Positions 1-64,000 of a stretch of 64,000 nt of DNA are shown one piece after another. A program made the translations under genes and the position numbers. The notes under the pieces are model-generated. The model was not told where the DNA came from, made no database searches, and saw only the letters and a list, made by a program, of their open reading frames with translations. Where the stretch lies: positions 607,234 to 671,233 of the forward strand of contig JBAZBD010000001.1 in assembly GCA_041671645.1 (NCBI GenBank). Direction: 5' to 3'. Positions within the stretch are counted from its first letter, which is position 1; the number at the start of each line of letters is the position of its first letter. This DNA is from Patescibacteria group bacterium. GTDB taxonomy: Bacteria; Patescibacteriota; UBA1384; XYA2-FULL-43-10; 1-14-0-10-43-13.

Positions 1-388
1 CTTGGATCGAAGCCAATCCGTTCGATGCGACCGCTCTTTCACTGAGTATTTCTTTACCTGCGATAGTGCCTTTTGCTGCTAGTTTTGTGTCACTTATTTC
101 GTCCATGAAAGCATGGATTTGTTTTATATTCTTTTGCGCTTCAGCAGTATCTTGATGTTCGTTTCTGTCTATCTCGGATTGTTTATCGTTTGTAGCTAAA
201 GCAAGCTCTTCTGCACCTTCTGGTAGATTCTTCTTCGACAAATCCATAAGTCGACCAAACGCGCCTTTTAGATCTAAAAGTTTTTGTCGCATAATTGCTC
301 GATTCGCTTTCTCGACAGGGTCGCCTTTGGCAAGCTCATTTGCTTTAATAAGACCTGCGGCTCTATCTAAACTATATTTCTCATTCAT
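1..388 (-). CDS. Coiled-coil PspA/IM30-like protein, C-terminus truncated by the window edge
   Basis: ATG at 388 on the minus strand (not in the supplied ORF track). Hand translation begins MNEKYSLDRAAGLIKANELAKGDPVEKANRAIMRQKLLDL. It has weak PspA-like N-terminal similarity (the ..DP.K..R.. pattern) and the ORF stays open to position 1. Confidence 0.35.
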   Translation of the reverse strand, partial: MNEKYSLDRAAGLIKANELAKGDPVEKANRAIMRQKLLDLKGAFGRLMDLSKKNLPEGAEELALATNDKQSEIDRNEHQDTAEAQKNIKQIHAFMDEISDTKLAAKGTIAGKEILSERAVASNGLASIQ

Positions 389-447
389 ACTGGGCTCCTA
401 GATAATTTTATTACTTTAATTCTACGTCTTTCTGTGATTAAGTTCAA

Positions 448-480
448 ATAAAAAACTCGCCTTTTACGACGAGTTTTTTA
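448..480. terminator. Rho-independent terminator hairpin downstream of aspS
   Basis: AAAAAACTCG..CGAGTTTTTT stem flanked by an A-run and a T-run, placed right after the aspS stop. Confidence 0.5.
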
Positions 481-491
481 CTATTACTTTG

Positions 492-1925
492 TTAGTCCCC
501 TATCACAGTGTCAGCGCCCTTTAGCTGCTTGCCCTCAGCCTCTTTGGCCAATCCGATATGAACGTCTTTCAGCTGTTGCTCGGCTATCTGGCTCGGAGCG
601 CCCATCATTACGTCTCTAGCGTCACCGGTTTTGGGGAATGCCATTACTTCACGGATCGCGTCTTCGTGGGCCAATACTGCGACTAGCCGGTCAATGCCCC
701 ATGCTATACCACCATGCGGAGGAGCACCAAATTCGAAAGCTTCGAGCATGTGGCCAAAACGTCTTCCCTTCTCCTCTGGAGATACTCCGAGAAGATCAAA
801 TATCTTGTCCTGTATTTCTCTATCGTGGATTCTAATCGAGCCACCCGCTACCTCGAAACCATTCAAAACCAAGTCGTAGGCGTAGGCCCTGACTTCAGCA
901 GGTTTGCTGTCCAAGAGGCTCAGGTCTTCCTTCTGAGGCATAGTGAAGGGATGGTGAGAGGAAACTAACTTCTTGTCAGTATTTGAGTATTTAAATAGCG
1001 GCGCATCTGTTATCCAAAGGAAAGCCATCTCTTCTTTGTCGTTTTTGTCTTTTCTCAAGTCTGGCTTGTCAGTACCGTATTTCTCCATCGCCTCTTTGTA
1101 TGTCATGCGTGGAAATGGGGTAGAGACAATTTTATTTTCTGGAGTAATCTTGGTCACCAAGTCTATGGCCAATTTCTCCATAGTGTTTAGGATATCTTCT
1201 TGATCGATAAATGACATCTCAACATCGAGTTGGGTAAATTCTGGCTGTCGATCCCCTCTTTGATCTTCATCACGGAAGCAACGAGCGATCTGAAAATATC
1301 TTTCGATCCCGCCGACCATCAACAATTGCTTGAACTGCTGAGGGCTCTGTGGCAGTACATAAAACTCTCCAGGATAGATACGGCTTGGAACAACAAATTC
1401 TCTGGCTCCCTCTGGAGTTGATTTGGTCAAATAAGGTGTCTCAACCTCGCGGAAACCTTCAGCCCAAAAATACTCACGCATTGAGCGGATAACGTTGTGA
1501 CGAAGTGTGATATTCTTGTTCATTCGATCACTTCTGAGGTCTAGATAACGATATTTGAGTCTTAGTTCTTCGTCAATTCCGAGCGTATTCTTGTCCACTT
1601 CAAATGGTGGTGTCTTGGCTTGATTCAAGATTTCTAAGTCGGCAGCCTCCATCTCTACCGTGCCAGTGACCATACCAGGATTGACCATCTTCTCAGGTCT
1701 AGCCTTGACCATACCTGTGATTGAGACGACCCATTCTGGTCGGATATCTGATACTTTGTCATACGCCTTGGATCCTGGTACGAAAACGACCTGCAATGTG
1801 CCGGACATGTCACGCATGTCGAAGAAGACGATCTTGCCATGATCTCGGCGGGTATTAACCCAGCCCGATACCTTGACCTCTTCGCCAACCTTTTTGACTG
1901 TTTCTGATATTAGTATTCTTTTCAT
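492..1925 (-). CDS. aspS: Aspartate--tRNA ligase, class II, lacking the GAD insertion domain
   Basis: 477 aa. Motif 2 FRDEDQRGDRQPEFTQLD and motif 3 GGIAWGIDRLVAVL are present. Only about 45 aa separate KPDLR from HHPFT, where E. coli has about 130 aa (the GAD domain). Confidence 0.9.
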   Translation of the reverse strand: MKRILISETVKKVGEEVKVSGWVNTRRDHGKIVFFDMRDMSGTLQVVFVPGSKAYDKVSDIRPEWVVSITGMVKARPEKMVNPGMVTGTVEMEAADLEILNQAKTPPFEVDKNTLGIDEELRLKYRYLDLRSDRMNKNITLRHNVIRSMREYFWAEGFREVETPYLTKSTPEGAREFVVPSRIYPGEFYVLPQSPQQFKQLLMVGGIERYFQIARCFRDEDQRGDRQPEFTQLDVEMSFIDQEDILNTMEKLAIDLVTKITPENKIVSTPFPRMTYKEAMEKYGTDKPDLRKDKNDKEEMAFLWITDAPLFKYSNTDKKLVSSHHPFTMPQKEDLSLLDSKPAEVRAYAYDLVLNGFEVAGGSIRIHDREIQDKIFDLLGVSPEEKGRRFGHMLEAFEFGAPPHGGIAWGIDRLVAVLAHEDAIREVMAFPKTGDARDVMMGAPSQIAEQQLKDVHIGLAKEAEGKQLKGADTVIGD

Positions 1926-1933
1926 AATATTCC

Positions 1934-4204
1934 TTATATAGTTCTTAATTGTGCCTGATATTCGTTCTCGACCATTTTGACCACTTTCTTTACAACCTGT
2001 TCGGCCTCTTGGTCGGTCAAAGTCTTGTCCATATCCTGAAGGTAGAGATGATAAGCAACGTTTTTCTTGCCGACGCCCAGCTTGTCTGAAGCAAACTCGT
2101 CAAAAAGCTCAACTCTATTTATCATGTCCGAGACAGCATAAATTGACTGTGTGATCAAACTAGAATCAAGCTTCTTGTCTACCAGGAAGGCTAAGTCACG
2201 GGTTATCATCGGGTATTTTGATATCGGTCGGTAGACTGACTTGGAATAAGATTTTGGTAAATCTAATTTCTTCTCATCTATCTTTGATTTCTCAAGGACT
2301 AGAGACAGATCGATTTCGGCAACAAAAACTGTTGGCTTCTTGACCTTGAATTTCTGAAGTTCGTCTCGACTGAACTCTGTGATCTCTGCATCAAATTTCT
2401 TGCTCAAAAGTTCTTTGAGTGCGCTCAAGGCTTTCTCGATGGAAGGCTTCGCATTTTTACCGGAGGCAATGATCGCTAAGTTGGTGGTTTCCTTGCTCTT
2501 GGTATATACGTGAGCAATTTCGAATAAGAGAACAGGGTCGAACGCTGGGTTCTTGGCCACTGCCTTGATCAGACCAGGCAGAAGAGAGATTCGGAGGTAC
2601 TTGAGCTCTTCCTGCAAAGGATTGGCAACCTCAAGTAATTTGTCTTTTTTCAATCTTAGAAGCTCGACGTCCTTCTCTGACAGATACGGATAGCTGATAG
2701 TCTCGGAAAAACCGTTGTTGATAAGGGCTTCCTTGACTGATTCTTCGCGGAAATATTGGGAAAATTTGGGACAATTTGCTTTGTCGAAATAAACTGGAAC
2801 GATTTTGTCATAACCCTCGACTCGTCCAACTTCATCCGCCACGTCTTCGATGATCGATAAGTCGTGTCGCCAAAGAGGTACGATGGCCTCATCTGTGCTC
2901 AGCTCGATATCCAGAGCCTTCAGATGATGACGAATGATCTCATCTGATAATTTCATACCGAGGATTTGATTTATCTTTTCATAATTTAGCTTAATGATTT
3001 TCTTGGCTGGCGTCTGGCCACTTTTCAAAATCCCGTTGGCAATATTGCCACCAGCAACTTCGGCTATCATATTGGCCGCTTGATTGATGATGTATTCGGT
3101 GTCGCCCTCATCAATGCCCCGCTCGAATCGATAGCTTGCCTCAGACTGAAGCTTCAAGGTCTTGGAGCTGAGTCGGGCAGTCCTGGGATCAAATACTGCG
3201 GCCTCGATAACTACGTTCACCGTATCGTCATCGACTTCGCTATCTTTCCCGCCCATGATTCCAGCAATAGCAATTGGGTGTTTGGCATCTGCGATAACTA
3301 AGTCATTGGAGTCCAATACTCTCTCGACTCCGTCGAGGGAAACAATCTTTTCATTGGATTTGGCACCTCTCACAACGATTTTCTTGCCCCCGATTTTGGA
3401 TAGATCAAAAGCGTGGATCGGGTGACCGGTATCCAAAAGAACGAAATTCGTGACGTCGACGACATTGTTGATCGAACGGACCCCAGATAGCTCAAGCTTG
3501 CGCTTCAGCCACTCTGGCGATGGTCCAACCTTGACATTCTGTACCACTCTAGCGAAATACTGTGGGCATTTTGATCCATCCTGCACTTCTAGCGCGAGAA
3601 TTGATTGTATATCGCTTCCAGTTTTGGCGACCGAGACAGGCTCTTTCTTGATCTGCTTGCCAATCATCGCCGCCAGTTCACGAGCTGATCCAATATGCGA
3701 GAGAAGGTCTCCCCTATTTGGAGTGATTGAAATATCAAAGATGGTCTCGTTGCCAAGATATTTGTTCAGTGGTTCGCCTAACTCATATTCTTTGGGCAGT
3801 ACGATAATACCGCTATGATCGTCTCCGAGACCGAGCTCATCTGCGGCGCAGAGCATACCTTCGGATTCAACTCCGCGAATAGTACTTTTCTTGATCATGA
3901 AATCGCCAGGCAACAGAGCGCCAATCTTGGCCAATGGTACTTTCATACCTTTGGCAATATTTGGCGCGCCACAAACTATTTTGTAGGTCTGGGTATTGTC
4001 TTGTACGTCAGCTAGGCTTAATCTGTCGGCGTTGGGATGCTTTTCAACGTTCAAAATCTCGGCGACCACAACATTGTCGTCCAGGCCGGACTCTATGGAT
4101 TCTACCTCAATTCCGCCGCGACGAAAAAGCTCAGCGACCGCATCGGCGCTCATCTCCCCTATCTCTTTGACGTATTTTTCAAGCCAGCTTTTCTGTATCT
4201 TCAT
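1934..4204 (-). CDS. pheT: Phenylalanine--tRNA ligase beta subunit
   Basis: 756 aa. The N-terminal tRNA-binding domain is present (VVAEILNVEKHPNADRLSLADV...GMLCAADELGL), then B3/4 and B5 regions. It sits downstream of pheS as in the canonical pheST operon. Confidence 0.9.
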   Translation of the reverse strand: MKIQKSWLEKYVKEIGEMSADAVAELFRRGGIEVESIESGLDDNVVVAEILNVEKHPNADRLSLADVQDNTQTYKIVCGAPNIAKGMKVPLAKIGALLPGDFMIKKSTIRGVESEGMLCAADELGLGDDHSGIIVLPKEYELGEPLNKYLGNETIFDISITPNRGDLLSHIGSARELAAMIGKQIKKEPVSVAKTGSDIQSILALEVQDGSKCPQYFARVVQNVKVGPSPEWLKRKLELSGVRSINNVVDVTNFVLLDTGHPIHAFDLSKIGGKKIVVRGAKSNEKIVSLDGVERVLDSNDLVIADAKHPIAIAGIMGGKDSEVDDDTVNVVIEAAVFDPRTARLSSKTLKLQSEASYRFERGIDEGDTEYIINQAANMIAEVAGGNIANGILKSGQTPAKKIIKLNYEKINQILGMKLSDEIIRHHLKALDIELSTDEAIVPLWRHDLSIIEDVADEVGRVEGYDKIVPVYFDKANCPKFSQYFREESVKEALINNGFSETISYPYLSEKDVELLRLKKDKLLEVANPLQEELKYLRISLLPGLIKAVAKNPAFDPVLLFEIAHVYTKSKETTNLAIIASGKNAKPSIEKALSALKELLSKKFDAEITEFSRDELQKFKVKKPTVFVAEIDLSLVLEKSKIDEKKLDLPKSYSKSVYRPISKYPMITRDLAFLVDKKLDSSLITQSIYAVSDMINRVELFDEFASDKLGVGKKNVAYHLYLQDMDKTLTDQEAEQVVKKVVKMVENEYQAQLRTI

Positions 4205-4220
4205 ATTTTTTCGATATTAA

Positions 4221-4916
4221 TTAGAATTGCTTTAGAAATCTAAGATCTCCTGAACGCAGATTTCGGATATCTTCGATACCGTATTTGAGCATTACGAGCC
4301 GGTCTATGCCCATACCAAATGCGAATCCAGAGTACACTTTGGGGTCGATTTTCATGTTTTTCAACACTTTGGGGTGGACCATTCCGGCGCCGAGTAGCTC
4401 AATCCATTTGCCCTTGTATTTGGCTTCAACTTCAAACCCTGGCTCGACAAAAGGGAAGAAGCTGGGTCGAAATCTGATTTCAGTCTCTTCTCCATACATT
4501 TTCTTGAAAAACTGCTCAAGTGTGCCAAATAGATGGCCAACGTTGATATTTTTGTCGATACACAAGCCTTCGAGTTGATAAATGCTGGTTTCATGCTTGA
4601 AGTCGGTCGCTTCATTGCGATAAACCTGGCCAGGGAAAACAGCCTTGATCGGCGGTTTGCGTGTTTCTGCGTACCTAACTTGGCCGTTCGAAGTGTGAGT
4701 GCGGAGTAGTTTACCGTTTGTAAGCCAGAAAGTGTCCTGCATGTCACGTGCGGGGTGATCAGAGGCCATGTTGAGTGCGTCAAAGTTGTACCATTCGGTC
4801 TCAACTTCCGGTCCCTGGTACACATCAAAACCAAGATCTCGAAAATTGGAGATTGCTTCTCTCAAAAGCTGAGTGATAGGATGTAGACTTCCTTTGACGT
4901 CCATGTTGACTCCCAA
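4221..4916 (-). CDS. pheS: Phenylalanine--tRNA ligase alpha subunit, catalytic core only (N-terminal coiled-coil absent)
   Basis: 231 aa. It aligns to the C-terminal roughly 230 aa of bacterial PheS (HPARDMQDTFW, FRPSFFPFVEPGFEV, FAFGMGIDRLVML). There is no room for an N-terminal extension because the membrane-protein gene stop lies 3 nt upstream. Confidence 0.85.
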   Translation of the reverse strand: MGVNMDVKGSLHPITQLLREAISNFRDLGFDVYQGPEVETEWYNFDALNMASDHPARDMQDTFWLTNGKLLRTHTSNGQVRYAETRKPPIKAVFPGQVYRNEATDFKHETSIYQLEGLCIDKNINVGHLFGTLEQFFKKMYGEETEIRFRPSFFPFVEPGFEVEAKYKGKWIELLGAGMVHPKVLKNMKIDPKVYSGFAFGMGIDRLVMLKYGIEDIRNLRSGDLRFLKQF

Positions 4917-4919
4917 TAT

Positions 4920-5300
4920 TTATGAATCGCGCTTCTTCGTTTCGAAGAAGAGCTCTAGCAGTACGACTACTATAATTACAGATCCGCCGACTAGATAATC
5001 CAGGATTTTCATGCCGCGAAGTAACAGAAGAGTCGAAATAGCGGTTGAAAATATTAACCCCTGCCTGACCGACGGCCAGAAGAAGATGTTGTTGGACTGG
5101 CTTTTGCTGATTCTGGTTTTGACTGCAATAATCAAAATCGCTATCAATCCGCCCAACCCTACCGTCAAAGAGGTATAAAAGTTGATGAAAACGGATCTTT
5201 CGGCGATATATGGATTATAATTGTAAACTGCCAGTAATGTCGAGACCAGGGCGAATATCGTGGCGCTGACAAGGAAGAAAAGATTTCTTACCATATTCAT
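4920..5300 (-). CDS. Hypothetical small integral membrane protein
   Basis: 126 aa with 3-4 hydrophobic helices and no recognisable domain. It is tightly packed between rbfA and pheS. Confidence 0.5.
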   Translation of the reverse strand: MNMVRNLFFLVSATIFALVSTLLAVYNYNPYIAERSVFINFYTSLTVGLGGLIAILIIAVKTRISKSQSNNIFFWPSVRQGLIFSTAISTLLLLRGMKILDYLVGGSVIIVVVLLELFFETKKRDS

Positions 5301-5302
5301 CT

Positions 5303-5620
5303 CTATATCTCCCGAAGTAACTGATCGATTCTAGCCGCTTTCTCCTCAGTCAAATCAGAAACAAAATAAAGAGAAGGCACTTTTCGTGCTTTGACACGTG
5401 TAGCCAAGACTTTTCGCAAATCCTTGGCACCCGCCTGGAACTTTTTGACTACGCCTTCTGGGTCCTTGACTGAGCTAATCCAGACTTTGGCAAAAGAGAG
5501 ATCCTTGGAGGTGTGGACCTGGGTAATAGATACGATTTCCTCAGGAAAAAACTCGGCCAACGCGATCGAGAGCTCTCGCAGAATCAATTCGTCAAATTTG
5601 TACATTCTTTGTGTAACCAT
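5303..5620 (-). CDS. rbfA: Ribosome-binding factor A
   Basis: 105 aa. ELILRELSIALAEFFPEEIVSITQVHTSKDLSFAKVWIS matches the RbfA KH-like core (compare E. coli EMQKEIALILQREI...VEMSRDLAYAKVYVT). Confidence 0.7.
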   Translation of the reverse strand: MVTQRMYKFDELILRELSIALAEFFPEEIVSITQVHTSKDLSFAKVWISSVKDPEGVVKKFQAGAKDLRKVLATRVKARKVPSLYFVSDLTEEKAARIDQLLREI

Positions 5621-5690
5621 TACTAATTTTATATCATATTACAGCTCTCTTTGCCATGGCAGAGAGATAATATCTGAAAGAATATAGGAA

Positions 5691-5728
5691 TAAAAAAAAA
5701 TACCCTGGGTCATGCTGGGTATACTTTT
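5691..5728. terminator. Bidirectional Rho-independent terminator
   Basis: A9 run, then ATACCCTGG..gtcatg..CTGGGTAT hairpin, then a T-rich tract. On the minus strand the hairpin is followed by T9, downstream of the 5829..6311 gene. Confidence 0.6.
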
Positions 5729-5828
5729 CATTAATTTAGTTTTGGGGGACTCGGGATTGGCTCAATGCTCAATATTTTGATAAGCGATTGAATCCGCACC
5801 CGAGTTGGAAATTTCCCTCCCCACTTGC

Positions 5829-6311
5829 CTATGGCACCATTCTTTTCTTCCCTCCATCGGGATTTGCTTTAGCTTTCGGCTTCCCATTCCCGGCGGGGTC
5901 AGAAGGTTTGTCGCCTTTACGGCGCTCGAATATTGCGCCGCAGTGCCAGCATCCGCGCTCATTCGGACGCAGTTTGGTTTTGCATCGCTTGCACACCCTA
6001 ACTGCTTCCCCTATTGAGGGCTGATCTTCTCCTCCACAATTATGTGGTGGATAGTTGTCTGCTGCGCCTTTCGGCGCTGCGGCTGGGCCCTTCGGCGGCG
6101 ATACTTTCGGCGCAGAACCGCAGTGACAGACGCCCTCGCCTTTTGAGCGATTTGCTTCGCGAGCCATTGAGCGCGCGAACATGTTTGCGTCTTCAAGCTG
6201 AGCACCGAGAGCTAAGACGACCGTCCGAAGAAGATCCATTGCTGGATCGGCTTCGGGCATGCGGCCGTCAATGATGACCCGGAATTGTCCGGGTTTTAGT
6301 TTCTTGGACAT
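5829..6311 (-). CDS. Hypothetical cysteine-rich (zinc-ribbon-like) protein, GC-rich gene
   Basis: 160 aa. Cys pairs CHCG...HNCGG...CKRCK...CWHCG. RBS AAGGAGGA 7 nt before the ATG. Gene GC is about 56% versus about 42% for the flanks. It has its own promoter and terminator. Confidence 0.6.
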   Translation of the reverse strand: MSKKLKPGQFRVIIDGRMPEADPAMDLLRTVVLALGAQLEDANMFARSMAREANRSKGEGVCHCGSAPKVSPPKGPAAAPKGAADNYPPHNCGGEDQPSIGEAVRVCKRCKTKLRPNERGCWHCGAIFERRKGDKPSDPAGNGKPKAKANPDGGKKRMVP

Positions 6312-6341
6312 TTTTGTGTCCTCCTTATCAGCGTTGCCGAT

Positions 6342-6370
6342 ACTATATCACAAATCTTTATTTTGGTCAA
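6342..6370 (-). promoter_or_regulatory. Sigma70-like promoter (TTGACC-17-TATAGT) for the cysteine-rich protein gene
   Basis: Minus-strand reading: TTGACC aaaataaagatttgtga TATAGT, located about 30 nt upstream of the RBS. Confidence 0.45.
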
Positions 6371-6384
6371 TACAAATTGAGCAC

Positions 6385-6418
6385 AAAAAACGCTTCGTGA
6401 TGATTGAAGCGTTTTTCG
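6385..6418. terminator. Rho-independent terminator downstream of rpsI
   Basis: AAAACGCTTC gtgatgatt GAAGCGTTTTT: a 10-bp stem followed by a T-run. Confidence 0.6.
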
Positions 6419-6441
6419 TATAGTTCGAATGTATTTGAATT

Positions 6442-6831
6442 TTAGCGTTTGGCCCACTGTGGTGCTCTGCGAGCACGTTTGAGACCTGGTTTCTTGCGCT
6501 CTTTCTCTCTTGGGTCGCGGGTGAGAAGACCAGCTTTTTTCAGGGTTGTGCGGAATTCTGGGTTGAATTTCTCAAGAGCACGAGCGATACCAAGTCTGAT
6601 TGCATCGATTTGGCTGACTTTGCCGCCACCTGAGACCTTGACGCTAAGGCCAAATTTGCCTTTTTCGCCGACTAGTTCAAATGGTGAATCAATCTCAGCA
6701 GTCATCTTGGCCGCTTTGGCATTGATCAAAATCTCTTTTTCACCAGTGATTTTGACAAAAGCGACAGCGGTTTTGCGTCGGCCGATACCAGTCCAGTATT
6801 GTTTTGTTGTAGTTTCTTTCTTCTCAACCAT
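6442..6831 (-). CDS. rpsI: 30S ribosomal protein S9
   Basis: 129 aa. YWTGIGRRKTAVAFV...GGGKVSQIDAIRLGIARAL...KRARRAPQWAKR is a canonical uS9. Confidence 0.95.
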   Translation of the reverse strand: MVEKKETTTKQYWTGIGRRKTAVAFVKITGEKEILINAKAAKMTAEIDSPFELVGEKGKFGLSVKVSGGGKVSQIDAIRLGIARALEKFNPEFRTTLKKAGLLTRDPREKERKKPGLKRARRAPQWAKR

Positions 6832-6845
6832 AATATTTTGATTAT

Positions 6846-7253
6846 TTAGCTATTCTTAAATTTCGCGTTGTTGTGTGGGTGCTCGGCGCCTGCGTAAATT
6901 TTCAGACGAGCCATGAATTTGTCCTGAAGTTTGTTGTGTGGAAGCATTCCCTGAACTGCTTTTTTGATCACTTCGCCTGGGTGCTTGGTCATCAAGTCTG
7001 AAACTGTGTCAGTCTTCAAGTTTCCAAGGTAGCCAGTGTGTTTGTAATAACGTTTTTGGTCCATTTTCTTGCCGGTAAGCACGAATTTGTCAGCATTCAC
7101 GACAACAACGAAGTCGCCACCGTCCTTGTTTGGACGAAAGTCAACTTTGTTCTTGCCTCTGAGCAAATCTGCGATCTGGGTGCTCAAGCGACCTAGCGTT
7201 TGGCCAGCGGCGTCGAAAAAGTACCAGTCTCTATTTTCAGTCGTATTTTCCAT
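6846..7253 (-). CDS. rplM: 50S ribosomal protein L13
   Basis: 135 aa. WYFFDAAGQTLGRLSTQIADLLRGK is the uL13 N-terminal signature. Confidence 0.95.
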   Translation of the reverse strand: MENTTENRDWYFFDAAGQTLGRLSTQIADLLRGKNKVDFRPNKDGGDFVVVVNADKFVLTGKKMDQKRYYKHTGYLGNLKTDTVSDLMTKHPGEVIKKAVQGMLPHNKLQDKFMARLKIYAGAEHPHNNAKFKNS

Positions 7254-7699
7254 TATTTCTTCACTTTTTCTTTAACTTTTTTCTCTACTTTGACAGCTTC
7301 TTCTGTTTTCTCAGCTTTTTCAGCTTTGGTTTCAACCTTTTTGTCCTCTTTGACAACTGTTTTCTTGCCGATAAGCTCTACGCGCATCATGCTAGAATTG
7401 TCGCCAACTCTGTTTTTCAGGTGATAGCTTTTGCAGAAACCACTTTTGCGATCAGCAAATCTAGGAACTAACTCTTCGATAACTTTCTTAACTGCGTTTT
7501 TGTCGAAGAAAATAGTATTTAGATTTCTGATTACATTGAAATCAGTGCCTTTGTTGCGAGCCAATACCTTGTCGATATATGACTTAACCTCTTTGGCTTT
7601 GGCTTCGGTGGTATCGATTGTTTCATACAATACCAAAGAAGTAGCCAGGTTTCGGATTAAGTGATTTCGGTGATCGGTTTTTCTTCCAAACTTTCTCAT
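7253..7699 (-). CDS. rplQ: 50S ribosomal protein L17 with a Lys/Glu-rich C-terminal tail
   Basis: 148 aa. MRKFGRKTDHRNHLIRNLATSLVLYETIDTTEAKAKE matches bL17. The C-terminal roughly 40 aa are K/E-rich. Confidence 0.9.
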   Translation of the reverse strand: MRKFGRKTDHRNHLIRNLATSLVLYETIDTTEAKAKEVKSYIDKVLARNKGTDFNVIRNLNTIFFDKNAVKKVIEELVPRFADRKSGFCKSYHLKNRVGDNSSMMRVELIGKKTVVKEDKKVETKAEKAEKTEEAVKVEKKVKEKVKK

Positions 7700-7719
7700 A
7701 TCTGTTTCTCTGATTTATA

Positions 7720-8652
7720 TTAGCCGAGGATCATTAGGATCTCTTCAACACCCTTTTTGCCAAGACCCTTGACCTCTTCAAGCTTGAGCTGGGAGAGTTT
7801 TTTCAAACCGCCAACTGTCTTGATACCGGAGTTAAGCAAAGCGTTAAGTGTGCGTGAAGAAAGGTTTAAGTCTTCAACTTTTGTCTTGTTATCAATTTCG
7901 CCGTCAATTACAACAGCTTCTTCTCCGTCAACAGGAATTTCAAGGGCAGACTCAACGATTTCTTCTGGTGCATCACCCTCGATGAGGATAGCGCTGAAGT
8001 GGTCGATAAGTACTGTGGAAGCCTCTTTGAGAGCCTGGAAAGGAGCAACTGTACCGTTGGTGATGACTTCAAGGATAAGTTTGTCATAGTTGGTCATCAT
8101 ACCGACACGAGTGTCTTCGATATTCATGGCAACACGTAGGACTGGTGAGAAAAGAGCATCGATGCCAATCTGGCCGATTTCACCTTTTTCGCCGGTACCA
8201 ATGTGAACTGCGCGAAAGCCACGATCTTTTTCGATGGTTACTTCCATCTCGAAATTGGCACCCTTGTCGAGTGTCACGATGTGAGCATCAGGATTGATGA
8301 TTTCGATGTTGCTGTTGGCCTTGAAATCCTTGGCAGTAACAGTAGCAGGACCCTTCTTTGAGAGTTCCAAGACGACTGGTTCGTCGCTGAAAGAACGGAA
8401 TGAAACGCCCTTTAGGTTCATCATGATTTCGATAACGTCTTCTTTGGCGTGTGGTACTGCGGTAAATTCATGAGAAGCGCCTTCAATCTTGAATGAAGTA
8501 GCGGCTGCGCCAGTGATAGACGAAAGCAATACTCGGCGAATTGAATTACCGATTGTTGCACCGTAACCTGGATAAAGAGGTTCGATAGAAAACTTGGAGT
8601 GATTGTCACCCAATTTTTCTTCTGTTATTTTTGGCAAGCTGATTTTTTCCAT
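7720..8652 (-). CDS. rpoA: DNA-directed RNA polymerase alpha subunit
   Basis: The start was moved to the internal ATG (MEKISLPKI) because it is preceded by GGGAG 8 nt upstream. The track's longer start at 8691 would overlap rpsD. The core is IEPLYPGYGATIGNSIRRVLLSS. Confidence 0.9.
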   Translation of the reverse strand: MEKISLPKITEEKLGDNHSKFSIEPLYPGYGATIGNSIRRVLLSSITGAAATSFKIEGASHEFTAVPHAKEDVIEIMMNLKGVSFRSFSDEPVVLELSKKGPATVTAKDFKANSNIEIINPDAHIVTLDKGANFEMEVTIEKDRGFRAVHIGTGEKGEIGQIGIDALFSPVLRVAMNIEDTRVGMMTNYDKLILEVITNGTVAPFQALKEASTVLIDHFSAILIEGDAPEEIVESALEIPVDGEEAVVIDGEIDNKTKVEDLNLSSRTLNALLNSGIKTVGGLKKLSQLKLEEVKGLGKKGVEEILMILG

Positions 8653-8671
8653 TTTTGTATCTCCCTTAAAA

Positions 8672-9265
8672 TTATCTAGAGTAGTACTCAATAATTAGAC
8701 TTTCATTGATAGGTGTGTCAATTTCTTCACGGGCAGGTAGATGTCGGATGACAACTGTCATTTTCTTGGTATCAGTTTCTAGCCATGAAAGTGAGGTGCT
8801 GAGGGAAATTTCAGAATATGCTTCCTTTTTCTTTGGAGCGATAATGTCACCGATCTGAACCTGAATAGAAGGAGTATAGATAGGGTGACCGTTGAGAGTG
8901 AAAAGACCATGAGAAATGCACTGTCTTGCCTTCGAATGTGAAGGAGCAAATCCGGCGCGAAGAATGATATTGTCAACTCGAGTTTCGAGCAACTGCATCA
9001 AATTCTCAGTCTTGTTACCAATCATTTTCTCGGCTTTTACAACGTAGTTTTTGAATTGAGTTTCGTTGATATTATAAATGCGTTTGGCTTTCTGCTTCTC
9101 ACGAAGTTGTTTGCCATATTCACTCATTTTGCCTTTGAAACCCTGCCCAGAAGAGCCAGGAGCATAAGGACGCTTGACGATTGCACATTTGTTCGACAAA
9201 CATCTCTCACCTTTTAAGATGAGCTTAACTCCCTCACGACGGCATTTTTTGCAGGCTGTCTCCAT
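8672..9265 (-). CDS. rpsD: 30S ribosomal protein S4
   Basis: 197 aa. The N-terminal Cys cluster CKKCRREG...C..KC and the S4 domain (RLDNIILRAGFAPSHSKARQ) are present. Confidence 0.95.
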   Translation of the reverse strand: METACKKCRREGVKLILKGERCLSNKCAIVKRPYAPGSSGQGFKGKMSEYGKQLREKQKAKRIYNINETQFKNYVVKAEKMIGNKTENLMQLLETRVDNIILRAGFAPSHSKARQCISHGLFTLNGHPIYTPSIQVQIGDIIAPKKKEAYSEISLSTSLSWLETDTKKMTVVIRHLPAREEIDTPINESLIIEYYSR

Positions 9266-9292
9266 AAATATCTTCCAAAAACTTATTTACTA

Positions 9293-9703
9293 TTAAACTC
9301 TACGTGGCTTCTTCGCTCGGCAACCATTGTGCGCGAGAGGAGTAGTATCCTTGATTACAGAAGCTTCAATGTTGGCATTCGCCAAGGCTCTAACGGCAGC
9401 ATCACGACCAGGGCCAACTCCAGAAACGAATACATTCGCTTTGTGGAAGCCCCGAAGCTTTGCTTTTTCAAGAGCGTTCGCGATAGCAAGCTGAGCGGCA
9501 TAAGGAGTTGATTTCTTGGCTCCACGGAAACCCAAGGCTCCGGCGGTTGACCAAGCGATTACTCCACCATTTTCGTCTGTAACTGTAACGATGGTGTTGT
9601 TGAAGGTGGATTGGATATAAATGCTACCAGAATAAACCGGTGCCTTTTTCTTCGCTACCTTCTTGACTACTTTCTTATCTGCTTTTTTTGCTTCTTTTGG
9701 CAT
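9293..9703 (-). CDS. rpsK: 30S ribosomal protein S11
   Basis: 136 aa. IYIQSTFNNTIVTVTDENGGVIAWSTAGALGFRGAKKSTPYAAQ is a canonical uS11. Confidence 0.95.
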   Translation of the reverse strand: MPKEAKKADKKVVKKVAKKKAPVYSGSIYIQSTFNNTIVTVTDENGGVIAWSTAGALGFRGAKKSTPYAAQLAIANALEKAKLRGFHKANVFVSGVGPGRDAAVRALANANIEASVIKDTTPLAHNGCRAKKPRRV

Positions 9704-9721
9704 ATCAATATTTGTTCGTTA

Positions 9722-10105
9722 TTATTTCTTCTCTACTGCTCTTCGGCCAGAGCCCATAGTGACTTTCTTGCCACGTTTGGTACGAGCGTTGGTCTTGGTC
9801 TGTTGACCGCGAACTGGCAAGCCTTTGGCGTGACGAGTCCCTCTGTAGCTTGAAATTTCTTTCAATCGTTTGATGTTTTGGGCCACTTCAGAGCGAAGAT
9901 CACCTTCGACTTTGTAGCTTTTGCCAATGAATTGGCGAATATTTTCCAAATCTTGCTCAGTAACGTCTTTAACTCTAATATCAGGGCTAATTTTGAGCTC
10001 TTTCAGAATTTTCTGACTCAAAGGCAACCCGATACCGTACAGATATGTAAGGGCGATTTCGATTCTTTTTTCATTTGGAAGGTTGATACCACCGACTCGA
10101 GCCAT
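9722..10105 (-). CDS. rpsM: 30S ribosomal protein S13
   Basis: 127 aa. [26 protein letters not shown]...[15 protein letters not shown]. Confidence 0.95.
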
Positions 10106-10178
10106 TATTTGATTCCTTATTACTTTGACTTAACTTTATGAGCTTTATGGACTTTTGACTTTAGACTTGCGCTACGCG

Positions 10179-10325
10179 TTAGCCTTGTCTCTGTTTGTGC
10201 TTTGGATTCTCACATAAGATAAAAACCCGCTTCTTCGAGCTGATTCGGGAACATTTTCCCTTCTTGCTTCGGATAACGACTTTACACTTATCACAAATTT
10301 TCTTTACGGATGCCTGTACTTTCAT
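10179..10325 (-). CDS. rpmJ: 50S ribosomal protein L36 (zinc-ribbon type, with a small insertion)
   Basis: Not in the ORF track (under 60 aa). Hand translation gives [48 protein letters not shown] (48 aa). It lies between rpsM and infA as in the canonical spc/alpha cluster. Confidence 0.85.
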
Positions 10326-10370
10326 AAATATATGGGATTACGTTTGAAAATAAAAAATTTCCCTTGTGCT

Positions 10371-10616
10371 TTATCTGCGAGGAGGCTGACCTTGTGAAAG
10401 GTTCAACCTTCTAGTGATCCGACCGCGCGACAGGTCATATGGGGTCAACTCCATGGTGACTGAGTCGCCAGTAGTGACCTGAATATGATTCTGTTTCATT
10501 CGCCCAGACAAATAACCTAGCACCGGATGACCAGTGTCGAGTAAGACCTTGTAACGTGAATCCGCTAGGACCTCGACTACTTTTCCGGCAACCTCAATAA
10601 TATCATCTTTTGACAT
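10371..10616 (-). CDS. infA: Translation initiation factor IF-1
   Basis: Start set at the internal ATG (MSKDDIIEVAGKVVEVL...). The S1-like OB fold (GHPVLGYLSGRMKQNHIQVTTGDSVTMELTPYDLSRGRI) is present. The track's longer form would begin at a TTG. Confidence 0.85.
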   Translation of the reverse strand: MSKDDIIEVAGKVVEVLADSRYKVLLDTGHPVLGYLSGRMKQNHIQVTTGDSVTMELTPYDLSRGRITRRLNLSQGQPPRR

Positions 10617-10689
10617 ATTTAATATGCTAAATTTAACATAAACCAAGCCTAAAGTCAACAACTGGTCGACTTGGGCGGAATAATCAAAT

Positions 10690-11460
10690 CTATACCTTCG
10701 TTATAATTACTGGTAAACCATTTTCTATAATAATTGTGTGCTCGAAATGGGCCGCTTTGCTGTGATCTGAAGTGACTACGGTCCAGCCATCGGGCCGAAC
10801 ATCCGTCTCGCCCCTCCCAAGCGTCAGCATAGGCTCGATCGCCAAGGCCATTCCTTCAGCGATAGTAATTCCTTCTCCTGCCTCGCCGTAATTCGGAATC
10901 TGAGGTGGTAAGTGGGGTTTTCGGCCAATTCCGTGACCAACGTAATCCCTGACGATGCCCAAATTATTCAGATTGGCGACTTTTTCGACTGCTTCACCGA
11001 TATGCCCGATCGTATTCCCTGACTTCGCCGCCTCGATCCCGCGATAGAGTGAATCTTCGGTAAATTTGAGAAGCTTGGCATCAGCATCGCTTATTTCGCC
11101 AACCGGCACAGTGACGGCCATGTCGGTATAGACACCGTTGTATCCAGCACCAAGATCGATGGAGACGAGATCGCCTTCCTTGAAAACCTTGGTCTTTAGT
11201 GGAATACCATGGACTACTTCTTCGTTCACGGAAATACACGTGCTTGCTGGAAAATTCCCGGCCCCATATACATAATAGTTGAGAAACGCTGGGGTCAACC
11301 CGGCCTGGTCAAAAAGTTTCAAAGCAAGAGTCTCGATTTTGTCGGCCGTGACGCCAGGCTTGATCTCGGCCTTGAGCTGATCAACAAGCAAGGCCAATTT
11401 GTGACCGTTAACCTTGAGATCTGCGATTTCTTCCTTGTTGAGAATATTATTCATGCGCAA
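10690..11460 (-). CDS. map: Methionine aminopeptidase type I
   Basis: 256 aa. The metal ligands fall in the conserved motifs (DLGAGYNGVYTDMAVT, HGIGR, AIEPM, FEHTIII). Confidence 0.95.
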   Translation of the reverse strand: MRMNNILNKEEIADLKVNGHKLALLVDQLKAEIKPGVTADKIETLALKLFDQAGLTPAFLNYYVYGAGNFPASTCISVNEEVVHGIPLKTKVFKEGDLVSIDLGAGYNGVYTDMAVTVPVGEISDADAKLLKFTEDSLYRGIEAAKSGNTIGHIGEAVEKVANLNNLGIVRDYVGHGIGRKPHLPPQIPNYGEAGEGITIAEGMALAIEPMLTLGRGETDVRPDGWTVVTSDHSKAAHFEHTIIIENGLPVIITKV

Positions 11461-12097
11461 TCATGGCAAGTTCAAGCGCGATAGCTTCTACGCTACGCTC
11501 GCCGTCAATCTCAAATAATTTTACATTTTCTTGGCGTAGATAATCGATGACTTCTTCCATTTTTGGAATATAGAAAGATAGTCTATTCTTGACGATTTCA
11601 GATTCATCATCAGCTCTGGTCTCGAGTATTGTGCCACATTTTGGGCAGTTACCCCGTACAGAGCTGTCATAAGTCCCGCCGCACTGCGTGCAGGTCAGTC
11701 TCCCGGCGATGCGAGCGAGTGAAGTTTCTGGCTTGATCTTAATATAGATGACAACTGGTCCAGCCCATTCAGGATTTTCTTTGATAAAATTCAGCAAGAA
11801 TTCGGCTTGGCCTCGACCAAAAGGAAAATTGTCTAGGATGATGGTGCCAGTTGCCTCGTGCAAATAATCGCTCAAAAGCTTGATAGCTACGTCGTCAGGC
11901 TGTGGCTCGCCACTGTCATATCTCTCCTTGACCGCTCTGGCATAGTCGGAATCTTCATTTCGGGCCATGTATTCTCTGATCAGCGTGCCAACACTGATAA
12001 ATAAATCCGCCCCAATTTCTTTCAAAAAGAGCTCGGCCTGTGTGCCTTTGCCCGATCCTGGTAATCCTAGAAATGAATATATTGTCTTCTTCGCCAT
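11447..12097 (-). CDS. adk: Adenylate kinase (zinc-binding LID)
   Basis: 216 aa. P-loop GLPGSGKGTQA. LID with CTQCGGTY...CPKCG. It overlaps the map start by 14 nt. Confidence 0.9.
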   Translation of the reverse strand: MAKKTIYSFLGLPGSGKGTQAELFLKEIGADLFISVGTLIREYMARNEDSDYARAVKERYDSGEPQPDDVAIKLLSDYLHEATGTIILDNFPFGRGQAEFLLNFIKENPEWAGPVVIYIKIKPETSLARIAGRLTCTQCGGTYDSSVRGNCPKCGTILETRADDESEIVKNRLSFYIPKMEEVIDYLRQENVKLFEIDGERSVEAIALELAMIAHE

Positions 12098-12112
12098 GTT
12101 TTTGCTTTTAGT

Positions 12113-13384
12113 TTAATATCGTTCGTAAGTATGCATGGTGATCTGAGATTGAACTTGTCGCATTGTTTCGATCACGACGGAGACCACGATCAATATGCCC
12201 GTGCCGCCCAGGACCAAGGTGGTTAGGTTGGTAAGAGATTGTATGATAAATGGCAAGACTGCGATCAGACCCAAGAAGAGTGCGCCAAAAAGAGTAATAC
12301 GATTGATGACTAACCCGAGATATTTCTTGGTTTCGGTGCCCGGACGAATGCCAGGGATGAAGCCACTCTGTTTCTGCAGGTTTTCGGCGATTTGCTCAGG
12401 CTTGAAAACTACGCTGGTGTAGAAATATGTGAAGATAATGACTAAAGCGAAATATAGTACGCCGTACCAAACTTCATTTGCGAGGAAGGAGTTCACGCCT
12501 TTGGCAAAGTTGGCCAGCCAAACTGATCTAGCGGTCTCTAAGTATTTGGCCATGAAACCAGGGATGACCAGGATGCTCATGGCAAAGATAATAGGAATCA
12601 CACCTGCGATATTGACCCTGATTGGCAGATGGCTTGAGTAGCCTCCAGATTGGCCATTACGCGATTTTCGGGCATAGGTAACAGGAATATTGCGCTGTCC
12701 TTCCTGAATCATAATAATGGCGGCGGTGATAAGTAGGAACACTACTAGAAATACGATCGCACCAATAATTTTGGAACTGTCCCCGCTTTGCAACAGCAAA
12801 GCAGTATCACGAACCTGAGAAGGTATGCCCGAGAGAATGCCAAGGGCGATAATCATCGAAGTTCCATTGCCTATCCCCTTTTCTGTGATCAACTCGCCAA
12901 TCCACATCAACAGCATTGAGCCGGCCGTGACGGAAATAAGCATGGTCAAGAGATCAAAAGGAGTCCAGGTCGGAATGATTCCCTGATTGCGAAGAAGGAC
13001 CAGCATTGAGTAAGCCTGAATGATCGCAAGTGGGACTGTGGCTAGTCTAGTGTATTGTGTGATCTTCTGACGTCCAGCTTCACCCTCTTTTTGGAGTTGC
13101 TCGACGGCAGGAAAAATCATACCGAGTAATTGAAATATAATAGATGCAGTAATGTATGGGCCAACACCCATCAGGATAATTGAAAAGTTGGCCATAGTAC
13201 CACCGGAAAACATGTTTAGGAAGCCAAACACCTGGTTTTGAGAGAAGAAAGTCTCTAATTGCTGAAGATTGACCCCAGGTAGCGGGACGTGAGCTAGGAT
13301 TCTGGTCAACAGCAAAAGTCCACCTGCTACCAGGATTTTGTTGCGTAAGTCTTTGTACTCCCAAAATTTCAGTAATTTATCCAT
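12113..13384 (-). CDS. secY: Preprotein translocase subunit SecY
   Basis: 423 aa polytopic membrane protein with SecY signature regions (GGTMANFSIILMGVGPYITASII, TEKGIGNGTSMII). Confidence 0.95.
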   Translation of the reverse strand: MDKLLKFWEYKDLRNKILVAGGLLLLTRILAHVPLPGVNLQQLETFFSQNQVFGFLNMFSGGTMANFSIILMGVGPYITASIIFQLLGMIFPAVEQLQKEGEAGRQKITQYTRLATVPLAIIQAYSMLVLLRNQGIIPTWTPFDLLTMLISVTAGSMLLMWIGELITEKGIGNGTSMIIALGILSGIPSQVRDTALLLQSGDSSKIIGAIVFLVVFLLITAAIIMIQEGQRNIPVTYARKSRNGQSGGYSSHLPIRVNIAGVIPIIFAMSILVIPGFMAKYLETARSVWLANFAKGVNSFLANEVWYGVLYFALVIIFTYFYTSVVFKPEQIAENLQKQSGFIPGIRPGTETKKYLGLVINRITLFGALFLGLIAVLPFIIQSLTNLTTLVLGGTGILIVVSVVIETMRQVQSQITMHTYERY

Positions 13385-13623
13385 GATTGAAGGATCTGTC
13401 TAATAACTACTCTCGAAACGAAAACGAGAATATTTCGAGCGAGAAGAAGGAAGTGTAAGGAAAGGTAGATATCTCTACCTTGACGAGCAGTTCGTTCTTT
13501 GCAGCCGGAATAGGCCGTTTGCAGTTATCAGATGTAGTTGTTCGATAGATTCTACGTTTACTATACATTAATTCTCAGAGTAAATCAACGATTATTTCGG
13601 CATATTTTGGATAAATTTTGAAA

Positions 13624-13662
13624 ATAAAAAGACCACCGATTTCGGTGATCTTGGTCTTTATC
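13624..13662. terminator. Hairpin terminator downstream of the YfiH-like gene
   Basis: AAAAAGACCA ccgatttcggtgatc TTGGTCTTT: a 7-8 bp stem with a nested CCGAtttCGG hairpin, T-rich after it. Confidence 0.45.
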
Positions 13663-14446
13663 TGGTGCGATGCAAAAATGCGCAATCGCGCGGTGAATAG
13701 GGGTGCTCCGGGTCTAACCCTTTGACCCGGCAATACTGATCGGACCCCCATCTGGTCGCTCCGCCTAATCGTGCGCAGAATGGACAATCGTGAGCATTCG
13801 GAATTCCGCAGTTGAAACGCAGGATTTGGTCGACACCATGATCGGCGAAAACCCACTCTATGGCGCTGGTGACATCATAGCCCTGAGTGTCCCAGACGGT
13901 CTTGCAAGCAAACCTGTCCAGATCCGTACCAGCTACAGCGCTAATGTCTGGTAGCTCGTAGTGCTTACCGCAGATAGCTGGCCCGATAAAGAGCGACGTT
14001 TCCTCCGGGGAGTCAGGCCATTTCTGCATGAAACTCTGGATCAAGCCTCCGAACAGTTCCGGCCGACCGACATGCATGAAGGCCATGTGGTCAAATCCCA
14101 TCACTACGATGCATGCGCAATCAGCAACCAAAGTCTCAAGGCTGATTCGCCACCAGCGTGGGAAAATGATCGAGTCACAATTGACCGTGGTATGAGAATT
14201 TGGCATCTCGTTTAGTACCAGGACTTGATTGTGCTCTTTGTGAGCGAGGGACATATGGACAATTGGTCCATAGGCCTTTCCAATTGTTTGCTCGATTGCG
14301 ATACGGGCCGCTACGGCAGTAGTATCTGGGTCTTGCACATTGCCTATCGGGAAATCACCTTGTTTCCCAGTTGAATGAAGGTAGGACAGATCCCACCCTT
14401 GCATCGTACGACTTGTCAAGTCGTCGCGTAAATCTGGCAGTGACAT
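13658..14446 (-). CDS. YfiH/PgeF/LACC1-family (DUF152, laccase-domain) protein, GC-rich
   Basis: 262 aa. ADCACIVVMGFDHMAFMHVGRPEL resembles the YfiH T-ADC-PVL...AAHAGWRG core, and IGPAICGKHYEL resembles IGPSI..ECYEV. RBS AAGGAGGG. GC is about 55%. Confidence 0.5.
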   Translation of the reverse strand: MSLPDLRDDLTSRTMQGWDLSYLHSTGKQGDFPIGNVQDPDTTAVAARIAIEQTIGKAYGPIVHMSLAHKEHNQVLVLNEMPNSHTTVNCDSIIFPRWWRISLETLVADCACIVVMGFDHMAFMHVGRPELFGGLIQSFMQKWPDSPEETSLFIGPAICGKHYELPDISAVAGTDLDRFACKTVWDTQGYDVTSAIEWVFADHGVDQILRFNCGIPNAHDCPFCARLGGATRWGSDQYCRVKGLDPEHPYSPRDCAFLHRTR

Positions 14447-14492
14447 TCATCTGCCCTCCTTGTTTTCCGATTGTTCAGACAAAAATTTCTGA

Positions 14493-14527
14493 ACTCAACA
14501 GCATAGCAAAAACCTCGCCCCTTGACA
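14493..14527 (-). promoter_or_regulatory. Sigma70-like promoter (TTGTCA-17-TATGCT) for the YfiH-like gene
   Basis: Minus-strand reading: TTGTCA aggggcgaggtttttgc TATGCT. Its -35 sits within CTTGACAAG at 14521-14529, shared with the divergent plus-strand promoter. Confidence 0.4.
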
Positions 14528-14550
14528 AGAGCAGAACTACATGATATACT
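14522..14550 (+). promoter_or_regulatory. Near-consensus sigma70 promoter (TTGACA-17-TATACT), distal promoter of a long leader
   Basis: TTGACA at 14522-14527, a 17-nt spacer, then TATACT at 14545-14550. There is no ORF for about 440 nt downstream until the ATG at 14995. Confidence 0.5.
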
Positions 14551-14748
14551 AGCAACACTTGATAGTTTTTGTACTAAGTATTAAGTGATTGACTAAGGTT
14601 CTGGTGCCAATTTTGCACTCTCTCCAATCTCAACCAAATTTATTGGCGTTTTATCGTCCAAGGGCTGAGCAACTTACAGAGAAATACAGTATCTAGTCAC
14701 AGCAAATTTGTACTATTTGTCTTTAATGACACGCTAATTTTACGCCCT

Positions 14749-14762
14749 CCGCCAGCTGGCGG
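14749..14762. repeat. Perfect palindrome CCGCCAGCTGGCGG (16 bp with flanks: TCCGCCAGCTGGCGGA), copy 1
   Basis: Exact 16-mer TCCGCCAGCTGGCGGA. The same sequence recurs at 28863-28878. Confidence 0.8.
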
Positions 14763-14867
14763 ATTGGGCAAGTCTATGATCCCCCGAATATTCTGACCAT
14801 ATAATTGGTCAATCGCCGGCACTCCGAGACAACAATAAAATTAGCTGTCATCACAGAACTTTGTATA

Positions 14868-14896
14868 TTGACTTATTTGTCATTTTGTACTATGAT
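14868..14896 (+). promoter_or_regulatory. Near-consensus sigma70 promoter (TTGACT-17-TATGAT), proximal promoter of the 14995 gene
   Basis: TTGACT at 14868-14873, a 17-nt spacer, then TATGAT at 14891-14896. About 90 nt upstream of GGAGG-ATG. Confidence 0.5.
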
Positions 14897-14994
14897 ATGC
14901 TATTCCTGTTAGAGAATATTGCTAACTATTTTTGTTGGTAATTTCTCCGATAGGAGGCTGACATGCTAGGCATGCAGTGATGAGGAGGTATCTT

Positions 14995-15468
14995 ATGAAG
15001 ATGCTCAATTACCTTACCGATCCGGTAAATAACATCGCCGAGTTTGGCGATAATTTGTCGGAGAAACCAGAGGATGCCGAGATCGCGGGCGTATTGCCTG
15101 AAGAACTTCGGACAATTGCCATACGCTTAGCCAATATGGCAGAAGTCGTCAAGGAGGCGCAATCCAGGATCGAGGACATAGAAGATCGCTCCACAATCCT
15201 TGAGGCAGTCGAGGAGATCAATACGCTTGCCATAATGCATAACGCAATCAACGATGCATTTTGGTCAGACGTCAGAGCCTCCAATAGCAATCTCACCGAC
15301 GACCTCGGCATATCCAAAGGCTGGAAAGTCTGGCAGCGCAAAGCGGCCAAATTGCCAGAATGCGATACCATCAATTGCGCAGATTGCCTTGCGAGCATTA
15401 TCTGCCCGATCCGGGGTCGCTCTGATGGCTCCAAAATCATTCACGTAGGCATCCGCGTGATCCGTTAA
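14995..15468 (+). CDS. Hypothetical protein (start refined to the RBS-supported ATG)
   Basis: 157 aa. GGAGG lies 6 nt before the ATG at 14995 (MKMLNYLTD...). The track's GTG at 14977 was rejected. The C-terminus has a Cys cluster ECDTINCADCLASIICP. No family was recognised. GC is moderately high. Confidence 0.55.
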   Translation: MKMLNYLTDPVNNIAEFGDNLSEKPEDAEIAGVLPEELRTIAIRLANMAEVVKEAQSRIEDIEDRSTILEAVEEINTLAIMHNAINDAFWSDVRASNSNLTDDLGISKGWKVWQRKAAKLPECDTINCADCLASIICPIRGRSDGSKIIHVGIRVIR

Positions 15469-15477
15469 ACATTTCGA

Positions 15478-15530
15478 AAGACCATCAATTTCAAGACTTT
15501 ACATCTTGATCGGTGGTCTTTTCGCCTTTT
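15478..15530 (+). terminator. Putative terminator after the 14995..15468 gene
   Basis: ACCATCAA ..loop.. TTGATCGGT stem followed by CTTTTCGCCTTTT. Confidence 0.35.
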
Positions 15531-15686
15531 ATGACACAAAAAAGCCGATCGTGACAGTCATTGACTTCCGGTCAGAATGGAGTAAAGTTAAATCATTAGG
15601 TACGGTTTTCAGAAGGATAATATCTTTTCGAAATCCTATCTGGGAGAGTCGTAGCATACGGGCTCTCTCTTTTTCTATCCAAATTC

Positions 15687-15851
15687 TTATTGCTTGTCGT
15701 ACTTTTCGACAAATGCCTTGACCGCTTCAATATTTTCGAGAACTAATTTTGCTTTTTTCACACCAAACTGAAAAGGATATTGATCTTCTTCATTGTTCTT
15801 CAATACGATCATTTTGTTACCCTTGAACTCGGACTCTTCGACAATAGACAT
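15687..15851 (-). CDS. Hypothetical small protein (54 aa)
   Basis: Not in the track. GGAGGAG RBS 5 nt before the ATG. Translates to MSIVEESEFKGNKMIVLKNNEEDQYPFQFGVKKAKLVLENIEAVKAFVEKYDKQ. It lies directly downstream of the YkgJ-like gene. Confidence 0.4.
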   Translation of the reverse strand: MSIVEESEFKGNKMIVLKNNEEDQYPFQFGVKKAKLVLENIEAVKAFVEKYDKQ

Positions 15852-15923
15852 AAATCTCCTCCAACTAGTTTTTAATATATCGATATTCTACCAAAGCTTC
15901 GATCATTTGGTAAGGGCAAAACG

Positions 15924-16253
15924 TCATTCTGCTATCTCGGCCTTGGATCGTTGAATCAGTTCTATCATCTTGCCATATCGCTGGTCGTCCGATTTGCAGA
16001 AGAATTCTCGACACACCTTCGGCCTGTCGGTGTGGATGCTACAATTATCATTTTCCAGGTATATACAGCCGCCATCATCATTCTTGGCTAGGAGATTGGC
16101 GCCGCATCCGCTTGCCAATTCAAAATCTTCAATGAGATCTATGTCACCAAAAAAGAGCTGGAATTTCCCAGAGCGGTACTCCTGTTCGTCGAGATTGATA
16201 AGGAAATGCTTGCAACAGATGCCGCATCGATCACATGTGTGTTTGTCGCTCAT
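15924..16253 (-). CDS. YkgJ-family CxxCxxCC putative zinc/iron-chelating protein (UPF0153)
   Basis: 109 aa. The N-terminal CDRCGICC is the hallmark of PF03692. Additional Cys at GGCIYL, NCSIH and VCREFFC. Confidence 0.6.
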   Translation of the reverse strand: MSDKHTCDRCGICCKHFLINLDEQEYRSGKFQLFFGDIDLIEDFELASGCGANLLAKNDDGGCIYLENDNCSIHTDRPKVCREFFCKSDDQRYGKMIELIQRSKAEIAE

Positions 16254-16281
16254 GAGGAAGCTTGATTTAAATTAGTACTCG

Positions 16282-17736
16282 TTAAACTTTGCCAAGATCA
16301 ATGTACTCGTCAAACCTGATCTGACTAACAAAATCTGGCATATGGCTGACCATAATCATGGCGCCCTTGTATTGATCGATTGCTTTCGCGATAACTGGAA
16401 GGTGTCTAAAGTTTATGTGGTTGGTCGGCTCGTCCATAATGAGCAGTCCCGGCTCCATCAATACCAATCTGGCGAAGGAGAGGAGGCCTTTTTGGCCTTC
16501 GGAGAGCTCACTAACCTTGTGGCCCATCAATCCGCCGCCGATTAGAAACCCGGCTGCTATCGAGCGCATTGTCTGAATATCCGTGTCCCCCATTTTGGCG
16601 CTGGCGAGAGAATCAAATACCGTCTGTTCGAAATCTAGATTCGAAAAATCCTGGCTGTAATAGCCTATACGTACCCCCTCTAATATTTCTGCTTTTGTAT
16701 TTTGGCCAGAGACTAGAGATCGGAGGAAGGTGCTTTTGCCGATCCCGTTTGGACCGGTCACGATACAGTGCATCCTTTTGCGGATTATCTTATCTACCTT
16801 GAGAGTGTGAACTTCATGGTCGCGAAAGGCTGATAATTCTGTGATTTTGACAATATCGCCGACAATTTCTTGCATCGGGATATCGAACTCTCTAATGGTT
16901 CTGTCCTCGTGCCTGACGTCGATAATGTCTTCTTCCATCTCGGCGGCTTCATCCTTCAGCTTTTTGGCCAACTGGCGCATCTTGCCGCCCTTGTTTGAGA
17001 AGAAGTTTACCTTCTCTTTGCGATCGATGATTGCGCGTCGAAGCTGGGCGTTTTTGCGCTCTTCACTCTCGACTCGCCTCTTGATCTCTTCGACAACTGA
17101 GTAATAGTCGCCAAGGTAATATTCAATCTTGTGTGTAAAATTGTTGAGATAGATGACACCTTCGGTGAAGCAGTTTAGGAAGTCCGCATCATGTGAGATC
17201 ACAATTACGGTTTTCTGATACATAATCAGAAATTCGATTAGGTGATCGATGCCAGACTGATCGAGATTGTTGGTCGGTTCATCGAGCAAGAGAATATCGG
17301 AGTTCTGAATCAAGGCGAAAGCAAGCAAAAGCCTAGCCTGTTGGCCGCCAGACAAATCTCCGACCAAACGATCGGTAGGAACGCTCAAATTAACCACCTC
17401 CATCGCTTTGTGGACCTTGCTGATTAGATCATTTGATTGAGTGGCGAAGGCCATCGCAAAGTATTCCAGGATTGTCTTTGTGAGATCCTGGCGATTCACG
17501 ACCTGCTTGGCCGTAGCGATGGTGATGTCTTTGGCGATGTTGATTTGGCCCTTCTTTGGCTTGAGCTCACCGGTAATCATGTTGAAGAGCGAGCTTTTGC
17601 CAGCGCCGTTTTGGCCCATCAAGGTAATTTTGGAATTTCTGCGCACAGAAAAGCTAGCCTCATCCAGAAGCGGCTTGTCGTGCTGATATTCAAAGGAAAC
17701 TTCGTCAAATCTAAGGATTACTTCTTCATTCATATT
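16282..17736 (-). CDS. ABC-F family ATPase (two tandem ABC domains, no TMD)
   Basis: Start set at the internal ATG (MNEEVILRFDEV...). Walker A GQNGAGKSS and signature LSGGQQARL in domain 1, GPNGIGKST and LSEGQKGLL in domain 2. A charged inter-domain linker and the absence of a membrane domain fit ABC-F. Confidence 0.85.
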   Translation of the reverse strand, partial: NMNEEVILRFDEVSFEYQHDKPLLDEASFSVRRNSKITLMGQNGAGKSSLFNMITGELKPKKGQINIAKDITIATAKQVVNRQDLTKTILEYFAMAFATQSNDLISKVHKAMEVVNLSVPTDRLVGDLSGGQQARLLLAFALIQNSDILLLDEPTNNLDQSGIDHLIEFLIMYQKTVIVISHDADFLNCFTEGVIYLNNFTHKIEYYLGDYYSVVEEIKRRVESEERKNAQLRRAIIDRKEKVNFFSNKGGKMRQLAKKLKDEAAEMEEDIIDVRHEDRTIREFDIPMQEIVGDIVKITELSAFRDHEVHTLKVDKIIRKRMHCIVTGPNGIGKSTFLRSLVSGQNTKAEILEGVRIGYYSQDFSNLDFEQTVFDSLASAKMGDTDIQTMRSIAAGFLIGGGLMGHKVSELSEGQKGLLSFARLVLMEPGLLIMDEPTNHINFRHLPVIAKAIDQYKGAMIMVSHMPDFVSQIRFDEYIDLGKV

Positions 17737-17852
17737 TTGGCCCAAAAATAAAAGGGCGCGATTAACGCCGATGACAATAGTATAACATATTTTATTCAAA
17801 AACACACTCCGCCAGCCGTTGTTGGCGAAATTAAAAACTCAGAGCAAAAAGG

Positions 17853-17942
17853 CTAGCTTCGAGTCAGTGGTCCTAGACCCTTTTGCTTCTTGTTTTTCTT
17901 TGGTTTCTTGACCTCTTTTTTGGCATTTTGATCCTTGCCCAT
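17853..17942 (-). CDS. Possible 29-aa lysine-rich peptide
   Basis: GGAGGG RBS 5 nt before the ATG. MGKDQNAKKEVKKPKKNKKQKGLGPLTRS. It starts 24 nt after the stop of the preceding gene. This is speculative. Confidence 0.2.
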   Translation of the reverse strand: MGKDQNAKKEVKKPKKNKKQKGLGPLTRS

Positions 17943-17966
17943 ATACCCTCCACAAATATTATAAAA

Positions 17967-18242
17967 TTATTCTTTGCTGTCCCAAAACTCTTCGGCCTCG
18001 TCCTCTAGCTTCTCCAGCCGATCGTAGTAATCAGGGAACTCGTTCAGATGTGCCAATGCAATCTTGCCCGTGATAAGTGGATCATCGTTGGTCACATTGG
18101 TCGACTCGTCCACGAGACCGTGCTCAAGCTCGACGTCCATACCTTGGCGAAATTGGTCAACATCAAACTTGTCCCATTCGATTCCCAGTCTCTCCCCTAT
18201 TTCCTGCGATTGTTCAACCGTAAATTTTTTCTTTCCAGACAT
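17967..18242 (-). CDS. Conserved small acidic protein of unknown function (DUF-type; widespread in bacteria and phages)
   Basis: 91 aa. MSGKKKFTVEQSQEIGERLGIEWDKFDVDQFRQGMDVELEHG...NVTNDDPLITGKIALAHLNEFPDYY matches a recurrent uncharacterised family known to me from memory. The exact Pfam ID is not certain. Confidence 0.5.
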   Translation of the reverse strand: MSGKKKFTVEQSQEIGERLGIEWDKFDVDQFRQGMDVELEHGLVDESTNVTNDDPLITGKIALAHLNEFPDYYDRLEKLEDEAEEFWDSKE

Positions 18243-18253
18243 GATTCTCCTTG

Positions 18254-18745
18254 TTAAAATATTTTTTGCTTGCCACAGCCAGACCCTAGGCTAGGCGTTG
18301 TGTCGACAATTTGTGCTTTATTTCGATCGTTATTAGTATTCTCCCCACTATCCTTCGCACCAAAATATGAGACTATTCCGGTAGCTAGCGCCAGGATTGG
18401 GATAATATATAGCCATTTCATTTTGTTATTTTTGTTCCAATGGCTTACTAAATATACCGAAAGAAAGGCAGCAAAAGCAAAGGCGAAGTATGCAAGATAG
18501 TAATCGGTACGTGAAATATTTACAATCAGGCTGAAATATCCATATAATCCCCAGACAGAGAAAACAACTATGCCCGCTTTTGTTAAAAAATCCAAGAGCG
18601 CCTTTTTGCGGAGGGAGTTGACTATGATACGAATTATCACGAAGCCAACAAACAAAGCCACTAGCACATCAGTGGCACCGATCGTGAGAAAATAGATGCT
18701 GAAAAATAAAGGGTCGGGAGAGATACAATAAAGTTTTTTGGACAT
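18254..18745 (-). CDS. Hypothetical integral membrane protein
   Basis: 163 aa with 4-5 predicted TM helices. No recognisable motif. Confidence 0.5.
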   Translation of the reverse strand: MSKKLYCISPDPLFFSIYFLTIGATDVLVALFVGFVIIRIIVNSLRKKALLDFLTKAGIVVFSVWGLYGYFSLIVNISRTDYYLAYFAFAFAAFLSVYLVSHWNKNNKMKWLYIIPILALATGIVSYFGAKDSGENTNNDRNKAQIVDTTPSLGSGCGKQKIF

Positions 18746-18830
18746 TTCTTCCCTTCTTATCTAAGACATGCATTCCTGCGAACGACTGCTCTATATATAT
18801 TTTCTCCTATTTTTCTTTTATAATCAAATT

Positions 18831-19361
18831 ATGGAAAACGTAGAGTTTAGAAAACTGACGCAGAAAGATGAGAATGCCTATAATATTTATATAGGTGAAT
18901 TTCTTGATGCTGGCGAAGAAGTTATCCCTCGATCTATATTTAAAACAAATTTATCTTTCAAACAATGGCTCAAACAAAGACATGACTTTGAGAAAGGTAT
19001 TAATTTGCCAGTAGATAGGGTGAAGGCCACCACTTTCTTTCTAATCAGAAAACACGACGGAAAAATTCTTGGCGCGCTCGACTTACGGCATGAGCTAACT
19101 GAGCATTTATTGAAATTTGGCGGTAATATTGGATATGGAGTTGCGCCGTCCGAGAGGAAGAAAGGTTATGCCAATTATATGCTTGCAACAGCGTTGCCCA
19201 TATGCAAAGGATTGGGATTAGAAAAAGTTCTAATAACTTGCAACAAAGAAAATACCGGCTCCGCCCGAACAATCCAAAAGAACGGCGGCGTTTTAGAAAA
19301 CGAAGTCGACTATGATGGTGTGACTAGGCAAAGATATTGGATAGATTTGAATTCTGAATAA
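18831..19361 (+). CDS. GNAT-family N-acetyltransferase
   Basis: Start set at MENVEFRKL, with TATAAT 10 nt upstream (possibly leaderless or a short leader). The acetyl-CoA-binding core is ...GYGVAPSERKKGYANYML... Confidence 0.7.
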   Translation: MENVEFRKLTQKDENAYNIYIGEFLDAGEEVIPRSIFKTNLSFKQWLKQRHDFEKGINLPVDRVKATTFFLIRKHDGKILGALDLRHELTEHLLKFGGNIGYGVAPSERKKGYANYMLATALPICKGLGLEKVLITCNKENTGSARTIQKNGGVLENEVDYDGVTRQRYWIDLNSE

Positions 19362-19371
19362 ACTGTAATGT

Positions 19372-19408
19372 AAAAAAAATCCCCCCGATGTTGTCGGGGG
19401 GATTTTTG
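19372..19408. terminator. Bidirectional Rho-independent terminator (GNAT gene and rplO convergent)
   Basis: A8 run, then ATCCCCCCGA tgttg TCGGGGGGAT (perfect 10-bp stem), then TTTTTG. Confidence 0.8.
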
Positions 19409-19415
19409 TGAGTAC

Positions 19416-19922
19416 TTATTTGGTTTCTGTCTTCTTGACTGTTTTCTTAGGAGCCTTTGGAGCGGCTGGAGTCTTTTCTACCTTTGGAGCTTTCTCTTCA
19501 GCAACTTCGGCTTTGGCAACTTTTTTTGCCGGAATTTTGACTGATTTGGAGACTTTGACTTCTTTTGAGAATTCAACTGACTTGGTGAGCTCACCATTGT
19601 TTAGAATCTTGGCAGCTTCGAATATTCGGATCATGCCCTTCTCAACCAGCAATTTGTGAGTAACTGTCTCGCCATCTTTGAAAGCGGCAGAAATCTGGTC
19701 GAGAGAAATAACAATTGGTTTGCGCTTGTGGGAGGTGAATCCTGGAAGCTTTGGCAATCTCATTGAAAGTGGAGTCTGACCACCCTCAAATCTCTTTGGC
19801 AGGTTAAAACCACTGCGTGATCTCTGTCCTTTGGTACCGCGACCGGCGGTCTTACCCTGACCAGCTGCGATTCCGCGACCGACGCGTTGTTTTGTTTTAG
19901 ATTTTGTGGAAATTAGGTTCAT
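19416..19922 (-). CDS. rplO: 50S ribosomal protein L15 with a Lys/Ala/Pro-rich C-terminal extension
   Basis: 168 aa. KQRVGRGIAAGQGKTAGRGTKGQRSRSG is the uL15 signature. The C-terminal roughly 45 aa are low complexity. Confidence 0.95.
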   Translation of the reverse strand: MNLISTKSKTKQRVGRGIAAGQGKTAGRGTKGQRSRSGFNLPKRFEGGQTPLSMRLPKLPGFTSHKRKPIVISLDQISAAFKDGETVTHKLLVEKGMIRIFEAAKILNNGELTKSVEFSKEVKVSKSVKIPAKKVAKAEVAEEKAPKVEKTPAAPKAPKKTVKKTETK

Positions 19923-19931
19923 TATAACTTT

Positions 19932-20621
19932 CTATTTCATGCTTTTCTTAGCGGCTTTTTTGGTGGTTTTCTTGACGGCTTTTTTCTCTTCCTCAACTGG
20001 GGCTTCGGCAACGACTTCTAGAGGTTTGATTTTGACGTCCTGAGCTTCGATAAGTTTCTTCTTGGCTTCGCTTCTATCAGTAATGATCTTGGTATATGAA
20101 GCGTCAAAAGATGAGAAAGCCTTGAGTGTTGCCATGACGTTGTTCAATTTGTTTGGACTGCCCATCATTTTGGAAAGAAGATCTGTGATGCCAGCAAGCT
20201 CTGCAACTGCGCGAACGCTTCCACCAGCAACAATTGAAGTACCAGAGGTGGCTGGGCGAAGCATGACAACTGCTGAAGCGAATTTGGTAGTCATTTCGTA
20301 AGGAATTGTACCATTGATAATTGGTACGATAATCATATCTTTTTTGGCCGCAACAACTGCTTTTTTGACAGCTTCAGAAACATCATTGGCCTTGCCGATA
20401 CCGGCGCCAACTTTGCCCTTCTTGTTGCCAATTACAACCAAAGCGCGGAAACGAATACGTCGTCCGCCTTTGACGGTACGAGCGACTCTGCGCACTTCAA
20501 TAACTCGCTCTTCGAACTCAGAATCTCTTTTCTCACCCTCGTATTTGCGAGGACGCATGAAATTCTTTGTCGCACGAGCTGGTTGGTTGGCTGCATCCAA
20601 ATTTGTAGTATTATCTACCAT
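19932..20621 (-). CDS. rpsE: 30S ribosomal protein S5 with N- and C-terminal extensions
   Basis: 229 aa. ERVIEVRRVARTVKGGRRIRFRALVVIGNKKGKVGAGIGKANDV is the uS5 core. It directly abuts rplO, with no rpmD/L30 gene between them. Confidence 0.95.
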   Translation of the reverse strand: MVDNTTNLDAANQPARATKNFMRPRKYEGEKRDSEFEERVIEVRRVARTVKGGRRIRFRALVVIGNKKGKVGAGIGKANDVSEAVKKAVVAAKKDMIIVPIINGTIPYEMTTKFASAVVMLRPATSGTSIVAGGSVRAVAELAGITDLLSKMMGSPNKLNNVMATLKAFSSFDASYTKIITDRSEAKKKLIEAQDVKIKPLEVVAEAPVEEEKKAVKKTTKKAAKKSMK

Positions 20622-20640
20622 TTATATTCCTTTATTTCGA

Positions 20641-20955
20641 CTAGAAGACTAGACCGCCTTTACGAAGGCCTTCGGCTAGGCTTTTGACTTGACCATGATA
20701 TTTAAAGTTGCTTCGGTCATAAATAACTTGGGCGATTTTTTTGGTTTTGGCTATTTTGGCAAGTTCCTCGCCCAAAGCAAATGCTCTCTCGACTGGTTTA
20801 CCAGTCTTGATAGACTTCGAAGTCATACCAAGAATGGTGATGCCTTTTTCGTCATCGATAAATTGAGCAGTGATAGCTTTGTTGGATCGGAATATTGCAA
20901 CTCTTGGACGAATCGCTGTACCCCATAATTTTTTGTTGAATGTATTTAATGTCAT
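20641..20955 (-). CDS. rplR: 50S ribosomal protein L18
   Basis: 104 aa. RPRVAIFRSNKAITAQFIDDEKGITI...LAEGLRKGGLVF. Confidence 0.95.
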   Translation of the reverse strand: MTLNTFNKKLWGTAIRPRVAIFRSNKAITAQFIDDEKGITILGMTSKSIKTGKPVERAFALGEELAKIAKTKKIAQVIYDRSNFKYHGQVKSLAEGLRKGGLVF

Positions 20956-20964
20956 GAAATTCCT

Positions 20965-21504
20965 TTATTTAGACGCTGCTGTTTTGCCAGCTTTTCGTCT
21001 AATATGTTCCTCTTTGTATTTGATACCTTTGCCCTTATATGGCTCTGGTGGTCTGACTTCGCGCACCTTTGCGGCAAATTGTCCGACTTGCTGTTTGTCT
21101 ATGCCAGAGGTAATAATTGAGTTTTTGACAACTTTGACTTCTAGGTTCGATGGAATTTCTAATTTGATATCATGGGAATAACCCATAGCGAGAACCAGCT
21201 CAGATCCGACAACGGCGGCGCGGTATCCAGTACCCATGAAGGTAAGTTCTCTCGTAAAACCAGCGCTTACACCAGTGATCATATTGGCAATCAATCTGGC
21301 GATAAGACCATGTTTTGATTTGGCAATTTTACTGTCGTTGATTCGAGAAACCAAAACGTTACCGTCTTCGATTTTGACAGTTGTTTCGTGTGGGATAGTC
21401 AGCTCAAGTGTCTTCTCGCCTGATTTTGCAGTGAAAAGATTGGCACTCAATGTGACTTCTACGCCCTCTTCAATTTTTACTGGTCTTTTACCTATTTTGC
21501 TCAT
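20965..21504 (-). CDS. rplF: 50S ribosomal protein L6
   Basis: 179 aa. MSKIGKRPVKIEEGVEV...GTGYRA...EPYKGKGI. Confidence 0.95.
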   Translation of the reverse strand: MSKIGKRPVKIEEGVEVTLSANLFTAKSGEKTLELTIPHETTVKIEDGNVLVSRINDSKIAKSKHGLIARLIANMITGVSAGFTRELTFMGTGYRAAVVGSELVLAMGYSHDIKLEIPSNLEVKVVKNSIITSGIDKQQVGQFAAKVREVRPPEPYKGKGIKYKEEHIRRKAGKTAASK

Positions 21505-21532
21505 AATTGCCTTTATATTTTGATCTTGCCGT

Positions 21533-21910
21533 TTACCAAATCTCGCAGATTACTTCTCCGCCAAGTCCCTTTTTGGCCGCTTCACGACCGGTGATGACTC
21601 CCTGCGAAGTAGAAACGATCACAATACCCAAACCCCGAAGTGGACGTGGCAACTCTTTGGCCTTGTTGTAAACTCGGCGTCCTGATTTGCTGATCTGTCG
21701 TATGTGAGTAGGGATTTTGGTTTTGCTGATTGTAATCTTCAAAAATTCCTTCTCGTCCTCTTTGACAGTTTCTACATTGGATAAGAAACCTTCGCGAACG
21801 AGGATATCCAAAATAGCCTTCTTGATCTTAGAAAATGAGATTGTAACCTCACTCTTTCCGACCATGGCTGAATTTTTGATTCTGATTAATAAATCTGCTA
21901 TTTGATCCAT
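21533..21910 (-). CDS. rpsH: 30S ribosomal protein S8
   Basis: 125 aa. MDQIADLLIRIKNS...GLGIVIVSTSQGVITGREAAKKGLGGEVICEIW. Confidence 0.95.
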   Translation of the reverse strand: MDQIADLLIRIKNSAMVGKSEVTISFSKIKKAILDILVREGFLSNVETVKEDEKEFLKITISKTKIPTHIRQISKSGRRVYNKAKELPRPLRGLGIVIVSTSQGVITGREAAKKGLGGEVICEIW

Positions 21911-21957
21911 TTTTGATACCTTTTATTGTATATTCGTTATTCGATACTTCGTAATTT

Positions 21958-22143
21958 TTACCAACTGGACTTTGAAACTCCTGGAATGTCACCACGTGAA
22001 GCAAACTCACGGAAACAGATACGGCACATCTGGAATTTTCTCATATATGCGTGTTTTCGACCGCACATTTTGCATCGTGTTATTGTCCGTGTAGAAAACT
22101 TTGGTTTTCTATTGGCTTTTACAATCATTGATGTCTTGGCCAT
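21958..22143 (-). CDS. rpsN: 30S ribosomal protein S14, type Z (zinc-binding)
   Basis: 61 aa. C..C...C..C: [24 protein letters not shown]. Confidence 0.95.
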
Positions 22144-22145
22144 AT

Positions 22146-22694
22146 CTATTTACCTTCCTTTTTGAATGGGAAACCGAGGCGAACAAGTAATTGCTTCGAG
22201 TCTTCCTTGGATTTGCTTCTAATCTTAATGTTTATCTCAAGACCGAAGTTAACAGTTGCTTCTTCAAATTTGATCTCTGGGAAAATAGAATAGTCTCTGA
22301 GCCCTATGCTATAATTTCCCTTTTCATCAAAACTTGTGTTTGAAAGACCACGGAAGTCGCGAACACGAGGTAGGGCTACATTAACCAAACGGTTGATGAA
22401 ATCGTACATTCGTGTACCGCGAAGGGTAACTGTAAGGCCAATTGGCTGACCAATTCTAAGCTTGAAAGCAGAAACCGCTTTCTTGGAGAGGTTAAGCTTG
22501 ACTTTCTGACCAGTGATTCGAGTAAGCTCAGTGCTGATCTGCTCAACGATTTTCTTGTCTTCCTTAAAATCACCGATTCCAGAAGAGACAACGATCTTTT
22601 CGATCTGTGGTGACTCAAAATCGTTCTTGTACCCAAGCTCTTTTTTCAGCTCAAGCTTGATTCGATTGGTATATTGTTCGCTTAATCTTTCCAT
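22146..22694 (-). CDS. rplE: 50S ribosomal protein L5
   Basis: 182 aa, uL5 core. Confidence 0.95.
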
Positions 22695-23014
22695 TATTTT
22701 CCACTTCCTTCTAGGCTACCACCACATTTTTTACAAATTCGAAGCTTTCCGTTCTCACTTATTTTGTAAGAGATTTTGGTTGGCTTGCCACATGATGGGC
22801 AGATGATCATGACATTGGATGAATTGATCTTCTGGTTGATATCGATGATACCACCCTGTGGATTTTTGCGGCTTGGCTTAACATGCTTCTTAGCGATTGC
22901 AATCCCTTTGACCACGATTCTGGCATCCTGAACGAAGACACGCTCAACCAAACCGGTCTTGCCTTTGTCCTTGCCTGTGATCACCATTACATTGTCGCTT
23001 TTCTTAATCTTCAT
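22694..23014 (-). CDS. rplX: 50S ribosomal protein L24 carrying a C-terminal C4 zinc ribbon
   Basis: 106 aa. The KOW N-terminus VMVITGKDKGKTG is present. The C-terminal beta-hairpin region reads ICPSCGKPTKISYKISENGKLRICKKCGG (4 Cys) where E. coli L24 has no Cys. Confidence 0.9.
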   Translation of the reverse strand: MKIKKSDNVMVITGKDKGKTGLVERVFVQDARIVVKGIAIAKKHVKPSRKNPQGGIIDINQKINSSNVMIICPSCGKPTKISYKISENGKLRICKKCGGSLEGSGK

Positions 23015-23040
23015 AATATTTTCTTAACTTTATACTTTTA

Positions 23041-23406
23041 TTAAAGAACCTCTGGGGCTAGTGAAATAATTTTCATATAACCGTTTCTGATCTCGCGTGG
23101 GATTGGTCCGAAGATACGTGTGCCACGTGGTTCTTTGTTGGCATCAATAATGACTGCAGCGTTTTCGTCGAAACTAATATATGAACCGTCTTCACGAGCA
23201 AAATGTTTGGCTTGTCGGACGATTACCGCTTTCACAACTTCCTTCTTCTTGACTGTTCCTCTTGGAATAGCGTCTTTGACTGAAGCTGAGATGATATCGC
23301 CAATCTCGCCACCGCATCTCTTGGCACGTCCAAGAACAGTGATGCATTCAATTTCTTTTGCACCCGTATTATCGGCAACTTTTAATCTTGTTCCTGGCTG
23401 AATCAT
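23041..23406 (-). CDS. rplN: 50S ribosomal protein L14
   Basis: 121 aa. [17 protein letters not shown]. Confidence 0.95.
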
Positions 23407-23651
23407 TATTTAACTTTCTTTGTAACCTTAAATTTTTTGTCTCGGCTCATAGGAGCAATTTCGACAAATTCAACAACATCGCCAACTTTGAACTGGTTTT
23501 CTTGATCATCCGCTTTGAATTTGTTACTGACAGCGTATTTTTTCAAGTAAAGTCTGTGAGCGACGGTGCGATCAACTCTGATCACAACAGTCTTATCCAT
23601 TTTATCGGATACTACTGTGCCTATTCTTGTTTTGTTTACTTTATTTTCCAT
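23406..23651 (-). CDS. rpsQ: 30S ribosomal protein S17
   Basis: 81 aa. [29 protein letters not shown]. Confidence 0.95.
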
Positions 23652-23653
23652 AA

Positions 23654-23890
23654 TTACTCGCTCTGAAATTCGTTAATTATCGTCATAATTCTGGCAACTT
23701 TTGCTTTGTTTTTTCCCAAAAGCGAATAATTATCAAGCTTATCAACCTTAACCTTGAGCATGTTGTTGGTATATTCTTTGGTGGCTGAAGCAAGCTCCTT
23801 CAAAAGGGCTTCTTTGTCTAGCGCGCGCAAATTTTTCATTTCTTCAGTTGATTTCATAATTCTATCTTTATTCTTCGTCTTTGCTGACAA
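23654..23890 (-). CDS. rpmC: 50S ribosomal protein L29
   Basis: 78 aa helical protein ([25 protein letters not shown]). Its position between rplP and rpsQ fits uL29. Confidence 0.85.
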
Positions 23891-24281
23891 ACTTACTTTT
23901 CATAGGAATTTTGTGAATAGCCAATCTCATAGCTTCTTTGGCAGTAGCGTGATCGACACCGTCCATCTCAAACATCATTCGGCCCGGCTTGATAACTGCG
24001 GCAAAGTGATCGACTGCACCTTTACCCGAACCCATTGGAGTTTCAGGTGAAGTAGAAGTGATTGGCTTGTCAGGGAAGATCCGGATCCAGATTTGTCCAC
24101 CCTTTTTGATGTATCTTGTCATAGCTCGGCGAGCAGCTTCAATCGATCGAGCTGAAATCCAGCCAGCTGCTTCTGCCTTGATACCATATTTGCCAAAAGC
24201 AAAATCGTTACCACGAGTAGCCAAACCGCCGCGTTTGCCGCGCTGTTGCTTTCTGTATTTCATTTTCTTTGGCATCAACAT
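23868..24281 (-). CDS. rplP: 50S ribosomal protein L16
   Basis: 137 aa. [24 protein letters not shown]... Confidence 0.95.
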
Positions 24282-24312
24282 AATATTTTCCTAAAACAAA
24301 ATCTAAATAAAC

Positions 24313-24960
24313 TTATTTGGTCAAATCTTCGAGCGTTAATAGCCTCTCACCCTTGTAAACCCAAACCTTGATACCGATAATTCCGAAGGTTGTCAGGGCT
24401 GTTGTATATTTGTAATCGATATCACTCTTGAATGTGCCAAGTGGTACTGTGCCAAAAGCAACTTTTTCGCTTCTCGCAATGTCAGCACCGTTCAAACGTC
24501 CAGAAACCTGAACTTTGATACCCATGATTCCGGCTGCTTTGGCTTTTTCTACAGCCTGTCTCATCGCTCGGCGGAAGGCGATACGTTTCTCGATCTGCGC
24601 AGCGATGTTGGCTGCAATAATCGAAGCATCGCCGTCTGGCTTTTTCACTTCAATAATATTGATCTGAAGTTTTTCTTTGATCCAGGTAGTGAGGAATTTC
24701 TTCAAGTCCTCTGTCCCCTGTCCACCGCGACCGATGATTACGCCAGGACGTCCGGAATAAATATCGAGGGTCACTTTGTTGGAATCACGGCTAATCAAGA
24801 TTTTTGAAACTGAAGCGTCTTTGAGCTTCTTGGCCAATGCGCGTTTCACCATAAGGTCAGCAATCAGGCTTTCAGCATAATTTGTTCTGCCAAACCAGCG
24901 AGAACTCCAAGTCTGGTTGATTTTCAAACGGATTGATTTTGGGTTTACTTTCTGTCCCAT
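24313..24960 (-). CDS. rpsC: 30S ribosomal protein S3
   Basis: 215 aa. MGQKVNPKSIRLKINQTW, then KH and S3-C domains. Confidence 0.95.
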   Translation of the reverse strand: MGQKVNPKSIRLKINQTWSSRWFGRTNYAESLIADLMVKRALAKKLKDASVSKILISRDSNKVTLDIYSGRPGVIIGRGGQGTEDLKKFLTTWIKEKLQINIIEVKKPDGDASIIAANIAAQIEKRIAFRRAMRQAVEKAKAAGIMGIKVQVSGRLNGADIARSEKVAFGTVPLGTFKSDIDYKYTTALTTFGIIGIKVWVYKGERLLTLEDLTK

Positions 24961-25379
24961 TATTTCACTTCCTCTGATTTAGTTTTCTCGGCTTTTGGAG
25001 CCCCAACGGGGCCCCCTTTGGAGGCTGGTTCAACGTCTACTTTTTTGTCCTCTACACCTTCGACTGTCAAAACTAGATGGGCCATTCTCTTGGTGATTCG
25101 GCGTGCCTGTCCCTTGGACCATGGCATGATTCTCTTCAGTCTTGGACCTTCTTCACACACGAAGCGTGAAATTACAACTTTGTCAGCCTCGAGATAATTC
25201 TCTTTGGCAGCCGCAATTGCTGATTTTACAAGGCTGTGAGCGAAATATGCACCTTTTCGGTTGATAAACTTCAAAGATATCAAAGCGTCGCTCAAAGTCT
25301 GGCTAGAAAGTCCATGCAAAATAGGTCGCATCTTGCGTGGTGAAATTCCGATATATTTATTTTTGACTGTAATTTCCAT
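24960..25379 (-). CDS. rplV: 50S ribosomal protein L22
   Basis: 139 aa, uL22 core, with a Lys/Glu-rich C-terminal tail. Confidence 0.95.
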   Translation of the reverse strand: MEITVKNKYIGISPRKMRPILHGLSSQTLSDALISLKFINRKGAYFAHSLVKSAIAAAKENYLEADKVVISRFVCEEGPRLKRIMPWSKGQARRITKRMAHLVLTVEGVEDKKVDVEPASKGGPVGAPKAEKTKSEEVK

Positions 25380-25408
25380 TTTTTTGCTTTATGCTTTCGC
25401 AGTTATAA

Positions 25409-25699
25409 CTATTTTGCTGATTTGGCCTGTTCTTTGGCCATCTTGCCACCGTGTCCACGGAATTTTCTTGTTGGAGAAAACTCACCCAATTTGTGTCCGA
25501 CCATTTCCTCAACAATAAAGACTGGAATGTGCTCTTTGCCATTGTGGACTGCGAAACTGAATCCTACCATTTCTGGGATGATTGTAGCGCATCTTGACCA
25601 TGTCTTGATTGGTTTTTTGTCGCCAGTTGCTTCAGCTTTCTTGACCTTTGCAAGGAGCCGCTCATCAACGTATGGACCTTTTTTGAGTGATCGTGACAT
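25409..25699 (-). CDS. rpsS: 30S ribosomal protein S19
   Basis: 96 aa. [19 protein letters not shown]...[11 protein letters not shown]. Confidence 0.95.
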
Positions 25700-25706
25700 A
25701 TTTTCC

Positions 25707-26537
25707 TTATTTCTTCCGTCTAGCGATAATTAATTTCTGGCTTGATTTCTTCTTGTTTCGTGTTCTCTTACCAAGCGCAGGCGCACCCCATGGAGTTTTT
25801 GGATATTTCATACCGATTGGAGAGTGACCCTCACCACCACCATGTGGATGGTCGACAGGGTTCTTTTCTTTACCCAAAACAGTTGGTCTGATACCCATGT
25901 GACGGCTTCGGCCGGCTTTACCGATATTGACCTTGTTGTGGTCGATATTGGAGACAACTCCGATTGAAGCGTAACACTCGGCTAATACCTTGCGAGTTTC
26001 CAAGGAAGGCATCCGGATGATAGCATAAATGCCATCAACACCAAGCAGGGTTGCAAAATTACCAGCACTTCTGGCCATCTGTCCACCTTTGCCTGGAGTC
26101 AATTCGATATTGTGAATTTGTGTTGAAGCAGGAATATTTTTGAGCTTCATACGATTACCCATTTTGGCAGGAGCGATCTCGTCAACGCTGACAATCTGTC
26201 CAGCTTCCATACCGTCTGGGGCCAAAATATATGATTTTGAATTGTCAGGGTATTCTACCAAAGCGATATTGGCAGATCTGTTTGGGTCATACTGAATGCT
26301 AGTCACAGTAGCTTTTTCGCCGATTCTGCTAGTCATATCCAAGTCAACCATACGATATTTTCTCTTGGCTCCGCCGCCCTTGTGCATCACTACAAGCTCA
26401 CCCTTGTTATCACGGCCAGAGCCGCGTTTGATACCAAAAGTCAGAGACTTCAAAGGTTTAACTTTGTCGACCTGAAAGTCGAGGTATGACATTCCTCTTC
26501 GGCCGTTGGTTGTAGGTTTTACTTTTATGATTGGCAT
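25707..26537 (-). CDS. rplB: 50S ribosomal protein L2
   Basis: 276 aa, uL2 core ([29 protein letters not shown]). Confidence 0.95.
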
Positions 26538-26625
26538 AATATTCTAAATAAACGGATGGCTGATTTTACTGATAACAGATTTTTTGTATTATCTGCTTAT
26601 CTGTTGAATCGGTTATCCTTTTCTG

Positions 26626-27012
26626 TTACTTTTTCTTTTCTCTTACTTTGACAGTTGTATCCTTGTCCTCTTTGACTGCCTTTTCTTTTGTCTTTGGGCC
26701 TTCATTTTTGGACTTGTCTTTGCCCTTGTCCTCAGTCTCAACTTCGAAAAGATCAATCTTGTCGCCCTTTTTGAGGGTCAAAATTGCTTTTCTAACATCT
26801 GAGCGTCTGCCAAATCCTTTTTTGCCCTTTTTGATCTTGCCTGGGATATTGATGGTATTGATCGAAAGAACAGTAACATTGAAAAGATCCTGAACAGCTG
26901 CTCGGACTTCATCCTTGCTGGAGCTATCGTCAATAATGAAGGTAAACTTGTTTTCAGATACCTTGGCGAAGCTTTTCTCGGAAACTAATGGTTTTTTAAG
27001 AATGTTTTTCAT
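26626..27012 (-). CDS. rplW: 50S ribosomal protein L23 with a K/E-rich C-terminal extension
   Basis: 128 aa. The uL23 core is KKPLVSEKSFAKVSENKFTFIID...VRAAVQDLFNVTV. The C-terminal roughly 30 aa are low complexity. Confidence 0.9.
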   Translation of the reverse strand: MKNILKKPLVSEKSFAKVSENKFTFIIDDSSSKDEVRAAVQDLFNVTVLSINTINIPGKIKKGKKGFGRRSDVRKAILTLKKGDKIDLFEVETEDKGKDKSKNEGPKTKEKAVKEDKDTTVKVREKKK

Positions 27013-27636
27013 TTATTTGGTGTATAAAGTCTCGAATTCTTTGAGGCAAGCCTCAGAAACGATAACCTTGCTTGATGACATGATGCTGACAATATCGAGC
27101 TTGCCTGGCATTGAAAGCTTGACGCCTGCAATGTTGCGGAATGACTGTGCGGCGAACTCATCTTCAGAGCTTATAATAACAGAAATTTTACCGAAAGCCT
27201 TAACATTGTCCAAGATCTTAGAAGCATCCTGTGTTTTTGGGGCTTTAAGCTTCAAGGAATCGATAACGATCCCCTTCTCTTCTGTCAAAGCTTGACCAAG
27301 AATTGCTACAATTGCTTTTCTCTTCAGGCTTTTGTTGATTCTGGTGGTATAATTTCTCTCGTTTGTCGGGCCGAATGCAACACCACCACCAACAAAGTGT
27401 GGAGCGCGGCGTGAACCCTGACGAGCATTACCAGTACCCTTTTGTTTGTATGGCTTCTTGCCAGTACCAGAAACTTCGCTTCTGTCTTTGCTATTTGAGA
27501 TAGCATCGCGCATTGAATTGCGAAGATAATCAAGATACAAAGCCAAAGCACTGTCGCTTATTTTTGCCTCGAAAATGGGGCTAAGCGCCAAATCTTTAAC
27601 TTTCTCACCGGATTGATTTAAGACTGATATTTTCAT
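27013..27636 (-). CDS. rplD: 50S ribosomal protein L4
   Basis: 207 aa. Its position and the uL4 core (KPYKQKGTGNARQGSRRAPHFVGGGVAFGP) support the call. Confidence 0.9.
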   Translation of the reverse strand: MKISVLNQSGEKVKDLALSPIFEAKISDSALALYLDYLRNSMRDAISNSKDRSEVSGTGKKPYKQKGTGNARQGSRRAPHFVGGGVAFGPTNERNYTTRINKSLKRKAIVAILGQALTEEKGIVIDSLKLKAPKTQDASKILDNVKAFGKISVIISSEDEFAAQSFRNIAGVKLSMPGKLDIVSIMSSSKVIVSEACLKEFETLYTK

Positions 27637-27641
27637 AATAA

Positions 27642-28196
27642 TTATTTCGAATAAATCCTCAAGATTGCGCCATTGTTTCCTGGAATTGCGCCAGAGATCA
27701 GAATTGTCTCTTTGTCGATGTCGACAACTTTGAGATTTTGAACAGTGATGACAGTAGCGCCCATATGGCCGGCCATGCGGCGACCCTTGACCACACGCTG
27801 TGGTTGCTGAGCACCGATTGAGCCTGGCTCTCTCACATTGTTACCACCGTGAGATTCAGGACCACGTTTGAAGCCATGTCTCTTGATCGTACCAGCAAAA
27901 CCCTTGCCCTTGGTCACACCCTGTACGGCAACTGATTCGCCAGCGACGAGATCCACTTCGAGATTTTGACCAACTTTGTATTGATCAGCATTTTCGATGC
28001 GGAACTCAGTAATTTTGAGGTCAACTTCTTTCTTGCCCTTCTCTTTGACAGATTTGATTTGAATAGCAGAATATCCGTCCTTATCGGCGGTTTTGATAGC
28101 AGAAACGCTAGATGGAAGGATCTTTACAACAGTGACGGCAATATTCTTGCCCTCAGCGTCGAAGACTCTCGTCATATTCACTTTTTGACCTAGCAT
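27642..28196 (-). CDS. rplC: 50S ribosomal protein L3
   Basis: Start chosen at MLGQKVNMTRVF to match the uL3 N-terminus (M.G..GKKVGMTR.F). The track ORF extends to a GTG at 28238. No clear SD is present, so the start is uncertain by +/-15 codons. Confidence 0.85.
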   Translation of the reverse strand: MLGQKVNMTRVFDAEGKNIAVTVVKILPSSVSAIKTADKDGYSAIQIKSVKEKGKKEVDLKITEFRIENADQYKVGQNLEVDLVAGESVAVQGVTKGKGFAGTIKRHGFKRGPESHGGNNVREPGSIGAQQPQRVVKGRRMAGHMGATVITVQNLKVVDIDKETILISGAIPGNNGAILRIYSK

Positions 28197-28289
28197 GAAC
28201 TTCATAAGTTGCAGAACCATACGAATAGCGAATTTCACTAATTACGAATGGCAAATAATTTAATACCTTACCGCTGGATATAATTGTTT

Positions 28290-28486
28290 ACATCCAATGG
28301 AGGATATCCCGGTATAAGGAACCGGGATCTGTAGGGGGTGAGCTCACGTGAGCTCTGGTAAATGCGCCGTTGGCGCGGAATCGACTGCCCGACGGCTGAG
28401 CTGATAAGAGCTCTGCGTATGAGTCAGGCAGTGGCTACCACTATATTTCCGGGCATCACTCCGGGTCGCAGCCGTGGTAGCTGTTC
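28290..28486 (-). ncRNA. Candidate structured RNA element (GC-rich, multiple perfect hairpins) between tRNA and rplC. Family not determined.
   Basis: About 58% GC in an AT-rich context. Nested perfect stems include GATATCCCGG..CCGGGATC, GAGCTCACGTGAGCTC (16-bp perfect palindrome), GCGCC-gtt-GGCGC, GAGCT-gataag-AGCTC and GCTACCAC...GTGGTAGC (long range). There is no ORF. I could not match RNase P, SRP, tmRNA or 6S motifs by eye. Confidence 0.35.
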
Positions 28487-28562
28487 TGGCTCCCGAGACA
28501 GGACTTGAACCTGCGACCAGTGGCCTATAAACCACTTGCTCTACCAACTGAGCTACTCGGAA
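28487..28562 (-). tRNA. tRNA gene (CCA-encoded). Isotype uncertain: most like tRNA-Ile2/Met class, possible anticodon UAU, non-canonical 8-nt anticodon loop.
   Basis: Minus-strand reading: UUCCGAG-UA-GCUCAGUUGGUAGAGC-A-AGUGG-UUUAUAGG-CCACU-GGUC-GCAGG-UUCAAGU-CCUGU-CUCGGGA-G-CCA. The acceptor, D and T arms are perfect. The anticodon stem AGUGG/CCACU leaves an 8-nt loop. The backbone resembles E. coli ileX. Confidence 0.7.
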
Positions 28563-28575
28563 AAACCAATGAAAC

Positions 28576-28653
28576 TGGAGCCTCCTGCAGGGGTTGAACC
28601 TGCGACCTCTGTCTTAAATAGACAAGTGCTCTGGCCGACTGAGCTAAGGAGGC
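28576..28653 (-). tRNA. tRNA gene (CCA-encoded). Isotype uncertain: Lys(UUU)-like backbone with an irregular anticodon arm.
   Basis: GCCUCCU-UA-GCUC-AGUCGGCCA-GAGC-AC-UUGUC-UAUUUAA-GACAG-AGGUC-GCAGG-UUCAACC-CCUGC-AGGAGGC-U-CCA. It is 78 nt. The arms are perfect except the anticodon arm, which needs an extra nt at position 26 and gives A at position 33. Confidence 0.7.
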
Positions 28654-28862
28654 TTCGCTTTCGCGAAATGTAAAGTACAATCTAAGAGTAGAACAATGCC
28701 ATATTTGGCAGTTACCAAGCGGAGGTACCGTGCAAAGGTTATGTTCCGCTACTTTGGTTGAATATGCCGTTGTTCTACTCAGTTGAGTATACTTATCCGA
28801 TATTTGGTTGTGAAATACGTGATTTACTCCAAAAAAGAATGTGGCCATAGATCTTAGCTGAT

Positions 28863-28878
28863 TCCGCCAGCTGGCGGA
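28863..28878. repeat. Perfect palindrome TCCGCCAGCTGGCGGA, copy 2
   Basis: Exact match to the 16-mer at 14748-14763. It is intergenic between rpsJ and the tRNAs. Confidence 0.8.
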
Positions 28879-29019
28879 CAACTCGATATCTACGACTTGC
28901 TCATGGAGCTTTCAAATTATCTGATCTCAATATACCGAATTTGACTCGAAAAGTCAACTGCCTTCGGCAAGTTGAAAGTCCATCAAGTCGAAAGTCATAA
29001 AGCAACTATTTCTAGCACC

Positions 29020-29060
29020 TTATGACTTTATAGACTTTACGAACTTTATAACTTTTGACT
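29020..29060. repeat. ACTTT-rich short tandem repeat (site A of a dispersed family)
   Basis: TATGACTTTATAGACTTTACGAACTTTATAACTTTTGACT. GTCGAAAGTCATAAAG lies just upstream at 28987-29002. Confidence 0.7.
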
Positions 29061-29079
29061 AGTCGATCTAGATCGACTA
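29060..29079. terminator. Perfect 20-bp palindrome TAGTCGATCTAGATCGACTA overlapping the rpsJ stop codon
   Basis: An exact reverse-complement palindrome. It is a possible 3' stem-loop or protein-binding site and is followed by the A/T-rich repeat. Confidence 0.4.
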
Positions 29080-29400
29080 CATTTTGATTTCGATATCTAC
29101 GCCGTGTGGAAGGTCCAAGCTCATAAGATTGTCGATCGTCTTTGGAGTTGGGTTAATAACATCGATCAATCTCTTGTGTGTGCGCATTTCGAACTGTTCG
29201 CGAGCATCCTTGTGAACATGAGGCGATTTCAAGACGGTAATCTTGCACTTCTCAGTTGGCAGTGGGATTGGACCAGCTACTGTGGCCCCGCTTCTGATCG
29301 CGGTTTCGATAATCTGCTCACACGATTTGTCGATAATTCGATGATCGTATGCCTTCAGGCGTATTCTGATTTTTTGTCGTACTGCTTGCTTCTCAGCCAT
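29077..29400 (-). CDS. rpsJ: 30S ribosomal protein S10
   Basis: 107 aa. [41 protein letters not shown] is a canonical uS10. Confidence 0.95.
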
Positions 29401-29438
29401 GTTTTATTCTCTGTTTAAGCCGTTGTGACTTATGTAAC

Positions 29439-30617
<1,179 letters not shown>

Positions 30618-30696
30618 TGCAATCTCCTCTTAAATATTTATTTATTTGCCTAAAAACTATAACAAAAATGTGAACTTAATGCAAGAGTAATTGAAA

Positions 30697-32772
30697 TTAT
30701 TTCTTGCGCTTTTCGATGATCGTCTGTGCGACGTTGTTTGGAACCTCTGCATAGTGATCAAATTCCATCACTGCGGCCGCTCGTCCCTGTGACATTGAGC
30801 GTAAGCTGGTGGTATATCCAAACATTGAAGCGAGAGGAACAAATGCGTTGATGAGCTTGATACCGTTTGGTCTGTCTTCCATCTTGTTGATTTGACCACG
30901 TTTGGCGTTCAAGTCCCCGATAACATCGCCCATGAAGTCTTCAGGGGTAGTTACTTCAACTTTCATGACAGGCTCGAGCAATACTGGCTTGGCTTTCTTG
31001 AAACCGTCCTGGAAGGCCATAGAAGCGGCGATTTTGAAGGCAACCTCAGAAGAGTCAACTTCATGGTAAGAACCGTCATATACCTCTGCTGTGACGTCAA
31101 CAACTGGGTAACCAGCAATAACACCACGGCCCATAGCTTCCTTGATACCCTCTTCGATCGGTTTGATATATTCACGAGGGATAGCGCCACCAACGATAGA
31201 GTTGATGAAGACAAATCCTGCACCCTGCTCAGAAGGCTTGAGTCTGAGCCAGCAGTGACCATATTGACCACGACCACCGGTCTGACGAATGTATTTACCC
31301 TCTTGAGTGACTTCCTCACGAATAGTTTCGCGGAAAGCTACCTGTGGAGCACCGACATTGGCTTCGACTTTGAACTCGCGTTTCATACGATCTACGATGA
31401 TCTCGAGGTGAAGTTCGCCCATACCAGCGATAATCGTCTGAGAAGTTTCCTCATCAGTTCGAACACGGAAGGTAGGGTCTTCCTCGGCCAATCTCTGTAG
31501 AGCGATACCCATTTTTTCCTGATCAGCTTTGGTCTTTGGCTCAATCGCAATATCGATAACTGGCTCTGGGAAGGTAATCTTCTCGAGAATTACAGGGGAT
31601 GTGAGATCGCAAAGCGTGTCACCAGTAGTTGTATTAGAAAGTCCGACAGCGGCAGCGATTTCACCAGCGTAGACTGTGTCTACTTCCTCACGGTGATTGG
31701 CATGAAGTCGGACGATTCGGCCGATTCTCTCTTTGTTGCCAGTAGTAGAGTTTAGAATATATGAACCCTTGGTCAAAATACCGCGATAAAGGCGGAAGAA
31801 GATCAATTTACCAACAAATGGGTCAGTTGCGACCTTGAAAGCAAGTGCGGCAAATGGCTCGTTGTCGACTGGATTAACGTCAACTTCTGCATCAGTCTTG
31901 GGGTCAATACCACGTGCTGGTGGAACATCGAGAGGAGAAGGAAGATAGGCTACGATTGCATCAAGCAAGGAAACTGCGATGACACCGCGTCCGTCGCCAC
32001 CCAATACTGGGTAGAATTGGCCAGAGATACAAGCTTTACGAATAAGTATTTTCAGCTCTTCGTTTGAGATTGATTCGCCGCCAAGATATTTCTCCATGAG
32101 CGCGTCATCATACTCAACAACTTTCTCAACCAGCTTCTCGCGCCACTCATTGGCCTTGTCTACCATATCAGCTGGGATCTCAACTTCTTCGAGCTTGTGA
32201 TCTTTGTAATCCTTGTAAGTGTAGGCTTTCATGTCGACGAGATCGACGATACCGTTGATCGCCTGCTCAAATCCGATTGGGATCTGAATTGGTGAGGCAT
32301 TCTTGGAAAGGCGAAGGTGCATAGACTCGAGTGAGCGATAGAAGTCGCCACCGGTTTGATTGATCTTGTTGATGAAGCACATACGAGGAACGTTGTACTT
32401 GTCGGCTTGGCGCCAGACAGTCTCAGACTGTGGCTCTACGCCCATCTTGCCATCGAAGATGACTACTGCACCGTCGAGTACACGAAGAGAACGCTCAACC
32501 TCTACAGTGAAGTCTACGTGGCCTGGAGTATCGATAATATTGATGCGGTGATCTTTCCAAAAACAGGTGGTAGCAGCTGAGGTGATGGTAATACCACGCT
32601 CACGCTCTTGCTCCATCCAGTCCATGGTCGCAGCACCTTCATGAACCTCGCCGATCTTGTGGACGCGGCCGGTGGTGTACAAAATACCCTCAGTGACGGT
32701 GGTCTTGCCAGCGTCAATGTGAGCGATTGTACCAATATTTCGAACTCGGTCTAGTGTGTAGTCTCTTGCCAT
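30697..32772 (-). CDS. fusA: Elongation factor G
   Basis: 691 aa. [21 protein letters not shown]. All five EF-G domains are present. Confidence 0.97.
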
Positions 32773-32993
32773 AAATTTCCTAAGTAATTCTTAATTTTTA
32801 TTCGTTAATTTTTATTCAAATTCAAATTTGTAATTCTAAATTAATAATTGATTAGAAATTAATAATTAGGAACTAAAAATTTGATTGCCCTAGCAATCTA
32901 AAATTTTCCCCATTTCCGTTCAATATTAACACAATTATTCCCAAAGTGTCAATCGTGATTGAACGTGCCACAAATAGGCCATAAACGACAATT

Positions 32994-33017
32994 CCCTCAC
33001 CCGCTGTGGGGTGAGGG
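32994..33017. terminator. Hairpin CCCTCACCC-gctgt-GGGGTGAGGG downstream of the 33037..33366 gene
   Basis: 9-bp perfect GC-rich stem with a weak U-tract on the minus strand. Confidence 0.4.
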
Positions 33018-33036
33018 ACTGCAATCCTTATGGGGA

Positions 33037-33366
33037 CTATTGGTTCACGGTTTCGACCGTGATTTCGGTGACCGTCGTGGTCACCACTTTTCTGAATCTC
33101 AGCACGGTGACGGGGGGAAGCTCCGGCTCTGGTCTCTTCGAGACGGGCCGAATCATCGCCATTCGTGCTGCGACGGCCTTTGCCCGAACCTCGGGCTGGA
33201 GAATCTCACTGTACTGGGTGGCGAGATCCAAGATCTGCGCCTTTGCAGCACGTGTCTTCATCGACACAAGCAATTGAATAAGTTCAATCGCCTCGTCGAC
33301 CCCTCCGGGTTTTGACCCTTTTACTACGATTTGGCCAGCAATCTCGCTAGCCGTCTGCTTCTGCAT
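33037..33366 (-). CDS. Hypothetical protein, GC-rich gene (start refined)
   Basis: Start at MQKQTASEIAGQ..., with GGAGG 9 nt upstream. The track's longer start at 33423 would run into the shared promoter. 109 aa with no recognised domain. GC is about 55%. Confidence 0.5.
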   Translation of the reverse strand: MQKQTASEIAGQIVVKGSKPGGVDEAIELIQLLVSMKTRAAKAQILDLATQYSEILQPEVRAKAVAARMAMIRPVSKRPEPELPPVTVLRFRKVVTTTVTEITVETVNQ

Positions 33367-33413
33367 TTTCTGCATCCTCCGTTTTGTATTACCGCTATGC
33401 TTGCGGTAGACCA

Positions 33414-33460
33414 ATTCTAGCACAAATCACCTTGACATGTCAAGGGAAAAGGAGTATAAT
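33414..33460. promoter_or_regulatory. Divergent promoter pair sharing the palindromic -35 TTGACATGTCAA
   Basis: Plus strand: TTGACA at 33432-33437, a 17-nt spacer, TATAAT at 33455-33460. Minus strand: TTGACA (reverse complement of 33438-33443), an 18-nt spacer, TAGAAT (reverse complement of 33414-33419). Confidence 0.5.
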
Positions 33461-33519
33461 ATTAATTATCCAAAGAGCAGTTCGTGCTTGGAGGAAGATT
33501 TCTAAAGGAGGTAACGCTC

Positions 33520-33996
33520 ATGCGTTACACATTAATAATCCTGGCCATCGTGGCTATTATCCTTCTGAGTGGGTGTTCTGGCCTACAGGCTAAGTTCCCA
33601 CGGATCGAAAGGGTCCGCATGGACCGACCCTCGTCCTCCTTTATCGTTGTGACCAATAGGGCAGACGGCTATGTAAATGCCGAATGCTACTATCTGGTCG
33701 ACCATCTTGGCCAGCCAACGTCCAACGCGGCTGGTACGAAACATGTCGTTTTCACGACAAATCAGGTCAAAGTGATCGGGTTTGATCGTGAAAGAGGTCA
33801 GGCAATATTTGTCGTGACATCAGGCTATTGGGACTCGCTCCCCACAGCGGTCCCTGTTTATGTGGCGGCCCAGTATTCAAACTGGGTCTGGGATTATTCC
33901 CACCCGCAAAACAATGATCCTTCGACGTATGACGCCAGCACCTCTGGCTTGTTCCGATTTGATGTCGGAGCAACCGAGGGTGTCTCGGTATATTAG
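33520..33996 (+). CDS. Hypothetical lipoprotein, GC-rich gene
   Basis: AAGGAGGT lies 8 nt before the ATG at 33520. MRYTLIILAIVAIILLSGCSG is a signal peptide with the lipobox LSGC. 158 aa mature protein, rich in aromatics and Asn, with no known domain. Confidence 0.6.
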   Translation: MRYTLIILAIVAIILLSGCSGLQAKFPRIERVRMDRPSSSFIVVTNRADGYVNAECYYLVDHLGQPTSNAAGTKHVVFTTNQVKVIGFDRERGQAIFVVTSGYWDSLPTAVPVYVAAQYSNWVWDYSHPQNNDPSTYDASTSGLFRFDVGATEGVSVY

Positions 33997-34017
33997 ACCC
34001 AATTTAATTGGGATCAG

Positions 34018-34080
34018 GCAGATAACAGGAAGTTATCTGCACTGAAAAATGATCTTCTCTAGCAGGAGATCATTTTTTAT
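34018..34080 (+). terminator. Tandem hairpins ending in a T-run (Rho-independent terminator of the lipoprotein gene)
   Basis: GCAGATAAC-agga-aGTTATCTGC, then AAAAATGATCTtCT..AGgAGATCATTTTTT. Confidence 0.6.
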
Positions 34081-34130
34081 TTACACAATTCAACCACGCA
34101 ATTGAATTATTCATTCAAAACCTATAAATC

Positions 34131-34172
34131 ATGTCTATGATTTTGAAACGATCGTTTCTTATTCTTAGACAG
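34131..34172. repeat. 42-bp direct repeat copy 1 (contains the perfect palindrome GAAACGATCGTTTC), overlapping the 3' end of the PaaX-like gene
   Basis: ATGTCTATGATTTTGAAACGATCGTTTCTTATTCTTAGACAG. About 40 of 42 positions are identical to the copy at 34748-34789. It contains an internal TGTCTA...TAGACA inverted repeat. Confidence 0.8.
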
Positions 34173-34719
34173 ACTTTGAGAGAATTCCAAGTATTGATTT
34201 GTTGATACTGCTTTGCTCTGCGATGAAGCTCGCAACGTATTCTTCGACTTTGTACTCAATCGATGCCAGCTCAACAAATTCGGCCGCGTCTTTGTCGGTG
34301 ACCCACAAGCTCCTTTGGATTTGTTTGAAACCCATCCGTTTCAGAACCTTACGGAAATTATTTCGGCGAGTGCTCAAATATTCTGGGATATCGAAAGAAA
34401 CAAGTAAGAAACGATCAATTAGCTTGTTATGCTTCACAATTTTGTCGGCCACCTTCAATCTTGCCTTGTTCGTAAAAACGATAGACTCCTGCGCGTCCTG
34501 CCTGATCTCAATATATTTTCGCCTTTTCATGGAGTCAATAAATTTGCAGAAATTCCGATAGGTCAGTGTTGGTTCAGCATAGTAAAGCTGTCTGTAAACT
34601 TCTTTCCGTCCTCCTGCAATGATCAAAAATGACTCGGTTAACCCGAGGACAGAATCCAAAACCCTTTCCAAGGTAAGCGACGCCGCTTGAGCAATATTTT
34701 CTTTTAACTCCTTCTCCAT
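34165..34719 (-). CDS. PaaX-like putative transcriptional regulator (N-terminal wHTH-like region plus C-terminal Cas2-like domain)
   Basis: 184 aa. The C-terminal FLLVSFDIPEYLSTRRNNFRKVLKRMGFKQIQRSLWV follows the Cas2 beta1-alpha1-beta2 pattern (xLVxYDI....RR.KVxKxLxxxGxRxQxSVF). The N-terminal roughly 100 aa (FCKFIDSMKRRKYIEIRQD...SIVFTNKARLKV) look like a winged helix. The domain order matches PaaX. The call was made by eye. Confidence 0.4.
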   Translation of the reverse strand: MEKELKENIAQAASLTLERVLDSVLGLTESFLIIAGGRKEVYRQLYYAEPTLTYRNFCKFIDSMKRRKYIEIRQDAQESIVFTNKARLKVADKIVKHNKLIDRFLLVSFDIPEYLSTRRNNFRKVLKRMGFKQIQRSLWVTDKDAAEFVELASIEYKVEEYVASFIAEQSSINKSILGILSKSV

Positions 34720-34747
34720 ACATTAATCTTATTACGATTTATTATAT

Positions 34748-34789
34748 ATGTCTATGATTTTGAAACGATCGTTTCTTTTTCATAGACAG
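34748..34789. repeat. 42-bp direct repeat copy 2 (palindrome GAAACGATCGTTTC at 34762-34775), between the PaaX-like gene and paralog 1
   Basis: ATGTCTATGATTTTGAAACGATCGTTTCTTTTTCATAGACAG. It lies 12 nt upstream of the -35 of the paralog-1 promoter and 29 nt upstream of the PaaX-like start on the other strand. Confidence 0.8.
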
Positions 34790-34800
34790 TTTGCAAATGA

Positions 34801-34829
34801 TTGCTAATAACGAGCCGATTTGGTATAGC
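34801..34829 (+). promoter_or_regulatory. Sigma70-like promoter TTGCTA-17-TATAGC for paralog 1
   Basis: Part of the duplicated unit GAGCCGATTTGGTATAGCT shared with the paralog-2 upstream region. Confidence 0.4.
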
Positions 34830-34862
34830 TTTATTAAGATCAAACCTCAAAGGAGAAATTTG

Positions 34863-35417
34863 ATGCAAAATTGGATCGAAGAGATAGCCAATAAAATTGG
34901 AGTCGAGTTTTCTCGGCATCCCCTCACTCTATTACTGCTTGACCAGATCAAACTGGTCGAAGAGTCCGATTGTGTACACAAAGACAATCTTCTCGAGACA
35001 TTCGAAGTGTTCGTCTCAGCAGAGCACGACACCGCCTATATGGCGCTTGATTGGCTGGCCGAGGCAAGCGAAGGCGAGTGCAGCGAGCCAGAATGTGTAC
35101 AGCACGCCTCGATAATGTTGGTTGCCATTTTCACCGGAAAGGGAAGTATCCTCAACGTACTGGCTTCAGGCGACAAATGTCTGTATACGATTAAGCACTT
35201 CTACGAAAAAAATCGAAGGAACAAAGAGTTGAAGGCTTTCAACCGCCTGTGTCTTGCCGCTCTCAGACATGCAGGAGTAGACTTCTCCCAATGTCTTGAA
35301 ATAGATGAATCCTCCTGGGGATTTATTAAAATTGCGGAGGCGCACAAATGGATTGTTGATAGTAGTTATTATGACCGTTTCGAAGCGAATACCAAGAAAA
35401 AACCCGAGGGTTCTTAG
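34863..35417 (+). CDS. Hypothetical protein, tandem paralog 1
   Basis: Start at MQNWIEEIANK, with AAAGGAGAAA upstream. 184 aa. It shares conserved blocks with paralog 2 (HPLT..L+DQI..., P.CVQ+AS++L.A+FT.K, LCLA.L.HAGVD.SQC). No family was recognised. Confidence 0.6.
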   Translation: MQNWIEEIANKIGVEFSRHPLTLLLLDQIKLVEESDCVHKDNLLETFEVFVSAEHDTAYMALDWLAEASEGECSEPECVQHASIMLVAIFTGKGSILNVLASGDKCLYTIKHFYEKNRRNKELKAFNRLCLAALRHAGVDFSQCLEIDESSWGFIKIAEAHKWIVDSSYYDRFEANTKKKPEGS

Positions 35418-35452
35418 CAATAGCAAGAATCCTTTTTTATTTCTCTCCAAAA

Positions 35453-35481
35453 TTGCAAACCATGAGCCGATTTGGTATAGC
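35453..35481 (+). promoter_or_regulatory. Sigma70-like promoter TTGCAA-17-TATAGC for paralog 2
   Basis: Same architecture and core sequence as the paralog-1 promoter. Confidence 0.4.
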
Positions 35482-35520
35482 TGTATTAGAGATCAAATCC
35501 ATACAAGAAGGAGGCATCTG

Positions 35521-36069
35521 ATGCCCGGATTGCCTGAATATCTCAAACAGATCAGCACCCCTTTCGCGGAGCATCCGCTCACGAATTTCCTGATTGACCA
35601 GATCGAAATGGCCAATTTGACCAATTTTCCTGGCAAGCACAATTTACTTGCCACTTTCGAAGAGTATGTCCTCGCGAGAGGCTATAATGTTTACCTTGAA
35701 AATTTGGCGAACGACAGCCGCGGCAAAAGAAATCAGCCCAAATGCGTTCAGTACGCCTCGCTGATTCTGACCGCCCTTTTCACCGAGAAGGCAGTCGTAC
35801 TCAATTCGTTTTATCAGGGCAATTCAAGCCTGGACGCGCTTATAGACTTTTACGATGAAAATCGTGAAAATGATCAGCTCAAAGACCTAACCTGGCTATG
35901 TCTTGCCGGACTTGCACACGCAGGCGTCGACCTGTCCCAATGCTATGGCATAGCAAATTGGCAAACGGAGGGTCTGATCGAATCACCGCTCCAGTGGATT
36001 ATCGCCGGAACATATTCCATCCGTCTGGAGGCTAATAAGCAACCAAAACCCGAGGATTCTTCGCAGTAG
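35521..36069 (+). CDS. Hypothetical protein, tandem paralog 2
   Basis: Start at MPGLPEYLKQ, with AAGGAGG upstream. 182 aa. It is a paralog of 34863..35417 and is followed by a similar terminator hairpin. Confidence 0.6.
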   Translation: MPGLPEYLKQISTPFAEHPLTNFLIDQIEMANLTNFPGKHNLLATFEEYVLARGYNVYLENLANDSRGKRNQPKCVQYASLILTALFTEKAVVLNSFYQGNSSLDALIDFYDENRENDQLKDLTWLCLAGLAHAGVDLSQCYGIANWQTEGLIESPLQWIIAGTYSIRLEANKQPKPEDSSQ

Positions 36070-36090
36070 CAGGAATCCTTTTTTAATACC

Positions 36091-36116
36091 AAAAAACGGC
36101 CGAAGCCGTTTTTTGT
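36091..36116. terminator. Bidirectional Rho-independent terminator AAAAAACGGC-cgaa-GCCGTTTTTTG
   Basis: Perfect 8-bp stem with a GNRA-like loop, flanked by an A-run and a T-run. Confidence 0.75.
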
Positions 36117-36205
36117 CTGAAATAGTTGTCTGAGGCCAAAGAAATCAAAATCTTTAATTGCTTTGGTCCCAGTCGATGCTTTGTGCGATCGACCGGATAG
36201 TTTCC

Positions 36206-36850
36206 CTACTCAGGCTCGCTGACCCATAGGCCGCGATTCTGAAGGGAGGTCTTGTAACTGTCGTAGGCTCTGTCAGCGGCCCCTGGAGCGGTGGTGATAT
36301 CGAATGTGTCCCAGATATCACCGGTTTGGGGTAATGCCTTGCATTCCTCGTAAAATGCAGACCTACTCCCCTCTTCGGGGAAAGTGAATTCAATGAACTC
36401 AACCATCCGTGATTTGTCCCCTTCGAACATCCAGCTGCTGAACTTGTTGGTCCAGCAATAGGCTTCGCGGTCGAAGGGTTTCAGCCGCAGGTAGGCTTCA
36501 TACGCTTGCCTTTCGGCAACGTGGCTCAGGTATACCGCCAATTCGTACTGGTCGGTATAACCGTTATACTTTCGGGCCGGATTGTGCTCGGTGTACTGCT
36601 TATCAAGCAAGGCCACCTGGCGGGTGCGCTCGCGATACTCGTCATAGACTCGTATTGCGAAAGAAATCCTTGCCCAATCGGGCGTTTGCGCAGCGATAAT
36701 TTGCTGCGACTTCTGCTGCTCGATGGCAGCTCTGGCTTGTGCTTTTTCAGCACCAACGCGTTGTCCATACTCATAGCACACGCTACCAGTGATGGCGCAA
36801 ATTACAGCCATAATGACCAACTGGCCAAAATGAATTCCTATTCCCTTCAT
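36206..36850 (-). CDS. Hypothetical membrane-anchored protein, GC-rich gene (start refined)
   Basis: Start at MKGIGIHFGQLVIMAVICAITG (AAAGGAGA lies 5 nt upstream). The track's 297-aa form would overlap rpsG. 214 aa with one N-terminal TM helix and no known domain. Confidence 0.55.
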   Translation of the reverse strand: MKGIGIHFGQLVIMAVICAITGSVCYEYGQRVGAEKAQARAAIEQQKSQQIIAAQTPDWARISFAIRVYDEYRERTRQVALLDKQYTEHNPARKYNGYTDQYELAVYLSHVAERQAYEAYLRLKPFDREAYCWTNKFSSWMFEGDKSRMVEFIEFTFPEEGSRSAFYEECKALPQTGDIWDTFDITTAPGAADRAYDSYKTSLQNRGLWVSEPE

Positions 36851-36983
36851 TACTGTCTCCTTTTTCGCATTTCGCGGGATAGATGTACTTATATTACTAC
36901 ATTTTGTCCTATTTGTCAATGGTAAATACAAAAATGGCTCCGGGTGAGCGGAGTCATTTTCTATATTCTGTGAATCTATTTGA

Positions 36984-37460
36984 TTAGAATCTGGCGAAGT
37001 GGGCGAAAGCCTTGTTGGCCTCGGCCATTCTGTGAGTATCTTCCTTCTTCTTGATCGCGTTACCTTCACCTTTGAAGGCGTTGATGATCTCAGAAGCAAG
37101 CTTCTCGTTCATAGGGCGACCCTTCTGGCTGCGAGCTGCGGCGATAACCCAGCGCATAGCGAGAGTATTTCGTCTGTCCTTGCTAACTTCCATAGGCACC
37201 TGGTAGTTTGCGCCACCGATACGTTTGGATTTGACCTCGACGATTGGACCAACATTTTTGATCGCCTGATCGAAGATTTCCATCGGATCGAGCTTGAGCT
37301 GTTCGCTAGCTTTCTCAAAAGCCATGTAGACGATTCTCTCGGCGATGGTCTTCTTGCCGTTGACCATAATGTAATTGATGAGCTTGGCGATCACCGGGCT
37401 GTTAAATTTAACATCCACACCGATCGAGCTCTTTCTGATTTTGACGTGACCTCTTGGCAT
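36984..37460 (-). CDS. rpsG: 30S ribosomal protein S7
   Basis: 158 aa. MPRGHVKIRKSSIGVDVKFNSPVIAKLINYIMVNGKK is a canonical uS7. Confidence 0.95.
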   Translation of the reverse strand: MPRGHVKIRKSSIGVDVKFNSPVIAKLINYIMVNGKKTIAERIVYMAFEKASEQLKLDPMEIFDQAIKNVGPIVEVKSKRIGGANYQVPMEVSKDRRNTLAMRWVIAAARSQKGRPMNEKLASEIINAFKGEGNAIKKKEDTHRMAEANKAFAHFARF

Positions 37461-37515
37461 AATCTATTTCCTTTCAAACAATCGATGAATAATTCTTATC
37501 TTTTCTAAATCGACT

Positions 37516-37552
37516 GCTTTACTTTTTAACTTTATACTTTATAACTTTTAAC
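37516..37552. repeat. ACTTT-rich short tandem repeat (site B), rpsL-rpsG intergenic
   Basis: CTTTACTTTTTAACTTTATACTTTATAACTTTTAACT. Confidence 0.6.
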
Positions 37553-37965
37553 TATTCTTTCCCTGCTTTGGCGCCGTACTTGCTACGAGACTGTTTGCGG
37601 CCTTTGACACCGGCCAAGTCGAGCTTGCCACGAACGATATGATATCGCATACCTGGAAGGTCTTTCACACGACCACCACGGATTACTACAACTGAGTGCT
37701 CCTGGAGATTGTGGCCTTCACCACCGATATAAGCGTTTACCTCATAACCATTGGTTAATCTGACACGGGCGAATTTACGCAAAGCTGAGTTTGGTTTCTT
37801 TGGTGTCATAGTACCAACTTTGATACAAACACCGCGTTTTTGAGGACAACCAAGCTTAACCGGCTTGTTCTGAAGAAAGTTAAAAGTATTCTTCAAAGCG
37901 GTTGTCTTTGATTTTCTAGTGGTTTTCTGTCGACCCTGTCTGACTAATTGATTGATTGTTGGCAT
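37552..37965 (-). CDS. rpsL: 30S ribosomal protein S12
   Basis: 137 aa. [14 protein letters not shown]...[16 protein letters not shown]. Confidence 0.95.
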
Positions 37966-38010
37966 AATTCTTGTTTCTACTTATCGTTTTATTAAATTAA
38001 CATAAAAGTT

Positions 38011-41000
38011 TTATTCTGTCAAAGCCTCTACTGGCGCTTCGATAGGCTCCTCTTCGGGAGCGTCTTCTGGCAAATCGTCACGATTGACGTTGAATCCAGT
38101 TCCAGCTGGGATCAATTTACCGATAATAACGTTCTCTTTCAGGCCCTCGAGATAATCAACTTTGCCGGAAATGGCAGCGTCGATCAGAATAGAAGTTGTC
38201 TCCTGGAAAGAAGCGGCGGAGAGGAAGCTCTCGGTCTTCAAAGCAACTCGAGTAATACCCATGATCAGGTCTTCGTATTTGACCTGTTTTTCACCCTTGG
38301 CGGCATAACCCTTGTTCTTCTCGTTGACTTCATATCTAGAGACGATCTGGCCTGGCAGGTATTTCTCATTGCCCTCTAATACTTTGACTTTGCTGTTCAT
38401 CATACGGATGATGACTTCAATATGCTTGTCATTGATATCCTGGCCCTGTGTTTCGTAGATGGCCTGAACCTGTTTGATGATGTAACTCTGAGTTTTGGCT
38501 GCACCAAGTAATTTCAAACTCAAAGCGAGATCGAAGTGGCCTTCAGTCAATTGCTGACCCTTGGTAACCTGATCGCCGTTCTTCACAAGAAGTTGAGTGG
38601 TCTTGGCAGTTGTATACTCAATCGCGACTTCACCAGCTCCGGAAATCTTGGCTTTTCGACCATGAATTACGATTACGCCGGTAGCAGTTGCTCTAATTGG
38701 CTTGACTTCGGCTTTGGCGCCTTCAGCTACGACCTGATTCTTCACAACCTTGTCGCCATCGTTGACGATGAAATTGTAAGTGGCAGTAAGTGAAATATTT
38801 TCGTTCTGAATGCCCTGTCCAACAACTGTGATTCGGTAGATATCGCCATCTTTCTTGACTGATGCGACACCGGCAACCTCTGAGAGGATGGCTGGTTTCT
38901 TCGGTGTGCGAGCTTCAAAAAGCTCTTCAACACGAGGCAAACCTTGAGTAATATCTTCACCAGCTGCACCACCAGTGTGGAAGGTACGCATAGTGAGCTG
39001 AGTACCTGGCTCACCAATAGCCTGAGCGGCGATAATACCGACAGCGGTACCGATCTTGACTGGGTGACCAGTTGCAAGGTCAACACCATAACATTTCTGG
39101 CAAACACCACGTTCGGCTTCACAGGAGATCAGGGAGTAAGCATCAATTTCGGTGATTCCCTTTTCGTTTAGGGTTTTAATCTCTGGCTCAGTAAGTCTAG
39201 TTCCCTCTTTGATCCCAGCGACTGCCTTGCCCAGAACTCTACCCATAATATATTTGTCCCAATTTTCGCCGATTTCTTCGTAGAATTTCTTCTCGATTGT
39301 TCGGGTATTCTTGGTGCCACAGTCTTCGACAGTGATGACAACATCTTGAGAGACGTCGACAAGACGACGAGTAAGGTAGCCAGCTTCTGAAGTACGAAGA
39401 GCTGTATCAGCACGACCCTTTCTGGAACCGTGAGTTGATACAAAGTATTCAAAAACAGAAAGTCCTTCTTTGAAGTTTGAACGGATAGGAAGCTCGATGA
39501 TTGCACCAGTTGGGTCGGCAACCATACCTTTCATAGCGGCAACCTGGGTCATCTGTGAGATATTACCACGAGCACCTGAGCTCATGATGATATATAGGTC
39601 GTTGAGCTTTGGAAACTCAGCCATCATATCTTTTTCCATCTGAGCCTGAGCCATCATCCAAGTCTCTACGACTTTGGCATAACGCTCTTCGTCAGTAATC
39701 AAGCCACGTTGGTATTGTCTCTCGATAGTTCGGACCAATTCAGTAGAATCAGCCAAAATTTTCTCTTTTGAGACAGGAATGTGAATGTCTTCGAGAGCGA
39801 AAGTAAAGCCGGCTCTTTGGGCATATTTGAAACCGAGGTCTTTCAAGTCATCAGCGAACTGAGCGGCGCGATCAATGCCATACTGGTGATAGATCCGCTC
39901 CATCATCTTGCCAATCATTTTCTTGGTCAGGGCTTCATTGACGTAACCAAAAGTCTCAGGCAAGATTTCGTTCAAAATCAAACGTCCACAAGAAGTTTCG
40001 AGGACTTGTCCGTCAAATTTGACTTTGATCAGGGCGTTGATGTCGATGTGACCCAAATCACAGGTCGTCATAACTTCATGAGAATCTCTGAAAATCATAC
40101 CTTCGCCCTTGGCGCCTTCGATAACGGCGGTAAGATAGTTGGCACCCAAGACAATATCATATGAAAGTGAAAGTACTGGGTCTCCTGAAGCAGGTTTCAA
40201 AAGGTTTTTGGCTGAGAGCATAATCTCTCGAGCTTCCTGTTGAGCATTGTCAGAAAGTGGAAGGTGGACGGCCATCTGGTCACCATCAAAGTCAGCGTTG
40301 AAAGCTGAACAAACGAGAGGGTGGATCTGGATAGCTTTACCCTCGATAAGGATTGGTTGGAAGGCCTGAATACCAAGTCTGTGAAGAGTTGGGGCACGGT
40401 TTAGCATCACGTATTTGTTCTTGATGACGTCTTCTAGGATGTCCCAAACAAAGGACTCGCCACGCTCGATCAATCTGGTAGCATTTTTGACATTGTGAAC
40501 ATAACCATCAGAAATGAGGCGGCCGATGACAAATGGCTTGAACAGTTCGAGAGCCATGACCTTTGGCAGACCACATTGGTGAAGTTTGAGCTTTGGACCG
40601 ACGACGATTACACTTCGACCTGAATAGTCGACACGTTTACCGAGCAAGTTCTGTCGGAAACGACCCTGTTTGCCACGAAGCATGTCAGAGAGTGAGCGAA
40701 GTTTTCTTTTGCCACCTGTTGAGGAAGCGATCTTGTCTTTGCGAGCTGAGTTGTCGATCAATGCGTCAACAGCTTCCTGAAGCATACGTTTCTCGTTGCG
40801 GCAGATAACTTCTGGTGCACCTTGAGAGAGTAATCTCTTCAAGCGATTGTTGCGGTTGATGACTCGGCGATATAGATCGTTTAGGTCAGAAGCGGCAAAA
40901 CGGCCACCATCAAGTTGAACCATAGGACGAAGATCTGGTGGAATAACTGGAAGTCTGGTCAAAATAAGCCAGGCAGGATTGATGCCGGCGATTTTCATAT

Positions 41001-41799
41001 TTTGTAATACTCGAAGTCTCTTGAGCAACTTGGTACGAGTGAGACCAACCTGTTTGCGGGCTTCCTCGTTGACCAATTTCATATTGGCATCAATATCATA
41101 CTTTTTAAGCAGTTCGAGGATAGCTTCGGCACCGATACCGACTTTGACGATTTGACCATATTTCAGGTTCAATTCTCGGTATGTTTGCTCAGAAATGATT
41201 TTGCCGATAGACAAACCGTTGAGTTCTGATTTGGTATCACGATAAACCTGCTCGATTTCCATCTTGGCAATTTGCGCAGCTTCTTCAGTCGATTTGCCAG
41301 AAATGAAGTCCTTGTACTCTTTCTCAAGACTCTCAAGACTTTGCTGTTTCAACTCTTCGTTGATGTCCAAGATGACGTAACTGGCAAAGTATGAAACTTT
41401 CTCAATGTCAGCGCCAGACATGTTCAAAATGGTGGCAACGACACTTGAAGTGCCCTTGATATACCAGATGTGAGCGATAGGGACAGCCAAGTCGATATGA
41501 CCAAGTCTGACACGACGGACAGCTGATCTAGTGACTTCGACTCCACATTTATCGCAAACTACACCTTTGTAGCGGATTTTCTTGTATTTTCCGCAATAAC
41601 ATTCCCAGTCCTTGGTAGGGCCAAAAATTTTCTCGCAGAAAAGACCGTCGCGCTCTGGTTTTTGAGTTCGGTAGTTGATAGTTTCAGGCTTCAGCACCTC
41701 GCCATGTGACCATGTCAGGATGTCTTCAGGTGAAGCTACCGAGAGTCGGATAGCTTCGAAGTCAGTGACTGACACTTGATCTCTTACTTCTGTATTCAT
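38011..41799 (-). CDS. rpoC: DNA-directed RNA polymerase beta' subunit
   Basis: 1262 aa. Zinc-binding [20 protein letters not shown] and the catalytic NADFDGDQM motif are present. Confidence 0.97.
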
Positions 41800-41837
41800 A
41801 TATTCCTTATATTAGATATCTTAAGTATTAAATTGGC

Positions 41838-44800
41838 CTAGGCGATTTCCTCTTCTTCTGGCGCTTCATCCTTCTCTTCGTCGAAGACGATGTCGTCCTC
41901 AGCTTGAGTCTGTTCTGAAGCAATCTCAGTCAAAGTTTCATCAAATTTCTCTTCGTCATCGAGATCATCAACGTCGTCAGTTTCGTCAATTTCATAAACT
42001 GTATTTACTGGAGCGGCGACTTCTGTTGGTTTCTCGACTGGTCTGTTCTCAAGGATTTGAGCCTCTTCTTTGGTGCTGATAAGGTCAACATCAAGACACA
42101 AGCTCTGAAGTTCCTTGACCATAACATTGAAGGCTTCTGGAATAATTGGTTTTTGAATCTTCTCGCCCTTGATAATTGATTCGTAAATTCGACTTCGTCC
42201 GACAATATCGTCTGATTTGATCGTGAGCATTTCCTGAAGTGTGTGAGCGGCACCGTAAGCTTCAAGAGCCCAAACTTCCATCTCACCAAATCTCTGACCA
42301 CCGAATTGAGCTTTGCCACCAAGTGGCTGCTGAGTAATCATAGAGTAAGGTCCAACAGAACGTGCGTGCATCTTGTCGTCAACCAAGTGATGAAGTTTCA
42401 AAATATACATGATGCCAACGGTTGATTTGTGGCAGAATGCCTCACCAGTTTCACCGTCGTAGAGCTGGACTTTACCATCTTCTGGCAAGCCCTGTTCCTT
42501 CAATCTACCCTGGATTTCTTTCCAAGTGATACCTTCGAATACTGGGGTAGCGATTTTGTAGCCACCTGAAAGTGCGGCAAGACCCAAATGAGTTTCCAGG
42601 ATCTGACCTACATTCATACGTGAGATAACACCAAGTGGGTTTAGAATTACATCGACTGGGCGACCGTCTGGCAAGTAAGGCATATCTTCTTCTGGGAGGA
42701 TGACTGAGATAACACCTTTGTTACCATGTCGACCAGCAAGCTTGTCACCAACTGAGATTTTGCGAAGCTGAGCAACTGAGATTTCAACCATTTGATATAC
42801 ACCAGATGGAAGCTCGTCGCCGTTTTCCTTCGAAAATACTTTGACGTTTACGACTTTGCCGTATTCACCATGAGGTAATCTGAGAGATGAGTCACGAACG
42901 TCTTTGGCTTTTTCGCCGAAGATTGCGCGAAGAAGTTTTTCCTCACTAGAAAGCTCGGTTTCACCTTTTGGAGAAATCTTGCCGACCAGGATGTCGCCTG
43001 ATTTGACCTCAGCGCCAACTCGGATAATACCCATTTCATCAAGGTTTGAGAGAGCTTCTTCGGAAACATTTGGGATGTCCCGAGTTAGAACCTCAGGCCC
43101 TAGCTTGGTGTCGCGAACTTCGATCGAATATTGTTCGATATGAACTGATGACAAAGTATGATCTCTGACAAGTCTGTTGGAGATGATGATAGCATCCTCG
43201 TAGTTGCAACCACCCCATGACATGAAAGAAACGAGAAGGTTTTGGCCAAGAGCAAGCTCACCGTGGTCAGTAGAAGATGAGTCTGCAATGACGTCATCAG
43301 CTTTGACTGCGTCACCAACGTTCACAACTGGGCGTTGATTGATCAATGTGCCCTGGTTCGAGCGCATGAATTTATCAAGTGAATATTCTTCTTCGACACC
43401 CTTAGCTGATTTGACACTGATAGAGCGAGAAGAAACTTTGGTAACTGTACCATCATTTTTGGCGAGAACGATCTGGCCAGAATAATGAGCAGCTGCCTTC
43501 TCTACGCCGGTACCGACAACTGGAGAGTCTGGCTGAATCAAAGGCACAGCTTGACGTTGCATGTTTGAGCCCATCATGGCACGAGCGCCATCATCATGCT
43601 CTACGAAAGGAATAAGTGAAGTGGCGATAGACACAATCTGTCTTGGGCTAATATCCATGTACTGGACTTGCGTAGCAGGAGCAGTATCTGGATGACCAAA
43701 ACGGCGGACAATGACTCTATCCTCTTTAATATAGCCTTTTTCATCGATTTCGACAGAAGCTGGGGCGATAATCGCCTTTTCTTCGGTTCCGGCATCGAGA
43801 TAAACAATATCGTCAGTAACCTTGACCTTGCCGTTTTCAACCTTGGCAATACGATATGGGGTTTCCATAAATCCGTATTCGTTGATCTTGGCATAAGTGG
43901 CCATGTAGGAAACGAGACCAATGTTTGGACCTTCTGGCGACTCGATAGGACAGATACGACCGTAGTGAGATTCATGAACATCACGAACTTCGAAGCCAGC
44001 ACGTTCTCGAGAAAGACCGCCTGGGCCAGTAGCTGAGAGAGTACGTTTGTGCTCGAGCTCTGAAAGTGGATTGGTCTGGTTCATGAACTGTGAAAGCTGA
44101 GATGAAGAGTAAAACTCTTGGAGAGCAGCAACAATTGGGCGAGAGTTTACAAGTGCGGCTGGAGTAATATCAGCAGGATCCAAAACACTCATTCTGTCTT
44201 TGATAATACGCTCAACTCTGAGCAACCCGACACGAACACGACCTTGGACTGATTCGCCAACGGCCTTGATACGACGATTCTTGAGAGCGTCTGTATCGTC
44301 TGGGAGAGCACCTGGAGTATTGTTGAGTCTGATAATTTCTTTGATCACATTGATGAAGTCATCTTTGCGCAGAACTCTGTTTTCTGGAGTATTTTTGATA
44401 TCAACTGCGAGTCTCTGATTCAATTTGTATCGTCCTACTCGGCCCAAATCATAGCGTTTTGGGTTGTAGAACATTGTTTCGATGAAAGATTTGGCTGATT
44501 CTGGAGTTGCCAAATCACCTGGTCGGATTCTCTTGTATGTTTCGACTAGGCCTTCTTCTGCATTTTTGGCTGGGTCTTTGGCCAATGTAGCGTCGATATA
44601 TCGTACCTCTTCGGCGTCATCGACATCGGCAAACAAAGCTGAGATTTCTTCGTTGGTGCCATATCCGAGCGCACGGAGGAAAGTAGTAATTGGGATTCGG
44701 CGCTTGCGATCAACTTTGACAGTGATTACGCCCTTAGCGTTTGATTCAAGCTCGAGCCAAGCGCCGCGATTTGGGATGATTTTGGCACCGAAATAGTTGC

Positions 44801-45251
44801 GGCCGTTGATCATCTCTGAGGTGAAAAGTACACCGTAGGAGCGAACAATTTGAGATACGACACAACGCTCGACACCATTGATGATGAAAGTACCGTGACC
44901 GGTCATGAGTGGAAAATCACCCAAGAATACTTCGCCCTCTTTGATTTCTTTGGTTTGCTTGTTGAGTAATGACAACTTGACACGAAGAGGAGCCTTGTAG
45001 GTCTGATTCTTCTCTCGTGCTGTTTTCTCATCAATTCTTGGCTTATCGAGATAATAGTCGCCAAATGATAGGGAGTAGAGTTCGTTGGTGAAATCTTCGA
45101 CTGGTGAAATTTCATCAAGGAGCTCGCGTAGACCCTCTTTGAAGAACCATTCGTAAGACTTGGTCTGAATCTCGATTAGATTTGGCAATTTCTCGTAAGA
45201 AGCTTCTTTTCTCGGCAAAATTCTCTCGCCTGGCTTGGTTCTTTGTGACAT
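41838..45251 (-). CDS. rpoB: DNA-directed RNA polymerase beta subunit
   Basis: 1137 aa, collinear with bacterial RpoB (rifampicin-cluster region, [15 protein letters not shown]). Confidence 0.97.
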
Positions 45252-45520
45252 CGCTCTCCTTATATTGGGTTATATTTTTTTAAATTTGTATAAGACACGA
45301 AAATTTCCCCATGGGATGATGGGGCTGCACGTACTTAGCAACTGATTCTAGAGGACGAGATAGGCAACGTTATTCTTCCACCCTAAAATTATCTAGCTAA
45401 CTCAAATATTAGCACACAACAATCTGCTTGTCAACTTAAGCAGGGCAGGTTGGATCTATTGTTCTATAACAGTATATTTGAGCCATATACCCTTGTCAAT
45501 ACGCAAAGCTAGAGACGGTT

Positions 45521-46105
45521 TTACCATCTTATGCCACCTGGGGAATAAACTTTCCAAGAATGAAAATTGGCATTCGTATACGTTGATGGCAACTGGTCTA
45601 CTGGATTGTCCACAAGTGATTCTGGAGTGTCACCACAGTGCGTAGTGGAACCGCAATCTCGGGCTGTGTCAAGCAAGCTTGGCTGTGCGACCCAATTGAT
45701 CTCAGATTTCCCATCATGGCCGTAGTGCAGAAGCATCGCATAATCATTCGTGGTGGTGCCAATATAGATATAGCAGTACAAGCTTGCGCTCTTGTCGTAC
45801 TTAGGATCTTGCGGTAATGCGGGGAGATATGTAGGGATCAATCCAGGTATCATCGCTCCTGGAGTATAGGAGCCCCAGGCATCGCAGGTCGATGCATTGG
45901 CGGCAGGGCCCGTGGGGTAACTATTCTTCTCTGTATGATACATTGTTAGTGCAATCTCAATAGACTTAAGATTTGCTACTCTCGTCGCATCCCTGGCCTT
46001 CTTTTGCGCGTTGGTCAGATTCACCACCACCACCGTCGCCAAAATACCGATGATAGCGACTACCACCAACAACTCGATTAGAGTAAAACCCCTCCTCTTT
46101 TGCAT
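45521..46105 (-). CDS. Type IV pilin / pseudopilin-like protein (prepilin-type N-terminal methylation domain)
   Basis: 194 aa. [23 protein letters not shown] is a class III signal with the G-FTLIE motif. Confidence 0.85.
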
Positions 46106-46174
46106 TTCCCCTCACTTATTACGTATCAACATTATATAGTATTTTGCGCCAATACAACAAGTGGGATCAAACAG

Positions 46175-47161
46175 TTAGGCTCGATTAAATTCCGAGACCT
46201 CGAGTTTGATCCGTTGTGTTAGCGCCTCCAAGCCTTCATGGGTTGCGGCAGAAATCACGATTGGAGAGATCTTCTTTTTCTTGAGCTCCCTAACGTCTTC
46301 CTTGACCTTATCTGGAGAAACGGTATCGATTTTATTCAAGACAACAATTTCTTTCTTGTTCAGCATTTCTTTGGAAAAAGCTTTGAGTTCATTTCGAATA
46401 GTTTTGTAATCAGCTGTCAAATCAAGAGAAGCGGCATCCAAGATATGTATCAAAATTTTGGTTCTCTCAACATGACGGAGAAATCTGTCCCCCAGTCCCC
46501 TACCCAAAGAAGCACCCTCGATCAAACCTGGAATGTCGGCAATGATAATTCGTGTTTCGCGGTCGATAAATGTGCCTAGGTTTGGCTCTAATGTGGTAAA
46601 TGGGTAATCAGCAATTTTGGGGTGAGCACTTGTCAGAACGGAAAGTAGAGTTGATTTGCCAGCGTTTGGAAGACCAATCACTCCAATATCAGCGATTGTC
46701 TTCCAGATAAGTTTTAGTTTCTTGCCCTCGCCTCGCATACCATCTTTGGCCCAGGCTGGAGCCTGTTTGATCGATGTTGCGAAATGCTGGTTGCCCCAGC
46801 CACCGTTGCCGCCAGAAACAATTGTGATTTTCTGATCGTCACCGATCATATCGGCAATCAATTCGTCTTTTTCGAAGATCTGAGTGCCAGCAGGAACCTT
46901 GAGTATTAGATCAACAGCATTTTTGCCATGTTTGTTTTTGCCCATCCCCTTTTCGCCATCAGGTGCGAGAAATTTCTTTTGTCTGTTGTATTCAGAGAGC
47001 CCATGGATTCCAGAATCGACTTCGATAAGGATATCGCCGCCACGACCGCCATCGCCGCCGTCAGGACCGCCTTCGGGAATAAACTTCTCACGACGAAAAG
47101 AAACGACGCCGTTGCCGCCCTTGCCTGCCTTCACATAGATTTCTACTTCGTCTATAAACAA
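46175..47161 (-). CDS. obg: GTPase Obg/CgtA (no C-terminal TGS-like extension)
   Basis: 328 aa. The glycine-rich Obg fold GGNGG...DGGDGGRGG is followed by a G domain (GLPNAGKST, DIPGLIEGA, NKID). Confidence 0.95.
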   Translation of the reverse strand: MFIDEVEIYVKAGKGGNGVVSFRREKFIPEGGPDGGDGGRGGDILIEVDSGIHGLSEYNRQKKFLAPDGEKGMGKNKHGKNAVDLILKVPAGTQIFEKDELIADMIGDDQKITIVSGGNGGWGNQHFATSIKQAPAWAKDGMRGEGKKLKLIWKTIADIGVIGLPNAGKSTLLSVLTSAHPKIADYPFTTLEPNLGTFIDRETRIIIADIPGLIEGASLGRGLGDRFLRHVERTKILIHILDAASLDLTADYKTIRNELKAFSKEMLNKKEIVVLNKIDTVSPDKVKEDVRELKKKKISPIVISAATHEGLEALTQRIKLEVSEFNRA

Positions 47162-47256
47162 TTGAGTCCTTAAGGTTAAAAGTCATAAAGTCGAAAGTGC
47201 TATTACAATAACATAAACACAGAAAAATATCTACCCGCCGAATCTGACGGCTCGAT

Positions 47257-47296
47257 GGACTTTATGGACTTTATAGACTTTATGAACTTTATGAAC
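47257..47296. repeat. 9-bp tandem repeat GGACTTTAT x ~4.4 (site C of the ACTTT family), upstream of obg
   Basis: GGACTTTAT GGACTTTAT AGACTTTAT GAACTTTAT GAACT. The related AAGTCATAAAGTCGAAAGTG lies at 47176-47199. Confidence 0.8.
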
Positions 47297-48435
47297 TACC
47301 TGAGATCGAAATAAACCCAGTGGCCATCGACAATCTTTTCAAAATGAAGATGCGGGCCGGTAGAGCGGCCGGAATTGCCTGAGAGGCCGATAGTTTCGCC
47401 AGCAGAGACACTATCGCCTGGACTAACGCTAATCTGGCTCAAATGCGCGTAACGAGTGGCGACGCCATTACCGTGCGAAACGACAATTTCGTTTCCATAG
47501 CCGCCAGACCAGCCAGTTGAGACCTGAATCACGACACCGCTTGCCGCTGAGCGAACAGGTGTGCCGACACTAACAACGTAATCGATCCCAGTATGGCTAC
47601 GCCCGACACCGCGAGAAATATATGAATAAGCCACTGGCACAGAAAGGTTGGAATCACCTCCCTGATAGTCTCCGCTGTATGTTCTGCTTGAGGTCGATTG
47701 TCTGGCCACAGTATTTCGAGTCGCGGCAGCAACTAGGGCTTGCTTCGCCTTAGCCTTCTGTGCGATAAGGGTTGCCGATGTATCGTCGCCCTTTTTCGGC
47801 ACCTTGAGTCTCATACCTGGCTTGATCGCGTTGACGTTGTCAATATCGTTCACGTATTTCAAGGTTGTAAGTTTGAGATTAAATTTCCAAGCCAACACAG
47901 TTAGCGTGTCGCCAGGTCTGATGATGTAGGCGATTTCTGAGCCTGAATTATCTGGAAGCGGCTCAATTCTCGCTGTGATTTGTGTGTCTAAGGGGGCGAT
48001 ATTTCCGACAAAGCCGTCTTTCGAGGATAGGGCCATGTTACTTTTGTCGATTAATATGCCATCATTTTGCAATAAAACAGTGTATGAATCTACCGAACTA
48101 GCCAAAGTAATTTCATCTTCGGGACCAACCGCGACAAGCTTATCTTGAAGAGTGTCAGCTCTGGCCGTTTCATTAAAATTAGACAATGTCACGAGCAACA
48201 AAAGGGCCACCAAAGCAAAGTGAGGTAGAAATTTATTAGAAAGGAACGCCTGAACTGAGTTGCTTATCGCCTGTGCGATCGCATTGAAGAATCCTCTTGC
48301 TTGACCTGTTTTGCTTCCCACAGCATCAACGCATTCAGATATCATCTTGCCGGTATTTGATATAAATTCAATTTTTTGTTTAGTCTCTTTCGTCTCTTGC
48401 GACGAAGGAGGCTCGTCTTGTAAAATCAAGGCCAT
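47296..48435 (-). CDS. LysM domain-containing M23 family metallopeptidase (membrane-anchored)
   Basis: 379 aa. N-terminal TM helix. LysM: GDTLTVLAWKFNLKLTTLKYVNDIDNVNAIKPGMRLKVP. M23: HTGIDY...GNSGRSTGPHLHFE. Confidence 0.9.
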   Translation of the reverse strand: MALILQDEPPSSQETKETKQKIEFISNTGKMISECVDAVGSKTGQARGFFNAIAQAISNSVQAFLSNKFLPHFALVALLLLVTLSNFNETARADTLQDKLVAVGPEDEITLASSVDSYTVLLQNDGILIDKSNMALSSKDGFVGNIAPLDTQITARIEPLPDNSGSEIAYIIRPGDTLTVLAWKFNLKLTTLKYVNDIDNVNAIKPGMRLKVPKKGDDTSATLIAQKAKAKQALVAAATRNTVARQSTSSRTYSGDYQGGDSNLSVPVAYSYISRGVGRSHTGIDYVVSVGTPVRSAASGVVIQVSTGWSGGYGNEIVVSHGNGVATRYAHLSQISVSPGDSVSAGETIGLSGNSGRSTGPHLHFEKIVDGHWVYFDLR

Positions 48436-48564
48436 AATTTTTTAGCATCGCTTTTCACGACACTGTTTAGGATTTTACCATTGAAACGATCTCATTGTCA
48501 AGCAAACAGGGCAGAAAAAATAATAATCTGTGATGAAAAAATTAAAGGCAGAGATGGAGAACCA

Positions 48565-49782
48565 TTAGTTATTGCGGAGTCGGACCGTGACACTTTTTGG
48601 CAGAAATGAGACTAGTGTCACCCCCTGTGGCAGAGAGATGTTGTCCTGATTAACTTCGAAGGTAAAATCCCCAGTTCGGAGCGTCTTGCCAGCGAAATCA
48701 AATGTTATGCCGTAGGCGCTGGCGGCTACAACAGAGTCTGTCTGGCCCTTCACCGTCAAAGCGACTTCGGGAACAGAATATGATTCGACAGAGTAGCTAC
48801 CCAAATTCTTTGGCATGAAACTAGATGACAAAACCTTGACTTCGCGATTACCCTGGATGAAATCAACGGTAATACTCACGCTGACCTTGGTCGAAACCCC
48901 ACCCTGAAGCGCCACGCCGTTTGGCAATTGGATATTCGTCTCACGGTCGATATTGTCAGCTACCCCGCTAACGTCGATAACTAGAGTTTCCAAATATTTT
49001 GTGGAGGAAATCACATCTTTGACTCCAGAGATATCAACAATTTCGGGACTCGTAGTAATGCCAGAGATGAAGTATCCCGATTTGAGAGCGCCAGTGATTT
49101 TGGGCTTGATACCGACAGTTTTGATATTGGATCCCCTGACAACGGTGACTTCAGCAAGAACTTTGGTTAGATCGAAAGTGAGGCCTGAAACTACCTTGCC
49201 ATCACTATCATACGCACCAAGCGTAGCATCCTTCGAGAAATTTCCACTCTCGCCAGCCAGATTGATAGTCGCACCCACTTCTACGACACTTTCTATTGCG
49301 CTCTTGGCTCCCTTGACCCTTACTGTGTTGGTCGCAAATGAAACCCCACCCACAACCATACCGCTCGCCGTTTCACCGACCAGTTTGGGGCTTATAGTGA
49401 AATCCTTGGACACAACTGGCTCGATGCTGACTGTTATGCGGCTCGGGGTCTTGGACACTACCTGAACATCAGGCAACATCGTGAAGACATTGACCGAAAG
49501 TTCGTGCGTGCCAGATGGCAACCCAGCCAAGTCAACACTGGCGGTGAAAGAGTCAGCCGTGAGAGTTTGCCAAACACTTGATTTGGCCTTGACGCTTATC
49601 TCGACTGTTTTCTGGTCGAAGGAGGCGGCGTAGCTATCGCTGATGTTTATGGCTTTGATTTTGATGCTGCCGGGTAATTTTGTCACCATGTTTTGGCTGA
49701 TTGAAACATAGATCCAGAAAATTGATGCCAGGACCAGGCAAACTAATTTGACAACCCAGTTTTTAGTCAGGTGTTTCATCAT
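48565..49782 (-). CDS. cdaR: YbbR-domain protein CdaR (regulator of diadenylate cyclase CdaA)
   Basis: 405 aa. N-terminal TM helix, then repeated YbbR-like beta domains. It overlaps cdaA by 4 nt, which is the canonical cdaA-cdaR arrangement. Confidence 0.8.
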   Translation of the reverse strand: MMKHLTKNWVVKLVCLVLASIFWIYVSISQNMVTKLPGSIKIKAINISDSYAASFDQKTVEISVKAKSSVWQTLTADSFTASVDLAGLPSGTHELSVNVFTMLPDVQVVSKTPSRITVSIEPVVSKDFTISPKLVGETASGMVVGGVSFATNTVRVKGAKSAIESVVEVGATINLAGESGNFSKDATLGAYDSDGKVVSGLTFDLTKVLAEVTVVRGSNIKTVGIKPKITGALKSGYFISGITTSPEIVDISGVKDVISSTKYLETLVIDVSGVADNIDRETNIQLPNGVALQGGVSTKVSVSITVDFIQGNREVKVLSSSFMPKNLGSYSVESYSVPEVALTVKGQTDSVVAASAYGITFDFAGKTLRTGDFTFEVNQDNISLPQGVTLVSFLPKSVTVRLRNN

Positions 49783-50606
49783 TCGATGTTTGTTTTATTT
49801 TGTCTCATCAACGCGATCAGGCGATTGCGCAGTCTGTCTTCTGGGATTCTTCTCTCGATCTTCCCGCCAACGGCCAATGAAACTATCCCAGACTCTTCCG
49901 ACACCACGACAGCCAGTGCGTCTGAATCTTCGGTAATACCAAGGGCAGCCTTGTGCCTGGTGCCATATGAGCTGTTGACATAATTTTCGCTAACCGGCAG
50001 AACCGATCTGGCAGAAACAATTTTGTCGTCAACAATTATGACTGCTCCGTCGTGAAGCGGAGATTTCGGATAAAATATTGAAAGCAAGATATCCTTCGAG
50101 ACGTTGGCCTCAACTGGTGTCCCCTTCTCAATATATTCACGCAATCCCGTCTGACGCTGGATAATAATGAGGGCACCGATTTTTTGCTTGGCCAAAATAG
50201 AGACCGCGAGCATAACTTCATCGATAATTTTGCTAAAACTGCCCTTCCCGAAGATGGAATCGCTTAGGAATTTGGTACGGCCCAGTCTCTCTAGAGCAGT
50301 ACGAAGTTCGGGTTGGAATACGATTGGAATCGCGACTACCAGCATCGCCATGAAATATTGAAGTATCCAATTAAGCAGTGTCAGATTGAGAATTCTACCT
50401 ACGGCCATAATCGCTAGCAAGAAAAAAAGACCGTAGAGTATCCTCATGGCCCGTGTTTCCTTCAGAAACAAATAGATCCAATATATGACAATTGCGACAA
50501 TTACGATATCAATAATTGTAAGCGGCCGCAGGAAGCCCTTCAAGCTGTCCAAAACCGACATCGAGTTCGTTGCCGCTCCTAGTATTTTCCCTCCCGCATC
50601 GCCCAA
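49779..50606 (-). CDS. cdaA: Diadenylate cyclase CdaA (c-di-AMP synthase)
   Basis: 275 aa. Three N-terminal TM helices, then the DAC domain (LHDGAVIIVDDKIV, GTRHKAALGITE). Confidence 0.9.
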   Translation of the reverse strand: MGDAGGKILGAATNSMSVLDSLKGFLRPLTIIDIVIVAIVIYWIYLFLKETRAMRILYGLFFLLAIMAVGRILNLTLLNWILQYFMAMLVVAIPIVFQPELRTALERLGRTKFLSDSIFGKGSFSKIIDEVMLAVSILAKQKIGALIIIQRQTGLREYIEKGTPVEANVSKDILLSIFYPKSPLHDGAVIIVDDKIVSARSVLPVSENYVNSSYGTRHKAALGITEDSDALAVVVSEESGIVSLAVGGKIERRIPEDRLRNRLIALMRQNKTNIE

Positions 50607-50672
50607 TTTCCCTCCAAAAATGTTCTATATGTGTCTATAAATATTTTAACATCTATGCCCGATAAATCAAAA

Positions 50673-52451
50673 TCAGGCAATTTCTCTTTTTTTGTGAATC
50701 GTTTTGAAAACAATAAATTCATCCCCTACTGCTACGTTTGCCATAGCTGGTAGGCCAAAACCACACTCTGAGCCAGATTCGACTTCCTTCGCTTCTGATT
50801 TTTCACGGCGAAGAGAGAGAACCTTCGCCTTATATTTCTCATGTTTATTTTGCAAAAATTTGATTTCATCCCCTACCACAATCCGGCCAGAAAGCACGTT
50901 TCCGCCTGCTACAAATCCTTTTCTGTCGTCTCTGAAGATCCCAAGAATCTTGCCAGTTCCGAGTTCTTCCTCGATGATTTCCGGTGGCAATAGATCGGAA
51001 AGCTCGGTTTTGGCATTGTCAATAAGTTCGTAAATCACCTGGAAGGTGCTAATCCTGATACCCTCTTTTTCTGCAATTCGCTTGGCTGCACCTAACGCGC
51101 CGACACGGAATGACATAATAATAGAATGAGTTGCTTTGGCCAAAGTGACATCTGATTCACTAACGGCGCCGACACCTTCAGAAATAATCTTGATGCCGTA
51201 ATCGTCGCCACGAATTTCGGCCAGCATTTTCTTGAGCGCCTCCAGAGAACCGACTACATCGCTTCTGACGATAAGTCTTAGCTCATAGTAATCATTTGGC
51301 GCCTCTTCGGACCCACCGATTCTCTTGGCAGTTGCAATATTTACCTGAGGTTTATTCTCTTTTGCTTTGGCAGCGTTTTCCTTCGCCTCTTTTTCGTTGT
51401 CGAATGCGATCAGTTTGTCGCCAAAATCAGGCAGAGACTTGAGGCCTGCGATTCGGACCGGTGTACTTGGGCCAGCCGATTTGATCGCTCTGCCGAAGAA
51501 GTCCTCGAGAATTCTGACTTTGCCGTAAACTGAGCCGATCGATATTGGTTCGCCCTGTACTAGAGTACCGTTTTCAATCAGTACTGAGGCCATAGCGCCT
51601 GCTCCTTTTTCCATGTGAGATTCGATCACAACGCCGACCGCCTTGTCCTCGACAGAGGCTTTTAACTCCATCAATTCGGCTTGAAGCAAGATCATTTCGA
51701 GAAGATTATCGACTCCTGTACCCAGTTTAGCTGAAATTTCTACCATGATCGTTTTGCCGCCCCACTCCTCAGGGACTAGTTCAAATTCGGAAAGTTGCTG
51801 TTTTACTTTCATCGGATCAGCATCAGGAAGATCGACTTTGTTGATAGCTACTATAACCGGAACATTACTTTCCTTGGCTTGCTCGATTACTTCTTTGGTT
51901 TGCGGCATGATGCCGTCGTTGGCGGCTACGATCAGGACAACGATGTCGGTGATAGCAGTTCCATGTAAGCGCATTGCCGAGAAAGCGGCGTGACCTGGAG
52001 TATCGATGAATGTAATGGTTTTGTTCTTGATTTCTTTATTCTTGGTCTCAGTAAGTTGAACCTGGTATGCAGAAATATGCTGGGTAATACCGCCAGATTC
52101 GCCGGACGCGACATGAGCTTTTCGGATTTGGTCCAAAAGAGTTGTTTTGCCGTGATCAACATGGCCCATAATCGTGACTACTGGCGGACGAGGAACTAAA
52201 TTTCGTGAAGTAACTTCCGAGGGGGACTTTTCAAATGTTTTCTTGGATATGCCCTCTTTGACAACTTTGAGCCCAAGATCATCTCCGATGATTGAAGCAG
52301 TATCAAAATCAATAGTCTCATTAATATTCGCCAAAACGCCACTCTTCATGAGCTGGGATATCACGGCCGTTACAGGCAAATCTGCTTTCTCAGCAAAACT
52401 TTTGACTGTTACTACATCGCCGATTTCTATTGTTTTTTTGTCTTCAACCAT
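50673..52451 (-). CDS. infB: Translation initiation factor IF-2
   Basis: 592 aa. The G domain is [21 protein letters not shown]. Domain II and the C-terminal fMet-tRNA-binding domain are present. Confidence 0.95.
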   Translation of the reverse strand: MVEDKKTIEIGDVVTVKSFAEKADLPVTAVISQLMKSGVLANINETIDFDTASIIGDDLGLKVVKEGISKKTFEKSPSEVTSRNLVPRPPVVTIMGHVDHGKTTLLDQIRKAHVASGESGGITQHISAYQVQLTETKNKEIKNKTITFIDTPGHAAFSAMRLHGTAITDIVVLIVAANDGIMPQTKEVIEQAKESNVPVIVAINKVDLPDADPMKVKQQLSEFELVPEEWGGKTIMVEISAKLGTGVDNLLEMILLQAELMELKASVEDKAVGVVIESHMEKGAGAMASVLIENGTLVQGEPISIGSVYGKVRILEDFFGRAIKSAGPSTPVRIAGLKSLPDFGDKLIAFDNEKEAKENAAKAKENKPQVNIATAKRIGGSEEAPNDYYELRLIVRSDVVGSLEALKKMLAEIRGDDYGIKIISEGVGAVSESDVTLAKATHSIIMSFRVGALGAAKRIAEKEGIRISTFQVIYELIDNAKTELSDLLPPEIIEEELGTGKILGIFRDDRKGFVAGGNVLSGRIVVGDEIKFLQNKHEKYKAKVLSLRREKSEAKEVESGSECGFGLPAMANVAVGDEFIVFKTIHKKREIA

Positions 52452-52509
52452 TATTCCTTCGATCCAATTAATGTGTCATACATTATCATACTTTCACTTT
52501 TTCGGCAAT

Positions 52510-55506
52510 TTACTTCTTGCCCCAATAGTTTTTGTCCTCTGGATCATCCTTCGGATCAGACTTGGCGCTTTCATCATCGCGATTGTCAGGGTCAACTTTC
52601 ACTTTGTCGTTATAGAACTTAACGCTGAGGTTTGGCTTTACAACTGCGTTGATTGCCATATCGGGTTTGTCAGTAGCAATTTCCCCATCATCGGCGGCTT
52701 TGGATACTGCTGTAGCAGGTTTCGGCTCGGCCTTTTTCGAATCAGTCTTCCCCTTCTTGGCAATGGGCAATGTCTCGACAGGGGCTACTGTGCCCAACAA
52801 TTCAGGCTGATCTTGATCTATGCTCTTCTCTTCAGGTTGAATCAGCGCGACAGAAGAAACTTTGTCGCCAGAGTGAAGACGCATCAAAGTGACTCCCTGG
52901 GTATCACGACCGAGACGTTTGATATTCTTGATCTCCATTCGGATAAATTGTCCCTTTCTGGAGGCCAAGACAACGTCCGCCTTGTCATCATAGACAATAT
53001 GCATCCCGATGACATTTCCAGTCTTAGTGGTGCAGCTTGCGGCTCTGATCCCCATGCCGCCTCTTTTCTGAATATGGAAATTTCGGAGCATAGTACGTTT
53101 GCCAAAGCCATTTTCCAATACGATCAACATGTCAGGCTCACTTAGATTTTTCTTTGTGGTCTCCTCTGGCCATTGAGATCCTGGCACCAAATCCATCGAC
53201 ATCACCTTGTCGTCACGTCTCAATTTCATACCTGTTACGCCAGAAGCGCTTCGGCCCATCGGTCTAGCATCAGCTTCGCGATAACAGATAGCTTGGCCTT
53301 TTTCTGAAACTGCAACAACAATATCACCATCGTTGGCGCTCTTGACCCATTTCAATTCGTCGCCAGTTTTCAGCCCCATAGCGATAATGCCTGTTTTTCT
53401 TATATTGTCATACTTTTCGATTTCCGTTTTCTTGACTGCCCCCAACACTGTGCCTATGACGAAATACTTTTTGGCGTTTTGGCTTTTTGGAATTGTCAAA
53501 ATTGCTGTGACCTTTTCGTCCTGGCCGATCTGGATAATATTTACAATCGGCGTGCCCTTTGATTGTCTCGAAGTAGCTGGTAATTCATAAACCTTGCTCT
53601 TAAATACTCGGCCTTTGTTCGAGAAGAAATATATATCATCATGTGTTCTAGCCCCAACTAGATAATCGACGATATCTTCTTCTTTCGTAGTCATACCGAC
53701 GATACCGACTCCGCCACGTATCTGACGACGGTATGTATCAGTCTCCTGACGCTTGATGTAGTTGCCACGAGTAAAAGCAACAATAACTTGCTCATCCGGG
53801 ATCAAATCCTCGGCCGAGAAATCGCCAAGAGCATGAGGCATAATTGCTGTGCGGCGAGCATCGCCATATTTCTCCTTGACTTCATTAAGATCGTCTTTGA
53901 TCAAGCCTAGGATTTTTTCTGGATGGTCAAGCAGGTCTTTCAAGTATGCAATTTTGGATAAAATTTCGTTGTATTCATCTTCGATTCTCTTGCGTTCGAG
54001 TGCGGCTAGAGCAGATAGGCGCATTTCCAAAATCGCGTCCGCTTGTCTCTCGGAGAATGAGAATTTCTTCATCAAATTTGTTTTGGCATCATCGCGATTT
54101 GCGGAAGCACGGATGGTGTTGATGACTTCGTCAATATGATCAAGCGCAATCTTCAATCCCTCTAAAATGTGAGCCCTATCTTCTGCTTTTTTCAGCTCGA
54201 AACGAGTTCGTCGCTCAATAACTTCTTTACGGTGTTCAATATAGTATCCCAGAACGTCCTTCAGCGTCATGACTTGCGGCTCTAGATCAGGGGTAAGAGC
54301 CAACATATTAACGTGAAAAGCTGTCTGCATCGGAGTTAATTCAAAGAGTCTGTTTAGAACCTTGCGAGGATAGGAATTAGATTTCAGTTCGACGACAACG
54401 CGAACGCCTCGTCGGTCAGATTCGTCACGAAGGTCAGAAATACCTTCGATCTTTTTCTCTTTGACCAAATCAGCGATCTTCTCAATCATCGAGGATTTGT
54501 TCACGAGATATGGGATTTCGGTAATAATGATTCGGAAACCACGTTTGCCTTCTTCGATATCTGCCTTGGCTCGCATCACAATTTTGCCCTTGCCAGTAGC
54601 GTAGGCCATCTTGATATCTTCGTTGTTGTAGATGATGCCACCAGTCGGAAAGTCAGGTCCCTTCACAAACTCCATCAAATTATCGACGTTCGCTTCTGGA
54701 TTGTCGATCAAATGAGCGGTGGCGTCACATAATTCTGTTAAATTGTGGGGGGGGATATTGGTGGCCATGCCGACGGCGATACCCATCGTGCCGTTGAGCA
54801 GCAATTGCGGGACTCTGGCTGGCAAGACAACTGGCTCTTGTGTTGATCCGTCATAGTTGTCGACCCAGTTAACAGTATCTTTGTCGATATCAGCCAACAT
54901 TTCTTCGGCAATAGAAGACATACGACACTCGGTATAACGCATGGCGGCCGCGCCGTCACCGTCCATCGAGCCAAAGTTACCCTGGCCGTCGACAAGCATG
55001 TAGCGCATCGAGAAGTCCTGGGCCATGCGAACCAATGAATCATAGATAGCAGTGTCGCCATGTGGATGGTAATTACCCATGACTTCACCAACGACTTTGG
55101 CCGATTTGCGATATTTGACGTTGTGACGAAGGCCGGTAGAGTGCATACCATAAAGGACGCGACGATGGACTGGTTTCAAACCATCACGGACATCAGGCAA
55201 GGCACGAGAAACGATGACACTCATGGCGTAGTCGAGGTATGAAGTTTCCATCTCGACGATCAGATCCCGAGGCTTCATATTGCCAATCAAGGGATCGTAT
55301 TTGTCTTCGGTAATAGCTCGATCGGTGATCGTGCTATTGCGTGGGATAATCGCAGTGGGTGAAACTTCATCGGTAGAATCTTCCGCTGAGGCTTCTGTCT
55401 CAGTCGGATCTTCATCGACTAATTCATCAGAAATTTCATCGCTGGGAGTGATTTCTTCGATATCTTCGGCTGGTATGTTTTGATTGTCTAATTCTTCGTC
55501 ATTCAT
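52510..55506 (-). CDS. gyrA: DNA gyrase subunit A
   Basis: 998 aa. Active-site region [17 protein letters not shown]...MRYTE with the catalytic Tyr. Acidic N-terminal and K/D-rich C-terminal extensions. Confidence 0.95.
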
Positions 55507-55538
55507 GATTTTATATCTCTAAAAAATTTATAGTTTAA

Positions 55539-57710
<2,172 letters not shown>

Positions 57711-57811
57711 CTATGCCGCGTCATTACGGCTGATTCGTGTTCTATGGTCATTTTAACGCGTTTCGATCTATTTCACAAGGGCAAAATAAATGTTTAATAC
57801 GCAAAAACTGA

Positions 57812-57845
57812 CAACGTTTCGCTGCCAGTTTTTGTATGGATCATA
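57812..57845. terminator. Bidirectional hairpin AAAAACTGACA..TGCCAGTTTTT
   Basis: 10-bp stem with 1 mismatch, flanked by A and T runs. It lies downstream of gyrB. Confidence 0.5.
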
Positions 57846-57894
57846 TTAAATATGAAATATCTACTTGCTCTCGCCAGCTTCTTTCGCGAGTCAA

Positions 57895-59034
57895 TCAGCG
57901 TTTTTTGAGATAGGCAAATGTTTGAGCAATCAGTGAGCCAAAAATTGCGACAAATGAGACGAAGAGGACAAGCGGACCGAGAATTTTGACAAAGCCAAGC
58001 AGGAATGTGAAGAATGTTCCAATCAGAACAATCTTCCAGTTGAGCTCATATTCTTTCTTCTTGTTCACGACTTTGTCGACAAAGCTTCCCAAAACTATAC
58101 TCAATGCCCCCGCCGCCAGCATAATATAGAGCGTGTAGAGCAAGATTGCGGCGAAGCCAAACCAAGGCGCGATGAATAGAGAAAATAGAATTATCGCAAT
58201 AATTGGTAGCCCGATCAAAGTTAGGAAGCCCCAGCCAGAATTACTCCAAAAATTCGAAACGGTGTTACCAGTAAGAGTTTTGGCAAATTTCTTGAAACAG
58301 AAAGCCAGGAAGAACGAGACCAGAAGACCGCAGAAAAGTTTATAAATCATGCCTTCGACATAAGCCCAATCCTTAAAATTTGAAAAAGAGGCGCTCGTGC
58401 TGATTTTGTGAAACTCAGTTTTTCCCTTGATTTGTGCGTTGGCGCCAAGTACGACTGGCTCTTCTGCGTAATATGTGAAATCACCATTAATAATCGTGTT
58501 GTCCGAAAGAGCCACTGTCGTCGCTCCTCTGATTACGGCATTGCCGTCAACCACTCCGCCAATTGTGACAGTGGCTGCAGCAGCCTTGAGGTCGCCCAAG
58601 ATATGGACATTACCGATTGTAATGTCACTGCCAGCAATCAGAGCATCGCCTGCGATTGTAACGTCGTCTTTGAGCGTGATGCTACTTCCGCCAATCAGTA
58701 GATCTTCCTCTGTGTCAGCGCCGTAGGTAACAATGCTTCCGGCGATTCTGGCCGATCCACCAACTTCACCTTTGACATCGATATTGTTGCCAGCGGCAAA
58801 CAGACTACCGGTAGCGCCCTTGAGTACCGTGACATTATTTCCGGCCGCCACGAGGTCACTCGCGACCAGTGGGTCAACATCAACATTTTTGCCAGCGACG
58901 TAGAGATTGCGAGGGGCCGTATTTTCAGCAACCGTCACCGTCTTCTCTGAATCAACTTTGAACTCTGCGGCAAGCGCGGAAATCGGCGCAAGCAGGGCCA
59001 GGAATCCGAGTGAAATTAATAGTTTTTTCATCAT
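57895..59034 (-). CDS. Hypothetical secreted beta-helical-repeat protein with a C-terminal polytopic membrane domain
   Basis: 379 aa. Signal peptide MMKKLLISLGFLALLAPISALA. About 200 aa of G/A/V-rich short repeats (AAGNNV.V.G...AGNNIDVKG), which look bactofilin/adhesin-like. Then 4-5 TM helices. Confidence 0.5.
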   Translation of the reverse strand: MMKKLLISLGFLALLAPISALAAEFKVDSEKTVTVAENTAPRNLYVAGKNVDVDPLVASDLVAAGNNVTVLKGATGSLFAAGNNIDVKGEVGGSARIAGSIVTYGADTEEDLLIGGSSITLKDDVTIAGDALIAGSDITIGNVHILGDLKAAAATVTIGGVVDGNAVIRGATTVALSDNTIINGDFTYYAEEPVVLGANAQIKGKTEFHKISTSASFSNFKDWAYVEGMIYKLFCGLLVSFFLAFCFKKFAKTLTGNTVSNFWSNSGWGFLTLIGLPIIAIILFSLFIAPWFGFAAILLYTLYIMLAAGALSIVLGSFVDKVVNKKKEYELNWKIVLIGTFFTFLLGFVKILGPLVLFVSFVAIFGSLIAQTFAYLKKR

Positions 59035-59045
59035 TCCTCCAAAAA

Positions 59046-60137
59046 TTATTTTTTGTATTCTTTCATTAATTCTTCAACTTTTTCTTCTATCTCCCTCTTG
59101 AATCTATCTTTGCTGAAATTCTCGGCTTGTCGGCGGATTTTGATCGGGTCGTAATCTTCAACTTTGAAACTCTTGACTGCCTCGATCAGGCTTTCTGGAG
59201 TCTGCTCATCAAATAATATGCCTGTTGTGCCTGGGATTGCTGACTCTGCTTGTCCGCCCTTGGAATAGCAAATCACGGGGCGGCCACAAGCCATCGCTTC
59301 GACCGGCACTATTCCAAAATCCTCCTCGGCCATAAAGACAAAAGCTCTGGCTCGAGCAAAAATATCCTGGAGCTCCTTGCCAAATTTACCGCCCGCAAAC
59401 TCTATATTTGATTTGGCTATCGCTTTTAACTTTGCTTCATCTGGGCCATAACCGACTATTTTGAGCGGCAATCCGAGCTCATTGAAGGCCCTAATCGCGA
59501 CGTCGCATCTCTTGTAATCGACCAATCGACTGACAAAGAGAAAATAATCCCCGATTTCTTCCTTGGGCGCGGGAGTAAAATTGTCCACATCTACCGGCGG
59601 GTATATCACATCTGAATCTCGTCGGTAATACTTCTGAATACGGTTGGCCACATACTTAGAATTTGCCAGAAAATAGTCAACACGATCGGCGGCTAGGAAA
59701 TCCCAGATCCGAAGTTGGTGCATTACTCGGTCTCTCAAGCCCTTAAATTTACCCTTGGCCGCTCGCGGATCTAGATGGGGCTCCCAAATATATCTAGTTG
59801 GGGTGTGGCAGTACGATACATGGAGCGTATCGGGTTTGGTGATTATGCCCTTAGCAGGAAAAGTTGTGCTTGATATGACAATGTCATACTTGGAAAAATC
59901 AAACTGCTCGAAGGCAAAGGGTGTTAAAGGGATAAGTAGTTCCCTCTTCTTTTTCATCAGCGGAATCTTTTGCAAGAATGATGTATGGACCTTTTTGTCG
60001 CGAAAAGCAGTCACTTTGACTGGATCGTAGACCGAAGTATAGATTTCGGCTTCTGGATATATTTCAGAAAGAGCCAAGAGAACTCTCTCTGCTCCGGAAT
60101 AGACAGTTAGCCAATCATGGACAAGTGCTATTTTCAT
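59046..60137 (-). CDS. Glycosyltransferase family 4 (GT-B)
   Basis: 363 aa. C-terminal GT4 signature ...FVSRLVDYKRCDVAIRAF...AEEDFGIVPVEAMACGRPVI. Confidence 0.85.
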   Translation of the reverse strand: MKIALVHDWLTVYSGAERVLLALSEIYPEAEIYTSVYDPVKVTAFRDKKVHTSFLQKIPLMKKKRELLIPLTPFAFEQFDFSKYDIVISSTTFPAKGIITKPDTLHVSYCHTPTRYIWEPHLDPRAAKGKFKGLRDRVMHQLRIWDFLAADRVDYFLANSKYVANRIQKYYRRDSDVIYPPVDVDNFTPAPKEEIGDYFLFVSRLVDYKRCDVAIRAFNELGLPLKIVGYGPDEAKLKAIAKSNIEFAGGKFGKELQDIFARARAFVFMAEEDFGIVPVEAMACGRPVICYSKGGQAESAIPGTTGILFDEQTPESLIEAVKSFKVEDYDPIKIRRQAENFSKDRFKREIEEKVEELMKEYKK

Positions 60138-60148
60138 AAATATTTCTT

Positions 60149-61546
60149 TTAATACGCCCCTCGGCGGAAAATAACTACTAGAAATGTACGAACAATAATC
60201 TTGAGATCAAGCCAGATTGACCAATTCTCAATATAGTAGGCATCAAGTCGCACCCATTCGTCAAAACTGATGGAGGACCGCCCAGAGACCTGCCAAAGGC
60301 CAGTCATACCTGGCTTCACGCCAAGCCTTTGCTTTTGCCAATCGTTGTATTGCTTGACCTCAGATTCAAGTGGCGGCCGTGGGCCAACAAGGCTCATGTC
60401 GCCCTTTAGCACATTGAAAAGCTGAGGTAGTTCATCTAAACTAGTCTTCCGAATAAATCTGCCTACAGAAGTAATACGCGGATCATTTTTGATCTTAAAC
60501 ACAGGTCCGTCAGCTTCGTTTGAATTTTTGTTGAGATCTTCCCACTTCTTCTCGGCCGCTTCGCCGCCGTAATCTTCTCCGACACAATCCTCTAGTTTCA
60601 TCGATCGAAATTTGTAAAACATGAAATTAGCGTCCAACCCAACGCGTTCTTGACGATACAGGATAGGACCTTTTGAGGTAAATTTGACCATCAGGGCCAC
60701 GACCAACATGATTGGTGAAGCGATGACGATGCCGATAGACGATAACACTAGGTCAATGATTCTCTTGAAAATTCGGCCCCAACCATCCAGCGGGGTCCTA
60801 CGAAGCTCTAGAGCGGGAAAATCAACCACTTGGGTTAGGCGCATATGGGAAAATAATAAGAGGAATTGATCTGGGATTATCTTCAATGTTTTGCGATTCA
60901 GACGTGCATAAGACGCAATTTCCTGAATCTGTTCCGAGGAAAGATTTGATTGAGCGATGATAATGTCGTCGCATTTTGTCTTGTCCAGTTCGATTATCAG
61001 GTGGTCGCCAGGATTTAGCTTCGCCACGACCCGATAACCCAAACCCTTGTCTTCGCCGAGATTTGAGGCGATAGAAGAGGAGAATTCATCCCGACCGATG
61101 ATCGCGACTCTTCTCGTGCCGTAATTGTAGTAATATAAAATCCGCTGAATCAGCCCAAGCAAAGTACGACCAGCGAAGACCAATACAATGGTGAAGGCCC
61201 AGTTGAATAGAATAACTAATCTAGAGAAGAAATCAGTCTTGGTCAGGAAAAGCTCAATAATCATAATCGAAACATAAGCCGAAACAGCGATAATAATGCT
61301 GAGCAACTCAGCCAGGCTCGTTTTCTTGTGTCTGGAGTCATATGAGCCGGTGAGAGCGAAGATGAGAAGACAGAGCGGAATAAAATAAAAGACTAAATTC
61401 AGATAATCGTTGATCGGAGCCAACCCATAAAGCGAAGGCACATTGATAGTGCCACGATAATAATATGCCGCGAGAACAGCAATAGTGATCATAAAGGCGT
61501 CAACTGGCAAACGTAAGGCAAGGAAAAGTAATTCAATTTTCTTCAT
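60149..61546 (-). CDS. Polyprenyl-phosphate sugar phosphotransferase (bacterial sugar transferase / WbaP-like, EPS initiation)
   Basis: 465 aa. N-terminal TM helices. The C-terminal PF02397-like core is PILYRQERVGLDANFMFYKFRSM...SLDELPQLFNVLKGDMSLVGPRP. Confidence 0.85.
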   Translation of the reverse strand: MKKIELLFLALRLPVDAFMITIAVLAAYYYRGTINVPSLYGLAPINDYLNLVFYFIPLCLLIFALTGSYDSRHKKTSLAELLSIIIAVSAYVSIMIIELFLTKTDFFSRLVILFNWAFTIVLVFAGRTLLGLIQRILYYYNYGTRRVAIIGRDEFSSSIASNLGEDKGLGYRVVAKLNPGDHLIIELDKTKCDDIIIAQSNLSSEQIQEIASYARLNRKTLKIIPDQFLLLFSHMRLTQVVDFPALELRRTPLDGWGRIFKRIIDLVLSSIGIVIASPIMLVVALMVKFTSKGPILYRQERVGLDANFMFYKFRSMKLEDCVGEDYGGEAAEKKWEDLNKNSNEADGPVFKIKNDPRITSVGRFIRKTSLDELPQLFNVLKGDMSLVGPRPPLESEVKQYNDWQKQRLGVKPGMTGLWQVSGRSSISFDEWVRLDAYYIENWSIWLDLKIIVRTFLVVIFRRGAY

Positions 61547-61654
61547 GATCTAACTATATTATAATTCCCTATCCCTTTCAACCTTTGGCCAAAGAAAATG
61601 ACCCCGGTATTCGGAGCCATCTTCACTGTTCAAAAACAAAAAATTTGTCAAAAA

Positions 61655-61801
61655 TTATTTGTTGCCGCCGATGCGGAAAACCTTAGTACCACATTTTGGG
61701 CAAGAACCCTTGATTGCCATTTTACCGTTTTTCATTTGGTAATCTTCTGCACCTTGGATTTCAACCTTGCCTTTGCATTTAACACAATATGCTTCTGCCA
61801 T
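61655..61801 (-). CDS. Small zinc-ribbon protein (48 aa; conserved DUF-type family)
   Basis: Not in the track. GGAGGTG RBS. MAEAYCVKCKGKVEIQGAEDYQMKNGKMAIKGSCPKCGTKVFRIGGNK has a C..C...C..C pattern. The family is recognised from memory only. Confidence 0.6.
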   Translation of the reverse strand: MAEAYCVKCKGKVEIQGAEDYQMKNGKMAIKGSCPKCGTKVFRIGGNK

Positions 61802-62056
61802 TTTTTAATTCACCTCCTTCCTTATTTTTTCCCCTCCGCTTTGGGCCTCGCGGTCCTGCATGAGGAGTTTAAATTTCATAATACAATTGTAAGTTCGTTT
61901 GAGCTCACATGTCAAGCGTATTTGAGAATAAAAATCAGGCCTGTGAACTCATCAAAATATTATCTTCTCTGGAAGCTGTAAATTAGTCCATCAAGCTCAA
62001 AATACTTCAGCTTTCGACTTTCAACTTTCGACTATTGAGCGAGGTTATCCCCAGCA

Positions 62057-62548
62057 TTAGTTCGCAGGTGCGGCTGTGGTAGGATCAGTCTGGTTGAATC
62101 CGACGATTTGAGCAAGTTGAGAAAGAGTTTTGGCACCAGAATATTGAGTACCATTATAAATCCAGGTTGGGTAGCCAGTCACGTTCTTGGCTGTACACTC
62201 TGCTTCGTTGGCGCTAGGCCCCTGTGGGTCGCACTCGACGTAGTCAACATATTGAAACGCGTTGCCGAAGAGCTTCTTCTGATCCTGGCAATGAGGGCAC
62301 CAGTATGCACCGTACATGACCATGCCCTTTTCTGACATGAACTTGGCCAACTTTTCGATATAGTCTGTGGAGAAATTCTCAGTATCGGTAGTAGCGCCAG
62401 CGACATCCCCAATCTGATCGCTATAGTTGTCTGGCTGATTGTCAGCAGTCTTGGATTTGTCCCCTCTAGTAGAGGCAAAAATCAGTCCGCCCGCAAGCAC
62501 CACGATTATGGCAACCACTATCAGAAATGTTTTTGTATTTTGGTTCAT
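62057..62548 (-). CDS. Membrane-anchored thioredoxin-fold thiol:disulfide oxidoreductase (DsbA/VKOR-partner-like)
   Basis: 163 aa. N-terminal TM helix and the WCPHCQ active site. Confidence 0.75.
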   Translation of the reverse strand: MNQNTKTFLIVVAIIVVLAGGLIFASTRGDKSKTADNQPDNYSDQIGDVAGATTDTENFSTDYIEKLAKFMSEKGMVMYGAYWCPHCQDQKKLFGNAFQYVDYVECDPQGPSANEAECTAKNVTGYPTWIYNGTQYSGAKTLSQLAQIVGFNQTDPTTAAPAN

Positions 62549-62661
62549 CTTTTCCCTTCAATTATTCTTAATGCAACCATAGTAATCGAACCAGATTAAT
62601 CTGTCAAAAGGCGGCTTTCCTGAGCTCCAACAATTTCAACTTTATACTTTCTACTTTATAA

Positions 62662-64000
62662 CTAGCGAGGCCACTTGGAAATCATAATCGAGTCTTTGAG
62701 CCTTGGCGATATCTTGCGAAGTTCTTGCCAGACGGCTTCAGTCACGAAAGGCATGAATGGATGCAACATCTGAAGAGATTCAACGATGATCTTGATAAGA
62801 ATTTTCTTGGTATTGTTCCCAATTTTGCTGTCATCTAGTTGAGCCTTCGTCGCTTCTATATATACGTCGCAAAAATCGTGCCAGAAATAAGCGTAAATTT
62901 CCTCCGCAGCAAAAGAGAAATTATATTTCTCGATATTCTTGGTCACTGACTTAATTGTCTCAGCATGCTTTTTCAATATCGCTTTGTCGGCATCAGTCAA
63001 AATAGAATTATCAATTTCTAGATCCCCTATTGTTTCCTCTCCAATTTCACCTGTCTGAACGTCACCACCAGTGACACGTAAAATTGTAAATCTGGAAGCA
63101 TTCCAGATCTTGTTGGAGAAATTGCGCATACCACGAATCTTTTCCTCCGAAATCACTGCGTCGTTGCCTGCGGAAGTGCCGAAAACGAGCGCCATGCGGA
63201 CGGCGTCAGAACCATACAAATCGGCTACGCCGAGAGGATCTATCACATTTCCCTTGGATTTGCTCATCTTCTGGCGATCCTTGTCTCGGACCAAGCCGTG
63301 GAGATAAACATTTTCAAATGGAACCTTGTCGGTAACATAAAGTCCAAGCATCATCATACGAGCGACCCAGAAGAAGAGAATGTCCCAGCCGGTCTCCATG
63401 ACAGTTGTAGAGTAAAATTTGTCAAAATCTTTCGACTTTCGACTTTCGACTTTCGACTCGCCGCTTTGCGAGAGCAAAGTGGCAAAGGGCCATTGGCCAG
63501 AAGAAAACCAGGTATCGAATACGTCAGGATCGCGGTCAAGTTTGGTAGATCCGCATTCTGGGCATCGCTCTGGTGTTTCGCCGTTTGTAACTATCGTTTC
63601 GCCACATTTACAATACCAAACTGGCAACTGGATCCCCCAGACGATCTGGCGGGAGACATTCCAATCACGAATATTGGTCATCCAGTGACGATATATTTTT
63701 TCGAATTTTTCAGTTACGAACTTTGTCTTGCCGGTATCTACTGCGTCCAATGCATCCTTGGCTAGTGTCTTGCCGGACTTCTTGCCTTTTTCGTTCACAG
63801 CAATGAACCACTGAGGCAGGACTCTTGGCTCGATCACGGTGCCGCATTTGTAGCATTTACCAACAGTATGAGTATAATTCTCGTCAATTTTTTCGATCAA
63901 TCCCTTGGCCTGCATATCTTCTGCAACCTTGAGGCGGGCCTCTTTGACCTTCATGCCTTTGTATGGGCCTGCTTTTTCATTCAAACGTCCGTATTGATCT
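62662..64000 (-). CDS. valS: Valine--tRNA ligase, C-terminal half (5' end beyond the window edge)
   Basis: DVFDTWFSSGQWPF and TGWDILFFWVARMMM match ValRS (T. thermophilus-like, with zinc knuckles CYKCG...CKCG..CPECG). KMSKSKGN is present. The ORF remains open to nt 64000. Confidence 0.85.
   Translation of the reverse strand, partial: DQYGRLNEKAGPYKGMKVKEARLKVAEDMQAKGLIEKIDENYTHTVGKCYKCGTVIEPRVLPQWFIAVNEKGKKSGKTLAKDALDAVDTGKTKFVTEKFEKIYRHWMTNIRDWNVSRQIVWGIQLPVWYCKCGETIVTNGETPERCPECGSTKLDRDPDVFDTWFSSGQWPFATLLSQSGESKVESRKSKDFDKFYSTTVMETGWDILFFWVARMMMLGLYVTDKVPFENVYLHGLVRDKDRQKMSKSKGNVIDPLGVADLYGSDAVRMALVFGTSAGNDAVISEEKIRGMRNFSNKIWNASRFTILRVTGGDVQTGEIGEETIGDLEIDNSILTDADKAILKKHAETIKSVTKNIEKYNFSFAAEEIYAYFWHDFCDVYIEATKAQLDDSKIGNNTKKILIKIIVESLQMLHPFMPFVTEAVWQELRKISPRLKDSIMISKWPR
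63430..63457. repeat. 7-bp tandem repeat (TTTCGAC) x4 inside the valS coding sequence (site F of the ACTTT/TCGAAAGT family)
   Basis: tttcgac tttcgac tttcgac tttcgac. On the coding strand it encodes the in-frame low-complexity insert ESKVESRKSKD. Confidence 0.8.

Follow-up and report, generated by a model that had tools for sequence, protein, structure and literature searches.

A normally unbroken string of ribosomal-protein genes and secY is interrupted in a Berkelbacteria-like family of Patescibacteria, bacteria with tiny genomes, and different genes have repeatedly settled in the resulting gap. The window, the whole stretch of 64,000 nucleotides analysed here, lies on an 868-kb contig of a genome in this family. 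The best explanation, which we hold at a probability of about 0.7, combines a family-specific break of the operon, repeated invasion of the broken junction, and stepwise filling of the gap from native DNA. The family is taken as the Berkelbacteria-like genomes with SecY at least 62% identical to that of the window.

The gap between rplO and secY

The ORF list and HMM scans placed rplO and secY 6,031 bp apart (13385-19415). The sequence-only reading had described a 6-kb split with nine non-ribosomal genes, and all nine protein genes were found, with a strong terminator at each side (Table 1). The bounding hairpins and the two near-consensus promoters of that reading were also located, and the PgeF-like gene called GC-rich has 52.2% GC against 44.9% for the window. 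rplO, with a K/A/E-rich C-terminal tail, ends the ribosomal transcription unit upstream of the gap, and gene order matches that of relatives as far as rplO. secY opens the downstream secY-adk-map-infA... unit. No rpmD was found at the rplO-secY locus by the ORF list and HMM scans.

Table 1. Features of the gap and its two neighbours, in window coordinates
Feature	Position	Strand	Remarks
rplO (L15, 168 aa)	19416-19922	-	TIGR01071, 120.6 bits
Bidirectional intrinsic terminator	19375-19407	.	convergent rplO and GNAT; left edge of gap; perfect 14-bp arms, 5-nt loop, A-run 5', T-run 3'
GNAT acetyltransferase, 176 aa as called	18831-19361	+	Pfam Acetyltransf_3, Acetyltransf_1; ORF opens at 18768
Predicted membrane protein, 163 aa	18254-18745	-	ORF; variable gene
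DUF5661 protein, 91 aa	17967-18242	-	Pfam PF18905, E 7.7e-22; variable gene
pep29, K-rich 29-aa ORF	17853-17942	-	MGKDQNAKKEVKKPKKNKKQKGLGPLTRS; conserved, syntenic with ABC-F
ABC-F control region	17734-17831	-	sequence signals
ABC-F ATPase, 483 aa	16282-17733	-	two PF00005 domains
YkgJ-type CxxCxxCC protein, 109 aa	15924-16253	-	PF03692, E 8.5e-10
orf54, conserved 54-aa protein	15687-15851	-	syntenic with ABC-F
Predicted terminator hairpin and T-run	15476-15535	+	sequence signals; ends hyp163 transcript and any RNA read-through
hyp163 with promoter and RBS	14868-15468	+	promoter 14868-14896 (TTGACT-17-TATGAT); CDS 14995-15468 (157 aa); alternative start 14977
Candidate structured ncRNA gene	14522-14862	+	promoter 14522-14550 (TTGACA-17-TATACT with TG); transcript ~14555-14862, ~308 nt
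Divergent PgeF/Cu-oxidase_4/YfiH-family protein, 262 aa	13658-14446	-	Pfam E 5.5e-12
Intrinsic terminator of PgeF-like gene	13629-13652	-	10-bp stem then T-run
secY promoter and 5' UTR	13385-13588	-	promoter 13588-13560, TTGATT-17-TATAGT; right edge of gap
secY	12113-13384	-	TIGR00967, 407.7 bits

The source is a metagenome-assembled genome and hairpins stand at the gap edges, as would fit a chimeric contig join at repeated terminator sequences through assembly or binning error. However, an independent Logan contig (L081, SRR18595301) is 100% identical across 21,272 bp, entire gap included, and so crosses both edges. A relative with 96% SecY identity from a separate assembly (L165, GCA_964526355.1) carries ABC-F-YkgJ-orf54 contiguous with secY and confirms the right-hand join, and a second relative with 85% SecY identity (L166) also has the GNAT and RNA genes upstream of secY. 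No stretch of the gap is repeated elsewhere within the window. Misassembly is not the source of the split, and the chance of such an artefact is negligible.

The junction across Patescibacteria

Among 113 Patescibacteria loci outside the family, counted after duplicate removal, rplO stands directly upstream of secY in 111, in agreement with the usual bacterial order named in the sequence-only reading, and is split from it in two. Spacers at these junctions are 2-40 nt (median ~21 nt; 21.5 nt in the set scored for hairpins). Inside the family, a small sample of 12 genomes picked by SecY similarity, seven are split and five (L002, L003, L088, L169, and L172) are adjacent, a split frequency that differs from that outside the family with a Fisher p of 2.4e-7. 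L002 and L003 are the closest GTDB relatives of the window genome, and both are unsplit. Five mutually unrelated gene sets fill the junction across the seven split genomes, in gaps of 1.45 kb up to >10 kb. Five of the relatives have a 93 aa protein and NYN in L171 (1.45 kb); a 127 aa protein, a Nudix protein, and a 129 aa protein in L001 (1,987 bp); a 127 aa protein and peptidase M3 in L168 (2.6 kb); a PaaX-like protein, a weak IS110-like protein (Transposase_20, E 0.0025, below cutoff), a TIM barrel, and heliorhodopsin in L087 (6,678 bp); and other genes in L166 (>10 kb). The 10 kb read upstream of secY in L166 held no rplO, an arrangement compatible with full separation. All-against-all BLASTP among the gap fills found no common proteins except between the window and L165 and, for GNAT, between the window and L166. 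Split and adjacent genomes are intermixed in the SecY tree, which implies at least five independent events. The proposed integration hotspot is thus upheld inside the family, with its unrelated contents, and fails outside it.

The split could alternatively be an ancestral, lineage-wide arrangement of the group. L165 also has ABC-F-YkgJ-orf54-RNA upstream of secY, sharing the right-hand part of the gap, and L166 is split too, with GNAT and RNA. These common features suggest that the split was inherited within a genus-level clade. At the family level, however, the five adjacent genomes and the 111 adjacent outgroup loci speak against an ancestral order, as does the content of the window, which differs from that of L166 in everything but GNAT and RNA. 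A lineage-wide split above the genus level is refuted by the adjacent relatives, and we consider the ancestral reading as a whole very improbable.

The family also shares transcription signals at this junction. A hairpin equivalent to that at the left edge lies 3' of rplO in family members, and a terminator-like hairpin occurs in 7/124 loci outside the family. Of nine family loci, six passed a strict terminator rule; in L001 and L168 the stems are imperfect and apparent solely in RNAfold output, and L003, the deepest family member, has promoter-like sequence and no clear terminator. On the secY side, GTTGATTT-N17-TATAGT/TATATT occurs shortly before the secY ATG in L165, L169, L088, L001, L171, L168, and L002. 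This promoter lies ~7-20 nt upstream of the ATG in most family members, so that their secY mRNA is predicted to be leaderless or nearly so. The secY 5' UTR of ~165 nt is peculiar to the window genome. Unsplit family members carry both terminator hairpins and secY promoter within spacers of 76-113 nt, whereas the pair is generally absent from adjacent junctions outside the family. These predicted signals mark a transcriptional break in the family's spc operon at rplO|secY. DNA entering between the rplO terminator and the secY promoter would disturb neither neighbour, so the insulated spacer may act as a neutral landing pad. The terminator-promoter pair could instead be the scar of earlier insertions followed by clean deletions rather than a precondition. 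The repeated gap filling fits the invasion stage of the 'invasion-separation' mode of decay of concatenated ribosomal operons, as set out by Brandis (2021, PMC8046335).

The ABC-F module and the origin of the gap DNA

The ABC-F protein has two NBDs and a linker of ~80 aa, without an arm or C-terminal extension. Its best NCBIfam match, NF000355, scored 298.7 bits, under the cutoff of 380, and all named ABC-F subfamilies scored far under their cutoffs. The nearest PDB entries are PoxtA (183 bits) and YheS, EttA, Uup, and YbiT (~160 bits). Its homologs number more than 120, with identities of 71-87%, and almost all of them are 483 aa long. ABC-F and SecY identities to the window run in parallel, at 95/96 in L165, at 77/73 for a pair on a single 971-kb contig, at 75/71 and 76/70 for two pairs that each share a contig, and at 87/85 in L082 (ABC-F) and L166 (secY), treated as one genome from a shared sample and matching divergence. 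Judged by these comparisons, ABC-F is a core CPR translation-factor-type gene that appears to be vertically inherited. At the DNA level the ABC-F block is 83% and secY 79% identical to L165, which indicates that both diverged together.

Two small ORFs accompany ABC-F. pep29 lies upstream of it in L082, L083, and L084 (83-90% identity), and many nucleotide differences between copies are silent for the peptide, as judged by eye from the alignment. orf54 lies downstream of ABC-F in these three genomes and in L165 (85-100% identity); its AF2 single-sequence model is of low confidence (pLDDT 65.5) and has a beta-beta-beta-alpha-alpha order. YkgJ adjoins ABC-F in L165 (84% identity) and orf54 in L168 (58% identity). 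In the ABC-F control region, pep29 is followed by a terminator-like hairpin. The region also has an extended -10 element and, 12-20 nt ahead of the ATG, a conserved GGCG-N5-7-CGCC hairpin with U-run. This second hairpin and the -10 element persist in L082, L083, and L084, even with a gene between pep29 and ABC-F.

ABC-F proteins act on ribosomes, and selection for co-regulation or gene dosage might have brought ABC-F and its helpers next to secY and the ribosomal genes. The related PDB entries, the conserved unit of pep29, ABC-F, orf54, and YkgJ, and the L168 module, which is also within ~10 kb of a ribosomal cluster (the alpha operon), are in line with such an arrangement. However, ABC-F has its own promoter, and a terminator, the antisense GNAT gene, and further genes intervene before rplO. 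The module stands upstream of secY in L165 as well, but ABC-F lies ~100 kb from secY in other family members (L172/L176, one contig) and in unrelated contexts in L082-L084. The gaps of relatives are filled with the functionally unrelated Nudix, NYN, peptidase M3, and heliorhodopsin genes. A selected arrangement is therefore unlikely. The sequence-only idea of an ABC-F module with accessory proteins holds for the 29-aa and 54-aa ORFs, which travel with ABC-F in relatives; it does not extend to a tie with the ribosomal cluster, nor to DUF5661, the membrane protein, the PgeF-like gene, and hyp163, which do not co-travel.

The PgeF-like gene and hyp163 bear most directly on whether the 6 kb is a foreign genomic island, acquired horizontally by mobile-element integration into the ribosomal cluster. 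The PgeF-like protein has 10 homologs besides itself among 5.8 billion proteins, four 37-60% and six 26-29% identical, and scored 18.7 bits with the PgeF equivalog (cutoff 141). Among close relatives its gene is present in the window genome only; elsewhere, a 58%-identical homolog stands behind a CsoR-like repressor. For hyp163, a search of 1.84 billion representatives gave only 7 matches at E<=1e-3, the best non-self match being 33% identical, and the gene appears close to an ORFan. Its rarity, the high GC and rarity of the PgeF-like gene with its absence from the 96% relative, and the weak IS110-like protein in the L087 gap would all suit an island. Against this, profile scans found no integrase, transposase, or recombinase among the nine gap ORFs, and flanking repeats, whether direct or inverted, are lacking, as is a tRNA. 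Tetranucleotide z-scores over the gap are -0.5 to +1.3, a native composition that holds for GC as well, and the largest gene, ABC-F, is the vertical core gene described above. Differences from relatives are nested and stepwise, so the block did not arrive whole. The co-divergence of ABC-F and SecY contradicts foreign origin of the whole block, the label 'accessory DNA' is wrong for its core, and we rate a foreign island as quite unlikely.

A candidate RNA gene and the build-up of the gap

A 440-nt leader had been ascribed to hyp163, and this was rejected: the region holds a conserved RNA gene with its own promoter. Homologs occur in L165, L166, and L168, all intergenic. The -35 element CTTGACAA is identical in all four genomes (window included), and the TG-extended -10 is TATACT in three and TAAGAT in L168. 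RNAalifold predicted 70 pairs, in which 96% of the cells are paired. Double changes occur in 13 of these pairs, compared with 5.3+/-1.5 in shuffled data (0/500) and 0-2 in slid controls, and the MFE z-score is -4.5. The RNA is 95.9% identical between the window and L165, against 51-58% at flanking third codon positions. An Rfam search gave no matches. These data, including some covariation support, make it a candidate for a separate, previously undescribed structured RNA gene.

Comparison with L165 by blastn and MAFFT, which covers the part from ABC-F, where the L165 contig ends, to secY, found two segments and no others that the window has beyond L165: 13596-14520, with the PgeF-like gene, and 14867-15495, with hyp163. 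L165 has ABC-F-YkgJ-orf54 without these two genes, which suggests that DNA entered or left the gap in at least two steps. We infer the order of build-up from presence and absence in relatives. The first occupants would have been GNAT and the ~308-nt RNA gene, both antisense to secY and common to L166. The GNAT ortholog there is 61% identical, in the same orientation, ~5.5 kb upstream of secY, and GNAT is by this comparison the putative oldest shared occupant. The native ABC-F module (pep29, ABC-F with promoter and leader hairpin, YkgJ, and orf54) would then have entered between GNAT and the RNA gene. DUF5661, absent near secY and near ABC-F in the relatives examined, and the membrane protein, with no Pfam, NCBIfam, PHROG, or PADLOC matches and no homologs in any fetched locus, were possibly part of the same arrival. 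Lastly, the rare PgeF-like gene and hyp163, each with promoter and terminator, would have come to flank the RNA gene in the window genome only, either gained here or lost from L165 by microhomology deletion. Each inserted unit has its own predicted promoter or terminator, so the block looks like a patchwork of separate transcription units rather than a lengthened operon. The lack of a visible recombinase or repeats suggests illegitimate or homologous recombination as the entry route. The 3' half of the hyp163 terminator is kept in L165, and over its 14-nt core this terminator is reverse-complementary to a stretch of the PgeF terminator.

The rplO–secY junction in the window and its relatives

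The minus strand of the window carries the canonical S10-spc-alpha string, within which 6,031 bp separate rplO from secY. Nine protein genes lie in this block: a PgeF-like gene, the hypothetical gene hyp163, a 54-aa ORF (orf54), a YkgJ-type gene, an ABC-F ATPase, a 29-aa K-rich ORF (pep29), DUF5661, a membrane protein and a GNAT acetyltransferase. The ORF list and HMM scans gave no rpmD in the window. The sequence-only reading had described a rplO–secY split with nine genes, two hairpins and two promoters, and all of these were found in the sequence. A Logan contig from SRR18595301 matched the window without a difference across 21,272 bp, both gap edges included, and the right-hand join was also present in a second, different assembly. 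A chimeric join across the gap is therefore very unlikely. As a side observation, rpmJ (L36) in the same window encodes 48 aa, about 10 residues over the usual 37–38 aa, and does likewise in two relatives (L165 and L172).

Coordinates of features in the window
Feature	Positions	Strand	Detail
rpmJ	10179-10325	-	
secY	12113-13384	-	TIGR00967, 407.7 bits
Segment between secY promoter and ATG	13385-13560		extra, non-repeated, ~165 nt; unique to window
Segment extra relative to L165	13596-14520		PgeF-like gene and its terminator
Inverted match, first arm	13627-13640		AAAAGACCACCGAT
Block-edge hairpin	13629-13652		
Non-coding RNA block	14521-14866	+	
Near-consensus promoter	14522-14550	+	
~308-nt element	14555-14862		
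Palindrome, first copy	14749-14762		CCGCCAGCTGGCGG
Segment extra relative to L165	14867-15495		hyp163 and its promoter
Near-consensus promoter	14868-14896	+	
Inverted match, second arm	15509-15522		ATCGGTGGTCTTTT
orf54	15687-15851	-	
ABC-F start	17733		true start
ABC-F control region	17734-17800	-	
Block-edge hairpin	19375-19407		perfect 14-bp arms
rplO	19416-19922	-	TIGR01071, 120.6 bits
tRNA gene	28487-28562	-	UUUAUAGG
Palindrome, second copy	28864-28877		CCGCCAGCTGGCGG

For the junction survey, secY loci and 10 kb on either side were taken from JGI metagenomes and from the species representatives of GTDB, closer relatives were added via the protein database, and counts were made after duplicate removal. 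SecY identity delimited the window's own family (at least 62% within it, no more than 56% to sequences outside), several members of which carry the name Berkelbacteria. Outside this family, rplO and secY were adjacent at 111 of 113 loci with a median true spacer of 21.5 nt; the two exceptions were a 795-nt gap (L120) and a locus with no rplO or rpsE nearby (L010). Within the family, the genes were adjacent in 5 of 12 genomes and split in 7, a split frequency that differs from that outside with a Fisher p of 2.4e-7.

The rplO–secY junction in the twelve family genomes (L-numbers denote fetched relative loci)
Locus	SecY identity	Junction	Gap contents
Window	100%	split, 6.0 kb	the nine-gene block
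L165	96%	split	part of the window's block in common
L166	85%	split, >10 kb	other genes, GNAT and RNA
L001	77%	split, 1,987 bp	two unknown ORFs and Nudix
L171	78%	split, 1.45 kb	93-aa ORF and NYN protein
L168	71%	split, 2.6 kb	127-aa ORF and M3 peptidase
L087	69%	split, 6,678 bp	PaaX-like, weak IS110-like protein, TIM barrel, heliorhodopsin
L088, L002, L169, L172, L003	63-78%	adjacent	none

All-against-all BLASTP of the gap ORFs found nothing in common except between the window and L165, and a single GNAT between the window and L166. On the SecY tree, split and adjacent genomes were intermixed. Because the gap ORFs are unshared and the tree is intermixed in this way, the simplest history would comprise at least five independent invasions of the junction within the family. 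Gaps of 1.45–6.7 kb are bounded precisely by the rplO terminator on one side and the secY promoter on the other. In L166, rplO and rpsE were absent within 10 kb upstream of secY, and this locus may represent a fully separated stage. At the L087 junction (3342-10000 of that locus), the gap genes include those for a PaaX/Cas2-like protein, for a heliorhodopsin (PF18761, E 7e-101) and for a protein of 444 aa whose match to the IS110 family is below threshold.

Chromosomal integration hotspots and genomic islands hold variable cargo at one orthologous intergenic site, with conserved core genes on either side. The rplO–secY gap resembles them, since it holds differing cargo in relatives between conserved core genes and is polymorphic for presence and absence at one orthologous site. 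Unlike such hotspots, the block has no integrase, att-like repeats, tRNA anchor or compositional signature, and its cargo is partly a core housekeeping gene. Pfam, NCBIfam, PHROG and PADLOC scans of the nine ORFs gave no recombinase, integrase or transposase. A search for flanking direct or att repeats over 12800-20200 returned short chance-level pairs only, and no tRNA lay within 8 kb of the block. Windowed composition, proposed earlier as a check, gave no deviation: tetranucleotide distance z-scores ran from -0.5 to +1.3 over the interval, and GC was 0.39–0.49 in 1-kb windows of the block and 0.35–0.52 per gene, against 0.449 for the window. The composition of the block is native. An integrase-mediated genomic island is therefore unlikely: the polymorphism is there, but recombinase, repeats, tRNA and deviant composition are missing. 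The integration hotspot of the sequence-only reading survives at the level of the family, with 7 of 12 genomes split against 2 of 113 loci outside, and fails as regards integrase, repeats and tRNA anchor.

Terminator and promoter signals between rplO and secY

The family has terminator and secY promoter signals at the rplO–secY junction. In the five unsplit members the spacer measures 76–113 nt, and four of the five carry an A-run/GC-stem/T-run hairpin immediately 3' of rplO; L003 showed no clear terminator there. Four of the five also have GTTGATTT-N17-TATAGT/TATATT after the hairpin, about 7–15 nt ahead of the secY ATG. L172 retains only the TTGATTT part of this motif, and its SecY is annotated six residues longer; the true start may be 18 nt downstream of the annotated one. 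Split members have the same terminator directly 3' of rplO and the same promoter directly 5' of secY, with the cargo between them, except that the promoter was not seen in L087. At the insertion points no att-like sequence was conserved, only the secY promoter. Outgroup loci, from other Patescibacteria, have spacers of 2–33 nt without terminator or promoter signal. Under a strict rule, a terminator-like hairpin lay within 110 nt of the rplO stop at 6 of 9 family loci versus 7 of 124 outside, and folds showed imperfect stems at two further family loci.

The secY -10 element ends about 7–15 nt before the ATG in most family members (L169, L088, L001, L171 and L168). Because of this proximity, the secY mRNA is predicted to be leaderless or near-leaderless in most of the family. 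The window itself has an extra segment between the secY promoter and the ATG (see the table of coordinates).

These observations suggest that a terminator followed by a secY promoter would create a transcriptionally insulated spacer, and that such a spacer would be a permissive site for insertions. We put a probability of roughly 0.7 on an operon break at rplO|secY being the main explanation of the recurrent invasion, a reading drawn from a small family sample of 12 genomes and in which the causal direction between the terminator–promoter pair and the insertions is uncertain.

The S10-spc-alpha cluster is a textbook gene order, frozen for billions of years and usually explained by co-transcription or "operon concatenation". 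The family is a natural experiment that fits the co-transcription explanation, in that L15|SecY carries a terminator and a secY promoter and that position alone is repeatedly invaded. If the operon break is real, the rewired spc operon would offer a naturally occurring "neutral landing pad" within bacteria's most conserved gene cluster, and whether co-transcription holds the cluster together would become directly testable. In practice, marker-gene or synteny-based binning and annotation pipelines that assume rplO–secY adjacency will mishandle family genomes, and the gap contents offer cheap strain and genus markers.

A literature search on rplO–secY insertions returned nothing specific. The closest published process is the invasion-separation model, in which invasion of an inter-operon region by a few genes precedes the drifting apart of the two halves; it was derived for the concatenated ribosomal operons of Gammaproteobacteria and Bacilli (Brandis 2021, Genome Biol Evol, PMC8046335). 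In that survey, secY lay outside the spc operon in 1 of 204 genomes, Bacillus selenitireducens (PMC8046335). Our family shares with the published cases (PMC8046335; Brandis, Cao and Hughes 2019, PMC6735719) the insertion of a few genes at a transcription-unit boundary inside a conserved ribosomal cluster, the later widening of the gap, invaders that are mostly native and did not arrive by long-distance horizontal transfer, and the clustering of events in particular clades. The published breaks fall between operons, whereas this one interrupts the classical spc operon at L15|SecY, a junction that a terminator and a near-leaderless secY promoter have made into an operon boundary in the family. 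Also unlike the published cases, one site was struck at least five times in one family. The family split is a variant of a known mode of operon-cluster decay, and the variant itself is new.

The ABC-F module and a proposed assembly of the block

The largest gene of the block encodes an ABC-F protein of 483 aa. It has more than 120 homologs across Patescibacteria, 71–87% identical and almost all exactly 483 aa, and is more conserved than SecY. ABC-F and SecY identities fall in step across five pairs (95/96, 87/85, 77/73, 76/70 and 75/71). Since its identity to relatives tracks that of SecY, the ABC-F is the genome's own, vertically inherited copy.

The protein has the features of ABC-F ATPases generally: two nucleotide-binding domains (two PF00005 stretches), intact Walker A (GQNGAGKS/GPNGIGKS) and Walker B (LLLDEPTN/LIMDEPTN) motifs, signature motifs (LSGGQ/LSEGQ), the catalytic Glu, a helical inter-domain linker of ~80 aa and no membrane domain, the motifs being read from the translation. 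Against the named NCBIfam subfamilies (EttA, Uup, YbiT, YheS and the ARE types) no score exceeded the curated cutoff: EttA gave 220 bits against a cutoff of 599, Uup 199 against 900, Sal 221 against 725, Msr 183 against 680, Vga 177 against 725, Lsa 146 against 750 and OptrA 136 against 1450. The generic model NF000355 gave 298.7 bits, with a cutoff of 380. Its PDB neighbors were PoxtA (183 bits) and YheS, EttA, Uup and YbiT (~160 bits). Unlike EttA, Uup, YbiT, YheS and the ARE type (PoxtA, Msr, Vga, Lsa), the window protein is short and lacks both the arm domain and a C-terminal extension. A near-universal distribution, fixed length and high conservation in related CPR genomes would argue against an antibiotic-resistance role.

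In relatives L082, L083 and L084, a 29-aa K-rich ORF lies upstream and a 53–54-aa ORF downstream of ABC-F, and a YkgJ-type CxxCxxCC protein joins these companions in L165 and L168. The window ABC-F probably belongs to a very conserved CPR clade of its own, with 29- and 54-aa companion ORFs. This distinctive CPR module is a by-product of the split analysis, and a literature search on ABC-F in CPR returned nothing specific. Together with the unclassified RNA described below, the ABC-F and its two tiny companions are targets for work on translation in reduced-ribosome organisms.

The module occupies different places in different genomes. It adjoins RadA-PBP1-TyrRS in L083 and L084, sits among restriction-modification and PD-(D/E)XK genes in L082, and lies on the secY contig about 100 kb away in L172/L176. 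RadA, PBP1 and TyrRS are absent from the 64-kb window, and with them any view of a vacated donor site. Pif1-type helicase and DUF2164 genes recur around ABC-F in L082, L083 and L176, the remaining neighborhood being unrelated. The control region of the gene combines an extended -10 promoter of its own with a hairpin (GGCG-N5-7-CGCC) and U-run 12–20 nt before the start codon; this leader is kept in L082, L083 and L084 even where another gene parts pep29 from ABC-F. The leader hairpin looks like an attenuator. Neither orf54 nor pep29 had a match in PDB or Pfam searches at E≤10, and a single-sequence AF2 model of orf54 (pLDDT 65.5) was too weak for a fold search. Between the window and L165 (1820-1984) the orf54 protein is 100% identical and its third codon positions 87% identical, against 51–58% in neighboring genes, which suggests extra nucleotide-level constraint or recent gene conversion.

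The window and L165 align continuously from ABC-F through YkgJ and orf54, and again from secY onward, leaving exactly two extra segments in the window. The first holds the PgeF-like gene, which matches Cu-oxidase_4 (PF02578) over residues 37-208 (E 5.5e-12, 46.1 bits against a cutoff of 22.9) and reaches 18.7 bits with the PgeF equivalog TIGR00726, below its cutoff of 141.15. It is a divergent Cu-oxidase_4 member, with extra N- and C-terminal segments unlike PgeF/YfiH. Ten homologs were found among 5.8 billion proteins, its own protein aside, one of them behind a CsoR-type metal repressor. The second segment holds hyp163, which is close to an ORFan. Its edges share an ACTTT microhomology, and L165 keeps only the 3' arm of the hyp163 terminator; for these reasons a deletion in L165 would be as likely as an insertion in the window. 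A 14-nt perfect inverted match (AAAAGACCACCGAT / ATCGGTGGTCTTTT) joins the terminators of the PgeF-like gene and hyp163, the two segments missing in L165.

Only two elements of the block recur in L166, the RNA and a GNAT gene in the same orientation (61% identity), with other genes between and around them. A probable L166 ABC-F, 87% identical, came from another contig of the same sample, and we infer that this contig and the L166 secY contig belong to one genome. The block may thus have been built stepwise, GNAT and RNA arriving first, then the ABC-F module, followed by turnover of the PgeF-like gene and hyp163. The description of the block as accessory DNA does not hold for its core, which has native composition and a vertically inherited ABC-F; a native origin fits the block, with the PgeF-like gene and hyp163 as the only plausible cases of foreign gain.

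A candidate structured RNA in the block

The non-coding block next to the PgeF-like gene is 95.9% identical to L165, against 51–58% at the third codon positions of secY and ABC-F on either side, and 77.9% identical to L166, against 43% at third positions. Homologs in L165, L166 and L168 all lie in intergenic DNA. The promoter has a -35 element (CTTGACAA) invariant in all four genomes, a variable spacer and a TG-extended -10 TATACT identical in three of them (TAAGAT in L168); this conserved promoter assigns the RNA to the strand listed in the table of coordinates. Intrinsic terminators follow it in L166 and L168, and in L165 the RNA is divergent from the secY promoter.

The ~308-nt RNA folds with an MFE z of -4.5, and RNAalifold gave 70 pairs with 96% of cells paired. 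Compensatory double changes occurred at 13 pairs, against 5.3±1.5 in column shuffles (none of 500 reached 13) and 0–2 in slid controls, a covariation signal that with four sequences is suggestive, not conclusive. Rfam 15 returned nothing at E≤1 over 12000-21000 and nothing meaningful at E≤10 over 14500-14900. The element resembles the families of Rfam such as 6S, RNase P, SRP, tmRNA and large ornate RNAs in that it is structured, spans a few hundred nt and stands alone between a promoter and a terminator. Inspection by eye showed none of the motifs that diagnose RNase P, SRP or tmRNA, and ARAGORN found no tmRNA. A tRNA with a group I intron was rejected, as no tRNA exon features were seen by eye. 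A coding role was also rejected, the sole ORF (41 aa, minus strand) being frameshifted by a 13-nt indel in L165. We consider it fairly probable that the element is a genuine new structured RNA.

The sequence-only reading had taken this region as part of a 440-nt leader, and we considered a riboswitch-like leader regulating hyp163 in cis. L165 and L168 have no co-oriented gene after the RNA, and hyp163 has its own promoter, so the RNA is not a leader; the gene downstream in L166 is unrelated. What had been read as a leader is probably a separate RNA gene with a promoter of its own.

Searches of ~2.5 Mb of fetched loci with an nhmmer profile and with a 3'-domain covariance model recovered the four known copies only, and an exact-pattern scan of viral contigs gave 0 matches. 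The 3'-domain model also weakly matched the RNA's own 5' half (L166 7312-7435 and L165 2312-2440; 25.9 bits, E 0.001, and 19.5 bits), a hint that a ~130-nt module was duplicated internally to give rise to the RNA.

The RNA and the junction can be joined in one account. Berkelbacteria-like CPR would then possess an abundant structured RNA of a new class, ancestrally divergent from the secY promoter and maybe built from two related domains, and the family would have rewired its spc operon, with secY independently transcribed and near-leaderless. Taken jointly, these two linked readings are tentative and fall slightly short of even odds.

A 14-nt GC palindrome, CCGCCAGCTGGCGG, occurs twice in the window, against a chance expectation of none. 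With L165 as reference, the copy within the RNA corresponds to an insertion of 13 nt, and the palindrome may be a small hairpin-forming repeat. At gathering threshold, Rfam 15 reported two tRNAs only over the whole window. One tRNA gene, directly adjoining tRNA-Lys(UUU), has an apparent 8-nt anticodon loop (UUUAUAGG) and an Rfam tRNA score of 53.7 bits. ARAGORN gives it the 4-base anticodon "tata", and the gene may specify a tRNA-Ile(UAU)-like or quadruplet-type tRNA.

Follow-up and report, generated by a model that had tools for sequence, protein, structure and literature searches.

The ACTTT-rich repeats of this Candidatus Saccharibacteria genome are, judged by comparison of the copies, a lineage-specific dispersed family in which two to five units of 7 or 9 nt, each built on the core AAAGU(C/U), follow one another in tandem to make up a module, and folding calculations show that arrays placed as inverted partners are predicted to form long, imperfect, AU-rich stems of ~27-35 bp in the transcript. 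We propose that the family is driven by slippage and by copying, and that its paired members act as double-stranded RNA stems for processing or for setting boundaries, an explanation that in our judgement stands an even chance of being correct. The window, that is, the whole 64-kb stretch of DNA that was analysed, holds at least nine arrays plus two inverted partner arms (Table 1), and two further arrays lie in the adjacent 8.75 kb of the same genome; the DNA examined thus covers 72.7 kb of a ~868-kb genome. The genes of the window lie nearly all on the minus strand, and the motif therefore reads AAAGU, not ACUUU, in the mRNA, where the unit is (NN)NNAAAGU[C/U]. A sequence-only reading of this DNA had described such repeats at six sites, and TRF together with the AAAGT-strand stretches finds them at all seven places that it named. 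Its sites are real but its count was too low, as it missed the rpmJ-rpsM array and both minor copies. Two of its stretches, 28946-29002 and 47176-47199, do consist of repeats, yet they are not extra arrays but the inverted partners of those at 29019-29060 and 47255-47297.

Table 1. Modules, hairpin arms and adjacent elements in the window, with TRF calls (interval, period, copies, match where given)
Feature	Coordinates	Strand	Sequence	Position and remarks	TRF
rpmJ-rpsM spacer array	10120..10168	-	UCUAAAGUCAAAAGUCCAUAAAGCUCAUAAAGUUAAGUCAAAGU	16 nt past rpmJ stop to 5 nt before rpsM Shine-Dalgarno	
Minor 2-unit copy, rplN-rplX	23027..23040	-	UAAAAGUAUAAAGU	2 nt past rplN (L14) stop, 12 nt before rplX start	
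Promoter-like element	28929..28957	-	TTGACT-17-TATATT	directly past rpsJ hairpin; conserved in relatives	
rpsJ hairpin, 3' arm	28946..29002	-	mRNA sense GCUUUAUGACUUUCGACUUGAUGGACUUUCAAC	+ strand, AAAGT repeats (28950-28995)	
rpsJ hairpin, 5' arm	29019..29060	-	four AAAGU units (GUCAAAAGUUAUAAAGUUCGUAAAGUCUAUAAAGUC); opens UAGUC	21 nt past rpsJ stop	29020-29055, period 9, 4.2 copies
Perfect 20-bp palindrome	29060..29079	.	TAGTCGATCTAGATCGACTA	overlaps rpsJ stop (29077-29079), immediately upstream of array hairpin	
rpsL-rpsG spacer array	37516..37552	-	UAG UUAAAAGUUAUAAAGUAUAAAGUUAAAAAGUAAAG	3 nt past rpsL stop; predicted unpaired	37521-37553, period 7, 4.4 copies
obg-spacer hairpin, 3' arm	47167..47199	-	CACUUUCGACUUUAUGACUUUUAACCUUAAGGACU	ends 6 nt before obg UUG start; AAAGT-strand stretch 47179-47198	
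obg-spacer hairpin, 5' arm	47255..47297	-	(AUAAAGUYC)x4.8	starts at peptidase UAG stop (47296-47298)	47255-47297, period 9, 4.8 copies, 91%
Minor 2-unit copy, gyrA-infB	52490..52501	-	AAAAGUGAAAGU	9 nt past gyrA stop, upstream of infB	
Thioredoxin-like-gene array	62000..62033	-	UAGUCGAAAGUUGAAAGUCGAAAGCUGAAG	22-28 nt past stop, just beyond conserved CTGGGGATAACC box	62006-62033, period 7, 4.0 copies
Post-valS array	62631..62661	-	UUAUAAAGUAGAAAGUAUAAAGUUGAAAUUG	4 nt past valS UAG stop	62634-62657, period 7, 3.4 copies
valS array	63429..63458	-	perfect (UCGAAAG)x4.3	in frame; encodes ESKVESRKSK in variable linker	63429-63458, period 7, 4.3 copies, 100%

Counting as a cluster at least three ACTTT/AAAGT spaced by at most 16 nt, we observed seven dense clusters in the window against 0.05 expected by chance (mean when the window was simulated by Markov models of first and third order, with a maximum of one in 150 runs), and AAAGT is the top-ranking non-homopolymer pentamer for such clustering. 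The same type of cluster was found once in 125 kb of other Saccharibacteria, twice in 346 kb of Patescibacteria contigs and four times in 1.1 Mb of other phyla. By TRF, the arrays are head-to-tail repeats with periods of 7 and 9 nt and 3.4-4.8 copies; the valS array alone repeats a heptamer perfectly, the others mixing 7- and 9-nt units at 76-91% match. An independent assembly of the same strain (Logan SRR18595301) is identical at four array sites and another sample (L089, ENA ERZ27297473) contains a diverged copy of the rpsJ-site hairpin, and the arrays are thus no assembly artefacts. The Logan assembly being the only near-identical one, all comparisons of unit number are between related lineages; look-ups for relatives returned no match for rplN and only the same strain for rpsM, infA and obg. 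Rfam, searched at the gathering threshold and at E<=1, reported two tRNAs only and no family at any array. L27 was identified from its translation.

The position of the modules is tied to the ends of genes. Eight of the nine arrays lie within non-coding DNA, which makes up ~9% of the window when the spacers are summed, and all eight intergenic arrays begin 2-28 nt past a stop codon. A TAG(T/C) boundary is found in 8 of 10 modules, the TAG being in several cases the stop codon itself, against a background frequency for TAGT of 0.0019 per position overall. Every solitary array and every 5' arm has the AAAGU sense relative to the gene that it follows. The rule extends to rnc on the opposite strand, but the array at that gene doubles as the partner arm in the PF05635 pair described below and hence gives no independent test of orientation; and since nearly all genes of the window share one strand, gene orientation is not fully separable from replication orientation. 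The link to highly expressed translation genes that had been suggested from the sequence is not supported, as the window consists mostly of translation genes anyway and arrays also follow genes for an M23 peptidase, a thioredoxin-like protein, gyrA and, outside the window, a D-Ala-D-Ala carboxypeptidase. Nor does anything point to the nucleoid role proposed alongside it.

Long stretches of sequence are common to several loci. The 26-mer ATAAAGTTCRTAAAGTCTATAAAGTC occurs without mismatch at the rpsJ site (29024-29049) and the obg site (47267-47292), and 8 kb outside the window, in the same strain, with 25 of 26 matches (L176:16267-16292), and TAGTYAAAAGTTATAAAGT is common to the rpsL and rpsJ sites. 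As these stretches include the "variable" positions of the unit, they reflect copying from locus to locus and not independent origins, and the arrays are, by this comparison, related copies and not independent microsatellites. The dispersed family is therefore genuine and goes beyond an AT-rich k-mer, as had been claimed. Comparison between lineages also shows modules growing and shrinking by unit steps, in line with the slippage-prone behaviour earlier suspected: the rpsL-rpsG array is 18 nt, or two units, shorter in the relatives L001/L003, the arrays flanking the PF05635 gene differ by 9-nt units among L176/L177/L178, and the valS array has 4.3 perfect units here and ~5 imperfect ones in L092. 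Copy number is thus variable, the motif is not simply the commonest k-mer and the arrays are enriched in intergenic DNA, three points on which the sequence-only reading had made its family depend.

The sole array inside a gene is that of valS, where the coding insert had been correctly recognised as (TTTCGAC)x4; on the coding strand, (TCGAAAG)x4.3 translates in frame to ...SGESKVESRKSKD... and is of the same module type as the array past the thioredoxin-like gene (GAGUCGAAAGUC versus UAGUCGAAAGUU). The ValS linker measures 36 aa here against 27-28 aa in most orthologues, including the two closest (74-75% identity), and the insert recurs in altered form in one other lineage (L092). The valS copy is thus a lineage-restricted, in-frame insert that the closest orthologues do not have, which bears out the idea of an invaded coding region.

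At three loci the modules come as inverted pairs. The rpsJ arms are predicted to fold into a main stem of 30 bp (28976-29046, z -6.4) with a loop of 24 nt, and a small GC hairpin (28958-28970) comes after the repeats of the 3' arm. The -35 hexamer of the adjoining promoter-like element corresponds to half of the palindrome TTGACT/AGTCAA, and the motif GACTTT/AAGTC is shared with the arrays. In L084 and L085, a hairpin with (GUCGGGA)n arms occupies the same place (z -4.9 and -6.7). In the spacer between the M23 peptidase gene (identified by Pfam) and obg, a stem of ~27 bp (47159-47302, z -3.0, loop ~70 nt) is predicted, the 3' arm of which covers the obg Shine-Dalgarno sequence AAGGA. Such a stem could mask the Shine-Dalgarno sequence until the upstream ribosome arrives at its stop codon, thereby coupling translation of the two genes. 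As a separate observation, the rpmA-obg spacer of Acidobacteriota carries a heptamer hairpin that spans from stop to start.

The third inverted pair lies outside the window and brackets a gene of the PF05635 family ("23S rRNA IVS protein") adjoining rnc, the gene for RNase III (PF00636 + dsrm). In L176, L177 and L178 alike, this cassette has the Peptidase_S11 gene on one side and rnc on the other, a synteny across three lineages which indicates that it has not been mobile recently. In the global MFE structures of these lineages the arrays beside the gene pair with each other over 34, 15 and 26 bp (duplex z -6.9, -6.2 and -4.4), the fold of the 491-nt element reaching a z of only -2.2. Related lineages thus keep the stems with a changed number of units or with a completely different heptamer. 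We therefore favour paired modules as candidate double-stranded RNA punctuation elements at gene boundaries, most likely stems that would be processed by RNase III or would define mRNA ends, in the manner of the stems of 23S rRNA intervening sequences (IVS).

In Coxiella, the S23p ORF of the IVS is enclosed by a 28-bp stem of terminal inverted repeats, which RNase III cleaves, and tandem heptamers that vary between strains lie in its 5' region (PMC4990558). As in the 23S rRNA IVS with S23p ORF of Coxiella burnetii and Leptospira, the PF05635 ORF lies in the loop of a long stem (28 bp in Coxiella, ~34 bp here), tandem repeats of the heptamer class vary in copy number in the 5' part, and RNase III, the known processing enzyme of IVS, is encoded next to the cassette. 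Stems of ~20-30 bp made of terminal inverted repeats, typical of IVS, are likewise present here (30, ~27 and 34 bp). Yet the cassette has protein-coding neighbours (Peptidase_S11 and rnc) and is not inserted in helix 45 of 23S rRNA, and the hairpins of the window lie between protein or tRNA genes. An S23p/PF05635 ORF is present in the loop of the L176 element and absent from both window hairpins (loops of 24 and ~70 nt). Here, unlike in IVS, both arms consist wholly of tandem units, and ORF-less copies and single arms occur at other gene boundaries. A bolder version of our proposal, which we would put forward only as an improbable extension, takes the AAAGUC modules to be remnants, either single arms or copies that lack the ORF, of a selfish stem-loop similar to an IVS, with the PF05635/S23p gene in the full form; the element would have spread around the chromosome to positions near stop codons, where cuts by RNase III would punctuate polycistronic mRNAs. 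On this view, the heptamer families of bacteria in general may be arms of processing stems, the Acidobacteriota hairpin being one example, and their units would be free to turn over as long as the arms pair.

Only 3 of ~11 loci are paired. The solitary arrays are predicted to be unstructured, the post-valS spacer being less structured than 200 of 200 shuffles (z +2.5), and a sliding duplex search within +/-1.5 kb found no convincing partner arm for any of them, although it recovered the true partners of both hairpins. The rpsL-rpsG array resembles an in-situ expansion of older A-rich sequence, and relatives whose RpsL protein is identical lack it. Past the thioredoxin-like gene, other heptamer arrays, a heptamer-array hairpin or canonical U-tract terminators occur in relatives, and L096 and L108 carry array pairs where relatives have the terminators, the L108 pair with a z of only -0.8. 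The solitary modules are probably unstructured by-products, and would then represent, the valS copy included, A-rich half-elements or slippage products that are tolerated where harmless. With few loci paired, the solitary arrays unstructured and partnerless, and the rpsL-rpsG array missing in relatives, most members of the family may lack a function.

A rival explanation is that of purely neutral long simple-sequence repeats, in which slippage would merely amplify tolerated A-rich DNA past stop codons and the stems and the shared motif would be by-products. An excess of heptanucleotide repeats in many bacteria is indeed ascribed to polymerase slippage (Mrazek 2007, summarised in PMC4679880 and PMC4692102), period 7 stands far above periods 5, 8 and 10 across all loci that we compared, arrays are gained and lost between relatives, and the solitary ones have no structure. 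Independent slippage, however, does not explain a 26-mer that recurs at three loci with its spacer positions, nor does neutrality account for the TAG(T/C) boundary, for the conservation in three lineages of paired arms around the PF05635 gene, or for the retention of the rpsJ-site hairpin despite fully replaced arms, and we hold a purely neutral origin to be unlikely.

Known heptamer families include TAACTGA of marine Beggiatoaceae (PMC4679880), GGGAATC of Xanthomonas and GGGGAYT of Nostoc (PMC4692102), and the STRR heptamers of Calothrix/Anabaena that the same two papers cite; slippage and RNA-binding proteins have been proposed to explain them (PMC4679880, PMC4692102). The family described here resembles these in its short arrays of 2-6 units, with one genome-specific unit of the 7-nt class at many intergenic loci, in its presence inside ribosomal-protein operons and occasionally ORFs, in differing in length and sequence among close relatives, and in some inverted pairs. 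It differs in its degenerate units, which mix 7 and 9 nt around the AAAGU core, in the long stretches common to loci and in the stem-forming pairs at three of them. Its position is also different: the modules lie close to stop codons, and it is their purine-rich strand that enters the mRNA, TAACTGA repeats being found just upstream of start codons. A full-text literature search found no description of such heptamer families in Saccharibacteria (Patescibacteria).

The occurrence of TAACTGA repeats inside r-protein operons (PMC4679880) offers a parallel for another explanation, by analogy, in which the arrays would serve as a platform where a protein with affinity for single-stranded RNA (such as S1 or a cold-shock protein) or the 3' tail of 16S rRNA (GAAAG/CUUUC) binds, holding or re-loading ribosomes after termination and so tuning the next cistron, a role that has been suggested for the TAACTGA repeats. 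The constant mRNA-sense orientation, the post-stop position within operons and the predicted single-strandedness of the arrays would fit, as would the arrays ahead of rpsM and rplX, which border directly on the ribosome-binding site that follows. Yet arrays also follow genes with no co-oriented cistron downstream (the thioredoxin-like gene, and rpsJ ahead of a promoter), relatives have unrelated units at the same places, the next start codon is a variable 10 to 90 nt away, and no candidate protein was identified, so that such a platform seems to us quite improbable.

We find it similarly hard to credit an element acting at the level of DNA, either a mobile hairpin of the REPIN/MITE type, moved by a transposase whose gene lies elsewhere, or half-site arrays for a DNA-binding protein with a palindromic operator TTGACTT-N3-AAGTCAA over the -35 of the conserved promoter (28941-28957). 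The recurrence of a near-identical 26-mer at three loci, the defined TAG(T/C) end, the inversion of the pairs, and the conserved palindrome that has the heptamer in common with the arrays, together with an (AAGTCAA)x4.6 array in L084, would be in keeping with it. However, neither a transposase nor target-site duplications were seen in the 72.7 kb, synteny of the PF05635 cassette extends over three lineages, the rpsL-rpsG array appears to have expanded in situ, a spacing of 7-9 bp sets successive sites on different faces of the helix, and the strand bias follows transcription. Like the REP/BIME/REPIN elements of Enterobacteria and Pseudomonas, the modules are extragenic, dispersed and hairpin-forming and lie between cistrons just past stop codons, a setting in which the REP elements of E. 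coli stabilise upstream mRNA and modulate expression within operons. A REP, though, is one GC-rich, imperfectly palindromic sequence of 20-40 nt that exists in hundreds of copies and is associated with a RAYT transposase; the arms of the present family are tandem arrays rich in AU, single modules are non-palindromic and most are unpaired, and no RAYT was seen in the 72.7 kb.

The sequence-only reading had also considered a terminator signal. Two of its sites are indeed long hairpins at gene boundaries, but their stems are AU-rich, ~30 bp long, periodically bulged and without a U-tract, and are thus not canonical intrinsic terminators. That the hairpins are nevertheless Rho-independent terminators, with the solitary arrays as their decayed halves, would agree with their location at the 3' ends of genes and at operon boundaries (rpsJ before a promoter) and with the canonical terminators found in relatives at the one position where L096 and L108 have array pairs. 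Yet a consensus scan calls only the 28958-28970 hairpin at the rpsJ site and none within the 47162-47295 spacer, the stem at obg runs up to the start codon of that gene, probably within an operon, and canonical terminators exist in the clade, so that the unusual form would itself need explaining; we consider this very unlikely. Phase-variation loci that switch genes through their unit number are more improbable still, to the point of being negligible: copy number does vary between lineages, but the arrays follow stop codons instead of lying in promoter spacers or 5' coding parts, their neighbours are housekeeping genes, and the sole coding copy is in frame at 30 nt in valS, an essential gene in which the gain or loss of one 7-nt unit would kill the cell.

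Several further candidates were tried and rejected. One more stretch rich in ACTTT, at 7263-7327, is not a member of the family; it codes for a C-terminal tail rich in Lys and Glu. AAAGTC/GACTTT hexamers, considered as uptake sequences (DUS/USS-like), number 66 in 64 kb against ~31 estimated, with most of the excess within the arrays. As regards a viral origin, the 16-mer TAAAGTCTATAAAGTC has 97 matches in IMG/VR, which were judged to be about the chance level and fall in unrelated AT-rich viral contigs. No consensus promoter, sense or antisense, was found inside the arrays. The CTGGGGATAACC box at 62.0 kb resembles a DnaA box, but matches are at chance (12 versus 14.4 expected) and the neighbours are sugar and glycosyl transferases, not dnaA/dnaN, which speaks against an oriC.

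To our knowledge, genome-specific tandem heptamer families (STRR, TAACTGA, GGGAATC), though known since 1990, have no accepted function. What the present family adds is that modules have been copied between loci and not merely slipped in place, that they are bound in position to stop codons and in orientation to the gene ending there, and that the predicted long stems of paired modules are conserved by relatives as structures with the unit sequence swapped, one such stem enclosing an IVS-type gene beside the gene for RNase III. If the stems are not RNase III or boundary elements, this would be one more lineage-specific microsatellite family, mainly of interest for telling strains apart and for the breaks that it causes in assemblies. 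If they are, the family would connect simple-sequence repeats with rRNA intervening sequences and with the punctuation of operons, and would provide a handle on post-transcriptional control in the reduced and little-studied Patescibacteria.

Nearly all genes of the window lie on the minus strand, in an order that includes rpoB-rpoC-rpsL-rpsG, fusA-tuf-rpsJ, the S10/spc/alpha ribosomal-protein genes, gyrB-gyrA-infB, obg and valS (Pfam, gene tables), and the ACTTT repeats that a sequence-only reading had listed on the plus strand are therefore AAAGU in the mRNA. Its Obg protein finds its best matches in Candidatus Saccharibacteria and Patescibacteria group MAGs (58-64% identity), and a contig of the same strain (Logan SRR18595301_54253, 100% identity over an overlap of 11.9 kb) extends 8.75 kb further to the left than the window does. 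Non-ribosomal ORFs lie between rpsG and fusA and interrupt the usual str operon order; beyond rpsG, the corresponding region of a relative (L002) holds one gene with PaaX_M and weak CRISPR_Cas2 Pfam matches. TRF confirmed short arrays at every place that had been named, and added one in the rpmJ-rpsM spacer. The rpmJ frame next to it contains an internal Lys/Ser-rich stretch; L36 typically has a length of ~38 aa.

Counting as a cluster at least three ACTTT or AAAGT with starts at most 16 nt apart, we observed seven in the window, for a simulated mean of 0.05 and maximum of 1 (Markov order 1 and order 3), and AAAGT ranks first there among non-homopolymer pentamers for such clustering. One of the seven codes for a protein tail and is not a family member. 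Such clusters are infrequent outside the window: six loci of other Saccharibacteria (125 kb) have 1, loci of other phyla (1.1 Mb) have 4, and Patescibacteria metagenome contigs (346 kb) have 2, which lie on a single contig. Arrays of a (T)AGACTTT(A/T) 9-mer also occur in repeated intergenic regions of L195 (IMG/VR 3300014204_000827), each preceded by AAAAATTTGCG, and of L241 (a giant-virus MAG), unrelated AT-rich viral contigs that matched solely because two such 9-mer units had served as the query.

Arrays of the AAAGU family and other features (window coordinates unless a locus is named)
Feature	Coordinates	Strand	Detail
Array	29020-29055		TRF period 9, 4.2 copies
Array	37521-37553		TRF period 7, 4.4 copies
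Array	47255-47297		TRF period 9, 4.8 copies
Array	62006-62033		TRF period 7
Array	62634-62657		TRF period 7
Array inside valS	63429-63458		TRF period 7, 4.3 perfect copies
Array, rpmJ-rpsM spacer	10133-10168		TRF; absent from the sequence-only list
2-unit copy, rplN-rplX spacer	23027-23040		All spacers inspected in mRNA sense
2-unit copy, gyrA-infB spacer	52490-52501		All spacers inspected in mRNA sense
Rejected cluster	7263-7291		Lys/Glu-rich tail
rpsJ-site hairpin	28976-29046		30 bp, predicted
Array pair around PF05635 gene	L176:15839-16300		Same strain, 8 kb left of window
Pre-obg heptamer hairpins, other phyla	L014, L025-L027, L032, L034, L039, L052, L068, L078		e.g. L034:9913-10003
rpmJ (L36) frame	10179-10325	minus	~48 aa
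ORFs between rpsG and fusA	32773-36983	both	~4.2 kb
tRNA (ARAGORN)	28487-28562	minus	4-base anticodon 'tata'
Conserved non-coding stretch	28652-28928	minus	~275 nt
Consensus promoter	28929-28957
Period-8 arrays, tuf-rpsJ spacer	L089:138-204
Box CTGGGGATAACC	62043-62056	minus	In all relatives
AAGCTTGACA-N17-TACAATTGTAT	~61680-61720	minus	Promoter-like
ORF	61598-61981	plus	No Pfam match

The arrays lie near stop codons and in sense orientation. Eight of the nine are in non-coding DNA, which makes up an estimated ~9% of the window (from the spacer listing), and all eight start 2-28 nt past the stop codon that ends the preceding gene. The data do not support the proposed association with highly expressed translation genes. 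TAG(T/C) opens 8 of 10 modules, and at the rpsL, valS, M23 peptidase and Peptidase_S11 genes this TAG is the stop codon itself (TAG stops 15 of 64 genes overall; TAGT frequency is 0.0019 per position). The 5' arms at rpsJ and obg have in common the 26-mer ATAAAGTTC(G/A)TAAAGTCTATAAAGTC, with G/A as the sole difference and zero such sharing expected by chance, and one of two further arrays on the same-strain contig left of the window matches it at 25 of 26 positions. TAGTYAAAAGTTATAAAGT is common to the rpsL and rpsJ modules, and the in-frame valS array (GAGTCGAAAGTC...) and the array that follows a thioredoxin-like gene 1.4 kb away (TAGTCGAAAGTT...) belong to one module type. Slippage acting separately at each locus would not yield the shared 26-mer, module types and TAG(T/C) opening; the arrays are related, dispersed copies.

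Slippage nevertheless occurs within the family, as length changes in unit steps. At the rpsL-rpsG array, two contigs that encode an identical RpsL are shorter by exactly 18 nt (two units) and retain TAATTAAA-TAATAAGTAAAG in its place, and the arrays around a PF05635 gene count 4, 4 and 3 units upstream and ~4, 2-3 and 3 downstream in three lineages. The one near-identical assembly available for comparison comes from the same strain, and a contig of it breaks off within the array at 47 kb, as expected where repeats disrupt short-read assemblies. The linker of ValS (...ATLL to FDKFY...) has 36 aa here; most orthologues, among them the two closest (74-75% identity), have 27-28 aa. A relative with 68% identity (L092) carries at the same place an imperfect (AAAGTCA)n array encoding SKSKGESQKSKE; the insert is thus lineage-restricted, variable and placed in an insertion-tolerant loop. 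With these unit-number differences and the in-frame copy, the suggestion of a slippage-prone family that has also entered a coding region was right.

Paired copies are predicted to form stems, which are conserved as structures. At the 3' region of rpsJ, AAAGU and ACUUU units fold into a predicted hairpin (z = -6.4), preceded by a perfect 20-bp palindrome spanning the rpsJ stop and followed by a small GC hairpin and a conserved promoter-like TTGACT-17-TATATT. A relative from another sample (L089) retains this hairpin with few substitutions (z = -5.9), and L084, L085, L087, L088 and L091 have at this position, before the same promoter, one of similar size (z = -4.9 and -6.7) with (GUCGGGA)n in one arm and its complement in the other. 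The predicted structure is thus retained despite a swapped repeat unit. The 134 nt that separate obg from the LysM/M23 peptidase gene are predicted to fold (z = -3.0) in such a way that the array of 9-mers at the UAG stop pairs with ACUUU units; these cover the AAGGA of obg and stop 6 nt short of its start. On the same-strain contig (L176), an AAAGU array right after the Peptidase_S11 stop pairs in MFE and centroid folds with an ACUUU array 390 nt off. These AAAGUC/GACUUU arrays pair over ~34 bp and enclose a complete PF05635 ORF ("23S rRNA intervening sequence protein", a four-helix bundle), and the convergent RNase III gene (rnc), which adjoins the cassette, has its UAA stop within the far arm. 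The cassette is syntenic, and flanked by pairing arrays, in two related lineages with 89% and 77% identical protein.

Several other features surround the rpsJ site. The tuf-rpsJ spacer is ordinary in the window (38 nt); that of L089 holds adjacent period-8 arrays, (GGTTCAGA)x4.2 then (CCTCAGTC)x3.8, which pair only partially (z -1.65). A consensus promoter and tRNA-Lys(UUU) flank a conserved non-coding stretch that is inserted between rpsJ and rplC. This stretch is kept in relatives with indels whose lengths are not divisible by 3, matches nothing in Rfam even at E<=1, and gives 72 pairs in RNAalifold, 10 with compensatory double changes (only 4 sequences), making it a candidate for an undescribed structured RNA of Saccharibacteria. 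The tRNA without amino-acid assignment (Rfam tRNA score 53.7 bits) may be a tRNA-Ile(UAU) whose anticodon loop is enlarged.

The modules at 10, 37.5, 62.0 and 62.6 kb are solitary, with no partner arm within +/-1.5 kb, and single-stranded by fold prediction; the structure of the valS 3' spacer is below all 200 shuffles. A canonical U-tract terminator lies 3' of the thioredoxin-like gene in most relatives; L096 has a (GAAUCUU)/(AGAUUCU) heptamer hairpin there (z = -3.2), and the distant L108 an AAAGU...ACUUU pair whose fold is not significant. A box follows right after this gene and, ~150 nt beyond, a strongly conserved promoter-like sequence at which an unannotated transcript may start; the plus-strand ORF overlapping it may be spurious. 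Other Saccharibacteria carry AAATTAC, AATTAGA, AAATCCG or AATTCAA units just 3' of stop codons, and pyrimidine-rich units (CTTAATC, CCTCAGTC) just 5' of start codons.

The pattern extends to other phyla, where 15 of 40 period-7 arrays, in the 1.1 Mb of loci fetched through Obg, lie immediately upstream of obg. The spacer forms one single predicted hairpin in 9 of 11 such spacers examined (z = -2.4 to -6.6), with a bulge each 7 nt, from 1-2 nt past the stop codon to ~10 nt short of the start. These 11 are mostly rpmA-obg spacers of Acidobacteriota/Thermoanaerobaculia (L27 identity read from translation); their hairpin arms are tandem heptamers whose unit differs from genome to genome. The obg site of the window is an instance of this arrangement with another upstream gene.

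The initial observation is thus confirmed and extended. A terminator signal, as had been proposed, is half right: hairpins made of arrays do stand at some gene ends, but they are not canonical terminators because they have no U-tract. Nor is the family an rRNA IVS, because it lies outside 23S rRNA, and a contingency locus was also rejected. The closest described case to the stems is the IVS of Coxiella burnetii, in which an S23p ORF occupies the loop of a 28-bp terminal-inverted-repeat stem and RNase III cuts in the stem, with two or three tandem GACAGAT heptamers, depending on the strain, at the cleavage site (PMC4990558). Heptanucleotide simple-sequence repeats are over-represented in many bacteria, and dispersed families, each particular to its genome, are known from cyanobacteria (STRR), Beggiatoaceae (TAACTGA) and Xanthomonas (GGGAATC). 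They are seen within ribosomal-protein operons and within ORFs, also as inverted pairs, with no established function (PMC4679880, PMC4692102). The AAAGU family has the defining features of this class, except for its degenerate 7/9-nt units; a full-text literature search returned no account of such repeats in Saccharibacteria. We propose that the paired stems would work at the RNA level, as double-stranded elements for processing or at boundaries, for which RNase III, encoded in the genome, would be the obvious enzyme, that the obg stem may tie translation of obg to termination at the gene before it, and that solitary copies could be tolerated half-elements. The main interest of the family lies in its paired arrays, predicted conserved stems of which one is IVS-like, as they offer a testable hypothesis for the old puzzle of heptamer repeats.

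Follow-up and report, generated by a model that had tools for sequence, protein, structure and literature searches.

A variable gene islet between rpsG and fusA in a Patescibacteria bacterium, with a mini-PaaX gene bracketed by twin palindromes

The str operon of the Patescibacteria genome studied here is interrupted between rpsG and fusA by six genes, and the 4.2-kb block that they form is probably a long-standing, lineage-wide variable islet of swapped cassettes, including a gene, C, that would be autoregulated through flanking palindromes, rather than one inserted module. Patescibacteria are ultra-small bacteria. In the window, i.e., the whole stretch of 64,000 nucleotides that was analyzed, rpsG and fusA lie 4211 bp apart (interval 32773-36983). 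A sequence-only reading had described six mixed-strand genes in this interval, and we confirmed this with Pfam-identified flanks and the ORF list; ORF starts were refined from the sequence and from independent gene calls on the identical Logan contig. The cargo had been called unrelated to translation, in agreement with searches of Pfam, NCBIfam, PADLOC, and PHROGs, which assigned none of the six products to a family related to translation. The descriptions of a lipoprotein, a PaaX-like regulator, tandem paralogs, and a membrane-anchored protein were likewise borne out by sequence and Pfam. The features of the locus are given below; promoters and terminators were called by consensus scan and denote consensus matches, and L002 is the nearest genome (RpoC, 97% identical; core DNA, 87 to 88%).

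30697-32772, minus strand: fusA (EF-G), downstream flank; all five domains in Pfam, including GTP_EFTU, EFG_III, EFG_IV, and EFG_C
32923-32952, minus strand: fusA promoter-like site TTGACA-N18-(TG)TAATAT; consensus scan 10/12 plus extended -10; both hexamers kept in L002
32993-33018, minus strand: terminator-like hairpin 3′ of A; 10-bp stem, then T-rich tail; kept in L002
33037-33375, minus strand: A, 112-aa cytoplasmic protein, GC3 0.65; ORF with an ortholog at the matching L002 position
33414-33460, no strand: back-to-back A/B promoters with common palindrome TTGACATGTCAA; promoter scan 11/12 and 12/12
33520-33996, plus strand: B, 158-aa lipoprotein; signal peptide and lipobox LLSG-C from sequence
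34005-34083, no strand: double hairpin (bidirectional terminator) 3′ of B; DNA fold of 34000-34085, -19.6 kcal/mol, z = -8.7
34131-34172, no strand: pal2, downstream palindrome copy (direct repeat D4), 95% identical to pal1; overlaps the C stop codon
34165-34719, minus strand: C, 184-aa mini-PaaX with N-terminal winged helix and Cas2-like PaaX_M domain; Pfam PaaX_M E = 1.3e-12, Cas2 E = 2.7e-7
34754-34726: C promoter-like site TAGACA-N17-TAAGAT; consensus scan
34748-34789, no strand: pal1, upstream palindrome copy; overlaps the -35 region of the C promoter, just upstream of the D promoter
34800-34836, plus strand: D leader, promoter-like TTGCTA-N17-TGgTATAGC; 86% identity with its copy ahead of E
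34863-35417, plus strand: D, 184-aa orphan protein, predicted all-alpha; ORF, RBS AAAGGAG
35409-35439, plus strand: D terminator, hairpin and T6; sequence reading, parallels the E terminator (repeat D1/D11)
35452-35488, plus strand: E leader, promoter-like; repeat comparison with the D leader
35521-36069, plus strand: E, 182-aa paralog of D, 42% identical
36054-36113, no strand: E terminator and bidirectional hairpin AAAAAACGGCCGAAGCCGTTTTTT; hairpin (36085-36118 folded) -12.1 kcal/mol, z = -6.2
36206-36850, minus strand: F, 214-aa protein with N-terminal membrane anchor, GC3 0.61; ORF with an ortholog at the matching L002 position
36891-36919, minus strand: F promoter-like site TTGACA-N17-TAATAT; consensus scan
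36931-36960, no strand: terminator-like hairpin closing the rpsL-rpsG transcript; terminator scan, both strands
36984-37460, minus strand: rpsG (S7), upstream flank; Pfam Ribosomal_S7 E = 1e-58

Transcription signals and gene products of the interval

The operon is split physically and, to judge from its promoter-like and terminator-like signals, also in its transcription. Upstream of A, B, F, C, and fusA there are promoter-like sites that fit the consensus, and terminator-like hairpins lie 3′ of rpsG, A, and B. D and E each possess a conserved TTGCwA-N17-TGgTATAGC leader and end in a hairpin followed by a T-run; the 19-nt core of the D leader occurs in the window only before D and before E. 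Each unit had been assigned its own promoter and terminator. This proved correct for the promoters, with promoter-like sites for all genes, and for most terminators, but no canonical one was found at C. The double hairpin 3′ of B is 92% identical to that of L002 and 86% to that of another genome, L087, conservation above that of the flanking genes, and hairpin AAAAAACGGCCGAAGCCGTTTTTT is found directly 3′ of rpsG in L082 and L087.

Searches yielded no family matches for A (Pfam, NCBIfam, PADLOC, and PHROGs) and neither family (Pfam and NCBIfam) nor PDB matches for F; the sole PDB match of A, to a TPR protein, was judged spurious. B has a weak LPAM_1 match in Pfam. Both F and B are likely to be located at the cell surface. 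D and E belong to an orphan family: 1.84 billion representative proteins include 3 members, and the known members occur only at the rpsG/fusA junction, beside rpsG. The AF2 model of D reached a pLDDT of 54 only.

C is a mini-PaaX protein

The AF2 model of C has a pLDDT of 88, and its best Foldseek matches are E. coli PaaX (8a39, probability 0.98), Rv0674, and Cas2 proteins. Its family counts at least 801 members in Patescibacteria and is apparently restricted to that phylum; PaaX_M was matched by all 41 members scanned. PaaX is a repressor of phenylacetate catabolism that binds palindromic operators. As in PaaX of E. coli W (PDB 8A39; PaaX_M PF20803), an N-terminal winged helix is followed in C by a Cas2-like middle domain. 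In contrast to PaaX, however, C has only 184 residues and lacks the C-terminal domain, the Pfam model of the PaaX wHTH has no match in its N terminus, no paa genes are found beside it or among 69 neighbors of C-family members, and twin palindromes bracket the gene.

C also resembles the Cas2/VapD ferredoxin-fold nucleases, in that its C-terminal half matches Cas2 (TIGR01573, 27.1 bits for a cutoff of 24.5; PADLOC Cas2), Cas2 structures superpose with it, and strand 1 ends in an Asp that is invariant in the C family. Unlike Cas2, C is twice as large, with a fused DNA-binding domain, and there is no adjoining cas1 and no CRISPR array in the 64-kb window. The public "Cas2" annotation that several C-family members carry (NCBI/JGI) is misleading. 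An enzymatic role would also be compatible with the polar residues that are strictly conserved in the Cas2-like domain (D110, E113, R119, R123, Q135, and S137).

Twin palindromes bracket C and its relatives

A 42-nt palindrome (dyad of about 40 bp) is present as two direct copies flanking C, the only two in the window, with 0 expected by chance. The dyad of pal1 lies 49 nt before the ATG of C, and pal1 ends 11 nt upstream of the D -35 hexamer. As DNA, the two palindromes form only weak folds (-5.5 and -8.9 kcal/mol) that contain an A:A internal loop, which speaks for a site bound by protein rather than for a terminator. Since B is convergent, pal2 lies in front of no gene in the window, and no target besides C itself is visible in the 64 kb.

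Palindrome pairs surround C-family genes at about 47 other loci, with no constant neighbor. Throughout the family, the CG-NN-CG core is invariant and the spacers are A/T-rich, while the arms are locus or lineage specific yet match within a locus; the median flank-repeat score is 25.5 for C-family genes versus 8 for neighboring genes. The dyad-to-start-codon distance has a median of 44.5 nt; pal1 itself is separated from the start codon by a median of 27 nt, and the gap between stop codon and pal2 has a median of 9 nt. Of 39 loci, 16 have a -10-like box 5 to 9 nt ahead of the start, the present locus among them. Comparison with a 76%-identical ortholog (L083) showed the palindromes, pal2 among them, to be 93 to 95% conserved versus about 73% for the coding sequence, with homology ending at the outer edge of pal1. 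Third palindrome copies occur at L096, L104, and L109, and in L104 pal2 precedes the next gene by 36 nt.

Judged from sequence, C is most likely a self-bracketed, autoregulated DNA-binding protein. Its layout is reminiscent of lambda cI with OL and OR and of the lac and gal auxiliary operators, where two near-identical sites bracket a regulator gene at a distance of hundreds of bp and one of them overlaps the regulator promoter. In contrast to those systems, the pair at C brackets a single 0.55-kb gene, looping is putative, and most C-family loci are without evident regulated outward genes.

An unlikely alternative is that the two palindromes and C together are a single-gene unit that is autonomous and either selfish or mobile. 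In this view, the Cas2-like domain would work on the CG-NN-CG core as a metal-dependent nuclease or recombinase, the winged helix would read the variable arms, and the copies would be identical through insertion copying or conversion. The compact, self-contained unit with its short median spacings, its scattering among RecO, PolA, LigA, TGT, GrpE, and similar genes, the invariant core with variable arms, the invariance of the Cas2 catalytic Asp position and of other polar residues, and the start of homology with the L083 ortholog at the outer edge of pal1 all speak for this reading. In addition, many pairs are 100% identical over 39 to 44 nt, common asymmetric imperfections included, which points to copying or gene conversion and not to separate selection on each of two operators. 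RAYT/REP (REPIN) systems and IS200/IS605 ends similarly consist of a small gene flanked by cognate palindrome copies that covary with it, but the sequence of C has no HUH or Y1 motif, and its palindromes, 40-bp dyads built around a CG-NN-CG core, are direct repeats present two or, rarely, three times rather than as dispersed families. Against a mobile unit, C-family synteny persists at about 50% neighbor identity (recO-adjacent L091, L107, and L112; also L084 with L090) and the arms track phylogeny, both of which fit vertical descent. We found neither an empty site with a solo palindrome, L002 being entirely devoid of the palindrome, nor near-identical units in differing contexts. Diverged pairs retain arms and core while their spacers drift, as selection on two binding sites predicts, third copies precede other genes, and the homologous domain of PaaX is not known to be a nuclease.

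The rpsG/fusA junction across Patescibacteria

Of 38 Patescibacteria loci, 23 have an open junction, i.e., an rpsG/fusA gap of more than 350 nt, versus 1 of 30 loci in other bacteria, in a phylogenetically unbalanced sample picked by S7 similarity, and its contents are lineage specific. Saccharibacteria hold a conserved housekeeping set there (NUDIX, ABC-F, and ClpB-like), and other lineages carry unrelated cargo. At the L002 junction, F, B, and A occur in the same order and orientation as here, and the 2-kb E-D-C segment is missing; amino acid identities to the L002 orthologs are 48 to 50% for F, 37% for B, and 68 to 70% for A, compared with 96 to 100% for the flanking core proteins. In L082 (RpoC and S7, 90%), a 121-aa membrane protein comes after rpsG, followed by C between its palindromes, whereas rpsG of L087 (S7, 75%) is followed by a D/E homolog with the D/E promoter layout, without C and without palindrome. 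B-like lipoproteins, 32 to 40% identical, are found at the junction in L002, L004, and L006, and L104 has a 6.6-kb gap with a C-family gene. Since C is present at the junction in L082 and a D/E homolog in L087, the absence of E-D-C from L002 looks like loss, a direction read from three short contigs. In the present lineage the block is mosaic, and some of its parts are old.

The block had been taken for an accessory module using the operon as a landing site. The autonomy of its units stands, but a recent, genome-specific landing does not agree with a junction that is open phylum-wide, and the ancestral insertion considered as the opposite case applies in part, as F, B, and A are common to L002 and homologs of the remaining cargo occupy the junction in L082 and L087. 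That the block is an accessory island recently acquired by horizontal transfer into a normally contiguous str operon is thus very unlikely, and largely refuted by synteny, even though its cargo has no relation to translation and E-D-C is missing from the nearest genome. The GC-rich label given to part of the block is justified, with GC3 values of 0.65 for A, 0.61 for F, and 0.57 for B, against 0.468 ± 0.055 for the 63 other ORFs of the window. A and F, above the maximum of these ORFs (0.604), are the only compositional outliers; B falls just below it, and C, D, and E are ordinary. The outliers are however genes that L002 has in equal order and orientation. Furthermore, we detected no integrase or transposase in the block (Pfam, NCBIfam, and PHROGs), no att repeat or target duplication at the E-D-C indel boundaries (repeat comparison), no tRNA adjoining the block, and no C relatives in IMG/VR. 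High GC3 (A, F, and B) goes with the vertically shared genes, not with the differentially present C, D, and E.

C, D, and E might instead form one functional system, for example a defense- or TA-like set of a regulator and two effector/immunity paralogs in which C controls D via the divergent control region. The position of pal1 between C and D, close to the D -35 hexamer, the joint presence or absence of all three genes relative to L002, and the PADLOC Cas2 matches of C are in line with such a system. It is nevertheless highly improbable: the D/E homolog of L087 lacks both C and palindrome, the C ortholog of L082 is preceded by an unrelated membrane protein, none of the 69 neighbors of C-family genes resembles D or E, the E promoter equals the D promoter yet has no palindrome, and neither PADLOC nor PHROGs gave a match for D or E.

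Least probable of all is a tie to translation that would keep the genes beside rpsG and fusA as ribosome- or EF-G-associated factors or fusA regulators: positions are strikingly conserved, with the D/E family seen only beside rpsG, B-like lipoproteins at the junction in four lineages, and A directly upstream of fusA in two genomes, but B, a lipoprotein, and F, membrane-anchored, are both probably extracytoplasmic, identities of 37 to 68% are unlike those of conserved translation factors, the genes have promoters and, for the most part, terminators of their own (consensus matches), no translation-related domains were found (Pfam and NCBIfam), and other lineages have unrelated cargo at the junction.

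A model for the variable islet

We propose that the islet arose from loss of operon coupling at the rpsG/fusA junction in Patescibacteria. The rpsL-rpsG transcript would stop at the hairpin at 36931-36960 and fusA-tuf would restart from its own consensus promoter (32923-32952), so that the spacer would be free to gain, lose, or swap short monocistronic cassettes. Each cassette would have its own promoter and, in all but C, its own terminator, and turnover may proceed by indels at the hairpin-rich cassette borders. The islet of this genome carries three kinds of cargo: F, B, and A, which are fast evolving and vertically inherited; D and E, tandem copies from the orphan family confined to this junction; and the mini-PaaX C, whose winged-helix/Cas2-like dimer may bind both 42-nt palindromes. 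As pal1 overlaps the -35 region of the C promoter, binding there should autoregulate C, the transcript of which is apparently nearly leaderless. The second site, pal2, could have a part in looping or in insulation or, at loci with a gene downstream, act as the operator of that gene.

In some lineages, unrelated genes have been described as inserted so that they separate core operons for transcription and translation (Brandis et al. 2019, PMC6735719). The breaks treated in that study lie between operons, in Gammaproteobacteria, whereas the present one is inside the str operon, and the rpsG/fusA break is phylum-wide in Patescibacteria, with contents that turn over. A second core operon junction is also split here: the rplO/secY gap pointed out by the sequence-only reading is real and spans about 6 kb with seven ORFs.

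A six-gene islet lies between rpsG and fusA

The gene order rpsL-rpsG-fusA-tuf is regarded as near-universal in bacteria. In the window, which belongs to a Patescibacteria genome related to Berkelbacteria, rpsG and fusA, both identified with Pfam, are separated by an interval of 4211 bp that holds six ORFs on mixed strands, A to F. Their starts were refined from the sequence and from the gene calls made independently on a Logan contig of identical sequence (L001).

Genes of the islet and its flanks
30697-32772, minus strand: fusA
33037-33375, minus strand: A, uncharacterised, 112 aa
33520-33996, plus strand: B, lipoprotein with the lipobox LLSG-C
34165-34719, minus strand: C, mini-PaaX
34863-35417, plus strand: D, member of an orphan family
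35521-36069, plus strand: E, paralogue of D
36206-36850, minus strand: F, protein with an N-terminal membrane anchor
36984-37460, minus strand: rpsG

D and E are 42% identical. When the six ORFs were searched against Pfam, NCBIfam, PADLOC and PHROGs, a domain match was obtained for C alone and none for A, B, D, E or F. Sequence searches of the PDB gave no match for F, B or D/E, and a single-TPR match of A was judged spurious. Rfam searches of the block at gathering and E-value thresholds yielded nothing credible. Relative to 63 background ORFs, mostly low-GC3 ribosomal protein genes (GC3 of 0.468 ± 0.055, maximum 0.604), A (0.65) and F (0.61) lie above every background value and B (0.57) at +1.8 sd; C, D and E are ordinary. 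The sequence-only reading had reported six genes splitting the str operon, and this description was accurate with respect to the Pfam-identified flanks, the six mixed-strand ORFs, the paralogy of D and E, the domains of C and GC3. Its claim that A, B and F are GC-rich held once composition was computed.

Strong consensus promoter-like sites precede F, A, B and fusA, the last (32923-32952) being kept in L002, the nearest genome. Those of A and B are back-to-back and share their -35 boxes in TTGACATGTCAA, and hairpins follow both genes, the terminator of A being conserved in L002. Both D and E are preceded by an RBS and a conserved TTGCwA-N17-TGgTATAGC leader and followed by a hairpin with a T-run; the two leaders are 86% identical across 37 nt and are found nowhere else in the window. 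A terminator-like hairpin is also present 3' of rpsG (36931-36960). On the strength of these consensus matches, the block reads as six monocistronic cassettes, with fusA-tuf transcribed as a separate unit. The leader of about 150 nt between the fusA promoter-like site and the start codon (32773-32922) is very AT-rich and contains nested inverted and tandem repeats at 32785-32884. This leader is shorter in L002; it had no match in Rfam and may be regulatory.

The rpsG-fusA junction is commonly split in Patescibacteria

We surveyed 80 species-representative loci around S7 homologues and measured the distance from the S7 to the EF-G gene in each. More than 350 nt separate the two genes in 23 of the 38 loci labelled as Patescibacteria lineages, the largest gap being 6.8 kb, compared with 1 of 30 other bacteria, in which the typical distance is 16 nt. 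Contiguous junctions were found, among the surveyed loci, in more distant Patescibacteria only and not in the close relatives of the window. The split is phylum-typical in Patescibacteria, and its cargo differs in each lineage; the Saccharibacteria gaps have a set in common, made up of NUDIX, ABC-F, ClpB-like and AAA_28 proteins. This set is partly conserved in L024, L034, L035, L039, L042, L047, L073 and L074 (labelled Saccharibacteria, or Patescibacteria for L047), with a NUDIX hydrolase in seven loci and an ABC-F ATPase in three, in addition to the ClpB-like AAA+ and AAA_28 proteins.

The junction, routinely broken in this phylum, acts as a slot with contents that turn over. The broken str operon bears on operon-based annotation, on the use of synteny for binning these genomes and for their phylogeny, and on how translation-factor synthesis is coordinated in such reduced genomes. 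Our literature search found no paper on an rpsG-fusA split in Patescibacteria; the nearest report deals with insertions between translation operons in Gammaproteobacteria (PMC6735719).

The islet is old and mosaic in the clade of the window

The genes that follow rpsG were compared in the relatives of the window.

Content of the junction after rpsG, with protein identity to the window
L002 (RpoC 97%, S7 96%): F, B, A and fusA, order and orientation kept; E, D and C missing
L082 (RpoC and S7 90%): 121-aa membrane protein, then C (76% identical) between its palindromes
L087 (S7 75%): a D/E homologue, the only one known besides D and E, followed by an unrelated ORF of 175 aa
L004 and L006 (S7 69-72%): B-like lipoprotein
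L104 (S7 66%): 6.6-kb gap with a C-family gene inside

The indel that distinguishes the window from L002 spans about 34087-36133, and no target duplication was found at its junctions. As this junction holds C or D/E homologues in genomes less closely related to the window than L002 is, the absence of E-D-C from L002 would most simply be explained by deletion. The core DNA on either side of the islet shows 87-88% nucleotide identity to L002, equal on both flanks, and a recombination breakpoint at the junction was rejected for this reason.

The sequence-only reading had taken the block for an accessory module that landed in a normally contiguous operon. The split itself is real, but comparative synteny showed that the block is not an insertion specific to this genome, L002 sharing F, B and A, L082 sharing C, and L087 holding a D/E homologue. 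Nor does it carry the hallmarks of a mobile island: neither att sites nor direct repeats were detected at its ends, and none of the six ORFs matched an integrase, recombinase or transposase in Pfam, NCBIfam, PHROGs or PADLOC. With these genes at the junction in relatives, and no integrase, att site or target duplication, we rejected an integrative island. Taken together, the data describe a mosaic islet of long standing in this lineage, in which genes have been differentially lost and gained, rather than a fresh insertion.

The proteins of the islet have diverged far more than those around it. RpoC, S12, S7 and EF-G are 96-100% identical between the window and L002, as against 50% for F, 37% for B and 68% for A. 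The best-conserved DNA of the islet is a 79-nt double hairpin 3' of B (34005-34083 in the window, 4331-4409 in L002, about 38-79 in L087, on the plus strand of the locus, or 2435-2476 in its reverse complement), with 92% identity between the window and L002 and 86% between the window and L087. Compensatory changes are seen in its first stem (GATAAC/GTTATC, GATGAC/GTCATC, GCGAC/GTTGC), and in L087 the second hairpin has an insertion of about 90 nt within the loop. Another hairpin, AAAAAACGGC..GCCGTTTTTT, is located 3' of F in the window but 3' of rpsG in L082 and L087, showing that cassette borders coincide with terminator hairpins.

F, with its membrane anchor, and B, a lipoprotein, are probably surface-exposed, and proteins facing a host or phages would be expected to diverge as fast as these do. 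At 37-50% identity between genomes in which the flanking core proteins are 96-100% identical, they are candidate host- or phage-interaction determinants of an episymbiotic lineage. D and E belong to a very small family: an exhaustive HMMER search of 1.84 billion representative proteins with a D+E profile returned three members, D, E and one other, all of which adjoin rpsG, in two lineages. The AlphaFold2 (AF2) model of D is all-alpha and unreliable (pLDDT 54). The homologue in L087 has a similar promoter layout without C and without a palindrome, and L082 has C and no D; C and D/E were thus treated as independent cassettes.

C belongs to a large family of mini-PaaX proteins

C matches PaaX_M (PF20803; E=1.3e-12, 48 bits with a cut-off of 24), as do all 41 family members scanned, and also Cas2 (PF09827, E=2.7e-7; TIGR01573, 27.1 bits with a cut-off of 24.5). 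D110, the Asp that follows strand 1 of the Cas2 fold, is invariant in the family. The AF2 model of C, built from 83 sequences (pLDDT 88), has a long N-terminal helix, a probable winged helix at about residues 37-82, where helices are followed by a beta-hairpin, and a ferredoxin-like domain. Foldseek ranked E. coli PaaX (8a39) and Rv0674 at the top and Cas2 proteins next, and aligned C to 8a39 across 142 columns; the Pfam PaaX N-terminal domain was not matched, and a wHTH family was matched in 3 of 41 members.

C differs from PaaX in that it lacks the C-terminal helical domain: there is no PaaX_C match, and the protein stops at residue 184, directly past the Cas2-like domain. L135, L150 and L154 have longer relatives (about 255 aa), which are extended at the C-terminus as in full-length PaaX. 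No paa genes lie beside C (its neighbours being F, E, D, B, A, rpsG and fusA) or among 69 family neighbours, which are housekeeping genes. C shares the ferredoxin fold and conserved Asp of CRISPR Cas2 but not its context, as there is no cas1 next to it and no CRISPR repeat-spacer array in the 64-kb window. Unlike RAYT/REP and IS200-IS605 proteins, C has no HxH (HUH/Y1) motif.

The family has at least 801 members (E<=1e-5), nearly all of them about 180 aa long; wherever a source name specifies an organism, it reads 'Patescibacteria group bacterium'. Public annotation calls them 'Cas2', 'PaaX' or hypothetical. No member was found in IMG/VR viral contigs. The genes sit among unrelated housekeeping genes with no constant partner, and neighbour synteny is kept in some groups, for example at three recO-adjacent loci. 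Counts near rpsG were too small for a claim of enrichment there.

Twin palindromes bracket C-family genes

Two direct copies of a 42-nt sequence, ATGTCTATGATTTTGAAACGATCGTTTCTT(A/T)TTC(T/A)TAGACAG, each of them itself a dyad, flank C and follow the pattern TGTCTAwGA-N5-GAAACGATCGTTTC-N4-TCATAGACA.

Palindromes of C
34131-34172: pal2, the downstream copy, overlapping the stop codon of C
34748-34789: pal1, the upstream copy, over the -35 region of the promoter-like site of C and ending 11 nt before the -35 box of D

These are the only copies in the 64-kb window, and loci of 12 kb elsewhere have two or three, a further difference from RAYT/REP and IS200-IS605 systems with their many dispersed copies. 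The layout is unchanged around the 76%-identical orthologue in L083 and L082. In DNA alignments with L083, the palindromes are 93-95% identical, the coding sequence about 73% and the 28-nt spacer from pal1 to the ATG about 50%, and there is no homology outside pal1.

A metagenome scan with the C-family alignment, in which one procedure was applied to all 77 loci, revealed two direct copies of a 30-45-nt dyad flanking a C-family gene (27-76% identical) at about 47 further loci. The median flank-repeat score was 25.5 for C-family genes versus 8 for 64 neighbouring genes. The upstream dyad precedes the start codon by a median of 44.5 nt, and the downstream dyad follows the stop codon by a median of 28.5 nt. 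A TANNNT box is found 5-9 nt upstream of the ATG in 16 of 39 loci, the window among them, as in leaderless transcripts. When the dyads were aligned, the information content of the CG..CG core came to about 2 bits per position. Positions 8-11 are rich in A/T, the coding strand having A on either side, and positions 12-19, the arms, vary between loci, yet are symmetric and common to both copies of one locus. Three loci have a third copy, and in L104 the distance from pal2 to the small zinc-ribbon gene that follows is 36 nt. The genes of L135, L150 and L154 are flanked by twin palindromes with CGGCCG or CGGTCG cores; since these are the relatives of about 255 aa, the trait extends beyond the mini form. 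Our literature search found no paper on a palindrome-bracketed mini-PaaX family.

A 14-codon ORF, MNNSIAWLNCVNKK, is located directly past pal2 in the orientation of C (34088-34131, minus strand). It starts 37 nt from the dyad, has a TATAGG box 6 nt before its ATG and ends at the terminator of B, a geometry like that of pal1 and C that could be due to chance.

C may recognise its own flanking dyads

The best-supported reading of these sequence patterns is that C is a dimeric DNA-binding protein that would recognise its own flanking dyads and autoregulate via pal1. The latter covers the promoter-like -35 region, is more conserved than the surrounding DNA and keeps its position family-wide, as would be expected of the operator of an autoregulated repressor. 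As DNA, the dyads have an A:A internal loop and fold weakly, at -5.5 and -8.9 kcal/mol, arguing for protein recognition of duplex DNA, and RNA or terminator hairpins were rejected on these grounds. We found no RNA-level signature in the palindromes, G:T mismatches being not clearly enriched over A:C (26 versus 18). pal2 could be an auxiliary operator for looping, or the operator of a downstream gene where one is present; in the window the gene downstream of pal2, B, is convergent. Arm similarity correlates weakly with that of both the N-terminal and the C-terminal domain (rho 0.12-0.13), which does not discriminate between them.

Alternatively, each palindrome-gene-palindrome unit might represent a minimal type of autonomous element in Patescibacteria, a single-gene unit of about 0.68 kb in which the Cas2-like domain would nick, cleave or recombine at the invariant CG-NN-CG centre of its own two terminal palindromes. 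The arms, specific to each lineage, would be recognised by the winged helix, which evolves fast. Instead of coding for a conventional transcription factor, the unit would then be an excisable cassette, or a module of a selfish, addiction or defence type. The invariant polar residues of the Cas2-like domain, the lack of a constant partner gene and the identity of many palindrome pairs even at asymmetric positions are in keeping with such an enzymatic element. We nevertheless regard it as improbable: conserved synteny, the failure to find empty sites or duplicated contexts, and a drift pattern in which arms and core are kept and spacers are free all speak against mobility.

As an autoregulator, the twin-palindrome mini-PaaX would be a simple, testable protein-DNA recognition system with a conserved core and variable arms; to our knowledge, very few regulators are known in Patescibacteria. 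If the family is more than that, it could constitute a new small genetic element. This family-wide architecture is the part worth pursuing, the block itself being modestly interesting.

Other breaks and repeats in the window

Two further interruptions were observed in the ribosomal gene cluster. About 6 kb separates rplO (19416-19922) from secY (12113-13384), with seven ORFs in between (13385-19415) that code for a GNAT acetyltransferase, a 163-aa unknown, a DUF5661 protein, a double-ABC (ABC-F-like) ATPase, a CxxCxxCC protein, an unknown and a YfiH/Cu-oxidase_4 protein; most have a high GC3 (0.54-0.60). The third break consists of two tRNA genes (28487-28653, minus strand) between rpsJ (29077-29400) and rplC (27642-28238). 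One codes for tRNA-Lys(UUU). In the other (28490-28562, Rfam 53.7 bits), the anticodon loop is 8 nt long, UUUAUAGG; ARAGORN read the anticodon as the four bases 'tata' and assigned no amino acid. This gene could code for a tRNA-Ile(UAU) whose loop is expanded, or for a tRNA of the frameshift type.

Units of the ACTTTATA or TAAAGTY type are repeated in short tandem arrays at 37520-37553, 29020-29055, 47255-47297, 62006-62033 and 62634-62660, with periods mostly of 7-9 nt and some rows of 14-15 nt. At least two of the arrays adjoin promoters on the upstream side: one is in front of rpsL, the other in front of the TTGACT-N17-TATATT promoter of the tRNA pair. At strong promoters, such arrays may act like UP elements or bind factors.
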